Positions 1 to 64,000 of a DNA stretch of 64,000 nucleotides are shown piece by piece. The DNA is taken from contig CM119263.1 in NCBI GenBank assembly GCA_051294375.1, positions 24,423,447 to 24,487,446 on the forward strand, read 5' to 3'. Within the stretch, counting starts at the first letter, position 1. Every line of letters begins with the position of its first letter. A model generated the notes under the pieces. It saw nothing but the letters and a program-made list of their open reading frames with translations. It was not told the origin of the DNA and ran no database searches. Both the position numbers and the translations under genes were made by a program. The DNA is from Paraspadella gotoi. Lineage: Eukaryota > Animalia > Chaetognatha.

Positions 1-1431
1 TCTCTCTCTCACGAAATCTAACCCTCCATCGTCTGCGTTGATCTTTTTCATTCTTCGAAATCCCTACAAGCCTTAGCAAGCATCAAACCCCCATCCCCGC
101 GCCCCACCTATTTCTACCAATCAATGCGTTGTCTCGTTTAAAATCGAGCATTCTTTTATCATTATCGAAACCGATAAGTCGGCGAAAGCGTAAGAAAGTA
201 ATTACCAAATTTTTCGGTTTTTGCTCGCAGTTTTTAGTTCTGATAATGCCAATTACTTTTAAGAAATACATTATCCTTCTTCGCTTTCATTTACCGCTCT
301 CTCGATCGATTTTTATGTACATTTCAATTTTTTAAGTTCCAAAATTATGGAGCATTTTGTCCAAGGCTGCAGACACATCCGTAGACTTTCTACTTTCGAT
401 CCCCGGGCGACTTCACTCCCAAAGAGTCCGTCCCCCGATGGATTTGNNNNNNNNNNNNNNNNNNNNNNNNNNNNNNNNNNNNNNNNNNNNNNNNNNNNNN
501 NNNNNNNNNNNNNNNNNNNNNNNNNNNNNNNNNNNNNNNNNNNNNNNNNNNNNNNNNNNNNNNNNNNNNNNNNNNNNNNNNNNNNNNNNNNNNNNNNNNN
601 NNNNNNNNNNNNNNNNNNNNNNNNNNNNNNNNNNNNNNNNNNNNNNNNNNNNNNNNNNNNNNNNNNNNNNNNNNNNNNNNNNNNNNNNNNNNNNNNNNNN
701 NNNNNNNNNNNNNNNNNNNNNNNNNNNNNNNNNNNNNNNNNNNNNNNNNNNNNNNNNNNNNNNNNNNNNNNNNNNNNNNNNNNNNNNNNNNGTCTTTTTC
801 TTCGTCCCTTTTTTTCTTACTTTTTCCGCCACTTTTTCTTTTTTTCTTTTGAACTTTTTTTATTTCTTTTCGGCGACGTCACCGAGCGCTGTTCTTTTCT
901 TTTTCTTTCGGTCGCAGGGATACTCTGTCATTATCAGAGATAAATGATTGTGATTGTGATGTCGTTGACTTTGTTCGAGTTCCGACACAATGCGTTGCTC
1001 TGGTTGTGCTCATGACACTTTTAAAAGGTTATTTTTAAAAAAAGTTATAAAGGAATAAAAGGATAAGGTCCCATGTCCTTTGTCCAATATCTAATGTATG
1101 ATATCCGATGTCAAATGTTCATTTTCCAATGTCCAATAGACAAAGAAAAAGCGAAAGAAAAGGAGGAGAAACCGAAGAAAAGAGTTAGAAGAAACGGACG
1201 TTTTTCTTCCCCCGAGTCGGGATCTTCGTGAGATGTCAGAGCTGATGTTGATGTTGATGTTGATGTTGAAAGCCAGCGACTGAAATGGTCTGTCAGTTGC
1301 GGATTCGCTCTGTCAACGACTTCTCATGGTTTTCGCCAAGAAACGAGAGAACGTTTGAACGAGGTGAAAGTCGAGAAAGACTCGCGGCGAAAAGGAAGCG
1401 AAGTTTTATGAATTGCCGATCATAGGTTATT

Positions 1432-1488
1432 ATCTTGTAAGAGAGAGTCCCTAATTCTCCATAGCCAGTCAAAAGTCTGTCCCAAGAT
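1432..1488 (+). repeat. Degenerate relic of the short twister-ribozyme repeat family
   Basis: ATCTTGTAA...TAA...CATAG-CCAG-TCAAAAGT-CTG..CAAGAT-AACTTATTTATT follows the layout and flanks of the copies at 26180 and 27646. P4 is swapped (CAG/CTG instead of CTG/CAG), but the GATGG/P1 part is deleted or mutated. Confidence 0.55.
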
Positions 1489-2212
1489 AACTTATTTATT
1501 AATTGGTTGAATCAATCCACCATATACGTCCGCACGTACGTTGATTCAGATTCACATTCGTACATAAAAGACAATGCAAATCATTGCTACAAAATCGTGA
1601 AAATAATTCAAAAATTGGCAGAATGTTTTTATCCTTTTAATTCGAACTTGTAAGGCTTAAAGGCGTTTTTTTTCTTCGGCTCCCGGAAGTAAGAGAGACT
1701 CAGCTTAAAAGAGAACGAAAAAGACGAAAGATGGCAGCATCATAATGGCTTTACTGGAGCCGGAGAGTCAATGCCCTTGTCTCAGACCGACTTATTCCAT
1801 TTGACAAAAATTGTCTCTGCGAGTTCGTGACAAAACAACCATATCGCCTCGTGTCAATAGTCATTACAATTTAAACAGAAAATGTGAGGAATGGATAATT
1901 TAGATATATTGTGGGATTCTCCGTAACTTTACATTAGTTTTTGGGAAAAATGTCCTACAGATTCGTCATCCATTATCATCGCCATCATAATCGCCTTAGA
2001 TCTTAACGTTGTCGTCGTTTTTGTCGTCGTCGTCGTCGTCGTCGTCATGGTTCTCGGCCTATCGTCGTGATGTTCGTAATCGTAGAAGTCTCAGTCAATT
2101 CTTGGCCGCCTCGCTATCCCTTTTTTTCGTTAATTCGTATTTTCTGTTTTTCCTTTATTTTTTTTCCCCCTTCGAACTATTCATGCTTAATCGTCTTTTC
2201 AACTACATTCCG

Positions 2213-2280
<68 letters not shown>

Positions 2281-3513
2281 TCTCCTCTCTCTCTTCTCTC
2301 ACAAATCTCCGCCTTTCTTTCCTTCTTCTCCGTTTCCTCGTCTTTTGTTTGTTTGTTTACAATTTCTCCTCCTTCCGTCTTTTTTAAGAAGCGAATCAAT
2401 GGCGTCCGTCCAAACGGACGACGTCGACCAAGTTATTTTTGTTTGCGTCTATTCTCGATCAAAAACTCTTTATCTTTTGACCTTTTGACTCGTAAATCGG
2501 AAAGAGGGAGTCACGCGATCTTAACGGGGTCACGTGACGTTTATTGTCTCCGCCGCTGATGGTCACATGTTTTTCTCGGGAACTACGTGCGCCGGGGGAT
2601 CACAAGGCAGGTGTCCAAAACAAGCGCGATGGAAGTTAGTGACCGAGACTCTCTTATCGGTTGACAAATGATTAGAGAAAAAGAGTTGAAAAAAGTTAAA
2701 AAGGAAAAAAAAAGAGACCCAAAAAAAAAGGAAAAAAATAGAAAGAGAGAAAAAAGGAGGGAAAGACAGGGAAAAGCTTTCAGAGCTGGAAGCAAATTAG
2801 TTCACGTACGAGTTTAGTCACTTCTGTCACCGTTGTCAAAACCGCCAAGAGAGAGAGAAAGAGAGAGACAGAGAGAGAAAGAGAGAGTAAGGATGCCTCA
2901 GGTTTAGGAAAAAATAATGCAAAATATTAATATAATAATGATAATATTAATAAAATATTTAGAATTTTAAAATTCGAGGAAGAGCACCTAAAAAAAAAAG
3001 AAGAGAACACACGAAGCAAAGGAAAAGGATTAAAAGGAAGAACCTGGCTCGTGTTAAGAAAAGGAGTTTTGCGAGAAGAGGAATAAAAAGGAAGGACGTG
3101 AAGGAAATAAAAAAGAAAGAATTATATATATATGTAAGACAAGAAAAGAAAAAAAAATGACAGGAGAATAAAAAAAGAAGAAAAATAAAGGAAAGAATAA
3201 AAGCCCGGGACGGAAGGGAAACGGGTCCTGAAAAAAAAAGAGGCGGGAAGGGCGCGGGAGAGAAGAGAGGAGAAGTGACTGAAAGGAGGAGTGGGGCGGG
3301 GGGCGCCGAAGTGGCGCGATGAGAAAAAGGCGAAAGAAAGATGAACGCCCGCCTGAAGAAGTTTTTTCCGCTCTAGCGCTCGGGGTTTATAAAGGGGAAA
3401 TAAAGAGTCGACACACATCAGTAAGGATGGTTTTCGCATACTATATAGTTCGTAGTATTGGGATTAGCGAGAGAGATAGAGAGAGAGCGAGAGAGAGAGA
3501 AAAAGGGAGAGAG

Positions 3514-3546
<33 letters not shown>

Positions 3547-4967
3547 TGAGAGAGAGAGGAGACGAGAGACATGGATAATGTCGAAAAGAGGGTGTAATAA
3601 AAAAGATAGGAAGAAAACCTTGAATAAATATTATTTCTTGAAAAAATATTACCTTAAATTTTTAGTTAAAAGGGAAGTAAGGGACAAAAAAAAAAAAGGA
3701 ATAAAATCCGAATTGTGATAAAAAGGAAATAGAAAAAATAGAGTAAAAACAAAAAAAACAAAAACAAAAAAGGAAAAAAAAAACAACACAAAGAGCGCCA
3801 GAGACGTTTCCAGCAGACGGAGCGCGCGTTAAGGTGAAACTTTCTATCCAGTCGAACTCTTGCTAACTTTGACACCAAAAATACGCTCACCATAATATGT
3901 GTCTTTTGGTTGAGCGAGGAAATCATCAATTTTCTTACGCTTAAAGAAGAGAAAGAGAGAGGAAAAAAGAAGAGAGAGAGAGAGAGACTGAGAGAAGAGA
4001 GAGAGAGAGGAGGAGAGAGAGAGAAGGGAGCAGAGAGAGAGAGAGAGCAGAGAAGAGAGAGATGAGAGAGCAGAGAAGAATGACATTGATTAATAAATAG
4101 AAACAACCAGAAAAAAACCCCATGGATGGAAGTTTCCCCGAAAACCCGCAAAAGAAAAAAATGAAATGACGAAAGTGGAAGAGACACAGAAAAAGAAAGA
4201 AAGGAAGAATACAAAAAGTTAAACTAAAAAAAAAGAGTCAAATAAAGAAAACCGATCGAGGTGGAGGAGAAGAAAGATCTGGGAAAGAGAAGGGAAAAAG
4301 GATCGTTAAAAGAAAAAAAAAGAAGACGAATAAAAAAAAAATAGACGCCATGAAAAAAAAAGCTTTGTTTGAAAGGTAAAATGGGGAAGAATCGTAGAGA
4401 AAGAAAAGTAAAAGGAGACTTACAGCTGCCCGGGGAAGAAAATGGGGAAAGAAAAGCGGCCGTGAAAAAGAAAAGAAAGAAAAAAAAGCGGCCCGGGGAG
4501 GGATAGTAGGAAGAAATAAGGGGGGGAGGAAATATAGAGGAATAAAAGGTAGAAATATATTAATTTTGCTTTTTTTTCCCAGAAGTAAAAAAGGTTACAA
4601 AAGAAAAAGTTGCAAGTGGAGGAAGTACTAGGAGAGAATGAAAAACATTGGCCTAGAAAAGAAAAAAAGAAATAAAAGAAAAAAGCGGCCCAGGGAGGAA
4701 AAAGAAAAAAAAAGCGAGAGGAAAAAAAAGAGTGGGAGCGAAGAAACTCATTTTGCTCATTNNNNNNNNNNNNNNNNNNNNNNNNNNNNNNNNNNNNNNN
4801 NNNNNNNNNNNNNNNNNNNNNNNNNNNNNNNNNNNNNNNNNNNNNNNNNNNNNNNNNNNNNNNNNNNNNNNNNNNNNNNNNNNNNNNNNNNNNNNNNNNN
4901 NNNNNNNNNNNNNNNNNNNNNNNNNNNNNNNNNNNNNNNNNNNNNNNNNNNNNNNNTCTCCACTCAC

Positions 4968-5126
4968 TTCCTGTTCCTCCATTTCGTAAACACCAATCCT
5001 CTGTCCCGAAGACTTCACTGTGGCCCCGCGCAATGTGTAGCGGGCATTGACCGTTGAGGCCGTAAACCGCCTTTTGGGTGAAGCGACCCACCAAGTCCGG
5101 TTCCAAGCCCATGAAACGTTTCATCG
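4968..5126 (-). CDS. Candidate isolated coding exon with an ankyrin-repeat-like motif
   Basis: Strong acceptor (tttttttaattccctctctcgcag) and donor (gtgagt) enclose 159 nt open in phase 1-1: MKRFMGLEPDLVGRFTQKAVYGLNGQCPLHIARGHSEVFGTEDWCLRNGGTG. GQCPLHIA-RGH resembles the ankyrin G-x-TPLHIA--GH motif. Other exons were not found; N gaps are adjacent. Confidence 0.35.
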
Positions 5127-6411
5127 CTGCGAGAGGGAATTAAAAAAAGTTACGAATGGTAGTCTTCAGCCCACTTGATACCTTCTCCACTAATATAGTC
5201 ATTTCTTACAACATTGACTTCCTATAATTCGAAATTTTCAAATCCGGTTTTCACTTCAAAGTGAACCTCCCCTGACGTAAATTCATCCCTAATCACCTAA
5301 CCACGCCTGACTTTCATCCTTCCCCTCGAATCCCTCCCCTACCTCCCTGACACCCAGATGCCGTGAAAACTTATCCAAGCGGAAACAGAACTCGTCAGAT
5401 TTTACTGGTTCTAGAGAGAGAAGCTCATCAACGGAAAGAGATTCTCGGTTCATAATGAGTTTTTTTTTTTCTTTCTTTACTCTCAAACTCTCAAAGCGAG
5501 AAAATTGAATTTATATTTAGATTTTAATTTGGAAGGTTTTCAAGCTTGTGACTTGACTTATGCGTGATTTAGCGTCATCTGGAGGGAGTAGTTCAACAAA
5601 AATGTCAGTGTCAAACAAGCTCAACAGTAACGTATAACCGATTTGAAAAGTGCAAGCCGCATGGGGATTAAACTGACATACATGGAGGGAGGTTTGGTTT
5701 GCGCTTGTCTGGGAAGGATACGGGGAAGGAAAAAGTTCTTTTGTTGCTTATTAGCCGAAAATAAGCTATAAAAACTAATAACACACTGAAAACAACTTAG
5801 ATTAAGTTTCTGTGTAGCATTAAAGTTTTGTTATTGCGTACAACACCCTCTTCAGTTAATTAAAATAGTTTTAGTCAGGCTGACTTTTTCGCTTAATTTC
5901 TTAATTTATACGTGATCCGCAAGTTATTATTCTTTAAACTGAAACTTTGAACAGAACGCTCCTCCGTTCCCGTCGTTTTCCCACCCACATAACAAGAAAT
6001 ACTTACTTGGACGCCTCCCCGTTCCACGGCGTTATTGCGAATGATAAACCCGCGAACGGAAAAACGCTTAGGAGTCCCGCTGCACTTCTCCAAATTGCGT
6101 CGCCACCCCATCGTGCACCGTTTCGTCGTCGTCGTCCGTATATTGTCTCGCCTTTCCCGATCTTGCCGGCTTCCGCTAGACTGCCGCTGAGCGCGACGAT
6201 CCCTCCGCCGCCCGGAAGGTCCCGCCCCTCTTCAAGATCCAGTCTCAACTCTGGAAACCGTTTTGAAGGCGCAAATTAAAGCTCAATCGGAGGAACGCGA
6301 TTCCTCGGCCAATGAGTTCAACACAATGCGGTCCCGCGCAAAGTGGAGAGTGATTGTGGGGGCGGGAGAGAGACGGAGATGAGAGAAGAGGAGAGTAGAG
6401 AGAGAGGAGAG

Positions 6412-6446
<35 letters not shown>

Positions 6447-8141
6447 TCGATGGAGCGCAGAGATATCGGAAGGAGAGTGAGGGAAGTAAGAAAGGCAACG
6501 GGGAAACAGAACAGCAATTGTGATTTAGCGGAAGGGATTTTCGATTAGAATTATAGATAAACATAGAAAATTAAAAAAATTGATATCAAGAACCAGTTAA
6601 ACACCGAGACCACTTAAGAAGAGTCGGGAATTGTCTGGTCCAGCGAAGGAATCAATTGTGGGATATTCAAGTAATTTAGTTGGGTCTTCGCACCGATGTA
6701 ACATCGAACGAAAAAACCATATTTCGTAGTTCCAGCAACAGCTTTTAACTTCATAGAAACAAATTGCGTTCTAAATATGGAGTAACCAGCTCGCGTTTCC
6801 TTCTGGTTTAATCTACACGGTAAGCGCGGTGGCTTTTTGAAAACACCCAAAAACAAAGGGAATGGAATTAGATGCCAGATAAGGAGAAGACAACCGTCGA
6901 ATTGGTTTTTTGGGGGGGGCGTGGAAAGAAGGGGTGGCGAAAGTGGAAAGGAAAATATGCAAGAGGAAGGGGAGACGGAGAAATGAGGAAAAAAAGGAAG
7001 AAAGGAGGAAAATAAATCCGGAGGAAAAGTTTTATAAAAACTAAACTTTGCACTCTGGAGGGAAAATCATTGGAAAAAAAGAAAGAAGGGGCAAGAAAGA
7101 AAACTCTCCTATTATAATTCAGGAGGGAAAAAAACCCGAGAACAGCGGCGGGAAAAAAATATGATGGGTGAGAGAAAGAAAAGATGGGTGAGGAAAAGAA
7201 AAGGAAGGTACGGAGTTGAAAAAAAAGGAAGGAAGGAGAGGAAAAAATAACTCTGCGCCGAGAGAAAATTCGCTGATAGGAAGGAAAAAATACGAAGAGA
7301 ACGATGGCGAATTTTCCGGTTCTTTCCTCTTGCCTTCATTGCTGCCCGTGACCCCACACCGGTTGCTAGCATATGAAGATTAAATTATTGTGACCGCGAG
7401 ATTAAATATGGCGCTATTTCTCTCCCCACGCTCGCCGCTTGTAGTATCCTTATTTTTTTTCTCTTCTTTTTTTTTAACACTTTCGTGCCTCCGTTGATTT
7501 TTTAAAAAGTTGGTTTTTGTATTTTTTTCCTTTTCCTCAGTTGTTGTTTACCACGGCCGACCACAAAAGGGGTAAGTGGCTTTCCCTCTCCTCTTCCTCT
7601 CTCCGTTCTCTTCTCTCTCTCTCTCCTCTCTCGTCTTCTCTCTTTCTACTCTCTCTCTCTCTCGCCCCTTTTTCGTTTTCCTGTCGGCCTATAAAAAATT
7701 ATTAATTTTTTCGTCCGTGTTTTGCTTTTAAATTCGCGGAGGATGCGCTCCCTCCTTAAAATCTTCCTCCTTTTTCCCCTCCGTTATCTAATACTGCTCA
7801 TCTCTCTCCTCTCTCTCCGTCTCTCTTTCATTCATCTCCGATTTTACGATTTTATTCATCGGAAAAAAAAATTTATTCGAACAAAATTATTGAGGAATAT
7901 TTCGTTTTATTTCATATTCTCTTTTTCTTTCAATAATTTTAGCTGAAAAGCTCGTCGTTTTTATTGATGATAATTTTATATTAAATAGAAATTAAGGCAT
8001 AAGATTTTTGAAATTTTATTTCACCAACTTCCCAACACCACCAAAAAGAACGAACTGTATTATTTTTTTATCATTTTTTATCATTTAATCATCCTTTATC
8101 CGTTGCTCATTTGTTTCCTCGTCTTTTTTCCCCCCGCTAAG

Positions 8142-22242
<14,101 letters not shown>

Positions 22243-23729
22243 TGACCGCGAGAGGCGCTCGCGAAGAAAGCGAATCGTAAAAACAAAAGACTTAGCGGTT
22301 GTTGATCTCAAGCAGGGGGTGGTCGGACTTGTTCTGATCTGATTCTCGATTTAATCGCGAAAGAATACTAACTGGTCTGGTAAAACCCCTCTTCGGCTAA
22401 TGATATTTTTTTTTGTGATTAAAATGCCCACATCCGTATTTTAACACTTAAGGTTACACACGGTTATTTTTCAAAGTAAACAACATTTTCGCTAGAGATA
22501 AAAAATGATATTTATCATCTCATATTGGTACATCCAATAATTAAATTATTAATTATGAAACTTATAATAATACTTATAAATCAACGAATCAAATATTAAC
22601 AGCAAAATCGCAGAACAGATCAGGAAAGAAACTCAGTGGCCGATTACAATTTTTTTTCCCTTGAGTGCGGATACAAGCTTACACAATTAAAAAAAAAATA
22701 TGTTATCGTTCTATTTTTCTTTTTTTCAAAGGTGCTGTTTATAGTGTTGAATTACGCGTGATCTTCATTCATATCAGTGTGTGAGTCTGAGGCTAATTTG
22801 CAGGAGGACATCAATTTTCTTCGCCGATTGTTACGTGTAAAACAAAAATTAAAAGTTGCAGTGTCCGTTTTAAAAAAGACAAATTTTTTTCTTTTTGGTT
22901 TGTGTGAAAAGTTAAAGCATAACCATTCATGATTAATGATTATTGTAGCGAAGTTTCACTTAATATTCTGTAAATTAATGTATATAATCTTTTGTAGCTG
23001 CCCAACACGGAAACCAGCGCTTCATTTGTCCAGCTGGCAGGAACTGCGAAGTAGTTCTTGGTACATTTAAAATATTTTAAATAAGTTCAACTTTGATTTC
23101 GTTTTCAATCTGTGTTGGGAAGTAAATATTACTCCTCATAGGAGCTTGATACTTATAAAATAAATTCTTTCATATACTCAAATAACAACCGAATCTCTTT
23201 TGTAAGAATTTCAAACATCAAAATAAAACTAGCTAACTTCCAACAGTGAACACGTTCAACAAGAATCCTTAGTTTAGTATTTACGCCAAAAATAGAATAG
23301 GTTGAAACTCGAACTGTTGACAATCGTCTCCCAATGTTAATCCGACTCCATCTGGCGTGCCAAGGTCGCCGTTTTAATTAGCGCTCCTCCGAGAAAGGCG
23401 GTCGTAATTAAAAGAGGACAGTAAAAAGAGAGAAAGAGAGAATCCCCTTTCCTTTTTTTTTATCGGCCGGCCCAAAGACGATTCGGAGGATGGGAAAAGA
23501 CTGGAAAGTTGCCTTTGTCTTCGTCGTCGTCGTTCATGAGCAAAATCAATGAGACGTAACAAAAAACGTGTCAAAAGACCATTTTAAGAATTGGTGCGTT
23601 TGGCCAAAGCTAAACTTCTAAGCTCTTTAAAGAAATTAAGGATTTCCCGTCAAAAAAATAAGGCTACTCGAATTGTATAGCTTTCGAACGCATGTTTGTC
23701 GCTCTGGCCCGCGCGCACAACGATAGTCT

Positions 23730-26700
23730 TCACTCCGCCTTCTCTACTCTCTCCGTCTTTCGCAGCTCGGCGCAAACGACCGCGTGGCCCGCCTTCCAGT
23801 TGGCGCGTTGGCAGTCGGCAGAGCAGTACCACGCCCTCTTGCAACGCGAGCAGAAGGGGAATTTCTTGCCCTCGGGGGCGGCCTTGCGGCAGTGGAGACA
23901 CTCGTGCTCGCCGTCACCCTCAAACGAGCAGAGCGGGCATTTGCACTCGAAGGAGTAAGAGTGGAGCAACTGCGCCTGGCGATCGACGCGCGGTTGGCGA
24001 GGATCGATGTAAGAGATGAAACATTGCTCGTCCTTTTGAATCGGGCGGACGCTGTAGACGTGGACGCCGGGAAGACGGCGAATGAAGTCGCTCTTTACCT
24101 CGCAGTTGTGGAGGCAGCTGTGGTTAAGACAGGCGTGGAGAGGGAAGAGACCACCGAACATCGGTCGTCGAGGTTCTTCCTGTCAATGGGAAGGGAAGTT
24201 GAGTGGGAAAGAGAGAAGTGGTCGTCATTGAGATGAAATATAACAAAAAAAAATTTTGCAATCGGCAATTTCGAAGAGCTCTCGGGTCGTGAAAAAAAAA
24301 AACCGGTAGTCATCTCATGTTCAACAAAGGAAAGAAAAGGAACCTCTTAAAACCTTAAGCCCCTTGAAAGATAAGTCAAAACATTCTACCACCGTTTTAA
24401 TATTTGTCTATAAATTGTCTACAACGTAAAAATTTGTATTAGGAGAAGAAAACGTCTGAGCGTTGGAGGATTGAAAAAAAGATGGCAAAGCGGGAGAACA
24501 GCGTAGCAAAGCGATTTCCCAGCAGAGGCGCTCCGCCACAGTCGCACTGCACAGTGCACAGAAGCAAAACGTTTTCACCAAGCGCGGAATTCAACGAAAA
24601 TTCTCCCTCGTACATTATTTATGATTCCGCCCCGCCGGAAAAGGAAGACCGGAAAGCTTGGGAAGCGGAAAAGCCGGAAAGCAGGAAAAATCGGAAAGGC
24701 GGACGGGCGGAATGTCGTAAAACGTATGATGAATTCCCAGGAAAAAAACAAAAGGAATTAAGAGATAAAAAGCGGAACCGACTGGAGTCGGAGGAGCGGG
24801 AGATTTTGAATGACATCAGCGATGGAAAGAAGAAGACTCGAAACGATGATAAAAAAAAAGATTGAAAAGAGAGGGAGGAATAAAGAACTGGAATGGAAGA
24901 AGAAACGGGCTGTCATTCCGGAGAAGATTTTCTCGTGAATGGTGGAAAAAATATGAGGGGAATGTGAAAATGACAGATTTGATTCAAGGGCCGATGGGAA
25001 TGGAGAGAAGAAAGTGGGATCGGGTAATGGGTAAGTTGGTTGTGAGAGGAAAGGAGTAAAGAAGGAGAGAAAGGAGAAAAAGGGAAAGAAAACTCGAAAT
25101 AAAATAATCAAGATTCCTACTTGAAGATAGTCTTTGATTTCGTCGAGAACGCCTTCATAGGGAAACTCTTCGGCCAGGGTGTCGACGAAGATCTGATAGT
25201 TGGTCTTCGGAGGTCCGTAGAACTGCGCGTTATTGGCGAGTTGATAGTGGCGACCGTCGTACTCTCGTGCGTCGATGTCGTAGGGAACAGGGAGATTTTC
25301 GTTTCTGAAAAGCGACGGCAGAAAGCGATTAGAATGGCTGGATTTGGCCAACAAAAGGGCAAAGTCGTTTTCTTTCATTTTAAAAAGATTCTTATTTCTT
25401 AAGATGCTCGGATATTTAATCGTATCAGATTATGATATAGATGCATATCAACATATTGTGACGAATCCTAAATTCGCCTCCCGTATAGCTTGGTGAAACT
25501 CAGCTCGTCCCATTGGCTAAGGACAGCTAGGTACTCGTTCACCAACCGTGAGTTCCGTCTTCAATCCCCTCACGGTCACGCTGGTTAAAAGTGTGATGGT
25601 GTCGGCGTAAACACGCCAGTGACATGGGGTGGTCACTGCAGGTCCAAAGCCCTAAGCGCCAGTTATCGGGAGATGCCACAGACCCCGGGCATCACACATG
25701 TCTCCCCGTTTCCATAATATACATTATACAATTGAATAAATATTATGTTCAATATATGTCCTTTTAAAACCCGAAGGTTACCTGAAGATAACCTTGAGAT
25801 CGTCGAAGCAGGGTTTGACAGCTGGCGTTTGACTGTAGCCTTCCTTTCCGAAACCTATGAATCGGCGAAAAGGGTCTCGGGCTTTCTCCCAGTGAACCTC
25901 CGTCGCTTCTTCCGTTCCCTCCTCTTTCCACAGTTTATCCACCTGAAAGAGGCAAAATACTGAGTTTTTTTAAACTTCGGGAGAGCCAGAGCAATTTTAG
26001 AGTGTATAGAGAGACGGTTAGAAAAGTCACATGAGTCTTTCCATGAAATTGAAACATTCTTTGAAATATTATACCACTTCATTGATTGGGAAGCCAGCTA
26101 CTCTTGGAGTGAATAAACGAGACCGTGAGAGAGTCTTGATTGAAAGCTTAGTTATTATGTTATGTTATGTTAAGTTATTATCTTGTAAGAGTGATGGAGG
26201 TCATAAACCACCAAAGCCTGTCCAAAGTCAGGGGCAAGATAGCTTATTCATTAAATGAATGGACAATTTCATGACTATCCGAGTCGTGTCGTTAAATGGC
26301 ATGGCGCGACGGGGAATAGAAACAATAAACCTTGACGGGAGGTGCAGATGGGATTGATTTAATCCGTCCGGCAAATGACATCCGGGGATGAATTATCGTT
26401 GTCAAGGAAAATATGCTTCGTCGCGAAAGAAAAAAAATTTAAAATAAAAACCCACCACTTTCCCATGCCATTGCCCATGCCATTGCTTGTAAGGTGGAAA
26501 TTTAAATAAAACAATTAGCTACTTAATAAAGATATGAAATAAAAATTGTTTGAAAAGTTTTTAGTGATTCCGAATTTTAGAAACACTCACTTTCGCAACG
26601 ATTTTGGCCCATAGTTTGGCCAGCAGCAGATAGGACGGGATCGGTTTCGCGTTCCACCTTGAATAAGCTTCTTCGTCCTCCTTGGAACGGGCCAAGTATT

Positions 26701-28928
26701 CTTGCTTGTCTTCCAGGAATCGCCGATGTAGGCGTCCAGCGTCCGGATTAACGACCTGGCAGAGCACCTTGTGATAATCCTCCCAGGCGGCCAGGCGACA
26801 CTGCTCGGAGCAGTAGCATTCGTGACCGCATCGATCGCATAGCTCCTGCGCCTCGTTGGGCCAGTATTGCGTTACGATATCTTTGAGGTTTTCTGGATTT
26901 CGATTAGATAATTGAAAAGAAGCAAAATATCACTTCGCTTCAGTTTTATGACATAGTCCCCTAATTTGATCCGTCTACGTTTAAATTTTGTACCTGGCAT
27001 TTCTTTCCACTTTTCTTTAAAAACGTTCTCCGGCATGGAGGCGTCCATGCCGCAGTTGTAACACGCATAACACTCGATGGAAGTTTCTATCGTTTGAATA
27101 TGAATTGCAGCGAAGTCTCTCAGAACCACCTTTTTTTTAATTAAAGAGAGAGAGTGATTATAAATTATTAAAATCGAATTAATGCGGGGAAGGACGAAAA
27201 CGGAATGGGAAGCAGTCGGTTTGGCATCATTGGAAAACAAGTAAATATAAAATTTTGCAAAGCCAATGGCTACGAAGCTTACCGTTTATAAAAAAAAAAA
27301 CTGTTAAAAAAAATACGGGCCGGAGCGACAGAAGTGCCGAGGCACTAACCTCTCCTTCGGGGATGTAATCTCTGGCGTAAATCCCGCGAATCATTTCCGT
27401 TGTAAATCTTACTTCAACCTAGAAAATCGAAGAAAAAAAACCAAAGTTTTTTTTTTCATAGTTCCAACTGGTTGCTGATGGAAGGAAATATATTATATTT
27501 AGCCTTATCTAATTTCGTGAGAACCCAATTTTGGATAAGAATAGCTGGAAAATCCAATATATACGCAAAAATGACAAAAATAAAATAACGGAAATATTAA
27601 TAATAAGGATGATGACAATTAGGATCCTTGTATTTTGATGCTGTTGTCTTGTAAGTGTGATGGAGGCCTTAAACCACCATAGCCTGTGCAGTGTGCTAAG
27701 TCAGGGGCAAGATAGCTTATTTATTGAATGAATGAATAATTTTATATTTGTTGTACCAATTTCATTTATTAAATTGGTACAATTAAAAATTTCCCACGCA
27801 TTAAAAAATTAAGCTATCTTGCCCCAAGATTTGAACATGGTTTCTAATATGAAGAGAATTGATTTATCGCATCCGTTTTGATCCCTAGCCCAAAAAACCT
27901 GCAAATTGGTGCTCAACGGGTCGTAGTGTCTCTTTGTCCTCGTTTGCTGAAACAACAGTAGCGTTTCTTCATCATCTTCCTCCGCAGCTTTCGTCGCCGT
28001 CCGGAGCCAATGTTCGGCGGCAACGTAAAAACCCAAAGAGGCCAATATTTTTCCTATTATCAAAAAGCCAGGGTCTGAGTATTATCCAACGCTAGCAGGT
28101 GTCATGGTTTCATCAGGTAAAACGCGATCAGTGAAAGGATTCGAGGCACACCACACTTTTTCCTCCATCGCATCAAATAACCCAACTAGTATAACAACAA
28201 CAACCCTTTTATTCTTTTCTTTTTGAATTATGGGACCTAAACTTTCAAATCGCCAAACATGAACATATATCATAAATATTAAATAATTTGGATTAAGTAA
28301 GAAGTACAGATGACGTTCAATTCGTCAAAGCGACCAGTCAAATTTCCCCCGTGCGTTCCTACCTCCTAATTTTAACACTTCTGGAGTTCTCAGGCCCCTT
28401 TCGATGTTTGACAAAAAACGATACGCCTCTTTCAATTTTCCCAAATCGTACAGAACGGAGGCGTACTTGAACCAGTACTCGACTGTTTTTCTGTCCATTT
28501 GAATGGCCTTTAAATACCATTGGGATGCTTTGGTGATGTTGCCTAGGAAAGAAAATATGACGCGTTTTTCCTCTTAGAATATTTTTGTTTGGCACTGGGC
28601 CACGAAATGAGCTTCCACCTTGTTGAATGTACGAATCTCCCTTTTTGGCAATTTTTACTGCTTCTTGCGGATCGTTGAGTTTATCCGAGAGACACGGTTT
28701 TGACGTGAAGCCAATTTCGTCGAGACGGCGAGATTCGCTGGACCGAGAGAAAGCCGAAGTAGTTGATCAAGTAGGGTGATATTTATGACCATGAGATTTA
28801 AATTGAAAAACGTAAGATATGACGTTTTATTACCTCAAAAATAATTCTTTGTCACCGAAGTAAGGATTTTGGGGACACATACGAAGCGTTTCAAGTGCCG
28901 ACGGGGGATTAAACGGATCGCCCATCAT
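23730..28928 (-). CDS. SMYD-family lysine methyltransferase: N-terminal TPRs, split SET with MYND finger, post-SET, second C-terminal MYND finger
   Basis: Ten phase-consistent exons: 28928-28834, 28737-28619, 28542-28363, 28053-27899, 27418-27350, 27129-26994, 26892-26591, 25942-25782, 25304-25121, 24179-23730. Motifs: TPR GNITKASQWYLKAIQMDRKTVEYWFKYASVLYDLG; SET-N RGIYARDYIPEGE; MYND CYACYNC...CDRCGHECYCSEQCRLAAWEDYHKVLC; SET-C LNHSC..NC and ISYI; post-SET FECKCPLC; second MYND CLHC...CSRCKRAWYCSADCQRANWKAGHAVVC. Confidence 0.9.
25472..25710 (+). mobile_element. ~230-nt highly structured element (SINE/retrozyme-like) carrying a twister motif, in SMYD intron 8
   Basis: GC-rich island in an AT-rich intron. 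Visible helices: CTCCCGTATAGC/GTTATCGGGAG (closing), TTGGTGAA/TTCACCAA, CCGTGAG/CTCACGG and GATGCC/GGCATC, plus the twister fold. Confidence 0.55.
25580..25663 (+). ncRNA. Twister self-cleaving ribozyme, circularly permuted type P5
   Basis: P5 GCTGGT/GCCAGT; P2 GTGT(25591)/ACAC(25611); L1 GATGG and TAA (predicted U|A cleavage at 25608|25609); short P1 TGTCGGCG; GC(25615) pseudoknot with the loop GC; P3 CAGTGAC/GTCACTG; P4 AGG/CCT; L4 TCCAAAGC, whose CCA pairs with TGG of GATGG (a compensatory variant of canonical UCCCAAGC/GAGGG). Confidence 0.8.
26180..26240 (+). ncRNA. Short type P5 twister-ribozyme copy (slightly degenerate), SMYD intron 7
   Basis: ATCTTG-TAA-GAGT-GATGG-AGGTCA-TAA-ACC-AC-CAAAG-CCTG-TCCAAAGT-CAGG-GG-CAAGAT. 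P5, P4 and both pseudoknots (TGG/CCA, AC/GT) are intact; the P1 palindrome and P2 are partly mutated. Confidence 0.65.
27646..27713 (+). ncRNA. Short twister-family copy with disrupted L4 (probably inactive), SMYD intron 4
   Basis: GTCTTG-TAA-GTGT-GATGG-AGGCCT-TAA-ACC-AC-CATAG-CCTG-[TGCAGTGTGCTAAGT]-CAGG-GG-CAAGAT. The loop is 7 nt longer and lacks CCA. Confidence 0.6.
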
Positions 28929-29966
28929 TAATATTACCTTTAAAAACTTTCTCGCTAGCTTTGCGAAATATCTATGATATCCAGACACCGGTGAGCTTAA
29001 ACGCATCATGAATCTTCAGCAGCATCCTTCGTCGATCGAGCGTTGTTATGGTTACGGCAATACTTTAGAAACTCAAAATCAAATTTCTCTTTCCCGGATT
29101 ATTAGCTCGAGATCATTATGTATTCGTGTAATGCAATAAAAGACTAACTGACCTACAATTTGAATAACTTACGCCAAAACAATTTGTTAGAAGAACGATT
29201 GTGCGCGATTTATTTATTATAGCATTCATGCATAAATTCAGCAGTGGCATTACTAGATTCTCTAGTTCAATAATTCCTTTATCCTCTAATCATTAATTCT
29301 TGTGGCTCATCAAGCAAAATTGTAAAGAGCCATTAACAAAGCATTAAATTTCAAGCAACAAGTAGCTAGAAACTAGCAATTTCCACCCAGTTCGCTAAGA
29401 ACCATAGTTTGAAAAAAAGTAGCAATCAATCATACCAGCAGTAATACTGCCAGTATGACCAAATCAGATTATCTACCAATTTTCAAATTATGTCACGTTT
29501 ATGAATGAACTCTGGGCGATAACAAACAAATTCATTTAACAACAGTAACAATTCAATAAACTGGTAATGGCAACGCATTTGAGGGATGCTCCAAGGATGA
29601 CAAAATCATAGTTTTAACTAAGTCTATATGTAATTTGTAGGGATCAACACTCAAATTAAGCCTTGTTATGAGATCCGAATTTTAATTTTTTTCACAAGCG
29701 TTTTGTCAATAAAAAGGGTTAACAAACTTAACTGTAAATATTTTAGAATTTCTTCAAAAATCCGAAATTTCCGATTTAAACATTTTCGCTGAAAATATTC
29801 TCGTAGTGAGAGTATAGAAACGTCCGATCAGAGGTTTAGCCAACGAATGAGCCACAAGTTAATCCATATTTTGAAAAGACTATTCAAAGATACTTCATGG
29901 TAAGCAGAAATACTTTAAATATATTTGCTAGAAATATACTTGCTAAGAAAAAAAAAAACGGGTGAT

Positions 29967-31649
29967 TTAAGCGAGACGTTTTTCGTCCTTTTCGTCATTG
30001 TTGGACTTCGAGTCGTTTTCTTCAGGGTTGAGAGGAAGCGTTGCACAGAAAGGGATTTCCATATCATTCTCTGGTGCAACTCGATTGGGGACGACTTCTT
30101 CGGTGTATACGCTCGCAACCACTTGGGCGATTTCAGGCCAAGACACATTCTTGCAGTCATCTAGACAAGCGAAAAATCCGAAGGGACAAAGTTCATCAGA
30201 AATCAGAAAAATAAACACCGATAAGTAAACAAAAATCACCTGGTGCGTACGCATAGAACGTGTTCTTCGCCATTGTATATAAACGCCCGTTTTGTCTTAT
30301 GGTTTCTGGAATATAGTTGGACAGATCAGGAGAAATAGGAATCGTCAAAAATTCGGAGTTGCTCCGGATAGGTTGTTCTTCAGTAGATTCTTCAACTTGC
30401 TGTTCGCTGGAAATAAAATCATAAAATTTATAGCAATATACGCAGCCAACAAACCCGACGGGCGAAGATTTCAATTTCCCGCTTGTATTTCATTTTCCGC
30501 TAGACCTCTCCTTTTTAAAATTTCATAGCTCGGCTTACCATTTTTTTTCCACAGTACATGCCACAATAAAGAATATAAACAATCCTGTTTCCTGATTCAA
30601 CCTGTTCCTGTAACATAGTAAGTTACATACCAATCTTCGGGTTGGTTTTCCGATGTTGAAGCCACAGCAATAACATCCGAGTTAGACTCTTGCGACAAAG
30701 GGAGATGAAACAATAGTAAGCGTTTCTTTTTAAGTGTTGTAAAAAGCTTGAGGTATGATCGTTGAACAGGTTTATGGTGGCTTAATAAAACGTCGGCTTC
30801 TTCAACAGGGAACCATTTCCGTCTCCTTCCTGTAATGATAATACGTTGGTGAAAAATATAAGATTATTCTATTTGAAAAGCTAAAACAAAATCTTAAGAT
30901 TTTAATACGACGTTTAAGTGTGAAGGCATTCCTGAAGATTAATCCGTTCTTGAAGTCTATGGGAAAAGGAAGAGCAAGGTTTTTTTATAATAAATTAACG
31001 GAAAAACACTAACTTCGTTTTTCATCCTTTCTCTTCATTTTCCCATAGGCCTTTAGAAGGTATTAAATTTAAAATCCAGGATCGCCAAAGGGAGTTGTCA
31101 AATATACTAATACCGTTGCTATTTTATTTGAGAAAATGTTAATTCTATGCTTAAAAATATCTTAAAATATCTCGTACCAAGCATTCGAGATTCTTCCCAA
31201 TCCTCTGCGAGTTCTTCAACAATCAATTCAAACACTGCGGTTCTATGTTTTCGCTCGTTATTCTGAATAGACAAAGAATAATTCATGAACCCGTCACAAG
31301 ATCAATGAATCTGAGAATTAATTACCTGAAAAACGCCAAGAAATCTTATGATCTGGCCTTTTACTCCCGCTTCTTCCCAAACTTCTCGCGTTGCAGCGAC
31401 TCCAGGATCCTCCATGGGCTCGATGCCTCCACCGGGAATGACCCAGTGATTCGTAAATCGTGAACTTGAGATCAGAAGTATCTGAAAGTGAAAGAAAACA
31501 TTTTTAATATTTACAAGCTCTTATTTTCAAGGAGTCAATATCTCGGTTACCTCTTCTTCCGTCCTGTCTTTAAAACATATACAAGCGGCCCTTTGCCGAA
31601 ATCCATCCCCATCGTAAGTGCGAGCTTGGCCAATTTTTTCCTTCACCAT
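29967..31649 (-). CDS. NUDT3: Diphosphoinositol polyphosphate phosphohydrolase (DIPP; NUDT3/4/10/11, Aps-like Nudix hydrolase) with C-terminal extension
   Basis: Exons 31649-31551, 31481-31326, 31262-31178, 30829-30631, 30406-30240 and 30160-29967 join in frame: MVKEKIGQARTYDGDGFRQRAACICF...HWVIPGGGIEPMEDPGVAATREVWEEAGV (Nudix box)...ERKHRT...GRRRKWF...HKPVQRSYL. The symbol denotes the family; the paralog cannot be assigned. Confidence 0.9.
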
Positions 31650-32421
31650 CTTAGTCCATGTTGTGACTTTTATCGAGGATAAAGAACTGAGAAATAAAAA
31701 AGTGCAAGAAAACGCATTGGAGAAATATTACCGAGCGACGCAGATCATCCCAGCCACCGAGAAACAAACTATGATTTCGAAATTGTTAAAATCCAGAAAT
31801 GATTTCGAGCGAAGCCAAATGTTGCCCGCTTACCTAATTAATCGAGAGGGAATTTCTTTTTTCCCTCTTGGGTGCGGATCGGCAGAAACCCTTCAATCCG
31901 CGACCATCTCCACTCTTTGACGACGTTGGTCCGAGAAAGCAATCAAATTTCCCGAGAGGCACTTTTAAATCACGTTAATTTTGTTTTCGCCACAAACCGC
32001 ATATTTTCAGTCGGATCGAGCTTCGAATCTTCGATGGGCCCGAGCCATTTCACTCTCGCTTGCAGTCGCACTCGCTCTCTCTCCCACTCTCGCTCTCAAT
32101 CGCGCTTGAGAATCAAAAAGCCGAAGAAAAATATTTCGAATATCTCTCTCTCTCTCTCTCTCTTGAGTTGATTTTCTACCAATGGCCCGCTTTCGGTCGG
32201 CGCCTAATGACCTTCGGGCGGACACTGACCCCTTGGAAGGGCTGGCGACGCCTGACGTCGGGCGCGAGCGGGACGGATCCTCGGGAAGGGCTAGACTGCA
32301 TGGCGGATCATCGACGTAATATGGCCGATATGGGAAGGCATTGGAGTCCAAAGGTTTCGACAAGGTCGATATCGTCCGAAGGAAAAAGAAGGATAAAAAT
32401 AAACTCTCCCACACATACGGG

Positions 32422-32460
<39 letters not shown>

Positions 32461-33161
32461 AAGAGAGAGACGTTGTTTACACCGAGTTGGTCTCTTCCCC
32501 TCGTGTTTTCCCGTTCCTCTTCGTTCCTCGTCGTGCCTGGCCGTGCCCGATCTGCTCCATCGGGGCCGTGCCTCGCCTCAGTCTCGCCTCCGCTTCGCTA
32601 CTCTTCTCCAATGGCCATTCCGCTCCTCTCGCTCCCCTCGGCCAGCTGAGTCACGCTCCTCTTCGCCACGTCGCTACCCCTGCCGATGCTGAGAGAAACA
32701 TCCTGGTTCCTGGAGGCAGAATCCAGATTAAAATAGAAAAACCTGTTGTCCTTCGTTCCTTCTTTTTATCGTTCGTCCGTTCGTCCATTTGTTTGTTCGT
32801 TCATTCGTTCGTCTCCCTGATTGTTCTCCTGCTGATTAAATCACTTATTTCTTCGTGAATAAAGGTTCGAATGACTCAATTTAATCTCGATGAGCTGGCA
32901 ACGGTTGATCTGGGGATGGGCCGCCTATGTTTCTTCATGATCTTTTCTGAGGGAGTAAATTATTTCGTAAAGGAAATATTATACGTTCATGTGGGTGCCG
33001 AATAAATTAAAATTCCCAACTTTACTTTGTTTGATAAATCATTAATTTTTATCAATAATCGTTTATATAAGTTGCTGAAAGACTCATGTACTATACGTTG
33101 AACCGGACGGACAGTCATTCCAGAAAGTTGGAAAATTGTTTCAATAATTAAACCACTAAAG

Positions 33162-37746
<4,585 letters not shown>

Positions 37747-38070
37747 AATGTAACGTTTATGTTCATGTCGATGGTGAGTGTTTTTCCGCTTTACTACTAC
37801 TAAAGTGCTATAACTACATAACTACATACCTAATAGCAATCGCCTTTTAGAACAATGCCTCGATCAACCATCTTGGCTCAATGAGCCTTTTCATGAGCTC
37901 ATTAATATAAACCAAAACTGCAAATTTGCATCTCAACTTAGATAATATTAGAACAACATATTATGCGTATTTGCTTGCTAATTGTGTGGTATGCTTCTCA
38001 TCGCTTTAAGAGGGAACGTTATGGACGTAGGTATTTGAAGTGGAATGGGGAATGGGAATACTAACATATA

Positions 38071-38788
38071 CAGAAGGCTTCATATTATAAAATGTGGTAC
38101 CCCTTTTTTGTGACCAGAATCTGTTCCCACCAAACTACCCGATCAAATTTAATGAAATTTTACATTTAGAGTGCTAATGACTATATAAATGGAACTATCA
38201 AGTCTAATTTTGATATTCAACCCCTGACCAGAGATACGGGGCCCTGGGGGTGGACCCCTGGGGGGGCAAAAAATGCTAAATTTTTTTTTTCATTTTTTAA
38301 GTAGCATCAGGTGCATTGACGTTTTAAACATAAGAAAAAAACATTTTAGAACTAAAATTGATAAATTTGCAATAATTAAGCATGGTTGAAGAAGCATGGT
38401 TCATCGTTTTACTTCCAATTTTTCCAAATTATTCCAAATCTGACTTTAACTGCTGATGTTCATGAAGCTAAAAATTAAAGTAAATGAATATTTTTGAGGT
38501 AATAAATACGTTTTTGTAGAAGAATAAACGTCTGTGCAACTGTTCAAAACAAAAATAATAAAAAAAATTGAAACAAATTTTGACCATTTTTTGTCCCCAT
38601 GGGTGACCCCCCGGGGGGCCCATATCTCGGCTCAGTGGTCAAATATTGAAATTCGCCTCGATAGTTTTATTAGTATTCACATAGGGATCGTTCATTCCAA
38701 ATTTCAATAAATTTGGTCCAGTAGTTTTCTCGGAACGAGTTCTGATCACAAAAAAGGGGTACCACATTTTATAATATGAAGCCTTCTG
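38071..38788. mobile_element. Tc1/mariner-type MITE with TA target-site duplication downstream of the RSK stop
   Basis: TA|CAGAAGGCTTCATATTATAAAATGTGGTACCCCTTTTTTGTGA ... TCACAAAAAAGGGGTACCACATTTTATAATATGAAGCCTTCTG|TA. Perfect >40-bp TIRs, and looser symmetry continues ~200 bp inward. Confidence 0.9.
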
Positions 38789-40351
38789 TAGTTGATTAAA
38801 TACGAATTTTTTAACTATCTATTGGTGTTAAACCATTTTAGAAATATGTAGTAATTTTTTTAATTATATGCAGTCCATAAGTCAACTGCAATACCATCCT
38901 TATAGAAACATTTGACTGAGAACTATACCATCCATTATGCCCTCTATACAGGCAAAATATCGATTGGCTGATCACTGACAGGCATTAATAATTATATAGA
39001 AGTTATAGTAATATTATTTGAATAAAATACTGCTGTTGCTTTCGATGATAAGTATGAAGGTGCAAAAGCTTCCCATAATATTGTCACCGCAGTCAAGAGC
39101 AGTTAGAAAGCCATAAAAAGTCATTTAATGATTTTTACATAATTTTTATTTCATTGTGTATTTTTTGTGAATCATATTTTTAATATATCTTAAGTCCACA
39201 TTATAAAATGTACATTTCTTCTTGTTAAAGATCATGTTTTTATTTTTACACAATGTGTTTAAACGTGTTTACCCAAGTTTGAAGGGAGAAAAATTGTTGC
39301 GCTATCACCTTTGCTAAAATGTTTCATCCTTGATAGCCCTCTCAAATCTATAGAAAACTTTAAAAAATAGCCATAGTATCTCAGATCGATGAATTATATT
39401 TCTACTGTGATCTTACTTATACTGTAAACAGTGGGTTTTCTTGTAAAAAGAACGATTTTGAACATAGATATTTGTGTCTCAACATTAATTATCAGATCAA
39501 TGTAACTATTCGTTCATTTGATAACTTGGGCAAATATCACTCTTAATGGAATACCTTCTATGTTTCTTTTGTTGCTTTGTAATATCTTTTCTCTTAAATG
39601 TTCCTTAATTCTCGTTATGTATTCGGTAGGTTCACCGAATTTTTGTTTGTGATATTGTAAATATAAAATTTACGCTGAGGTACTATTTCAAACGGTAGTG
39701 AACTTTCGTTTCAGATTAGCATTCGTTTTTTCTTCTAGTCTCGATTTAAAATTCATGAGAAAATATGTTAGCATTAATATTATAAATATATTGGGGTTGA
39801 AAGGCTGTTTTCAACTGTGATTATTGCACGTATTTCTAGTCTTAATAAAATGCCTTTTTTTACTGAGAATCATGTCTAAAGATCAAATTAATGATTAATG
39901 TTTAATCTTTGAATAATCTTTATCACCCCAACTGTTTCTCAAATGTTAGCATTTTCCGATGTTCCGAAACTTTTAAAATCTTTATACGGTTCATTTATTA
40001 AAGTTTATGTATATAATCAGTTTATTTCTTTCCTGTTTGAGTGAGTGATACTGCTAGATATTAAAACCGGTTGAATTTAATTACGAATTGAAGCTAGGCC
40101 AAGGATAAAATTTCAAAGGGTATACCAATCCTCGCATCAGCTGTCGGGCGAGCCTCCGCACATACCGCACGAATCCCGAATTTTGCTGTGCACGAATCTA
40201 ACCCAAGCTTCGATGCAAAACAACCAATCAGCGACTTGTAACGAACGGAACAGCGTTGAAATTTATATTACAATTGTTATTCTTTGAAGTGTATTCTGTA
40301 AACATTACCCCTAGATAATGAACGCTCTTTGGCTCACTCAAATTGCTAACG

Positions 40352-42121
40352 ATGGACACTGGCCTCTACACGATTGCGGGTGCGGGATCTGCCGTATCGC
40401 GATTAAAAAAATAGAAAAAATTGGGATGTAGAACAAAGAATCAAAATATTTGTACGCATTTTCTAATATTTTCATCACTAAAATGGAATTAATTTCGTCA
40501 GTAGCCTTTGCTAATCTCACCGTTCCCGTTCCATATTCTGCCTCGAACCAAACTGCTTACAATACTACATTCTCTCAAAATGAGGTATAACTTTGCTATA
40601 AATTTGAAAAAATTGTTAAAATGACTACAAAGGATATTTTATAAGTACTTAAAAGTTAATAGTAATTATTAGTTAAATAATCTAGTGTAGAAGACGAAAA
40701 TAGTAAGTCGCCTCACTAGGTCTTTTTCTTATGTTCAAATTGTCATTTCATTAAACGAATTTTAATAAAATATATTCTCATCTTCAACGTATAGTATTCG
40801 TGTTAGTATAGTGATTCATAAATCGTACGTATATCGTTATCAGACGCCGCCGTGGGTACGACAGCCCCACAGAGGCAGATATGGATACGATCCGACTTGG
40901 TTCCAAAAACGCCAATTCGTGTACAAAAGCCAAATGCAAAGCCGCCTTCCGTACATCGTGGTGACTTTGGCTGTCATCAAAGTCATGTGCTTTATTTACT
41001 TGGGGAAGGTCAACTATTCGAATAGGTACGAGCTCTATAGGAGTATGTTTTTCGAGAATAAAATAACTATTTTGGTTTCTACAAGATGTTTGTAGAAGTT
41101 TGTATGTACGAAGTTATTAACCGTATAGTAAAAGCTAATCTTACGTATATCGCCAGACCCTTGGACGTCGACGTGTCGTGGCTGAGAAATCTAAACAGAC
41201 GCGCCATGTTTTGGCGTTATCAAGAGGAACGGGACCGATTTCGTCCCCTTGCCGCCGCCGCAGCCTCGTCGAGGAGAAACTCCCGCCCTCTCTCTGGCGG
41301 ACCGCGAAGGAGAGAGGGCTGTCTAACGGAAGTAAGAACGCCGCCGCAAGACGACGGTAACTCGGCGGGAACAGCCGCTTCCGAGGGGCGCGTTGGCTGC
41401 CGACCTCGAACCACTTCCGCCGACGACTCTGCCATCGAATCGGCTCAGGATCGGCGGAGACGGCGGCGTCGGGAGCGGCGACGCCGGCATACTTCGCTAA
41501 CCGATTGTCCTCGTTCGTCGTCTTCGCCACGTGGGCGACGTGTGGATCGAGATTCACGCGATCTGCCTTCATACAGTGAGGCCGTATTAGTGCTGGGATG
41601 CAAGACTGAGACGTCGTGGGAGGGGCTCCCGCCGCCGCCGCCTTATCAGGAAGCTGTTCGAGTCGCCGACGCCGCCGCAGGAGAAAATGGGGAGAGGAAT
41701 AGGTCAGCGGATTTTAAAATAATTAAAAAATATACGTATATCAATTTTCCAATTATTCATAGTAGATTTGGAGAATTGTAAAATCAACTTAGCCAAACAT
41801 AAAAGTAATTATCAACGTAATCTTAACATTATAATTATTCCTTATTTTACTTGACAAATTCCATTTAGATGCCAATCCGTGACTTACCCGGCTTCCCGCC
41901 TCTCACCATCACCTTCTCCTCCTTTGCACTCTCCGCCGCCTCATTCTCCCACTTCGCCACTCCCATTCGCTGAATCGCCCGCGACAGCCGAACATCCCCC
42001 GCCATCCTATGCAGCCGACAACGACGAGCTCGACGACACTATGAACACCGTCGTCGTCGTCGTTACTCCACAGCTTCCAACTTACGAAGAAGCGACAGCT
42101 CCCAACCACATAGAGATTTGA
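40352..42121 (+). CDS. Single-pass membrane protein with multiple PY (PPxY/LPxY) motifs; putative NEDD4-family ligase adaptor
   Basis: Exons 40352-40379, 40502(or 40505)-40584, 40844-41025, 41157-41702 and 41869-42121 join in frame. N-terminal sequons NLT/NQT/NTT; hydrophobic LPYIVVTLAVIKVMCFIYLG; cytoplasmic LPSY, PPPY, PPSY and LPTY. The first exon is least certain. Confidence 0.7.
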
Positions 42122-42820
42122 CGAGCTCGCTTCATTTGACAAATCAATTTTTTTGAACGAATTTTTTCAATTTTTTTGTAACGCGTTCTTAAGTGTCATG
42201 TAGCAACTATATACTATGTAACAACTACTACGAATCCACAGATTATAAGGCGGAGGATAATTTAAAAAAAAAATTTATAGTAACCAATAGTTCGTTAGTC
42301 CTGTATGATCACCTTTTCCTCCTTTCTCAAGTCATAATTGGTATTCAAAATGAAATTGATCACCAATCAAGTTTCTAGTCATTGGTGTCTTTTTCAGTAA
42401 TCACGAAACGTACAAGCGGTGCTAATCGCACACCAATTCAATGTGCAAAGTCGGCGTATTTGCTTTATTTCAAAAGCAAAGTTTTTCTTACATTATCTCG
42501 ATTCTTGTTACGTACAGCTTGCCGCTTTTTTTAACTATTTATTTACTTAGAGAAAAGACTTGCTACAGCATAACAATTGTCGTGTTTCTGCATTGTTATT
42601 TTTAATACAATTGGATTTCGGAAATCGCGTATTTTGTATTTAAAAAGAGAGACTAGGAAAAAACTAGTACTACTATTATTTAAAATTCAGCTTGTAATCC
42701 TTAACTCGCTTTTATCCTCCCGGCATAAAAGGGACAAAAAACCCTTCTTTAATTTCGTTCTTTATCACTTTCTTGACTTAATTACTAAGGTTTTAAGTAT
42801 TTTTTTTTCCTATATATAAA

Positions 42821-44437
42821 ATGTCGGCCGCTGACGATTTCCAATTAATTAAGGAAGAATTGGAAAGCATCGCATCTGGTAATTCATTTCTACTTGTAAA
42901 CAATGGATAAATTTTGTCCAACACTTTTTGATGAAATCAGTTTACTTCATTATCTCACAGGATTGCGACGTCTATTGAACAGCACTACCTCCCTGAACGG
43001 AACGGTTTCTCAATTATCCGTGGTCGACGCATCCGTGGGCAAAGTGAAAGTCGCGACCGCGAGAGCGGATCAGTCTGACACCGGCGACTGCAGCGACGGC
43101 GGCGGCAGCAGCTGCAGCGTCGTAAGTAGTGGCAATTGCTGCGGCGGTCGTGGGGAACGTGACGAGGAAAACGTCGAGGGACTTGGCAACGAGGAGTCTT
43201 CTTCTATCGATGAAGATAAAAAAGATGTTGCCGTCGACGAGAGCGCATCCGTCGACGGCGCAAAAGCTGAGGCTCCATTGAAAGAAGAAACGGAACAAAT
43301 GGAAAAAGGCTCGGATGAAGAAATCAAGGTGGTAGAGAAAAGTCCCGAAGAAGCCCTGTTCGAAGTCACGATGAATGAGGCGTCCGCTGCGGAAAACTCC
43401 GTCGTCTGGGAGAAGGAAGAGGAACGAAGACCAGAATTGAAAGAGGCAAAGGATGACGATTCGAATGGAGTTGATGAGTTGAATGAATCAGATGAGGTAA
43501 ATGGCAACGAAGTAGATGAGATTTTCCCAGGTGAGTTTGGCGACGAAATTGATGATTTGCAAGAGAAAGAAACTATCGATGAGGGCGTCGATCAGGCTGA
43601 AAGCGGTGCCGGTTCAGGCGACCAAGCTGTCGCAGGGGACAATGTAGCATGCGAAAACAGCGGGGAGACCTCCGTGCAGACGGCCGTACCAGATCGTGGG
43701 GACGGTCATGACGAGACTAAAGATGAGATAGAAGAAAGTGATGAGGAAGAAAAAGTCGAAGAACACGGGAATGGAGATGAAGTGAGTCGGATAGTACACG
43801 ACGTACAAGAAAATAATGTTCATGCCGATAACCTGATAGAGAATGGGAATATTGAGATCTGTTCTCATGAAAGTGGACATGGGAATATTGAAATCTGTTC
43901 TCAAGAAACAGAGAATGAGAATATTATACTTGACGAAGAAGAACTTGAGGAATTCATCCCAAACGTCGACCATTTCCATGAAGATGACGACGGCGAAGTT
44001 TTTCAACCAGAAAAGTTTTCAAGAAATGAAAAAAGAGGAGAAAAAGCGAATGCGGCGCAGTTAATCGACAGCACCGTTATCTCGGTATCCTACTTGCTCT
44101 TGGCGATTTACTTTCTTTACTTCTTGTACTACTTACTATTCGGATGGAGCGACTCTGTGACGAGGACTCCACCACATTTTGAAGCGGCAATGGAGGTGTG
44201 TAAATTGAATATTTGAAAGTAGGCATTTTATGCGATTTATTTAACGGTTTAACTCAGGTCTAAAAAAAAAGAGTTCAGTTTATAGCTTGATATTTTAAAA
44301 AAATATATGGGAGTACTACTTAAAATATAGATCATTAATTTAATATGAAATTGATGTATTATTTTCAGGAGTGGTGGAAGCAAGTTTATGATGATGATTC
44401 CGAAGACGATACTGGTCACCTTTTGAAATATTTTTGA
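42821..44437 (+). CDS. Highly acidic disordered protein with a near-C-terminal transmembrane segment
   Basis: Exons 42821-42878, 42961-44195 and 44369-44437 join in frame. Glu/Asp-rich body, internal duplication GNIEICSHE/GNIEICSQE, hydrophobic VISVSYLLLAIYFLYFLYYLLFGW; AATAAA at ~44551. Confidence 0.75.
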
Positions 44438-44766
44438 GCGCTCTTTTGTTTTTCGATTGCGGGTCCCACGAGCAGGAGTGCTATCTAGAGTTTTTGTGAC
44501 AAAACGTAATGGACAAAATGCCATACTTTTATTTTGCGATGCGATTTATAAATAAAGTTATATGTACGTATTATAGTTGGAAAACATTTTTCAATCTTTT
44601 AAATGTACGTGTTTGGTTTTTATTAAGATACAACTTATTACAATTTTTTCTAATCAGAAATAAAAAAAAACATTTAGAAATAATTCTTAATAACCATACG
44701 ATACTTTCCTCACTCCCTATGTGAGCCATTTCCCTTTTCTCATTTAAACTTCTAAATTTTCACTCT

Positions 44767-44850
<84 letters not shown>

Positions 44851-46033
44851 CCCACATCCCCCCACCCTGGTTTTGAAACGCGTTTGCCATCAATTCCCAT
44901 CATGACGCCGGCGCCCGGTTGGTGCTTCGCGTTGACGTCTTCGTTATGTATCTCGATTTAGACGAATAAACGACGGGGACCCGGAAGCTCATCTGTTTCA
45001 CTTTAAGGAGGGACCTCACTTTGTCTTACGCCGAAACGCCAGAGCTCCGTCTTCTTCTCCGCTTTTCTTTTCTTTTCTTTTCTTTTCTTTTTTTTTCTGC
45101 TCTTCCTTTTAAGGCTTTAGTTTAAAATCTTCTTTGGGTTCTCTCCTTCTTTTTTTTTTTTTTGCAAGGGGATTGGCTTTTTTGTAATTTTTTTTTCTTT
45201 GCCAGTTTTTGTTTTAGCGTCGCTATAAGTTGAGCAATCAATCAATCAATCTTTTTACGCATGGTACTCTTTTCTTTCATTCCTTCCTTCACATATCTTT
45301 CTTCTTTCTTTTATTTTGGCTCTCTGCTCATATTGTGCGTCTCTTCTTTCCGATGGAAATTCATTAAGACCCGAGCGTCGAATATAAAAATCATCGTCGT
45401 CGTCATCGTCGTCGACTCTCATCGGTTGATCAGTCAAGCAACGGATTGTCCGGATGATTCTCCCGGCGCCGGAATTCTTCCACCGCGCGCCGGGAGCCGC
45501 GTCGTCGGGAACTGCGCGTCGGCCATCCGTCCGGTCTTCTCGGTCAAATTTGGTCCAGCGGGATTCGGCGCCGAAACCCGACGACAGCCCCCGACCGACG
45601 CCGTCCGTCGAACTCTCTGGCAGAGGGCGCCAACGCATCGCCGGGGTTGGTCGACGGGGCCGTAACGGGTAACACGGACGCCAAGCTGGATCGGTGACGC
45701 CGAATTGACGGAATCTGGCGACGCGATGCCGTCAAATTTTTTCGGTCGTCGGAGCGAAACGGGAAAAGCGACGACGAGGATGACAAATATGACGATTGCG
45801 GTTCAGCTTCATATGATAGAAGTTAATTAAAACTAAAAATCTAATAGTTTAATATTAATAAAAGTGTTCACTCTAGCGGTTTTTGTTATCGATGGATGGT
45901 CAACGATTGCTTTAGTTTGGAACTAAGCTTTTAATCCACTTTCTCCGCTCTCCTTTATCTGTCCTCATCTTCTCCCCTACCAAAATCCCTTCCCGCACTT
46001 TACGGGTGAACAATTGTCGCGAAGTCGCCTCAT

Positions 46034-46067
<34 letters not shown>

Positions 46068-47560
46068 CCGACCTCCCGGAGTCCTCGCTCCAGTCGTCGG
46101 ACCGGAACCGAGTCTTGTCGTCACCCGAACTCATCGATCTCTAATCCAGGAGACCAGAAATCGTGACTGTGTCGACGACGATGACAAAGACGACGATGAC
46201 AACGAAAGCGACTGATGACGGTGACGTTGATGGCCGAGTACTTTTCTCATGTTGATGAACGTGAAGTGGATGCGACGGACGACGACGAAGATAAAGACGT
46301 TAATGACGACGACGACGACGACGATCGATTTCGAATGCAGAAGGGATCGGAAGCGGCCATTAGTCGGTAAGGAAGGAGCCGCCGCCGCCGCCGCCGCCGC
46401 CGCCAAACGACGCATAATTGAGACGCTCGCGATCGGACGTTGACTCCGGACGTGGCTGTCGCCTTCATTTGTCGTCGTCGTTATCGTCGTCGTCGATTTC
46501 TTTTGGTCAGATTTTTATTGACTCCCCGATCCGTCGCCTTTGACGAGCGTTTGATTCCATTTGCGTGGAGAGTGGAGAGAGGGGGGGAGGTGTGGGGCGC
46601 GAATTGGTGACGAAGGGTTATTGCAAGCAAATCCGATGAAAGGAAAATTGGAGAAAGTTATGACATCATTAATTTCGATTACGGACGGATGGCAGTTCGT
46701 CGGCGGCGGCGGAGGAGGTGGCGGCGGCGGTGACGAATTCGCCAATCGAATATTGAAGCCGCGTTAATCATTGATTCGACGAAAAGAAAATTTGAGAAGA
46801 GCGTCCGTTGTCGTTAACTTTGTTCGAAACAGTGTTGCATTGTTCGAAACAGTATTGTAATTGTATTGTGTTGCTTCTTATCGTTTTGGCTCCCAATTGA
46901 GAATTAGGAGATAGATTAAATTACTAATGAAAAACCTTCGTTGATGAAAATGTCGACGAACGTTTTTGTCATCATTTTTTTTGTTTATTCGAAACAAAAA
47001 TCATATGCAATATTGAAACTAAAGTCGGAAAAGTTAAGTATTCCTAATTTGATTATACCTCGAGCCTTAGAAATATAAAATATTTGTTTCGCTAAACTAC
47101 TAAACATAACAAACGAGCTTTTCAACCCTCTTTGCGGCCAAGGGGTCATGACGCAAGACGGACGACGATCGGACTCAATATGAATGGAAGCGTCGTAAGT
47201 TGGCCAATGAAAAATGCAAATGACAAATGCGGATGATGACGATGACTGCGACCTTTTCGATCGGAAGAGACATCAAACATTCACGAGGTTTTTCTCTTGC
47301 GAGGACGTTGCGGCTCTTGGTCATTTGATCAAGCGGGTGGAGAGTGAAAGCCGTTCGATGATTTTGCTGGAAATCTGTTCGTTTTGAGAGAATGTTTAAG
47401 TTTATCGATTCTGTGAATTAGGTTTTTAAACTCAGCTGTTCTGAAAAAAAAAAAGACAGAAAGAAAGAACAGACTGAAAGGAAATGTGAAAGTAAGAAGG
47501 AAAGATAGAAAGAAAGACATAATGATTAGAAAAACAGAAAAAAAGGTAGGAAGAAATAAA

Positions 47561-47620
47561 CAAGACCCTGACTTTGGACAGGCTTTGGTGTGTTTAAGGC
47601 CTCCATCACTCTTTCAAGAT
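47561..47620 (-). ncRNA. Short type P5 twister-ribozyme copy with intact core and palindromic P1
   Basis: Reverse complement: ATCTTG-AAA-GAGT-GATGG-AGGCCT-TAA-ACAC-AC-CAAAG-CCTG-TCCAAAGT-CAGG. P2 has one mismatch; the 3' strand of P5 is lost. Confidence 0.7.
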
Positions 47621-48295
47621 AATGAAATTTCAGATCTCTGCAAGTTTCAATCGAGACTCTCTCTCAGTCTCGTTCATTCACTCCAGAGTACCTGGTTTTC
47701 CCTATCAATGAGTGGCATAATATTTAGATATTAGCCCAGTTATGAGCATTTTAAAACGTAAGTGGGCAGACAACGTACCGACCGACCGACTAACCAAAAT
47801 TAACTTAATAAATTGCTTTACGAATACTACTAACGGCGCAACTGTAAAGAAAGCAAGAAAGAAATAAAGAAAGAGAAAGAAAAGGAAAAGAAAAGAAGAT
47901 AAGAAATAAATAGGTTTCATAACTCTCTCCGCCGAGACGGAAAACTCAATCAGGTTTCACTTTCACCGTCGGGCAACTCAAGTAGGACGATTTCATCATT
48001 TTCAATTCCGCGCATCGTTTATGGGTCAAAACCGCGACGCGGCGCCATTTTGGTTTATGGCGTTTCGCGACGCGCGACGCGAGATGGCGCTTAGTCTCTT
48101 TCAGCTTTGTCAGAGACATGGCGGGTGGTGGTGGGGTCGAAGGGATATTTCTATCTAGGTGTGGGATGAAGTGTTAAACCGAGCACATACATGTCATAAA
48201 TGCTTTTTCTTATGATTACTATTTTAATTATATATTATTGTTAAAATATTTGATTAAAAGGTTAACAGGAATTTATGGTTCCAAGTGGAACCGGG

Positions 48296-48360
48296 ATTCT
48301 TCATTTGCTCCTCTCCACCACGTAGAGGCAACGTGGTGGAAAGGAGCAACATGATAGAAT
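48296..48360. other. Isolated ~65-nt hairpin
   Basis: ATTCTTCAT-TTGCTCCT-C-TCCACCACGT-agaggca-ACGTGGTGGA-A-AGGAGCAA-C-ATGATAGAAT. Confidence 0.75.
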
Positions 48361-48641
48361 TCAATTATTTTTTTTTAGATTAAATTAAAACAGTAAAAAA
48401 TAAGTAGCGATGATAAGAACACCGAACAATTTCCTCTTGACACTAATAACCTTGAACGATACACAGAGCTTATAGTTATACACAGAGTACACATTACAAA
48501 TTGACTGACATAACGCGCCAACTTTGATCTTACCAGTTACCACATAAAGTTGGTTTTGATTGAAGATTTCACGAGAGTTTCGACCGCGTACATTCCCAGC
48601 TGGAAAAATTGAGTGAATATTGGGGAGAGAAAAGCTTTCGG

Positions 48642-48726
48642 GATTGACTGAAACTTGGCCTTAGATTGGCTAGAGATTTGCTCCCGATTGGCGTTGGATT
48701 GGTCGCGGATTGGCCTCAGATTGGCC
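48642..48726. promoter_or_regulatory. Array of GATTGG (reverse CCAAT) motifs at exact 11-bp spacing
   Basis: GATTGG at 48664, 48686, 48697, 48708 and 48719, with variants in the same register at 48642, 48653 and 48675. Spacers differ. Confidence 0.45.
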
Positions 48727-49928
48727 GCGGGGCTCGGGAAGATTGCTTTCATGCATAACCAATTCTCGACGTTTTGGAGGAAAGAGAAACGAGAGAAAAG
48801 AGAGAAAAGAGGAGGAAAGGGAGGAAAGAGATAACCCGAGGAAAATGAAACGAGCAAAAACCGCGTCTGGCCCGCGGCGCAGGTGCCGGTGAGGGGGTTG
48901 GGGGGGGGTTGAGCCTGGTGGCGGGAATGATGGGGGAAGTGTTAGAATGTGGGGAAAGGTTGGAACTGAGGGCGTGGGAGGCTTTCTAAAGACACTTTCA
49001 AAATGAAAGGTCGAATTGTCAAATGGTGATGAAAGTAGAACTGCAATGCGAGATAAGGCTGAGTACAGATGAAGTGGGGGCCGAAAATTAAATCACGGAG
49101 TCAATTTTGGATTATCTCATTTAATTATTTTTTTCATAATAATATCGCTCAATAACATCTTTAATAAAAACGCATCAAGAAAGTTGCTGATTCGCGAAAC
49201 TGAAACAAACGGAAAGGCAGTAAGAAACTTTTACGCCGGGGGCTTTTCAAATTTCAATCAAATCCAGATGTTTGATTTGTAATTCTTTCGTTTTTTCGCC
49301 TCTTTTCTAATTATATATAGACGAAATACACGAAACGAATAAATTGACGACCTCAGGATAAAGTTGCTCTTTTGTAGCGACTTTCTTAACTGCGTCCTCT
49401 ATCGTCTCAAAAAGGAAACTTCGTTTTCTCGAGATTAACTCCATCGCCTCAAACTCAACCCTTTCCCTTAACCCTCCCCTTAAGTCGTCGTTTCCCTCTT
49501 TCCGAGTCAGAAAAATCTCTTTACCCTATTTTTTCATCTTCGTCTTTGTTCTTCTCCCCGGAACATCGTCGTCGTCGTCGTCGTCGTTTTGGTCGTTCCC
49601 CTTTTTTCCTCTAAGCGATTTTTGATGATCTTTTCTTTTCTTCTGTTCGCTTTTCCTTTTTTCCTCGATAACTTTTTTTATTGCCGGATATTATTATTTT
49701 CATTTCTCGGTTCGCGGCTTCTCGAAAGGCCATCGCCGCCGATGCCCGGCCGATGCCGCCGATGCCGCCGATGCCGCCGATGCCGCCGCCCCCTTTGTCG
49801 AGAGTTTCAGATCTTTATTTCGCGCTTTATCCATTTTTAATCGTCACCGAAGCCGTTTCGCGATATTTATCTATTTTCTCATCTCTATCTCTCTCTCTCT
49901 CTCTCACCTCTCTCCTCTCTCTCTCTCT

Positions 49929-49988
<60 letters not shown>

Positions 49989-50624
49989 AATCCTTCACGC
50001 AACTTTGATCGATCTGACTTTGTCCTCGTCACGAGTTTCGGTCATTTTCTTATCGACTCTTATGGATCATCTCTTCATCTTTAAAGACGCTTNNNNNNNN
50101 NNCGCTTCGTGGATGGCGCCTCCGAGGCTCTTTTCCAAAGCTGCTTCTTCTGATAGTTTCTTCCCAATCTCATGCACATAGTTGCACAACGTCGCGTTAA
50201 TTTGGTATTCCCTCTACAATATTTTGTCTACATATTTTGTTCAAATTGCTACACTGTACTAGTGCTACCAACCAATTGTTGATAATGGAATTTTGTTTTC
50301 CTTGCAACCGTTTGTCATTCCGTCGGCCATTGCCATTTGGCCCTTGAAGTTTAAGGGGAACGTTTCAAACTAAAGTATTCGTTTTTATTAATTGGCGATC
50401 AGATAAATACGTAGGACGCTCTAATAATATGTAGGTAGTTTTTTCAAACGATGATCAAGCAAAAAAATTTGTGATCGTTGACCAAATATCGCGTTAATGG
50501 ACCACTAACGAGAGCTAGCGATTTCAAAATGGCCGCGCCCATGGGAACCCCGATCGCCCTCTCTCGGGTCGACGACCAACTTCGATTTTATCGACAAGGA
50601 AAGAGAGAAAAGAATGAGAGAGAG

Positions 50625-50676
<52 letters not shown>

Positions 50677-50940
50677 GAGAGAAGAGAGAGAGAGAGGTCC
50701 AATATTGGGTCGTGAATGGGAGAGGGTGAGGTCTGAGAAGGTAGTAAAGAAAGAAGACGAGGTAGACGAATAACTTTGGGAGGCCAAATTTAGTGATCTT
50801 TGGGATGTTGCCTATTGGATACAAAACTTTTGTTCATTTCCCAATTATAACACAGCATAGCGATATAACGTTAAAGGCGAAAAGGATTCCTCTTCGGAGA
50901 TAGCGCCGACCAGAAAAGCGATAGGCGTTAATCTAGAATA

Positions 50941-51019
50941 TCATTGGCGGAGAGATAAGGTTCTCATTGGCGGAGAGATAAGGTTCTCATTGGCGGAGAG
51001 ATAAGGTTCTCATTGGCGG
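50941..51019. repeat. Perfect 23-bp tandem repeat x3.4 (TCATTGGCGGAGAGATAAGGTTC)
   Basis: Direct reading. Each unit contains ATTGG and AGATAA. Confidence 0.9.
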
Positions 51020-51971
51020 CGCCGTTTATGCATTTACGATGATGTCGTTATCTTCGTCACGAGAGTGACGTATCGGACTTGACGTGGGCGGAGGAGAAGG
51101 CGGTGGCGGGGGGTGGCGGTGGCCGTGACATCGAGGGCGTTGCCATGGGAGACGGATGGGATTCATGGGTGCCCTACAGAAATGAACCCTTTGACCTCGG
51201 GCATAGTAGCGTCGATGCGAGAAGTCGTAAAATTAATTGCGAAAGGATTGTTTTGAAACGGATGCTTAACACTTGCCCCTGGAATGTTAACTTAACATGT
51301 TAAGGCACGAGGAACCCTGAGATCGTCTTGTTATTGGGAAGGAAGTTTTCATGCGCGATTCATTGAGAGATATCGCTTGATTAAATAATTTCCGAAAGGA
51401 GAGAGAGAGAGNNNNNNNNNNNNNNNNNNNNNNNNNNNNNNNNNNNNNNNNNNNNNNNNNNNNNNNNNNNNNNNNNNNNNNNNNNNNNNNNNNNNNNNNN
51501 NNNNNNNNNNNNNNNNNNNNNNNNNNNNNNNNNNNNNNNNNNNNNNNNNNNNNNNNNNNNNNNNNNNNNNNNNNNNNNNNNNNNNNNNNNNNNNNNNNNN
51601 NNNNNGAGAGAGAGAGAGAGAGAGAGAGAGAAAGGCTAGCTTTTATAACCGAAGGGCAATCGAATTCTTACACCATAGAGCAACATCCTTTTCATGATTA
51701 TGGATGAATTCCAGGAACGTACATTACCTGAGATTTACAATGGGGCTTGTACAAAATGTTATGAAATAATTATGATGAACCAACGATAGAACAATAAAGA
51801 AAGCAAAAAAAATTGGCAATTGAATGGATGGAAGCTGCGAGCTGAATTTTTTAACTGATTTTTAATTCAGAAAAAAAGGGATAAAAGAGGAAATTGAGAG
51901 TCGAAAAATTGGAACGATTTCTCCCGCCATGAAATTAATTAATCGAGAGCTAAAAGTTTTCTCTCTTTGGC

Positions 51972-52044
<73 letters not shown>

Positions 52045-53201
52045 ATGAATTTGCCGGTCCGACGTGGTTTGAATTTCCGACGGGCGTTAACGGCTTTGGG
52101 ACCCAAAAAAAAAAAGTATTTGTTTAATCCACGGTGTTGATTGTGTACGAGGCAAGGCTTTGACCAAGATCTCAGAGAGCAATTTAATTCATACTATTAA
52201 AACTCAAAATAGAAACATATTAATATATTAATTAGAATTATATCATTCTTTATCGTATCGTGCAATAAGTCAAAATAATTTTCAAAAATAGGATTCACGA
52301 TCCTCGCTATCTTTTTTCATTGGCTTCGTCTCCCCAAACTCATTTTCCCTTTCATTTTCGTTTGTTTGTCGAACCTTTTAACTTCTCAAAACTCCTTCAC
52401 TTAATCGAGGATCAAAGTCTTCTTTACATCTCCACCCCCCCCTCTTCGCTCCCTCCCTTTCTCCCCGGTGCTTCCACTAAATCAACAAGCATCTGATTCG
52501 GGTTTTAATTTTTTTTTTTTATTCTAAATTCGCGATTTTCGGTGAACTCTTTCACAATCGAAGCCTTTTTCACAATCTTCCTCACTGTTCACTCCCTTTT
52601 TCTCTCTCTCTCTATTTTGATTGCGGTGGAAAAAGAAAAAAAAAGGAGGAAGAAGATACGAATTTCCGTCCGACAGACCGACCGACCGACACCCCGCGGG
52701 GGTGGAAGTGGAAAAGAGAGAGAGGGGAGAGGGGGTGTGGAAAAAAGAGCGTGGATGGGGGGTGGATGTGGAAAGAGAGAGAAGGGAGAGAATATGAATC
52801 GATCAAGGCTGGAATTGGAAGAAAGGGAAGAAGAGCTGGAAAGGGGAAAAATAAGAAGGCGTGATAAAAGAGAAAATGATAGGGAGGGAGTGGAAAGATG
52901 GGGCAAGGAGAGAATGACGTTTAGAAGAAAAAAAGGCGTTTAGAAACGAAGAAGAATGAAATTGATTTTTGGTCCAATCGAAAAAGGGCCAGAAAATACA
53001 ACGACGACAACAACAACAACAACAAAAAAACAACAGACACAACGGTAAAGAACGTCAGAAAACGTCAAAGCGTCCGCGCCCATATCGGCCGAAAAAATCG
53101 TCTCGACGAATAAGACGGAAACTGTTCATTTGGGGGTGGCTCGAGAAAGAGAATCTTCTCTCTCTCTCTCTCTCTCTTGTCTCTCTCTCTCTCTCTCCGT
53201 C

Positions 53202-53238
<37 letters not shown>

Positions 53239-54232
53239 TCTCTCTCTCTCTCTTTCTCTCTTCCTCCTGGACATCTCTCTCTCTCTCAAAAAGGGTTTCC
53301 ACAGGTTTAGATGATTATGCTGGAATATCGTTTAAAATCCAGGAAAATTGTTGGCGTGAAACGAAGGGAGCCTTGGCGTCGAGAAAAATTTTTTTTTTTT
53401 TCTTAGCACGCGGAGGCGGGAGGGGGTGAAGTGTTGGGACGAACGGGGGGTGGTGGCCGATGAGTTTTCCCCACCGCCCACCTCAATCCCACCTTTATCA
53501 GGGGGTGCGCGGTGTGGGGAGAGGTTGAAAATATCGGCTATGAAAACGACCGCGGATACGATGAAGGGAGGGCGGAGCGGGGGGGTGAGGGGGAGGAAAG
53601 AGGCCGAATAAAGTCGGTCACTATTTTGCCCTCATTTCCTTCGCTAACGAAATTTTCTTCCCGCTCGTTTTTTTTTTTCTTCTTCTCCCTTTTTCGGTCT
53701 GGGATGAATCAAAGCGAGAGTATCCAGGATTCGCAACGCATCTCTCGTTGAAGGAGGTGGTCGAGTGATGGGGTGGAGAGGATCGTGAAAGAATTGGGGT
53801 GGAAAGACTGGGTGTTAGGGTTGATGGAAAAAAAAAACGGGGTAAGCTTCGATATCTCGTAACCTTGGAAACGATGAGCATAGATCATCAATACTCTTGC
53901 TCGTCAAAAGGTTTTCAGGGAAAACTTTTTGGCGGGAATTTTGCTCAAAACTAAATGGAAATTCCATCAAAGATTCCATTACGAAAAACGTCAAAAGTTA
54001 GTTTAGATTTTGTACAGCGAAGCTTGAAATATGGATGAAACTCCAACACAAGGCTTAACTTATCCCAGCGACTAAAAAATTCCAAGTAATAATTCACGTC
54101 GAAAGGAAAACAATTCCATCTAAGAGCAAACAGAAAAATAATTCCATCTCTCCGCGTTTTCCCAGGAACCGAGGGTCCATTTCGACCCCCCGCAACAGGG
54201 GGGACCGGTTGGCGGGAGGCTGTCGACCCCGT

Positions 54233-55825
54233 CCGGGTCCATTCTCGCCCCGATGGGTCGAGAAGGACAACCGGGCAGCGACGGGCTCGAACCCCTTTTG
54301 TCAATCCCTTCGGTTTCTCCTCGTGTTTGTCGCGTTTTTTGTCATTTATTTTCTATTCATTCGTCTTTTGTTTTTCTTTTTGTTTCGTTTCGATCTTTTC
54401 TGTCTTTTCTTCTCTCGGCCACGAGCGCCGGCGCGGAAACGACGACGACAACGACGACGACATCGATTCTTGTTTGATCGGCAATAAATTCACACCTCAT
54501 CAAATCCGCGGCCTCGGCCGTGAGTCTCCTCGGTTTTAAGGGGGCGGGAAAGAGGGGGGGGGGAGGCTAAAGATGTTTTGTGCCGGGCGGAGGTGTTGAT
54601 TGCCGGACGCCGGACGGAACGTCGGTCCACCCCGATCGGTCGGTCGGTCGTTGAATTCCAAAACACACAAAAACCTTAAAAGCCGATTTCGATTCTTGTA
54701 TGGGAATTTTTTTTGCGTCGCTATGCAAACTAGACGAACCGTTGGAAAATCAAACAGCGTCGACGTTAACTATGACGCATTTTTTCGTTTGATTTAATTT
54801 TTTTGACCCGCCGTTGACAGAAATTTATGTTGTTTTTTTTTCCCTCTCCATTGTTGCCAAGTGATCGTCGCAATTGTGGTTTTGAAAAGGCTTTAACTGT
54901 TAAATCTTCAATTCTTGAAACCTAAAACCAAGCTGCGGTATAAGTACTAGTAATTTCCTGTATATGAACCAAAACTTTCAAAATATTTCGTGTTTTTGTA
55001 TTACTAATATTATAATAACCCAATTGAAAAACCGGGTCCATTCTCGCCCCGATGGTCGAGAAGGACAAACCGGCAGCGACGGGCTCGAACCCTTTTGTCA
55101 ATCCCTTCGTTTCTCCTCGTGTTTTGTCGCGTTTTTTGTCATTTATTTTCTATTCATTCGTCTTTTGTTTTTCTTTTTGTTTCGTTTCGATCTTTTCTGT
55201 CTTTTCTTCTCTCGGCCACGAGCGCCGGCGCGGAAACGACGACGACAACGACGACGACATCGATTCTTGTTTGATCGGCAATAAATTCACACCTCATCAA
55301 ATCCGCGGCCTCGGCCGTGAGTCTCCTCGGTTTTAAGGGGGCGGGAAAGAGGGGGGGGAGGCTAAAGATGTTTTGTGCCGGGCGGAGGTGTTGATTGCCG
55401 GACGCCGGACGGAACGTCGGTCCACCCCGATCGGTCGGTCGGTCGTTTGAATTCCAAAACACACAAAAACCTTAAAAGCCGATTTCGATTCTTGTATGGG
55501 AATTTTTTTTTGCGTCGCTATGCAAACTAGACGAACCGTTGGAAAATCAAACAGCGTCGACGTTAACTATGACGCATTTTTTCGTTTGATTTAATTTTTT
55601 TGACCCGCCGTTGACAGAAATTTATGTTGTTTTTTTTTCCCTCTCCATTGTTGCCAAGTGATCGTCGCAATTGTGGTCTTGAAAAGCTTTAACTGTTAAA
55701 TCTTCAATTCTTGAAACCTAAAAACCAAGCTGCGGTATAAGTACTAGTAATTTACTGTATATGAACCAAAACTTTCAAAATATTTCGTGTATTAGTATTA
55801 CTAATATTATAACCCAATTGAAAAA
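54233..55825. repeat. Near-identical ~800-bp tandem duplication (54233-55031 / 55032-55825)
   Basis: Both copies start CCGGGTCCATTCTCGCCCCGATGG and end AACCCAATTGAAAAA. Differences are mostly single-base homopolymer indels. Confidence 0.92.
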
Positions 55826-56054
55826 ACAACCTCCCAACAAACTTTAAATTGGAGCTATCAAGTCAAAACGATAATGATGAACAAACGTGGAAGACGGAAA
55901 AAAAATAATCTGGTCCAGAGACCAGCGTAAAAAAAAATTAAAAAAAAAGCTAATCTGGATCAGAGACCAGAAAATAAAACTCAAACGATCTCAAGTGGAG
56001 GAAAAGATTAAATTGGCTCAAGACTCAAAAAATGGAAAGTGGGCAGCGATTTCA

Positions 56055-56638
56055 AGGGCGTTTGAGAGCAAAGGGCGATTAAGAGCAGAGGGCGATTGAG
56101 AGCAGAGGGGCGATTGAGAGCAAAGGGGCGATTGAGAGAAAAGGGCGCGATTGAGAGCAAAGGGGCGATTGAGAGCAAAGAGGCGATTGAGAGCAAAAGA
56201 GGCGATTGAGAGCAAAAGGGCGATTGAGAGCAAAGGGGCAGAGAGAAAAGGCGATTGAGTAGAAAGGGGTGATGGATAGCAGAGGGGATTGAGAGCAAAT
56301 GGGCGATTGAGAGAAAGGGACCGATTAAGAGCTGAGGGGCGATTGAGGGCAAAGGGGCGATTGAGAGCAACGGGCGATTGAGGCAAAGGGACGTTGAGAG
56401 CAAAGGGGCGATGAAGAGCAGAGGGGTGGTTGAGAGCAAAGGGGTAAATTAAGAGCAAATGGGCGATTGAGAGCAAAGGGCCGAGTAAGAGCAGAGGTGA
56501 TTGAGAGCAAAGGGGGATTGATACAAGGTGAGGAGAGCAGAGGGCGATTGAGAGCAAAGCGGCGATTGAGAGCAAAAGGGGCGATAAGAGCAGAGGTGCG
56601 ATTTGAGAGCAAAGGGGCGATTGAGAGCAAAGGAGCGC
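56055..56638. repeat. Degenerate ~18-bp minisatellite (GATTGAGAGCAAAGGGGC, ~30 units)
   Basis: Direct reading. It produces the repetitive LLSIAP/ALNRPF/CSQSPL ORFs on the minus strand. Confidence 0.92.
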
Positions 56639-58473
56639 TTGGAAAAACGATGTTTTTGCTTTGGGAAATACAGCTATGATGATTTAGAATCTTTACGTAA
56701 GAACGTTGGCAAAATAATTTTAAAAAAGTTTCGTATTTATTGTATTTGTTGATCCTAGAAAAAATTGTAACATTAATTTATAAAAAAACAATGTTATGTT
56801 TGTAAAAACTCGTCCATTTTCCATAATTCACCAGGAACCACGGTAATACTAATAGGTGCTTAACTACGTAATGTCATCGATCCCTCGTCTTTTGATCACT
56901 CGATNNNNNNNNNNNNNNNNNNNNNNNNNCGCTTTCGATCGCTTTCGATCGCTTCGGCGCTAAAAAGCTCAAAGTGAGTCTCGCCGCGTGACGTCTTCGA
57001 CTTCTGCTCCGCGGGATTCCACCGAAACAAAGACGCCATTCCTCTCCGCTGATTGCCGCCAAGTCGGCCGCCGACTCGCGTTCCTCTAGCCGACGCAACC
57101 GACAACACTCGGTCCACTATCTCCGGCGCGAACATCGGGTCCGCCGACGAATTAACGAGCCAGCTGTCTCGGTTGGTGATCTTATTATTATTGTTGTTGT
57201 TACTTGCTGCACCATTCACGGTTTAGACACGGTGAAACCTGCTGATAACAAACAAGGTGTTAACTACATAGCATATAATTGCATCGAGTTAAAATTCGAT
57301 ATTCTCAAATTGCCGCTCGAGCAGTTATACTAATAGTCTAATACCCAGAAACGTCAACACAAAATACAAAGTACTGAGCTTAGTCATTGGTCAATGGTCA
57401 TAAGAAGAATATCCCAAAAGTTTTGAATTGATTCCGGGTTTTATAAAATTTAATTTTTCGCCCCATTTAGACTATGATAAAATTTTAAACGCAACATAAT
57501 TTCAAAATACTTTTATTGCTCGAAGAGAGATAGTGAATTGTTAAGTATTTTGTCATTAAAAAGAAATTAATTTCGTTCGATCACTGCATTACCATCCCGT
57601 TTCTATCCCCGGGGCCACGCCGAGGCTGCAATTAATTTTCCATTTTTCTACCAAATTTTCAGTAAAAATATGTTTAAAAAAATGTTGTATCTTCGCAGAG
57701 GTTTTTGTTCGGGTGGAGCCGCTGAGTGACCAGATGAACTCCCCTTTCCCCCCAAAGATTCCCGCAAAGTTACCAGCCCCCGCAGCTGGTCATCCTCCAC
57801 TTAGGGGCACTTTACTTCCCCACTCCGCTCAACCCTCCTCCTCTTCGCTTTTTAACCGCCCTCTGGCGGAAACGCCCGAAGACACCCGGCCGCAGCGGCG
57901 GCGGCCGCGGCGGAGGCGGCCCTCTCGCCTGGTTTCGGTTCCTCGTTTATTTACAAAGCGCCGTTCATTTGTTTATGACTGGTTTAAAGAGATTCAAGAT
58001 TTCCACCCTTTGCCCGGCGTAATTGGTAGCATCGGGTTTTCTTAGGGGGGAAGGATTGGGGGGGGAGAAATGGGGAGAGGGGAAGTTGGGAGAAAGGGAA
58101 ACAGGGAACTGAGATTAAGGTGGGGAAAGTTAAGACGGAAGACAAGTTTAGCGGGAACGTTGCGCAAGAAAAGCAAGTCAATTTGCAGATGCATAAATTA
58201 CTTAATTGGAATACACAAGTGTCTGGGAACTGAGGAAAATTCGGTCAGATGTCTGTAATGTTGCGAAATCGAAGACGATTAACTAGAAGGTTTAACAGTT
58301 TAAAAAAAATATGGATGAAAAAAAAAAGCGTTCAGAAAAAGCTTAGCGAGTCTTTTACCCAAAATATGGGACCCATTAAGAGACAACAAAGTTTCGGTGG
58401 TTCAACCGAAAAAGGTTCACATATCAACGTGAAATAAATCTTCTTTTTTAACCACGAAACTTAGCCATCGATA

Positions 58474-58508
<35 letters not shown>

Positions 58509-58818
58509 GTTTATCTTTCAAATAGAAAAAAAAAATGGCGTCATTTGTAGAGATGGCAACGGCCTTTTTTGCCGATTTACCCGCAGAATAACAGTTATTA
58601 TTTATTGTCTTTTCGAATTCACCGGCCCACCGAAGGGATCATTGCCTGCCCTTGCCTCCCCTGAAAATTAATCGCCGGTTCTTCGTGTTTACCGAGTTCC
58701 GTCGGGGCGTGACTTATTACGCGACCAAGCGGCGAAAGCGAAGGACAATCGCCGTCGAACAAAAGACGAAATCGAAGAAAAACAAACGGAAAAAGATTCG
58801 ACTGTTGACTTTTTTACG

Positions 58819-58873
<55 letters not shown>

Positions 58874-61486
58874 TGAGTTTGTTTACTTTTTTCCGTTTCA
58901 TCCCCTTAAATTAGAAATGTGAGGAATCTGGTTATAAAAAAAAAAGGCCGAGGTTACGGATCTTCAAGTTAAAGAAAATAACTCAGCACAGAGGGGTCAA
59001 GGTAAAAATGGTAATCTTTAATTTTATATTTCTTTCTAGGTTCTCATTCGATGCGGCAACCGACGCCACCGAAAGTTTAGTCAGCTTGTCCTCATCATCG
59101 ACTTTGGACTTCGGAAGAAGAAAAACTAGATTTTGTGGAGAATTGAAAACGAGGGATCGACGTGTAGAATCAGTCGGGTACATGGATCGATCGAGGACGC
59201 CGCCTTTCCATCTCGTAGCTTCCGTTTCCTGTTCTACTTTTGACGCAGAATCCTTCGTATCTCTTATCCCCTCCTCGCTCCTCGGTTCTCACTTTCGATA
59301 AAATCACCGTTCTCCTTTTCGAGTCTCCACCCGACCCTTATCTCATCGATCCTCCGCACAACAGGAACAACAACAACAACAATCAATCGTTCGTCCTTCA
59401 ATAAGCATCATATGTTCGGATCAAGTAACATAACTGACCAGTTGATTATTCCATTTATTGACACATTGTAGATTTTAATACTTTTCTGCGTTTATTCGGC
59501 TTCTTTTCTTTTGCTTCTTCTTCTTTCTCCTCCTCCTCTTCCTCCTCCTCCTCCTCCTCCTCCTCCTCCTCCTTTCCCTACTTCGAAAATATCTCACGTT
59601 TCTTCCCGAATCAAAATATTGTTTTCTCTGGGGTGAAAATCAACGAATGAAATAAATAGGCTCCTTTTTTTTTTCCATCAGTAAGAGCGATAGGGGAGGA
59701 TGAAGATGACCATCGAACAATAAAAATATATAATTATTATAAAACTAACACGAAGTGAATTTTCTTCTTTAAATACGGATAAAAATAAGTATGGTATATA
59801 ACTAGTTAAGCCTACTATTTCTTTGAATTGCTTTCATTAAAAAGAAAATAAGAAGTCCCAGAGTAAAGGCAGAGTGGATTCCTTTCTGAGACGGTCTACT
59901 GCTACGGTGCTGCGCTACGGTTCAGCGCCGCTCCGGCACCGTCGCGGTGCGCGAAAACCCTCGCGCGACGAATCCCTCTTGTTCGCGCGCAAACCCCAAA
60001 GTCATCATCTAATTTCCAAAGACGTTTTCCTCTCCGGTTTATCTCTTTCTCCGAGGTCAGGGGTCAACCGAAAGGGAAGAAGAGGAAAATATTCTAGGGA
60101 AGAAGAAGGAAGATTGAGAGAGAGAAGGAGAAAGGAAAGTGAATAGATGGAAGGGGGGAGGATTATAGGAAAGTATTAGAGGAAAAGGTTAGAGAAAAGA
60201 AAATTTTAGGAGAAAATTGTGAATGTATTTAGACCGGGAAATTGGAACAAAAGGAAAGAAAGGAAGGGAGCAATGAGAGATGCGAGGAAAAAGAAGGGAA
60301 TGAGCGAACTGAGAAGGGATAAAAGAGCGGAAGTGGTGAGGAAAAAGAGATAAAGGACAGAGGAACAGGGCAGACTTTGGTAGAATGGGTTCCGGTTATA
60401 CGAAGAAAGGATGAATATCCACGACGACGACGAAGACGACGACCACGACGACGACGATTCGGTGAAAGTCGATTTTTTCTCCTTTATCTTCGCTTTGGCG
60501 CTCGGGCGCTCGAGCGAGGGCGAGGGAGACGAAATGACGTCTCAACAATAAAGAGGACGATGAGGTTTTTTTTTAAGGTAAAAGTTTGAGAAGTAAACGA
60601 GGGTATTTTTTTGGTCACTGGCCACTGGCCACTGGCCACTGACCAGGGTTTAGGCCAAGATTTTATGACTTGCAATAAATGGTTGAGGTGCTTGAAAATT
60701 GGACTGATTTTAAAGAGAAATCGGGGATGAAGGGAGGAAAAGTTATATAAGGATGAGACGACTTAGATGAGGAGAAAAGAAAATGATGAGGTGAGGAGAT
60801 AAAGGAGAAAAGAGGAGGAGAAAAGGGGAGGAGGAAAAAAGAGGAGGAGAAAAGATGAGGAGAAAGAGAGGAGGAGAAAGAGAGGAGGAGACGAAGGAAA
60901 ATAGAAGATTAGAATATGATAATTGTAAAATATATATAAAAAAATTATCGTATAGAATAGATTGATGGATCGAACTTGAATAGAGAACGAGCTAAAAGAA
61001 GAGTGATTAAGATAAGGAGAGTGAGTGCGAGAGCGAGAGCGAGCGAAAGCGAGCGAAAGCGAAAGCCGAAGGCGGACCCGTCTGCTTTTCGTCCTCGATC
61101 TCTTTCATTCAAATTCAAATGACGAAGCGAAACAAAATAGAAAAATCGATGCTTTTCAAAGACTCTTTTCTGCTTCGAAAACCCATAAAAATATTACCCC
61201 CCCCCCGCGCCCACAACCCCGCCCCCCCTTCGTGGCCGCCCCCTTCTTTTGAAATATTGGCAAAGGTCAAAGCGACGTCGGGGCGCGCGCGATGGGTCGC
61301 ATTCGCGGCCGAATAGGGCGGACGGGGCTCTCCGATTCCGCGCACCATAGAAGAAAAAAAAATAGAAGTTATTGGTGCGAGCGTTATGGTGCGCGTCGGT
61401 GGCCGCGAGCTGAAATGGGAGGAGAGATGGAAAGAGAGAGGATGACATATCTCGGTTTTTTTGGGGAGAGGGAGGGTGGGAGGGGA

Positions 61487-61488
61487 GA

Positions 61489-61533
<45 letters not shown>

Positions 61534-61694
61534 GCTTTTGCTGTAGTTTTAAGAAAAATGTAAAAAAAAGAAAAAAAAACTAACATAAAAAATGGCAAAA
61601 AGAAAAAAGAAGAATACAAATGCCATAAGTAAGGAGAAAGAGGGAAAGAAAATTGGAAAAGAAGAAATATGAGAGAGAGAGAGAGATAGGGAGA

Positions 61695-61741
<47 letters not shown>

Positions 61742-63761
61742 AGGAGAGAGAAGAGAGAGAGAGAGAGAGAGATTGGAAATTGGGTCTCAGGCTCGGATCG
61801 GTCTCGAGGATCGAACAGCAAAGAGAAGTTAAACCTCAGAGGAACAAAGGCCACGCAGAAAATTCGCCCCAAGATAATAAGATGGGGAAACCTCGAGTTA
61901 TCACCTCGGGTGGTGGTGGATGGGGCGGGGGTGAAGGGTCTGGGTGAGGAGCGGAGGCGGGGTTCTGGTGAGATATGGGAGAGAAGTTTGGGAGAGAATA
62001 TCGTATGTGATTAGAGATGACAGTTAGGACGATGGGGAAGGTTAAAATTGGGGAGGATATTTATGTACACAAAAGGGGACGGGTTGGAGAAAAGATGCGA
62101 GGTTGATAAGTTGATGAAGAAGAAACACAAAAGCCCACAAATGACGGTAGGATTTTATGAAATGTGATGCTTTTTAAGACCCGCCAAATGTCGATATACT
62201 TAACTTAACAATTTTGTCTAGATCACCAGTTTCAGAACATTCCAACAAACTTCCACCACACGATGGCGCCTGAAGCACTGTTGCCGCCTGATCCACCCAC
62301 GGCATCGTCGGCGGCGGCGGCGCCGTTTTTTTCCTTTTTCGCGCCGGGAAAAAAATCGACGCCGGGATTTTGTGGGATTTGGTTCGATTCTCTTTCGGGT
62401 CTCATATTCGCCGCTGAAATTCGATGGAGTCGCGCTTGGGTATTTGGAGCTGGAGCTGGCGTTGGAGCTGGAGTAGATGGGGTTGCGGCTGGCGCTGGCA
62501 GGGTGAGTTAGTGTCTTAAGGCGTCTGATTTAAGTTCTTTGTTGTTTGTGGTCTCAAAAATTGAGAATTGGAATCGAAGTAGAGATATTTGTGATTCCTG
62601 GTTCCTTATTCCTGGTTCCTAATAGTACCCCTTTCCCTATCTTTCCTGGATAACCCTGGTTTTCCCCGNNNNNNNNNNNNNNNNNNNNNNNNNTCGCGGC
62701 GGGGATCGGGGAGAAGAGGGGGATCGAGGAGAAAGGGGGAATGGGGAGAAAGGGGGATCGGGGAGAAAGGGGGGATCGAGGAGAAAGGGGGGGATCGAGG
62801 AGAAAGGGGATCGATGCGGGGAAAACCAGGGTATCCAGGAAAGATAGGGAAAGGGGTACTATCTATCAGGAACCAGAATAAGGAACCAGGAATCACAAAT
62901 ATCTTACTTCGATTCCAATTCTCATTTTTGAGACCAACAAACAACAAAGAACTTAAATCAGACGCCTTAAGAACACTAAACTCACCCTGCCAGCGCAGCC
63001 ACGCAACCCCATCTACTCCAGCTCCAACGCCAGCTCCAGCTAAATACCAAGCGCGACTCCAATCGAATTCTCAGCGGCGAATATGAGACCCGAAAGAGAA
63101 TCGAACCAAATCCCACAAAAATCCCGGCGTCGATTTTTTTCCCGGCGCAGAAAAAGGAAAAAAACGGCGCCGCCGCCGCCGGACGATGCCGTGGGTGGAT
63201 CAGGCGGCAACAGTGCTTCAGGCGCCATCGTGTGGTGGAAAGTTTGTTGGAATGTTCTGAAACTGGTGATCTAGACAAAATTGTTAAGTTAAGTATATCG
63301 ACATTTGGCGGGTCTTAAAAAGCATCACATTTTCATAAAATCCTACCGGTCATTTGTGGGCTTTTGTGTTTCTTCTTCATCAACTTATCAACCTCGCATC
63401 TTTTCTCCAACCGTTCCCTTTTGTGTACATATAGTCCTCCCCAATTTTAACCTTCCCCATCGTCCTAACTGTCATCTCTAATCACATACGATATTCTCTC
63501 CCAAACTTCTCTCCCATATCTCACCAGAACCCCGCCTCCGCTCCCACCCAACCTTCACCCCCGCCCCATCACCACCACCCGAGGTGATAACTCGAGGTTT
63601 CCCCATCTTATTATCTTGGGGCAATTTTCTGCGTGGCCTTTGTTCCTCTGAGGTTTAACTTCTCTTTGCTGTTCGATCCTCGCAGACCGATCCGAGCCTG
63701 AGACCCAATTTCCAATCTCTCTCTCTCTCTCTCTCTTCTCTCTCCTCTCTTCTCCTCTCTC

Positions 63762-63812
<51 letters not shown>

Positions 63813-63955
63813 TCTTCATATTTCTTCTTTTCCAATTTTTCTTTCCCTCTTTCTCCTTACTTATGGCATTTGTATTCTTCTTTTTTCTTTTTGCCATTTT
63901 TTATGTTAGTTTTTTTTTCTTTTTTTTACATTTTTCTTTAAACTACAGCAAAACG

Positions 63956-63991
<36 letters not shown>

Positions 63992-64000
63992 TCTTCTCTT
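61487..64000. repeat. ~1.2-kb inverted duplication (61487-62668 vs 62817-64000) around an N gap and a short GGGGGATCGAGGAGAAA tandem
   Basis: For example, 62221 GATCACCAGTTTCAGAACATTCC is the reverse complement of ~63249-63271, and ORF MAPEALLPPDPPTASS appears on both strands. The match runs to the window end. Confidence 0.92.

What the first reader, a model, noticed from the sequence alone, without database searches (positions are those of the whole stretch)
25580..25663. Near-intact type P5 twister ribozyme antisense in a SMYD intron
Seen: every twister element can be placed. P2 GTGT/ACAC flanks the GATGG and TAA internal-loop strands; GC pairs with the loop GC; P3 is CAGTGAC/GTCACTG; P4 AGG/CCT closes TCCAAAGC; P5 is GCTGGT/GCCAGT. 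The usual GAGGG/UCCC pseudoknot appears as GAUGG/UCCA, a compensatory change. Established: twister ribozymes occur as P1/P3/P5 permutations, cleave at U|A of the UAA, and in animals are often linked to retroelements. Inference: this is a genomic, possibly active self-cleaving RNA that a gene-centred annotation would miss.
Basis: partly seen in the sequence, partly recalled or inferred. Interest (0 to 1): 0.88.

Follow-up and report, generated by a model that had tools for sequence, protein, structure and literature searches.

The report
Twister ribozyme inside a high-copy repeat
This 84-base stretch has every core feature of a twister self-cutting RNA and lies in a short repeat found in very many copies in this invertebrate's genome; it is predicted, not shown, to cut itself, and the standard RNA-family database misses it.

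Summary

Rfam does not call it. The whole-window scan at gathering thresholds found nothing. The best match is a partial twister-P1 alignment of 18.1 bits against a threshold of 67.2.

Three other results favour a real twister:
- A literature-based type-P5 descriptor hits the window once, here. It gave 1 core hit in 1000 shuffles and 0 with a P3 hairpin.
- The G-to-U change in GAGGG and the C-to-A change in the loop fall on the two partners of one T1 pseudoknot pair.
- The motif is the middle of a ~261-base dispersed repeat (25457-25717) whose contig depth is hundreds- to thousands-fold above the flanks. At the 3 twister positions where nearly all other copies differ, each majority letter repairs a pair, in P1, P4 and P5.

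So this is a slightly worn passenger copy of a twister-bearing, SINE-like retroposon. It lies antisense between SET/MYND exons.

Cleavage, expression and the mobile-element class (tRNA-derived SINE or Penelope-like derivative) are untested.

The parts
25457..25717 (+). One unit of a dispersed, high-copy, SINE-like repeat. The window copy differs from the family-majority letters at 9 or more positions.
   Evidence: Summed contig depth rises from single-copy level in the flanks (X1 24.8, X2 233.9, X4 12.7) to X1 15,617-136,866, X2 92,091-780,519 and X4 6,915-60,497 in the bins between 25458 and 25717. Flanks of other copies are A/T-rich and unlike each other, with loose-end agreement of 0.41-0.45. 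There is only one copy in the window.
25457..25579 (+). Repeat 'head', possibly tRNA-derived. An A-box-like motif lies at 25487-25497 and a B-box-like motif at 25558-25568. The B-box-like motif is spoiled in the window copy at 25558-25559.
   Evidence: The head folds into a closed three-arm structure, -34.4 kcal/mol, z -2.54, with 1 of 200 shuffles as good. Family-majority G,G at 25558/25559 makes 9 of 9 specified B-box positions fit; the window copy fits 7 of 9. The box consensus is recalled. ARAGORN and Rfam see no tRNA.
25580..25585 (+). P5, 5' strand. This is the open stem that makes the ribozyme type P5.
   Evidence: Pairs with 25658-25663 as G.U, C-G, U-A, G-C, G-C, U.G. The majority C at 25663 turns the outer G.U into G-C.
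25586..25590 (+). L2 3' strand (UAAAA).
   Evidence: One A of the run is missing in 26-46% of family depth. The published layout has GUAAA here.
25591..25594 (+). P2, 3' strand (GUGU).
   Evidence: Four Watson-Crick pairs with 25611-25614.
25595..25599 (+). L1 3' strand (GAUGG). G25595 is the predicted general base. A25596 would pair with A25647. U25597, G25598 and G25599 form T1 with A25646, C25645 and C25644.
   Evidence: Roles are taken from PMC5408937 passages and PMC11662667 section 32.
25600..25607 (+). P1 mini-hairpin with 2 pairs and a 4-base loop.
   Evidence: U25600.G25607 and G25601-C25606. The majority A at 25607, at 95.6-98.9% of depth, makes U-A.
25608..25610 (+). UAA. The predicted scissile bond lies between U25608 and A25609. 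A25609 is the predicted general acid.
   Evidence: Aligned to the UAA of Rfam twister-P1. Roles.
25611..25616 (+). P2 5' strand (ACAC), then the conserved GC that would form T2 with G25649 and C25650.
25617..25638 (+). P3 hairpin with 7 Watson-Crick pairs and an 8-base loop.
25639..25654 (+). P4 and loop L4 (GUCCAAAGC, followed by the C that closes G25642).
   Evidence: Pairs are A-U, G-C and G-C, with an outer C/A mismatch. The majority G at 25654, at 92.7-98.1% of depth, makes C-G. The loop matches the Rfam consensus except for the compensated C-to-A change.
25655..25663 (+). 3-base linker (AGC), then the P5 3' strand at 25658-25663.
25664..25717 (+). Repeat 'tail'. Depth is lower and other copies carry alternative continuations.
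   Evidence: The fold is not better than shuffles, z -0.44. Depth falls to about a fifth of the head's. Loose ends behind 25662 and 25675 show other tails.
23730..24182 (-). Context: an ORF with the end of a SET domain and a MYND finger, a host gene exon on the opposite strand.
   Evidence: Pfam SET 2.6e-07 and zf-MYND 1.9e-09.
26561..26929 (-). Context: an ORF with a MYND finger, a host gene exon on the opposite strand.
   Evidence: Pfam zf-MYND 4.2e-05, 23.9 bits against a cut-off of 22.7.

Best explanation
Window 25580-25663 (+) is one slightly worn copy of a twister-class ribozyme motif in type-P5 order. It forms the middle of a ~261-base dispersed high-copy repeat (25457-25717), and it would likely cut its own transcript between U25608 and A25609.

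Shown:
- the motif anatomy;
- its rarity in shuffled sequence;
- its place inside a repeat whose contig depth is hundreds- to thousands-fold above the flanks;
- the fact that the letters carried by nearly all other copies repair three weak pairs of the model.

Inferred:
- The repeat is a non-autonomous retroposon. The head upstream of the ribozyme looks tRNA-like, with Pol III box-like motifs on the same strand, so the family's transcripts would carry the ribozyme in sense.
- When transcribed, P5, P2, P3 and P4 would form, and the two pseudoknots (T1: UGG with CCA; T2: GC with GC) would dock the loop on the internal loop.
- G25595 and A25609 would then act as general base and general acid. Cleavage would give a 5' piece ending in a 2',3'-cyclic phosphate (head plus 29 bases of ribozyme) and a 3' piece starting with a 5'-OH at A25609.
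- By analogy with the hammerhead-bearing SINE-like elements of schistosomes and the twisters at the 5' ends of RTE elements, the ribozyme would be the family's RNA-processing module.

The window copy is a passenger between exons of an opposite-strand SET/MYND gene. Its B-box-like motif is mutated, so it may rarely be transcribed.
For: (1) All defining motifs are present and in register: UAA; a 4-pair P2; the GC/GC T2 pairs; a 7-pair P3; P4 with its closing G-C; the U25643/A25648 and A25596/A25647 positions; the general-base G and general-acid A (roles).

(2) The two departures from the consensus (third letter of GAGGG is U, fifth letter of the loop is A) are the two partners of one T1 pair, giving U-A in place of G-C.

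(3) The descriptor gives 1 hit in the window, at this site. In 1000 dinucleotide shuffles of both strands it gives 1 core hit and 0 with a P3 of 4 or more pairs.

(4) Rfam's twister-P1 model aligns UAA, GCC, P3 and the loop at 25604-25660, 18.1 bits, E 0.55 for 651 bases against 4227 families. By my arithmetic that is about 0.013 expected per 64-kb window for this one family.

(5) Family evidence:
- 2320, 2442, 1269 and 204 contigs of runs X2, X1, X4 and X9 lie on the stretch.
- Inside the 84 bases there are exactly 3 positions where nearly all family depth differs from the window: 25607 G>A at 95.6-98.9%, 25654 A>G at 92.7-98.1%, 25663 T>C at 95.6-99.2%.
- All 3 convert a wobble or a mismatch of the model into a Watson-Crick pair, in P1, P4 and P5.
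- If the fold were a chance reading, a random transition would do this at 8 of 84 positions. The chance of 3 of 3 is about 9e-4 (my arithmetic).

(6) Published high-throughput tests report that imperfections in P1, P2 and outer P4 are tolerated and that P1 is dispensable (PMC11662667 section 32). The window copy's defects are therefore of the tolerated kinds.

(7) Ribozymes in retroposons are established biology: hammerhead SINE-like elements in Schistosoma (PMC6765202 passages) and twister variants at Perere-3/RTE 5' ends (PMC8501958; PMC7761336 passage).
Against: - No Rfam family reaches its gathering score in the window. The twister-P1 hit has 18.1 of 67.2 bits. The one hidden clan match, whose identity I could not see, scores lower still. 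The 5' half alone gives no twister hit.
- P1 has only 2 pairs, one of them a wobble.
- The nested twister fold (-18.2 kcal/mol) loses to a competitor fold (-25.3). The competitor contains a 5-pair hairpin at 25604-25617 that buries the cut site. Pseudoknot energy is not counted in these figures.
- The descriptor was written after I had seen the sequence.
- The family letters come from depth-weighted contigs of one organism, 4 runs from 3 studies, not from aligned full copies. No covariation among copies could be measured.
- No run on record as RNA holds the locus, so neither transcription nor cleavage is shown.
- The 24 best-supported loose ends of 682 show no pile of copies starting at 25609. 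Nothing therefore indicates that cleaved RNA is what gets copied back into the genome.
- The tRNA-like reading of the head is not backed by ARAGORN or Rfam.
Confidence: 0.72

Rival explanations
1. The family descends from a real twister, but the ribozyme is a dead relic. The repeat spread for other reasons, and the twister part no longer cleaves, either in the family as a whole or at least in this copy.
For: - P1 is reduced to 2 pairs.
- A competitor fold is 7 kcal/mol better than the nested twister fold in the window copy.
- Rfam scores are far below threshold.
- Copies keep both halves of the ribozyme, and no pile of copies starts at the cut site among the loose ends shown. If cleaved RNA were the retrotransposition template, such a pile would be expected.
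- The window copy has 3 pair-weakening changes and a spoiled B-box-like motif.
Against: - All catalytic and near-invariant letters are intact in the window copy and, by the majority letters, in the family.
- The T1 change is compensated, which points to selection for the fold at some time.
- The defects present are of kinds reported as tolerated.
Confidence: 0.15
2. The match is a chance look-alike: a repeat sequence that happens to fit a permissive twister descriptor and has no evolutionary link to twister ribozymes.
For: - There is no significant covariance-model hit.
- The descriptor is post hoc and gave 1 core hit in 1000 shuffled windows. Across a scan of very many windows, some core-only matches are expected.
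Against: - 0 of 1000 shuffles combine the core with a P3 hairpin.
- P5 is present as well.
- The two consensus departures compensate each other.
- 3 of 3 family-majority differences repair pairs of the model. The chance of this is about 9e-4 if the model were spurious (my arithmetic).
Confidence: 0.08
3. The twister reading is the same, but the carrier is of a different class. On this view the repeat is not a tRNA-derived SINE. It is a non-autonomous derivative or solo terminal repeat of a Penelope-like element of the Naiad type, a twister counterpart of animal 'retrozymes'.
For: - Flanks of the copies are A/T-rich on both sides. The window copy sits in TA-rich sequence with no poly(A) or simple-repeat tail.
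- An earlier unchecked note of this scan reports type-P5 twister-like folds in Naiad terminal repeats of another genome (e1-6818684).
- No tRNA is detected in the head.
Against: - No reverse-transcriptase or GIY-YIG ORF stands out next to the element in the ORF list (not scanned with Pfam).
- The best-supported joints show no tandem or partial-tandem arrangement.
- The head carries B-box-like and A-box-like motifs in the right order and strand, and it folds into a closed three-arm structure.
Confidence: 0.3

Closest known systems
Twister self-cleaving ribozyme, type P5 (Rfam RF02684, clan CL00120; class described by Roth et al. 2014, a paper not held here and known to me through reviews PMC5408937 and PMC6765202)
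   Same: - Same order of elements with P1 and P3 closed and P5 open.
- UAA cut site, a 4-pair P2, the GC/GC pseudoknot and a 3-pair pseudoknot plus A.A.
- P4 closed by G-C.
- General-base G and general-acid A in place.
   Different: - One T1 pair is U-A instead of G-C.
- P1 is a 2-pair mini-hairpin.
- A 3-base linker lies before P5.
- It scores far below Rfam thresholds.
- It sits in an animal high-copy repeat, not in a bacterial or environmental setting.
Sm-alpha / Sj-alpha SINE-like retroposons of Schistosoma, which carry a hammerhead ribozyme behind a Pol III promoter (as described in PMC6765202, passages)
   Same: A short, non-coding, very abundant repeat. A promoter-like head is followed by a small self-cleaving ribozyme on the same strand.
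   Different: - The ribozyme class is twister, not hammerhead.
- Copies here look dispersed as single units, whereas the schistosome elements are described as often tandem.
- Pol III transcription here is only inferred from box-like motifs.
Twister variants at the 5' end of Perere-3 / RTE non-LTR retrotransposons (PMC8501958; PMC7761336 passage)
   Same: A twister-class ribozyme that is part of a retroelement family with thousands of copies in an invertebrate.
   Different: - Those are type P1 and sit at the very 5' end, so the cleaved RNA keeps almost the whole ribozyme, and the target-site duplication supplies one P1 strand.
- Here the ribozyme is type P5 and internal. About 150 bases of the repeat lie upstream of the cut, so cleavage would separate head from tail.
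Animal non-LTR retrozymes and Penelope-like elements with hammerheads (PMC7229834 passages; bioRxiv 10.64898/2026.07.22.740005 passages; PMC8557442 passages)
   Same: Small non-autonomous repeats built around a self-cleaving ribozyme. A/T-rich insertion sites recall the (TA)n bias reported for Naiad elements.
   Different: - Those carry hammerheads and occur in tandem, giving circular RNAs.
- No tandem arrangement and no circular RNA is seen or testable here.

Membership tests
Twister ribozyme class | Cleavage-site loop N-A-A, with A at +1 (general acid) and A at +2 | tested here: met
   U25608, A25609, A25610, aligned to the model's UAA. The requirement comes from PMC11662667 section 32.
Twister ribozyme class | Four-pair P2 bracketing the internal loops | tested here: met
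   25591-25594 with 25611-25614, 4 of 4 Watson-Crick pairs. Four pairs are stated in PMC5408937.
Twister ribozyme class | Conserved GC in L2 pairing with GC of loop L4 (T2, called PK1 in PMC11662667) | tested here: met
   G25615-C25650 and C25616-G25649.
Twister ribozyme class | Three Watson-Crick pairs plus A.A between L4 and the L1 3' strand (T1, called PK2 in PMC11662667) | tested here: met
   U25597-A25646, G25598-C25645, G25599-C25644, with A25596 opposite A25647. One pair is U-A instead of the consensus G-C, changed on both sides (for the register).
Twister ribozyme class | Conserved guanine at the start of the L1 3' strand (general base) | tested here: met
   G25595 directly follows P2.
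Twister ribozyme class | P4 with closing G-C and the U/A pair in L4; loop letters G-U-C-C-C-A-A-G-C | tested here: met
   8 of 9 loop letters are identical, and the ninth is the compensated change. G25642-C25651 and U25643/A25648 are present. The outer P4 pair is mismatched in the window copy and is C-G in 92.7-98.1% of family depth.
Twister ribozyme class | P1 stem next to the cut site | tested here: inconclusive
   Only 2 pairs (U.G and G-C) with a 4-base loop. P1 is said to 'typically contain at least two base pairs' (PMC8501958 section 17) and to be dispensable (PMC11662667).
Twister ribozyme class | Site-specific self-cleavage | not testable with these tools
   No raw RNA reads were available. 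Only contigs were served, and they cannot show RNA ends.
Rfam twister families (RF03160 type P1, RF02684 type P5; clan CL00120) | Covariance-model score at or above the curated gathering score | tested here: not met
   0 hits at gathering score in 64,000 bases. Twister-P1 scores 18.1 bits against 67.2, and one lower clan hit is hidden. This is an operational cut-off of particular models, not a property of the RNA. The P1 model cannot align the permuted 5' half.
Type-P5 permutation | P1 and P3 closed by loops, with the chain ends in P5 | tested here: met
   The order along the strand is P5a, A-run, P2b, L1b, P1 hairpin, UAA, P2a, GC, P3 hairpin, P4/L4, P5b. Types are defined in PMC5408937.
tRNA-derived SINE | tRNA-related head with Pol III A and B boxes | tested here: inconclusive
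   B-box-like motif at 25558-25568: 9 of 9 specified positions fit with the family-majority letters, 7 of 9 in the window copy. A-box-like motif at 25487-25497: 7 of 9 positions fit. The consensus motifs are recalled; the letters are. The fold is a closed three-arm structure, z -2.54. ARAGORN and Rfam find no tRNA.
tRNA-derived SINE | Dispersed high-copy short repeat, target-site duplications, and a tail shared with a partner LINE | tested here: inconclusive
   Dispersed and high-copy: met. Target-site duplication: not discernible in the TA-rich flanks. Partner LINE: not testable, because no genome is held.

The most novel reading that the evidence does not exclude
This is one copy of an undescribed retroposon family with thousands of copies in an invertebrate. 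Its conserved body is a complete, circularly permuted (type-P5) twister ribozyme with a co-varied T1 pseudoknot, sitting directly behind a tRNA-like Pol III head. That makes it a twister counterpart of the schistosome hammerhead SINEs. Because it falls far below Rfam thresholds, such twister-bearing repeats may be common and systematically uncounted in animal genomes.
Probability: 0.45. Interest if true: 0.72.

Novelty: new variant of a known kind. Interest (0 to 1): 0.6.

Why it matters
The biological role of twister ribozymes is known in very few cases. The one worked-out animal case is 5'-end processing of RTE elements in Schistosoma.

A family in which a full type-P5 twister sits inside a short repeat, behind a promoter-like head, would be a second and different arrangement. 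Cleavage there separates head from tail instead of trimming a leader. With thousands of natural variants in one genome, it would also be a ready-made mutational data set.

It also shows a blind spot. A motif with every core feature scores 18 bits in Rfam, because the family is permuted, has a minimal P1 and carries a compensated pseudoknot pair. Censuses based on gathering thresholds would therefore miss whole families.

For the SET/MYND gene itself the finding probably means little, since the copy is a passenger on the opposite strand.

Tried and rejected
- **RNA evidence.** No RNA holder was listed by the look-up of sequencing runs. X9 is only guessed to be RNA. It is kept as contigs, covers only the two repeats of the stretch, and has zero depth in 24 of 30 bins. 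Nothing can be said about expression, strand or RNA ends.
- **Whole genome.** None is held, so no census of copies, subfamilies or partner elements was possible.
- **Other copies or relatives in public collections.**
  - A pattern for the U-A variant in metagenome contigs gave 1 locus, L001. It has no P3 hairpin and no Rfam twister hit, and about one chance match was expected.
  - A canonical type-P5 pattern in genome contigs gave 2 loci from one MAG, L002 and L003, which Rfam does not recognise as twisters.
  - The same pattern in viral contigs gave 0 loci.
  - I therefore could not build a type-P5 covariance model of my own, and the formal score in the right permutation is missing.
- **Rfam on sub-stretches.** The head (25450-25590) gave only a spurious mir-216 match. 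The 5' half of the ribozyme (25572-25618) gave only a spurious L17DE match.
- **Second copy in the window.** None was found, using a 19-mer with up to 3 mismatches and blastn with word size 7, whose next best hit had E 0.6.
- **Plain MFE folding.** The + strand gave z -1.31 and the - strand z -0.67, and neither gave the twister fold. This is uninformative for a pseudoknotted RNA.
- **Supplements and papers.** The supplementary tables of PMC11662667 list about 1000 new twister candidates, including crustaceans, and could show whether this family is already listed. They could not be read because the file is too large. Roth et al. 2014 (PMC3867598) is not held.
- **Earlier notes of this scan.** There are none for this genome and none with similar sequence.
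- **Host identity.** The RSK exon has at most 73% identity to molluscs and decapods alike. The host is an invertebrate, and I could not place it further.
- **Rejected readings.**
  - A tandem, retrozyme-like array: flanks are unique sequence at single-copy depth, and no head-to-tail joint appears among the joints shown.
  - A link between the ribozyme and regulation of the SET/MYND gene: it is a repeat copy on the opposite strand.
- **First script.** I fixed it and re-ran it.
Full report
**What is in the sequence**

I checked every pair by script.

| Element | Position | Detail |
|---|---|---|
| P5 | 25580-25585 with 25658-25663 | six pairs, the two outer ones G.U |
| A-run | 25587-25590 | |
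| P2 | 25591-25594 with 25611-25614 | four Watson-Crick pairs |
| L1 3' strand | 25595-25599 | GAUGG |
| P1 | 25600-25607 | mini-hairpin, U.G and G-C around a four-base loop |
| Cut-site loop | 25608-25610 | UAA |
| GC | 25615-25616 | |
| P3 | 25617-25623 with 25632-25638 | seven pairs, eight-base loop |
| P4 | 25640-25642 with 25651-25653 | outer C25639/A25654 mismatch |
| Loop L4 | 25642-25650 | GUCCAAAGC |

P1 and P3 are closed by loops and P5 is open. That is the definition of the type-P5 permutation (PMC5408937, passages).

**The pseudoknots and the 'compensatory change'**

The review PMC5408937 (passages read) describes the tertiary contacts as follows:
- The loop's first G pairs with the C that follows the loop.
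- The loop's U pairs with its second A.
- The GC between them pairs with the conserved GC of L2 (T2).
- The remaining four loop letters, CCCA, pair with the L1 3' strand: three Watson-Crick pairs with GGG plus an A.A pair (T1).

In that register the window gives G25615-C25650 and C25616-G25649 for T2. For T1 it gives G25599-C25644, G25598-C25645 and U25597-A25646, with A25596 opposite A25647.

The only two letters that depart from the consensus are the third of GAGGG and the fifth of the loop. They are the two partners of one pair.

G25595 stands where the general base stands. A25609 and A25610 stand where the general acid and the essential second A stand (PMC11662667 section 32).

**Is it more than chance?**

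Rfam says no.
- At gathering scores nothing in the 64,000 bases matches any of the 4227 families.
- With E-values on 25300-25950, the twister-P1 model aligns 25604-25660 (UAA, GCC, P3, loop). The score is 18.1 bits against a threshold of 67.2, E 0.55. One lower-scoring match of the same clan was suppressed, and I could not see which family it was.
- The 5' half alone gives no twister match.

A type-P1 model cannot align the permuted 5' half, so this is a weak test.

I therefore wrote a descriptor from the published domain layout (table 1 of PMC8501958; register). It requires, in order:
- AA, four bases of P2, GA, three T1 bases;
- 5-31 bases;
- AA, four bases of P2, GC;
- 0-60 bases;
- P4 with at least two of three pairs, GU, three T1 bases, AAGCC, P4.

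P2 must pair at four of four positions and T1 at three of three.

The descriptor finds one site in the window, 25589-25654 on the + strand with a seven-pair P3, and none on the minus strand. In 1000 dinucleotide-preserving shuffles of the window, both strands, it finds one core match and none with a P3 of four or more pairs. I wrote the descriptor after seeing the sequence, so it is not a blind test.

**The surroundings change the picture: it is a repeat**

No whole genome is held. Nine public runs of one coded organism hold the stretch, from three studies, and all are kept as contigs.

Laying four of them on 23500-27500 and then on 25380-25760 gave the following:
- Summed contig depth sits at single-copy level in the flanks: 24.8 in X1, 233.9 in X2, 12.7 in X4.
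- It jumps at about 25457 and falls back at about 25717.
- In the bins from 25458 to 25717 it reaches 15,617-136,866 (X1), 92,091-780,519 (X2) and 6,915-60,497 (X4).

The tool warns that this figure is not a copy number. I read it only as 'very many copies'. Between 204 and 2442 contigs per run lie on the 381 bases.

What lies beyond the two ends in other copies is A/T-rich and inconsistent, with loose-end agreement of 0.41-0.45. No head-to-tail joint is among the joints shown. The copies are therefore dispersed, not tandem. The window holds a single copy.

**The family letters support the fold**

One search lists the positions where other copies differ from the window. Within the 84 bases there are exactly three where nearly all depth differs.

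| Position | Change, window to majority | Share of depth | Effect on the model |
|---|---|---|---|
| 25607 | G to A | 95.6-98.9% across the four runs | P1's U.G becomes U-A |
| 25654 | A to G | 92.7-98.1% | the C/A mismatch at the foot of P4 becomes C-G |
| 25663 | T to C | 95.6-99.2% | the outer G.U of P5 becomes G-C |

If the twister model were a chance reading of the window copy, differences should tend to break pairs. Only 8 of the 84 possible transitions would turn a non-Watson-Crick pair of the model into a Watson-Crick pair. Three of three therefore has a probability of about 9e-4 (my arithmetic, not a tool result).

Under the alternative, the family's founder had the cleaner fold and the window copy has since picked up three mutations.

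Minor variants inside the ribozyme are all below about 7% of depth. The exception is the loss of one A from the A-run, at 26-46%. No covariation among copies could be measured from this kind of output.

Outside the ribozyme the window copy differs from the majority at 25530, 25558, 25559, 25665, 25678 and 25681. It is a mildly diverged copy.

**What the repeat is**

*The head.* The 123 bases upstream of the ribozyme (25457-25579) fold into a closed three-arm structure of -34.4 kcal/mol, z -2.54, with 1 of 200 shuffles as good.
- With the majority G,G at 25558-25559, positions 25558-25568 fit a Pol III B-box consensus at nine of nine specified positions. The window copy fits seven of nine.
- Positions 25487-25497 fit an A-box consensus at seven of nine positions.
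- Both motifs lie on the ribozyme's strand and in the right order. The consensus motifs are recalled, not from a call.
- ARAGORN and Rfam find no tRNA there.

I therefore call the head 'possibly tRNA-derived'.

*The tail.* The tail (25664-25717) has lower depth, and other copies carry alternative continuations. Its fold is not better than shuffles.

*My best reading.* The repeat is a SINE-like retroposon whose body is the ribozyme. The closest parallel is the hammerhead-bearing SINE-like elements of Schistosoma (PMC6765202, passages).

*A serious rival for the carrier.* It could be a non-autonomous derivative of a Naiad-type Penelope-like element.
- The copies here sit in A/T-rich sequence without an A-tail.
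- An earlier, unchecked note of this scan reports type-P5 twister-like folds in Naiad terminal repeats of another genome.

I could not decide between the two readings without the genome.

**How it most likely works**

*Shown:* the motif and its family context.

*Inferred:*
- Family transcripts, made by Pol III from the head or by read-through, fold P5, P2, P3 and P4.
- T1 and T2 dock the loop on the internal loop.
- The 2'-OH of U25608 attacks the phosphate before A25609, with G25595 as base and A25609 as acid.
- Cleavage leaves a 2',3'-cyclic phosphate on a 5' piece of about 150 bases (head plus 29 bases of ribozyme). It leaves a 5'-OH on a 3' piece that carries P2a, P3, P4, P5b and the tail.

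This differs from the one worked-out animal case, type-P1 twisters at the 5' end of Perere-3/RTE elements. There, cleavage trims a leader and the element keeps its ribozyme (PMC8501958, abstract and sections 3 and 17; PMC7761336 passage). Here cleavage would separate promoter-like head from tail.

The copies keep both halves. No pile of copies starting at 25609 appears among the 24 loose ends shown of 682. New copies were therefore probably made from uncleaved RNA. What the cut is for is open.

*The window copy itself.*
- It has all catalytic letters.
- Its defects are a wobble in a two-pair P1, a mismatch at the outer P4 pair and a wobble in P5. These are of the kinds that a high-throughput study of about 2600 natural twisters found tolerated. 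That study also states that P1 is dispensable (PMC11662667 sections 32-33).
- The nested twister fold (-18.2 kcal/mol) is beaten by a competitor (-25.3). The competitor includes a five-pair hairpin at 25604-25617 over the cut site. G25607, the window-specific letter, is part of that hairpin.
- When the pseudoknot and loop bases are kept unpaired, the best fold is the twister fold without P1 (-19.7).
- The copy's B-box-like motif is spoiled, and it lies on the strand opposite to the host gene. It may seldom be transcribed.

**Host context**

- Minus-strand ORFs at 23730-24182 (end of a SET domain plus zf-MYND) and 26561-26929 (zf-MYND) flank the repeat. 'Antisense in an intron of a SET/MYND gene' is therefore reasonable, though the exon linkage is inferred.
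- A p90 RSK gene lies at about 33488-37746 (+). Its last large exon is at most 73% identical to proteins of molluscs and decapods alike. The host is thus an invertebrate not represented in the protein collection.

**Novelty**

Known:
- Twisters of all three permutations.
- Twisters abundant in some invertebrate genomes and linked to retroelements.
- Twisters predicted in more than a thousand further species, including crustaceans (PMC11662667 section 35).

Not found:
- No paper in the held library describes a twister inside a SINE-like repeat. I searched; one search found five papers holding both 'twister ribozyme' and 'short interspersed', none describing such an element.
- The candidate tables of PMC11662667 could not be read, and Roth et al. 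2014 is not held. The family may therefore already be listed somewhere.
- Another unchecked note of this scan describes a type-P5 twister variant in a thousands-copy repeat of a different genome. It shares no sequence with this one.

**Verdict**

I rate this a new variant of a known kind. It is a real, well-supported twister motif in a new kind of carrier, with activity untested.

Noticed in passing
window 26047-26269 (also 1467-1520 and 27692-27745): A second, unrelated repeat about 330 bases downstream of the twister repeat has even higher contig depth, up to about 2.2 million summed depth in X2 against about 230 in the flanks. Partial copies occur elsewhere in the window (repeat family D17, 69-87% identity).
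   Followed up: no
window 54326-55812: A tandem duplication with a period of about 797 bases. Several blocks are 91-100% identical (families D14-D16 and D18-D20).
   Followed up: no
window 61536-63953: A large near-perfect inverted structure with nested arm pairs of 125, 110 and 93 bases at 97-100% complementarity (I2, I3, I23). This may be a palindromic insertion or an assembly artefact.
   Followed up: no
window 56056-56650: An array of roughly 18-19-base tandem repeats with about 26 copies (families D6 and D9).
   Followed up: no
whole window, e.g. 2184-2310, 13294-13438, 15946-16178, 44741-44850: (CT)n/(GA)n microsatellites are very frequent, with dozens of tracts. There are also several runs of N (assembly gaps), for example near 440-790, 4840-5000 and 51400-51600.
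   Followed up: no
window 33488-37746 (+): Exons of a p90 ribosomal S6 kinase (RSK) gene. The 262-residue ORF at 36958-37746 is at most 73% identical to any protein in the collection, with molluscs and decapod crustaceans equally close.
   Followed up: partly
window 25547-25575 (+): A 7-pair hairpin inside the repeat head produces spurious sub-threshold mir-216 matches in Rfam (15.1 bits against 53.5).
   Followed up: yes
window 23730-24182 and 26561-26929 (-): The host gene appears to carry two MYND fingers, one after the end of the SET domain and one in the upstream ORF. This is unusual for a classical SMYD layout, and the gene model has not been checked.
   Followed up: no

Follow-up and report, generated by a model that had tools for sequence, protein, structure and literature searches.

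The window (the whole 64-kb stretch of DNA analysed) carries five fragments of an interspersed, SINE-like repeat that is very abundant in its eukaryotic genome and measures at least ~270 nt, and inside this repeat lies a 61-nt core with the layout of a circularly permuted twister ribozyme that lacks the P1 hairpin. We put the chances at about even that such a core would cleave its transcript in cis, as a monomer. On this model, the 61-nt segment would be a P5-type twister whose P1 hairpin is replaced by a 6-nt linker, descended from a real twister, and the second UAA would be cut between its U and the A that follows (26204/26205 for the copy c1); P1 would not be needed for cleavage, the repeat would have spread via LINE machinery acting on uncut RNA, and the ribozyme would be a carried-along module of the repeat. 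The anatomy of the repeat does not point to any function of the predicted cleavage for the element.

The first-pass annotation had proposed a dispersed family of ~60-nt minimal twisters with three copies, c1 (26180-26240, plus strand), c2 (27646-27713, plus strand) and c3 (47561-47620, minus strand). All three are present at these coordinates. The observation was confirmed in part; its full consensus, the length of the unit and the proposed tails were not confirmed. The full consensus is matched by none of the copies in the window: c1 carries AGGTCA where the consensus has AGGCCT, c2 carries CATAG and, in its L4 loop, 7 extra bases, the first TAA of c3 is AAA and its 3' CAAGAT strand (the P5 3' strand) is lost, and ACAC-AC was found in c3 only (ACC-AC in c1 and c2). 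A relic reported at 1432-1488 exists, but with a wider span (1356-1516). In a motif search, GATGGAGGCCTTAAAC (up to 3 mismatches) had 3 matches in the window compared to 0.33 expected, and none of 100 shuffles reached 3. By self-BLAST, c1 and c3 are similar over 26064-26233 (79% over ~170-172 nt), a stretch that extends upstream of the core by 115 nt, and c1 and c2 are similar over 95 nt up to 26272, i.e., 32 nt downstream of the core; the core thus lies inside a longer repeat and is not an element of ~60 nt. The 5' ends vary among the copies (26047 in c1, 27646 in c2 and 47729 in c3), and the DNA between c1 and c2 (spacing 1466 nt) is unrelated. What had been taken for ATTT/AATG tails is conserved internal sequence of the repeat, the real 3' end of which lies ~50 nt further on at ...CCAATTTCAT (27765 in c2). 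Beyond 27765 the loose ends are A/T-rich with an agreement of 0.40-0.44, and single-copy depth begins at 27779.

In three DNA runs, 7852, 9068 and 2598 contigs were found on c1 at a likeness of at least 80%, and the summed depth of the best bin was 3.47 million, 5.79 million and 0.83 million compared to 98, 211 and 17.5 in the single-copy flank, which by simple division gives a rough ~27,000-47,000 single-copy equivalents of depth for the family; a second placement of contigs agrees with this. A further run of contigs, putatively from RNA, covered the repeated parts only. The earlier suggestion of an abundant, dispersed, retroposon-like family is supported: thousands of contigs belong to it, and several features of a SINE are present (high dispersed copy number, a common 3' end with an A/T-rich flank, and variable 5' truncation). 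No RT or endonuclease domain was recognised among 110 ORF translations of the window; 10 of these are ORFs of at least 150 aa, and 100 come from a set of 164 ORFs (length of 80 aa or more, entropy of 3.6 or more), the other 64 of which were set aside by hand because their frames overlapped or had been scanned already. The family contigs extend upstream of 26047, and the motif of the 30-letter loose-end consensus upstream of this position is absent from the window. Around c1 and c2, no clear target-site duplications were seen by eye. Tandem arrays find no support, head-to-tail joints being found in few contigs only (depth ~60-780 compared to >1 million for the core). In one DNA run, fewer than 30 of 3728 contigs can end loosely at the predicted cut site (the bound is set by the smallest loose-end cluster shown in that run, which numbers 30); copies starting at this site are rare, which means that RNA cut there does not usually serve as the template. 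In metagenome scans, no locus matched the family core pattern. A looser pattern covering both the family and its diverged relative gave two metagenome loci, both of which we took as chance matches (one without matching P4 or pseudoknot register, the other within a coding-like stretch).

Table 1. Coordinates of the repeat copies, of the parts of copy c1 and of the diverged relative in the window.
Feature	Position	Strand	Remarks
Relic copy	1356..1516	+	Part of GATGG deleted; changes in second TAA and in L4
Diverged relative, fuller layout	25580..25663	+	P5 GCTGG/CCAGT, GTGT, GATGG, TAA, ACAC, GC, P3, P4
c1, 5' region	26047..26149	+	Common to c3 (self-BLAST); thousands of family contigs align from 26043-26047 on
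c1, private stretch, (TTATG)n-like	26150..26176	+	Family majority differs; loose-end consensus behind 26149 is GCAGGGACCTGCTATGTCATTATCTTGTAA
c1, P5 5' strand (T)ATCTTG	26179..26185	+	7/7 Watson-Crick with 26235-26241; in MFE fold
c1, junction TAA and P2 3' strand GAGT	26186..26192	+	Pairs T26192-A26207 and G26191-C26208 only; next two mismatched
c1, L1 3' strand GATGG	26193..26197	+	Aligned to GAGgG of Rfam Twister-P5
c1, linker replacing P1 hairpin, AGGTCA	26198..26203	+	AGGCCT in family majority, c2 and c3
c1, L1 5' strand TAA	26204..26206	+	Aligned to UAA of Rfam Twister-P5
c1, P2 5' strand ACC, pseudoknot 1 AC, linker CAAAG (no P3)	26207..26216	+	Aligned to UGCgGC.Aaga
c1, P4 (CCT/AGG) and L4 loop GTCCAAAGTC	26217..26232	+	P4 3/3 Watson-Crick; aligned to cCGGUCcCAAGCCCGg
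c1, GG linker and P5 3' strand CAAGAT(A)	26233..26241	+	Coordinate pair table
c1, 3' region	26242..26272	+	Internal deletion versus c2 and family; similarity to c2 ends at 26272
c2, 5'-truncated copy	27646..27765	+	Core 27646-27713; 3' region reaches family end ...CCAATTTCAT
c4, old diverged 3' fragment	27768..27840	-	nhmmer 27787-27840, E = 0.002; motif match 27768-27786
c3, 5' region and core	47550..47729	-	Core 47620-47561; AGGCCT; ACAC (P2 3/4)

The copy c1 departs from the family in two places outside its core: across its private stretch the depth falls from ~1 million to about 1000-2000 (one DNA run), and the family reads on with TTATATTGGTTGTACCAATTTCAT where c1 ceases to fit. No ribozyme-like motif was recognised in the 5' region of c1, and a hammerhead reading of this region and of the three-way fold was rejected (core motifs CUGAUGA and GAAA absent by eye). 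Within the core, AGGCCT is indeed the family majority: about 97-99% of the depth carries T>C at 26201 and A>T at 26203. This hexamer is too short to form a hairpin; in c2 it occupies 27664-27669, and the same copy has a private T27680. We took ACC-AC as the family majority because no insertion at this place reached a share of 5% in thousands of contigs, and ACC-AC (instead of ACAC-AC) leaves P2 at 2 bp. The only other core variant listed at 5% or more is 26234 G>A in an unpaired linker, and no variant of the P2 3' strand (GAGT versus GTGT) was listed in the family contigs aligned on the copies of the window. Covariation could not be demonstrated inside the young family, the sole core variant of at least 5% beyond the linker being unpaired, and the evidence for the fold therefore comes from two lineages only, the family and its diverged relative at 25580. 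Compensated differences between these two lineages, and between them and the Rfam consensus, involve pseudoknot 1, pseudoknot 2, P4 and P5.

The core fits a circularly permuted P5-type twister with a UAA cut site, GAUGG, the L4 loop GUCCAAAGUC, a 3-bp P4 and a 7-bp P5, and the twister-class layout proposed earlier was supported, with both pseudoknots preserved through two-sided changes. In c1 every pair of the two pseudoknots, P4 and P5 is Watson-Crick (pseudoknot 1: A26210-T26228 and C26211-G26227; pseudoknot 2, with TGG: T26195-A26224, G26196-C26223 and G26197-C26222). All of c1, c2, c3 and the relative at 25580 carry UAA and GAUGG. Pseudoknot 1 (2/2), pseudoknot 2 (3/3) and an A.A position are shared by c1, c3 and the relative; c2 has 2/2 and 2/3 pairs respectively, and its loop is disrupted by the 7 extra bases. 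The conserved 10-nt loop GUCCCAAGCC has the form GUCCAAAGUC in c1 and c3 (P4 3/3) and GUCCAAAGCC in the relative (P4 2/3), and GTCCAAAGTC has an exact second copy in c3. P2, usually 3-4 bp in twisters, has 2/4 pairs in c1 and c2, 3/4 in c3 and 4/4 in the relative. GAUGG and UAA are separated by just 6 nt in the family and 8 nt in the relative, which leaves no room for a P1 hairpin. These pairs were counted from the coordinates of the four sequences because the MAFFT alignments placed the 25580 core out of register (in the second alignment, strands of P4 and P5 fell into different columns). According to passages of PMC11662667, the A after the cut of a twister is the general acid, the next A is A2, and the first G of GAxGG is the general base; all three are present here, the first G of GAUGG standing at the place of the general base. 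From the twister class, as outlined in parts of PMC8501958, we infer that c1 would be cut between T26204 and A26205. A type-P1 reading of the same segment (ATCTTG/CAAGAT as P1, the first TAA as cut site) was rejected, since it lacks both a P2 3' strand and a GAxGG after P4.

The relative at 25580 lies ~600 nt upstream of c1, and the relation drawn between the two by the first-pass annotation holds: pseudoknot 1 is GC/GC in the relative compared to AC/GU in the family, and P4 is different in sequence and pairs at 2/3 positions. In addition to its complete P2 and pseudoknot 2 (4/4 and 3/3), it has a P3 (6/6) and a P5 of different sequence (5/5). Its linker TGTCGGCG (8 nt) is non-palindromic, its L4 is GTCCAAAGCC, and its flanks resemble those of the family weakly. 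Its predicted cut would fall between 25608 and 25609.

Rfam in gathering mode found no match in the window, the whole-window E-value scan found no twister or other ribozyme, and the c3 region alone gave no twister match. The match of c1 to Rfam Twister-P5 reached 21.5 bits (cut-off 37.6) with E = 0.32 for 5 kb and 4227 families, which by our own arithmetic rescales to ~1e-3 for one family over the whole window, and 25604-25660 reached 18.1 bits against Rfam twister-P1 (cut-off 67.2). Features outside the Rfam scoring (P5 7/7, pseudoknot 1 2/2, pseudoknot 2 3/3) are also found in c1. Standard Rfam annotation misses such variants because compensated pseudoknots and a missing P1 lower the score. 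A post hoc descriptor of the layout, in its revised form, matched 3 loci in the window and none in 400 random windows; the stricter first version, likewise post hoc, matched c3 only and had 2 matches in 300 random windows.

It might be that the repeat derives from an ancestor with a working twister and that cleavage has been lost in the majority sequence, which would carry the motif as a passenger; we regard this as rather unlikely. P3 and most of P2 would then have been lost, and the RNA would fold as a three-way structure of P5, a hairpin and P4. The 25580 relative still suggests such an ancestor, and P2 is reduced to 2/4 pairs in c1 and c2 compared to 4/4 in the relative. The predicted MFE fold of c1 (-16.7 kcal/mol), in which UGGAGG pairs with CCACCA and the predicted cut site lies in a hairpin loop, competes with nested twister pairs of only -3.3 kcal/mol, although the latter value covers neither the pseudoknots nor tertiary contacts. 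The score under the Rfam cut-off and the rarity of copies beginning at the predicted cut site point in the same direction, and self-cleavage in the middle of the element would destroy the template of a SINE. However, c1, c3 and the family majority retain every catalytic and pseudoknot position, and imperfections of P1 and P2, as well as the length of P2, had little effect on twister cleavage in the high-throughput data excerpted from PMC11662667. The same data count in favour of cleavage as a monomer, as does the report that a P1-less twister cleaves at almost the wild-type rate, P1 being described as phylogenetically conserved yet dispensable (sections of PMC5408937).

A chance resemblance, in which a hairpin-rich part of a SINE-like repeat without twister ancestry happens to look like one, appears improbable to us. 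A score of 21.5 bits is expected by chance in a large genome, tens of thousands of copies make any match visible, nothing in the window matched Rfam at gathering score, the MFE fold differs from the twister fold, and the descriptor was drawn up post hoc. Against this stand two diverged loci with the same full layout, which share P5, both pseudoknots and the UAA before P2 (none of them scored by Rfam, and neither is the correctly placed P3 of the 25580 relative), and the failure of all 400 random windows to match the descriptor.

The interpretation offered by the first-pass annotation is thus supported in part (layout, relation to 25580 and abundance, as opposed to the ~60-nt unit, the tails and the tandem arrays), and we assign only a small probability to its central proposal, according to which the twister would cleave only when two transcripts pair via the AGGCCU palindrome, forming two 3-bp P1 helices in a domain swap like that of the minimal hammerheads in Penelope-like elements. 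In its favour, AGGCCU predominates in the family and is too short for a hairpin, the duplex that it would form with itself is predicted at -9.1 kcal/mol, and the predicted gain of the homodimer is 10.7 kcal/mol for c2 and c3 compared to 5.2 kcal/mol for c1, which is without the palindrome; dimeric hammerheads are established (passages of PMC7761336 and PMC4209133). The need for a dimer has no basis other than this 6-nt palindrome and is unsupported, because the linker TGTCGGCG of the 25580 relative is non-palindromic and P1 is dispensable in published work on twisters (parts of PMC5408937 and PMC11662667). Any given hexamer is a palindrome with a chance of 1/64, and a P1 3' strand placed directly before a P1 5' strand would be palindromic by construction, so that no selection for dimers would be required. 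Furthermore, conservation in the young family is identity by descent, and tandem copies are rare. Very improbable is the more ambitious version, in which a SINE spread a natural permuted P1-less twister, dimer-gated via AGGCCU, to tens of thousands of loci; if true, transcripts would swap halves to build P1, RNA concentration or tandem insertion would gate cleavage, and the case would be a first both for dimer-dependent twisters and for ribozyme-cored SINEs of the twister class.

P5-type twisters are mostly bacterial or environmental, whereas the motif of the family sits in an animal-like repeat. The order of parts in the type-P5 twister (Rfam RF02684, clan CL00120) is the same as in the proposed monomeric core: P2 3' strand, GAxGG, P1 region, UAA, P2 5' strand, a 2-nt pseudoknot strand, an A-rich linker, P4 with L4, and an outer closing stem. 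Of the 10 positions of L4, 8 are the same in the family as in the type-P5 consensus, and each of the other two is matched by a compensating change in its pseudoknot partner. Compared to this consensus (GAGgG, GC, cCG-GUCcCAAGCC-CGg), three pairs are changed on both sides (G-C to U-A in pseudoknot 2, G-C to A-U in pseudoknot 1 and G-C to U-A in P4). The family differs from it in the absence of the P1 hairpin (replaced by the 6-nt linker), a P2 of 2 bp, and a score of 21.5 bits under the cut-off of 37.6.

A likeness in the absence of P1 is seen in the mini-twister of Kosutic et al. 2015, an engineered two-strand, open-ended, P1-deleted construct, which is reported to cleave at almost the wild-type rate (as given in parts of PMC5408937); here, by contrast, the putative twister is a natural sequence, with the L1 strands joined by a loop of 6-8 nt. 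In the sections of PMC8501958 that concern Perere-3, an RTE element of Schistosoma mansoni, T-variant twisters of type P1 lie at the 5' end, and "truncated" twisters at the 5' ends of RTE elements are mentioned in passages of PMC7761336. As described there, these twisters are likewise borne by retroelements in hundreds to thousands of copies and tolerate a weak or absent P1; their cleavage trims the upstream transcript, the element keeps the ribozyme whole, and P1 comes from the target-site duplication. The family, in contrast, has a permuted motif within the repeat, which extends upstream of the motif for at least 130 nt; cleavage would cut the element in two, and no RT was recognised nearby among the ORF translations scanned.

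The Sm-alpha SINE of schistosomes is a short non-autonomous repeat with a small self-cleaving motif. Judged by its sequence, the family appears similarly short, non-coding and non-autonomous, with a small motif of a putatively self-cleaving type, as are the ribozyme-bearing SINE-like elements and the metazoan non-LTR retrozymes, for which type I hammerheads are described in parts of PMC7229834 and PMC7761336. Retrozymes as portrayed there are tandem, give circular RNAs and carry hammerheads, whereas the family is dispersed, 5'-truncated and A/T-tailed, has a twister layout, and rarely forms head-to-tail joints. The minimal hammerheads of Penelope-like elements, which act as dimers (excerpts of PMC4209133; Lunse et al. 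2017, as cited in PMC7761336), resemble the family in that a helix is too short to close alone and a palindrome stands at its place; they need helix III for activity, whereas twisters do not need P1, and no tandem pairs were seen among the copies of the family. In the literature searched, the supplementary candidates of PMC11662667 aside, we found no description of a twister inside a SINE or of a natural permuted P1-less twister, nor any paper containing the sequence strings themselves.

To our knowledge, twisters are common in animal genomes, and their only worked-out role is the 5' processing of RTE-type retrotransposons. A permuted P1-less twister in the middle of a SINE-like repeat that numbers tens of thousands of copies would place this class in another setting. 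If the motif were active, cleavage would split the element in two, and likewise every host transcript with a sense copy, which would raise the questions of whether the motif serves or limits the element and whether it shapes host mRNAs and an orientation bias in introns; if it were dead, it would be an ordinary fossil inside a repeat.

A short inverted repeat after c2 (GGCAAGATAGCTTA / TAAGCTATCTTGCC) was considered as a possible RNA switch and rejected; it arises because c4, a second, old copy and the fifth fragment in the window, sits inverted and tail to tail with c2. The depth of c4 is near single-copy, and this fragment is therefore placed outside the young family.

The first-pass annotation had described a dispersed family of ~60-nt minimal twisters with one shared consensus, and the sequence it described is present at all four places it named. 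A motif search of the window with GATGGAGGCCTTAAAC (at most three mismatches) gave 3 matches where 0.33 were expected, and none of 100 shuffles reached three. The full consensus is equalled by no copy in the window: the linker of c1, the copy at 26047-26272, is AGGTCA and not AGGCCT, the L4 loop of c2 carries 7 extra bases, the 3' CAAGAT strand is missing from c3, and ACAC-AC occurs among the window copies only in c3. A profile search found five family fragments in the window, including the relic, which it extended. Another of the five, seen by both profile and motif search, is an old inverted fragment (c4) that meets c2 tail to tail, an arrangement expected if one of them had been inserted at the other's A/T-rich tail.

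Features in the 64,000-nt window (window coordinates; paired positions of the twister layout where tabulated)
Feature	Position	Strand	Details
Relic copy, as extended	1356-1516	+	
SMYD4-like gene, exon-like ORFs	23733-24182, 26564-26929, 28328-28573	-	SET + MYND, MYND, TPR
25580 relative	25580-25663	+	P5 5/5 (different sequence); P4 2/3; PK1 2/2 (GC/GC); PK2 3/3; P2 4/4; P3 6/6
c1	26047-26272 (core ~26179-26241)	+	P5 7/7; P4 3/3; PK1 2/2 (AC/GU); PK2 3/3 (UGG/CCA); P2 2/4; P3 absent
c2	27646-27765	+	
c4, old inverted fragment	27768-27840	-	
Exon-like ORFs jointly covering a Ser/Thr protein kinase domain	33488-34129, 36958-37746	+	Pkinase E = 5.5e-45, 2.3e-52
c3	47550-47729	-	
Exact direct duplication	54326-54561 / 55123-55358		236 nt, 797 nt apart
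Tandem array	56056-56650		18-19-nt unit, ~30 copies
Large near-perfect palindrome	61536-63953		N run 62669-62693 close to centre

The ~60-nt unit was not borne out, since self-BLAST similarity extends well beyond the core on both sides (170 nt common to c1 and c3, extending 115 nt upstream; 95 nt common to c1 and c2, extending 32 nt downstream). The family is abundant and dispersed, as had been proposed, with thousands of contigs in three sequencing runs labelled DNA in addition to the window fragments. Contigs aligned to c1 at ≥80% likeness numbered 7852, 9068 and 2598, with a summed depth in the best bin of 3.47 million, 5.79 million and 0.83 million and a depth of the single-copy flank of 98, 211 and 17.5, respectively; the depth ratio corresponds to ~27,000-47,000 single-copy equivalents, an order of magnitude only, summed depth not being copy number. 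Because the family differs from c1 at 26201 and 26203, its majority linker is AGGCCT, and ACC-AC is the majority form, no insertion of ≥5% being listed at ACC/ACAC. A single subfamily variant is common in the core, G>A at 26234 / 27707 in the GG linker that lies unpaired between P4 and P5; it accounts for about 7-24% of depth in the runs labelled DNA and for about 2-3% in X9, a run labelled RNA by guess.

In the contigs the family sequence extends upstream of 26047, and the private stretch 26150-26176 of c1 is replaced by GCAGGGACCTGCTATGTCATT. The 3' end is ...TTGGTTGTACCAATTTCAT, at 27765 in c2; past this position the loose ends are A/T-rich with an agreement of only 0.40-0.44, and the depth drops to single copy. 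Varied 5' starts, a shared 3' end flanked by A/T-rich sequence, and insertion tail to tail would all be expected from LINE-driven retroposition. By eye, no clear target-site duplications were seen around c1 and c2, and 110 ORF translations from the window contained no RT or endonuclease domain. At least eight contigs of run X1 continue from the 3' end of a copy through 9-10 letters ending in CAGC into sequence like that from 27625 onward (27625-27646), a rare head-to-tail or composite subfamily (depth ~60-780 versus >1e6 for the core).

Rfam at gathering scores reported nothing in the window. In E-value mode on 5 kb, c1 scored 21.5 bits against Twister-P5 (RF02684; cut-off 37.6) and 25604-25660 scored 18.1 bits against twister-P1 (cut-off 67.2); the E-value of 0.32 for c1 counts 4227 families and by arithmetic becomes ~1e-3 for that one family over the whole window. 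The Rfam model leaves the pseudoknots, P5 and the UAA before P2 unscored, and a pair table was made by coordinates for c1 and the 25580 relative. The twister-class layout stood: both pseudoknots are fully paired in the two motifs, with changes on both sides. Compared with the Rfam consensus, the family has both partners changed in one pair each of pseudoknot 2, pseudoknot 1 and P4, and c1 keeps the A.A position adjoining pseudoknot 2. The CHiTA study (PMC11662667) names a general acid (the A directly behind the cut), A2 (the following A) and a general base (the first G of GAxGG), and all three are present in the core. A layout descriptor matched three loci in the window itself and had no match in 400 random windows with equal first-order composition; as the sequences were already known when the descriptor was drawn up, this shows only that the layout is not a composition effect. 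Taken together, the core is very probably of twister ancestry.

The 25580 relative, 600 nt upstream of c1, is a second, fuller twister-like motif of P5 type, single copy in the window, with a 4-bp P2, a 6-bp P3 at the usual twister place and an 8-nt linker where P1 would be. Its flanks weakly resemble those of the family (shuffling, p ~0.01 for 5' and ~0.045 for 3'), and motif and family probably represent an old and a young lineage of a single type of element.

By family the core is nearest to the P5-type twister, and by biology to the twisters borne by RTE elements. In contrast to both, the core of this repeat lacks P1, carries compensatory changes to A-U and U-A in its two pseudoknots, scores below the Rfam cut-off, and lies inside a SINE-like repeat of tens of thousands of copies. 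Literature searches, the supplementary candidate lists of PMC11662667 apart, turned up no report of a SINE carrying a twister, nor of a natural twister that is both permuted and without P1.

Whether the family-majority sequence would cleave we judge to be about an even call. For activity count the catalytic and pseudoknot positions, all intact in c1, c3 and the majority. P1 is reported as dispensable, a twister without it cleaving at almost wild-type rate (PMC5408937), and among ~2600 natural twisters tested, P1/P2 defects and P2 length are described as of little effect (PMC11662667). Against it count a P2 of only 2 bp and the MFE fold of c1 (-16.7 kcal/mol), in which UGGAGG pairs with CCACCA and the cut site falls within a hairpin loop; for the twister fold, the nested pairs reach -3.3 kcal/mol, pseudoknots not being counted by the folding program. 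The relic and c2, with its disrupted loop, look dead.

Dimer-dependent cleavage, through pairing of two transcripts at AGGCCU, had been proposed from the palindrome, which is indeed the family majority and is predicted to form a 6-bp duplex of -9.1 kcal/mol. We consider this improbable: catalysis does not need P1, the linker of the 25580 relative (TGTCGGCG) is non-palindromic, head-to-tail copies are rare, and identity in a young family reflects descent, not selection. A hexamer is palindromic with a chance of 1/64, and where a P1 3' strand runs straight into a P1 5' strand a palindrome arises by construction, so that the palindrome could be a footprint of the origin of the permuted form, without any role.

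In the RTE element Perere-3, a type-P1 twister at the 5' end is described as trimming the upstream transcript and staying with the element (PMC8501958), and a review gives the same arrangement for RTE elements at large (PMC7761336). In the P. gotoi repeat, by contrast, the motif is internal and its order permuted, and cleavage would therefore part the 5' two thirds from the 3' ~115 nt, which hold the end that reverse transcription would use. No loose-end cluster at the cut site (27670/27671) was among the clusters shown for X1 (smallest shown, 30 of 3728 contigs); copies starting there are uncommon, which suggests that the template is as a rule uncut RNA. Most economically, the core would be read as a module carried along from an older ribozyme-bearing element.

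The window is eukaryote-like, with many (CT)n runs and genes with split exons (SMYD4-like on the minus strand, Ser/Thr kinase on the plus strand). Introns of the SMYD4-like gene hold three of the twister-like copies (the 25580 relative, c1 and c2), all on the strand opposite to the gene, a number too small for a test of orientation bias. An exact direct duplication and an array of CGATTGAGAGCAAAGGGG-like units were also found. The large palindrome (arms of 59-125 nt with 90-100% complementarity, in register over ~2.4 kb) could be either a fold-back artefact of the assembly or a genuine inverted duplication.

What the first reader, a model, noticed from the sequence alone, without database searches (positions are those of the whole stretch)
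25472..25710. The larger twister is embedded in a fully folded ~230-nt multibranch RNA element
Seen: outside the ribozyme the island carries further helices (TTGGTGAA/TTCACCAA with inner AGCT-GTCC/GGAC-AGCT; CCGTGAG/CTCACGG; GATGCC/GGCATC) and a closing helix CTCCCGTATAGC/GTTATCGGGAG. TCACGCT/AGTGTGA and GGCGT/ACGCC compete with twister P5/P2. Inference: a retrozyme/SINE-like unit with alternative ribozyme-off and ribozyme-on folds, resembling small circular ribozyme RNAs.
Basis: partly seen in the sequence, partly recalled or inferred. Interest (0 to 1): 0.72.

Follow-up and report, generated by a model that had tools for sequence, protein, structure and literature searches.

The report
Twister ribozyme inside high-copy retroelement
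This folded ~260-base island is one worn copy of a short DNA repeat found at roughly a thousand-fold or more the depth of its single-copy flanks; its RNA carries a rearranged twister self-cutting motif that is predicted, but not shown, to cleave itself, likely best when two copies pair.

Summary
The window copy folds only modestly better than shuffles (z -2.1).

The island is not a single-locus RNA. Contigs from four public runs show a dispersed repeat of about 262 nt (25453/57 to 25716/17). Its summed depth is about 2,000-5,500 times that of the flanks. This copy lies antisense in a 477-nt intron of a SET/MYND gene.

The window copy differs from the family majority at nine near-fixed positions. 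Putting the majority letters back improves the fold (z -3.7) and makes all 21 twister helix pairs Watson-Crick.

The motif is a circularly permuted (type-P5) twister with P3. The catalytic A and G, both pseudoknots and the L4 loop are in place. One pseudoknot pair is a compensated G-C to U-A change. Rfam scores it below threshold.

P1 is reduced to an 8-nt self-complementary segment. The nested minimum-energy fold of the monomer hides P2'. I therefore infer dimer-favoured cleavage, as in Penelope-like and retrozyme hammerheads.

Circular RNA, tandem units and cleavage itself are not shown. I rate it a new variant of a known kind.

The parts
25453..25717 (+). One copy (about 262-265 nt) of a dispersed high-copy repeat family
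   Evidence: Loose ends of contigs at 25453/56/57 (before) and 25716/17 (behind), with unlike AT-rich flanks (agreement 0.42-0.47). Summed depth in X1 is 97-137 thousand against 24.8 in the flank. It is the only copy in the window.
25478..25489 (+). Closing helix, 5' strand
   Evidence: Pairs with 25662-72. Pair probability is 0.93-0.99 in both the window and the majority version.
25662..25672 (+). Closing helix, 3' strand. The family majority has C at 25663 and G at 25665.
   Evidence: Both private changes in this copy keep pairing (G-C to G.U, U.G to U-A).
25490..25545 (+). Hairpin A (outer 8 bp plus inner AGCU/GUCC stems)
   Evidence: MFE. Outer stem probability 0.79-0.82.
25546..25575 (+). 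Hairpin B (7 bp). In the family majority its top reads GGTTCAATCC at 25558-67, like a Pol III B box.
   Evidence: Probability 0.99. Majority G at 25558 and 25559, 95-99% of summed depth. The window copy itself lacks the box.
25576..25596 (+). Competing 'off' hairpin UCACGCU/AGUGUGA, which sequesters P2' and G25595
   Evidence: Probability 0.92 in the majority version. All positions are invariant, so there is no covariation test.
25580..25663 (+). Circularly permuted (type-P5) twister domain. P5 is 25580-84 with 25659-63.
   Evidence: Manual assignment against the twister domain table in PMC8501958 and the rules in PMC11662667. All 21 helix pairs are Watson-Crick in the majority version.
25586..25594 (+). 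L2 3' strand UAAAA (25586-90), then P2' GUGU (25591-94)
   Evidence: Canonical order is UAAA-P2'-GAGGG. A 1-nt deletion at 25587 in 29-47% of summed depth gives UAAA.
25595..25599 (+). L1 3' strand GAUGG. G25595 is the predicted general base. 25596-99 is the pseudoknot PK2 strand.
   Evidence: The canonical sequence is GAGGG. Here U25597 pairs with A25646, a change on both sides (sequence).
25600..25607 (+). P1 slot: an 8-nt self-complementary segment (majority UGUCGGCA). It can form a 2-bp mini hairpin or an 8-bp duplex with a second copy.
   Evidence: Self-duplex is 8 bp at -9.5 kcal/mol. An intermolecular helix 25599-25608 appears in the cofold of two twister domains.
25608..25614 (+). L1 5' strand UAA (cleavage predicted between U25608 and A25609; A25609 is the general acid), then P2 ACAC (25611-14)
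   Evidence: Position rules from PMC8501958 section 17 and PMC11662667 section 32. Cleavage was not tested.
25615..25638 (+). PK1 5' strand GC (25615-16) and the P3 hairpin (25617-23 with 25632-38)
   Evidence: PK1 partners are G25649 and C25650. P3 probability is 0.68-0.79.
25639..25654 (+). P4 (25639-42 with 25651-54) and loop L4, G-UCCAAAGC-C
   Evidence: Majority G at 25654 restores the C-G pair. The canonical loop is GUCCCAAGC. P4 covaries with the second family.
25672..25693 (+). 3' hairpin GAUGCC/GGCAUC
   Evidence: Probability 0.76-0.82.
25305..25781 (-). Host intron (477 nt) that contains the element in antisense
   Evidence: A 1917-nt contig of run X9 joins 25120-25304 to 25782-25942. 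GT and AG are present on the minus strand. Neighbouring minus-strand exons encode SET and zf-MYND domains.

Best explanation
The island is a slightly decayed copy of a ~262-nt dispersed repeat, at about 2,000-5,500 times flank depth, whose majority sequence contains every sequence feature of a circularly permuted (type-P5) twister ribozyme; that ribozyme is predicted, not shown, to cut between U25608 and A25609.

Shown here: the copy lies antisense in an intron of a SET/MYND gene. The 'multibranch RNA' is the element's own fold. In the twister-enforced fold, P5 of the twister opens into a junction with two hairpins and an 11-bp closing helix.

Inferred: P1 is only an 8-nt self-complementary segment, and the monomer's nested minimum-energy fold hides P2' and the general base in a competing hairpin. 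I therefore infer that cleavage is favoured when two copies (two transcripts or adjacent units) pair through that segment and swap strands. This is how the minimal hammerheads of Penelope-like elements and animal retrozymes are thought to work. The ribozyme would then likely process element RNA during a retrotransposition cycle driven by an autonomous partner that I could not identify.
For: Repeat family:
- Summed contig depth over the island against single-copy flanks is 97-137 thousand vs 24.8 in X1, 500-780 thousand vs 234 in X2, and 47-61 thousand vs 12.7 in X4 (about 2,000-3,200-fold at 90% likeness).
- Borders are marked by loose ends with unlike flanks.

Majority letters:
- At nine places, 94-99% of summed depth in all four runs differs from the window copy.
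- The majority letters lower the MFE from -85.8 to -94.8 and move z from -2.17 to -3.72.
- They make 21 of 21 twister helix pairs Watson-Crick. The window copy has 18 Watson-Crick pairs, 2 wobbles and 1 C.A.

Twister features by sequence, against the rules read:
- U-A-A with the general-acid A, and G25595 as general base.
- PK1 GC/GC. PK2 is G-C, G-C, U-A plus A.A, with the U-A pair changed on both sides from the canonical G-C.
- L4 A6 is present. P2 and P4 are 4 bp each.

Chance and covariation:
- The post-hoc motif GATGG..TAA..GTCCAAAG occurs 3 times in the window against 0.01 expected. 0 of 100 shuffles reach 3.
- Across this copy and four copies of the second family, 87.7% of 57 cells pair against 74.9 +/- 2.9 in shuffles (0 of 500).
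- 4 of 13 pairs change on both sides (1 of 500 shuffles). Slid controls give 18-44% paired.

Dimer idea:
- The P1 slot self-duplexes over 8 bp at -9.5 kcal/mol.
- Two twister domains cofold to -74.3 against 2 x -30.6, with an intermolecular helix 25599-25608.
- The second family has the perfect palindrome AGGCCU in the same slot in two window copies.
- The hammerhead precedent comes from passages of PMC4209133 and PMC7229834.
Against: - No cleavage data exist. All runs are contigs, so no RNA ends can be seen.
- Rfam does not recognise the motif at its thresholds.
- In the nested ensemble, P2, mini-P1 and P5 have pair probability about 0.00. The twister-enforced fold is 9.5 kcal/mol worse than the MFE before pseudoknots are counted.
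- The twister part alone folds no better than shuffles.
- The family is very uniform (core variants at or below 4% of depth), so conservation within it says little about selection.
- The covariation set is five sequences from two related families, and the structure was derived from them.
- The cofold puts P2 one register off the twister register, and the cofold of whole elements does not use the P1 slot.
- Copies are dispersed, so pairing would need two transcripts.
- P1 is reported to be dispensable, so a monomer may cut as well.
- No partner element, target-site duplication or tail was found.
Confidence: 0.6

Rival explanations
1. A Pol III-driven, tRNA-derived SINE. The 5' half would be a tRNA-like head with A and B boxes. 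The twister would cut as a monomer, separating head from tail or setting a 3' end for a ~150-nt head RNA. A LINE would supply the reverse transcriptase.
For: The family majority reads GGTTCAATCC at 25558-67, matching the B-box consensus GGTTCRANNCC (consensus recalled; majority letters). That pattern is expected about 1.1 times per 64 kb, so about 0.005 times in 265 nt. TAGCTTGGTGA at 25486-96 resembles an A box (recalled consensus, 2 mismatches). Hairpin B looks like a T arm. P1 is dispensable for twisters. The Sm-alpha precedent of a Pol III SINE-like element with a hammerhead is described in review PMC6765202.
Against: ARAGORN finds no tRNA in the window copy or the majority version. There is no tRNA hit in Rfam up to E = 10. 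The element starts about 29 nt before the A-box-like word. There is no A-rich or simple-repeat tail and no target-site duplication. Cutting in the middle would separate the promoter from the 3' end needed for reverse transcription.
Confidence: 0.2
2. A retrozyme-like element that lives as a small circular RNA. Tandem units would be cut at each twister, ligated into circles, and copied back into DNA.
For: A highly self-paired ~260-nt RNA with an internal ribozyme is the size and shape of animal retrozyme RNAs, 170-400 nt (PMC7229834 abstract and passages). The closing helix brings the two ends together.
Against: Copies have fixed ends far from the cleavage site and unlike flanks. The shown joints are all at single-copy depth, and only one goes back (25593 to 25483, depth 231 in X2). 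56 joints and 50 inserts were not shown. There is no second copy in the window.
Confidence: 0.1
3. The twister-like motif is an inactive relic or a chance look-alike, and the fold is only the general self-pairing of a GC-richer repeat.
For: Sub-threshold Rfam scores. The twister part alone is not better than shuffles. P2 is only 4 bp and is out-competed in the nested model. The family is too uniform to show selection.
Against: All catalytic and pseudoknot positions are in place, with changes on both sides in PK2, PK1 and P4. The motif occurs 3 times against 0.01 expected. The private mutations of this copy are the ones that weaken the helices.
Confidence: 0.1

Closest known systems
Type-P5 twister ribozymes (Rfam RF02684, twister clan; permutations described in PMC10085705 and PMC6765202, passages read)
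   Same: Same order of parts: UAAA-P2'-L1 3' strand-P1-UAA-P2-GC-(P3)-P4/L4, with the ends leaving through P5. The catalytic A and G, PK1 and PK2 are all present.
   Different: P1 is an 8-nt self-complementary segment instead of a hairpin. One PK2 pair is U-A instead of G-C. P5 continues into a junction with two hairpins and a long closing helix. It scores below Rfam thresholds.
T-variant twisters at the 5' end of Perere-3 (an RTE non-LTR retrotransposon) in Schistosoma mansoni (PMC8501958; abstract, introduction and section 17 read)
   Same: A twister carried by a high-copy retroelement, likely used to process the element's RNA.
   Different: Those are type P1, sit at the very 5' end, and cut so that the element starts at the cleavage site. 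Here the ribozyme is permuted and the predicted cut lies about 152-156 nt inside a ~262-nt unit.
Minimal type-I hammerheads of Penelope-like elements and animal non-LTR retrozymes (PMC4209133, PMC7229834; passages read)
   Same: A short terminal helix capped by a small palindromic segment, proposed to be active only as a dimer. Thousands of copies in invertebrate genomes. Short, highly self-paired RNAs.
   Different: A different ribozyme class (twister, not hammerhead). Copies here are dispersed, not tandem. No circles are shown.
Sm-alpha SINE-like elements of schistosomes with a hammerhead (as described in review PMC6765202, passage read)
   Same: A short non-autonomous element with a possible Pol III promoter and an internal self-cleaving ribozyme.
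   Different: Hammerhead, not twister. Sm-alpha often occurs in tandem. The tRNA-like head here is not detected by ARAGORN or Rfam.
Naiad-type Penelope-like elements (PMC8557442, passages read)
   Same: [quoted passage not shown] The flanks here are TA-rich.
   Different: No RT or GIY-YIG coding sequence was found in the window (80 of 136 ORFs scanned). No sequence link to any Naiad was tested. Twisters in Naiads are only unchecked notes of this scan, not in print in my searches.

Membership tests
Twister ribozyme class | L1 5' strand N-A-A with the general-acid A right after the scissile bond | tested here: met
   U25608 A25609 A25610 directly 5' of P2. Rule from PMC11662667 section 32.
Twister ribozyme class | General-base G at the first position of the L1 3' strand | tested here: met
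   G25595 directly 3' of P2' (rule).
Twister ribozyme class | PK2: the L1 3' strand pairs with L4 (three pairs plus a trans A.A) | tested here: met
   G25599-C25644, G25598-C25645, U25597-A25646, A25596.A25647. The third pair is changed on both sides from the canonical G-C (sequence). 80% of cells are paired across 5 sequences.
Twister ribozyme class | PK1: two pairs between the NC that follows P2 and the GC of L4 | tested here: met
   G25615-C25650 and C25616-G25649. The second family has AC/GU, a change on both sides.
Twister ribozyme class | Helices P2 and P4 flanking the conserved loops | tested here: met
   P2 is 4 of 4 Watson-Crick pairs. P4 is 4 of 4 in the majority version and 3 of 4 in this copy. 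However, their probability in the nested ensemble is 0.00 for P2 and 0.22-0.55 for P4.
Twister ribozyme class | P1 helix next to the cleavage site | tested here: inconclusive
   Only a 2-bp mini hairpin, or an intermolecular 8-bp duplex. P1 is reported to be dispensable.
Twister ribozyme class | Score at or above the Rfam gathering cut-off | tested here: not met
   0 gathering hits. Twister-P1 scores 18.1 against 67.2, and there is no Twister-P5 hit on this island up to E = 10. The models carry no pseudoknots, and this combination of P3 with a tiny P1 is not in them.
Twister ribozyme class | Site-specific self-cleavage | not testable with these tools
   Only contigs were available, so no RNA ends can be seen.
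Animal non-LTR retrozymes | Tandem head-to-tail units, each bounded by ribozyme cleavage sites | tested here: not met
   One copy in the window. There is no abundant go-back joint among those shown (56 joints not shown).
Animal non-LTR retrozymes | Type-I hammerhead ribozyme | tested here: not met
   No hammerhead hit in 24800-26400 up to E = 10. The motif is a twister.
Animal non-LTR retrozymes | Expression as small circular RNA | not testable with these tools
   Contigs of run X9 contain copies, one inside a 908-nt contig at depth 110.7. Circles cannot be seen.
tRNA-derived SINE | Internal Pol III A and B boxes in a tRNA-like head | tested here: inconclusive
   The B-box word is present only in the majority version. 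The A box is imperfect. No tRNA by ARAGORN or Rfam.
tRNA-derived SINE | A-rich or LINE-derived tail and target-site duplication | tested here: not met
   The element ends ...CCGTTTCCATA with no tail. The longest flank match is 6 nt, 13 to 28 nt from either end, in AT-rich DNA. No partner LINE was available for comparison.
Non-autonomous derivative of a Penelope-like (Naiad) element | Shared terminal sequence with an autonomous element encoding RT and a GIY-YIG nuclease | not tested
   No whole genome is held. No RT or GIY-YIG appears among the 80 ORFs scanned. No look-alike in earlier windows.

The most novel reading that the evidence does not exclude
This genome holds two families of 'twister retrozymes', one in thousands and one likely in tens of thousands of copies. 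They would be short non-autonomous retroelements whose permuted twister has traded its P1 hairpin for a palindrome. The ribozyme would then assemble and cut only as a strand-swapped dimer. That would be the twister counterpart of the dimeric hammerheads of Penelope-like elements, and these families would be mobilised by hammerhead-less Naiad-type Penelope-like elements.
Probability: 0.3. Interest if true: 0.75.

Novelty: new variant of a known kind. Interest (0 to 1): 0.55.

Why it matters
Twister ribozymes are widespread, but only one biological role is in print: 5' processing of an RTE retrotransposon in a flatworm.

This is a second, differently wired association. A permuted twister sits in the middle of a short non-coding repeat present in thousands of copies, and its P1 is built like the dimer-only hammerheads of retrozymes. 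If it holds, it would show that unrelated ribozyme classes converged on the same 'cut only when two copies meet' switch in mobile elements.

It would also explain how retroelement groups reported to lack hammerheads process their RNA. And it gives a concrete construct for testing flank- or dimer-controlled cleavage.

It also shows that Rfam thresholds miss an abundant eukaryotic twister variant.

Tried and rejected
- **Whole-genome copy search:** no genome is held for this window.
- **Rfam at gathering thresholds:** nothing in the window.
- **Relatives in public collections:** a 19-nt core word gave 0 hits in viral contigs and genome contigs. It gave 3 hits in metagenome contigs. Alignment showed no likeness outside the word, so those are chance hits.
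- **Earlier notes of this scan:** nothing by place or by sequence.
- **RNA evidence:** no RNA holder is listed. X9 is only guessed to be RNA, though it holds a spliced contig. Contigs cannot give starts, ends, strand or level. The uneven X9 depth along the element was not interpreted. Low-level DNA carry-over cannot be excluded for the repeat signal.
- **tRNA origin:** ARAGORN found nothing on the window copy or the majority version, also at a relaxed setting.
- **Target-site duplication:** none convincing in the AT-rich flanks.
- **Terminal inverted repeats:** none beyond TGTGA/TCACA by eye, so I rejected a MITE reading.
- **Organism placement:** the protein atlas gave only generic eukaryotic kinase clusters, and I did not pursue it.
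- **Pfam on ORFs of 100 aa or more:** no reverse transcriptase or GIY-YIG nuclease. I scanned 80 of 136 ORFs. The other 56 were dropped because they were low-complexity or contained N.
- **Cofold of two whole elements:** it swaps hairpin A and does not use the P1 slot.
- **Single-locus regulatory RNA of the host intron:** rejected because of the copy number and the antisense orientation.
Full report
**Observation.** The minimum-energy fold of 25472-25710 on the plus strand uses all of them. That fold is -81.3 kcal/mol with z -2.11, and 6 of 200 dinucleotide shuffles fold as well. The minus strand gives z -0.62, 41 of 200. Taken alone, this copy is only modestly better folded than chance. Rfam gives no hit at gathering thresholds anywhere in the window. 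In permissive mode it gives twister-P1 at 25604-25660 with 18.1 bits against a cut-off of 67.2. It also gives Twister-P5 at 26190-26232 with 21.5 bits against 37.6.

**What the island is.** The window is eukaryotic in character. It has only short ORFs, many (CT)n tracts, no tRNA genes, and exons for SET/zf-MYND and kinase domains. No whole genome is held, so I laid contigs of public runs on the region.

In three DNA runs from two studies, the summed contig depth over the island is far above the flanks. At 85% likeness it is 97-137 thousand against 24.8 in X1, 500-780 thousand against 234 in X2, and 47-61 thousand against 12.7 in X4. At 90% likeness the ratios are about 2,000-3,200-fold. The tool warns that summed depth is not a copy number, so I read this only as 'thousands'.

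Loose ends mark the family borders at 25453/56/57 and 25716/17. The letters beyond them are AT-rich and unlike each other (agreement 0.42-0.47). The copies are therefore dispersed units of about 262 nt. The window has no second copy.

The joints shown are deletions at single-copy depth, plus one go-back at single-copy depth. No abundant head-to-tail joint is among them. 56 joints and 50 inserts were not shown.

A 1917-nt contig of run X9 joins 25120-25304 to 25782-25942, with GT and AG on the minus strand. The element therefore lies antisense in a 477-nt intron of a minus-strand gene. The neighbouring exons of that gene encode SET and zf-MYND domains.

**Majority letters.** At nine places, 94-99% of summed depth in all four runs carries a letter other than the window's:

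| Place | Window to majority |
|---|---|
| 25530 | G to A |
| 25558 | T to G |
| 25559 | C to G |
| 25607 | G to A |
| 25654 | A to G |
| 25663 | T to C |
| 25665 | A to G |
| 25678 | A to T |
| 25681 | G to C |

I replaced these letters in a script and refolded. The MFE of 25453-25717 goes from -85.8 to -94.8 kcal/mol. The z-score goes from -2.17 (4 of 300 shuffles) to -3.72 (0 of 300). For 25476-25674 z is -4.98, 0 of 300. So this copy is a decayed member of a well-folded master sequence. The excess stability comes from hairpins A and B and the closing helix. The twister part alone is no better than shuffles.

**The twister.** I compared the sequence with the domain table of S. mansoni twisters (PMC8501958 section 17) and the positional rules of the CHiTA study (PMC11662667 sections 24 and 32 and passages). 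It reads, 5' to 3':
- UAAAA at 25586-90, which becomes UAAA in the 29-47% of depth with a 1-nt deletion
- P2' GUGU at 25591-94
- L1 3' strand GAUGG at 25595-99
- an 8-nt P1 slot at 25600-07
- UAA at 25608-10
- P2 ACAC at 25611-14
- GC at 25615-16
- the P3 hairpin at 25617-38
- P4 with loop G-UCCAAAGC-C at 25639-54
- P5, 25659-63 pairing with 25580-84

This is the type-P5 circular permutation, with a P3. The general acid (A25609), A25610, the general base (G25595), PK1 (GC with G25649-C25650) and L4 A6 are all present. In PK2 the canonical middle G-C pair is replaced by U25597-A25646, a change on both sides.

In the majority version, 21 of 21 pairs in P2, mini-P1, P3, P4 and P5 are Watson-Crick. 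The window copy has 18 Watson-Crick pairs, 2 wobbles and one C.A.

The post-hoc word pattern GATGG..TAA..GTCCAAAG occurs 3 times in the window against 0.01 expected. No shuffle out of 100 reaches 3.

**Covariation with a second family.** The other two matches belong to a second, even more abundant repeat at 26047-26269. Its summed depth reaches about 40,000 times the flank in X1. It has partial copies at 47566-47725(-), 27644-27745, 1423-1505 and 27787-27843(-). It carries a P3-less version of the same motif.

I took five sequences, one from this family and four from the second. On these, the structure with P2, P4, PK1 and PK2 pairs 87.7% of 57 cells, against 74.9 +/- 2.9 in shuffles (0 of 500). 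4 of 13 pairs change on both sides (1 of 500 shuffles). Slid controls give 18-44%. Two cautions apply: the structure was derived from these sequences, and they come from only two related families.

**How it likely works.** Shown: the repeat nature, the fold, and the presence of all twister features. Inferred: activity and its control.

In the nested ensemble the twister helices P2, mini-P1 and P5 have probability about 0.00. A hairpin at 25576-82/25590-96 (probability 0.92) hides P2' and G25595. A helix at 25598-602/25656-60 (0.77-0.85) ties up the L1 strand. The twister-enforced fold is 9.5 kcal/mol worse than the MFE, before any pseudoknot energy is counted.

The P1 slot (majority UGUCGGCA) is self-complementary over all 8 nt, counting two G.U pairs, at -9.5 kcal/mol. 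Two twister domains cofold to -74.3 against 2 x -30.6 kcal/mol, with an intermolecular helix 25599-25608 and swapped P2-like and P5 strands. The second family has the perfect palindrome AGGCCU in the same slot in two window copies.

This matches what is described for animal type-I hammerheads in Penelope-like elements and retrozymes. There, a 1-2-bp helix III capped by a small palindromic loop is proposed to make the ribozyme active only as a dimer (PMC4209133 and PMC7229834, passages). I therefore commit to dimer-favoured cleavage that processes element RNA.

Three points count against this. The cofold P2 register is off by one. Whole-element cofolding does not use the slot. And P1 is reported to be dispensable, so monomers may cut as well.

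**Mobilisation.** Two readings remain open.

A Pol III SINE reading rests on the majority word GGTTCAATCC at 25558-67 and an imperfect A-box-like word at 25486-96. Both consensus motifs are recalled from memory. No tRNA model supports this reading. There is no tail or target-site duplication.

A Penelope-like (Naiad) partner is suggested by three things: TA-rich flanks, the hammerhead-style P1 logic, and the published absence of hammerheads in Naiads (PMC8557442 passages). Unchecked notes of this scan from other genomes also describe type-P5 twisters with a palindromic first helix in Naiad tails. I could not test any sequence link.

**Literature.** Twisters in retroelements are in print for RTE/Perere-3 (PMC8501958). 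One review also mentions unpublished work on RTE elements (PMC7761336, passage). A November 2026 paper still cites only the Perere-3 study for twisters in retrotransposons (PMC13725137, passages).

My searches were: twister with retrozyme/repeat, with SINE/B box, type-P5, Naiad with ribozyme, twister with Penelope-like, and twister with dimeric/palindromic. None found a report of a permuted twister inside a short dispersed repeat, or of a dimer-type twister. Supplements of these papers were not read and might list such sequences.

**Verdict.** It is a new variant of a known kind, of moderate interest.

Noticed in passing
window 26047-26269 (+); copies at 47566-47725 (-), 27644-27745 (+), 1423-1505 (+), 27787-27843 (-): A second repeat family, still more abundant (summed depth up to about 40,000 times the flank in X1). 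It carries a P3-less mini twister-like motif at 26186-26232 (Rfam Twister-P5 21.5 bits, cut-off 37.6). It shares the GAUGG/UCCAAAG pseudoknot change, and its P4 and PK1 covary with the first family. The P1 slot is the palindrome AGGCCU in two copies. The part 26150-26204 varies between subfamilies.
   Followed up: partly
window 25558-25567 (family majority only): The majority letters G at 25558 and 25559 create GGTTCAATCC, a match to the Pol III B-box consensus (recalled). The window copy has lost it.
   Followed up: partly
window 23733-24182 (-), 25120-25304 (-), 25782-25942 (-), 26564-26929 (-): Host gene on the minus strand with SET and zf-MYND domains (SMYD-like). A spliced RNA contig confirms the intron 25305-25781. 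Both ribozyme-bearing repeats lie antisense in its introns.
   Followed up: partly
window 33488-34126 (+) and 36958-37743 (+): Two exons of a protein kinase gene (Pkinase E 5.5e-45 and 2.3e-52).
   Followed up: no
window 56056-56654: Tandem array of an 18-19-nt unit (CGATTGAGAGCAAAGGGG-like), about 30 copies.
   Followed up: no
window 54332-54412 and 55129-55209: A duplicated T-rich segment of about 80 nt, the two copies 797 nt apart.
   Followed up: no
window 25441-25457 and loose ends before 25457: In many family copies the letters just before the 5' border end in ...ATATGATAG after an A-rich run. The window has TATGATATAG 16 nt further upstream (25431-40). This could be a short 5' extension, a target preference or chance in TA-rich DNA.
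   Followed up: no
L001, L002, L003 (metagenome contigs): Three exact matches to a 19-nt word of the twister core that share nothing else with the element, so chance matches. L001 and L002 are near-identical to each other.
   Followed up: yes
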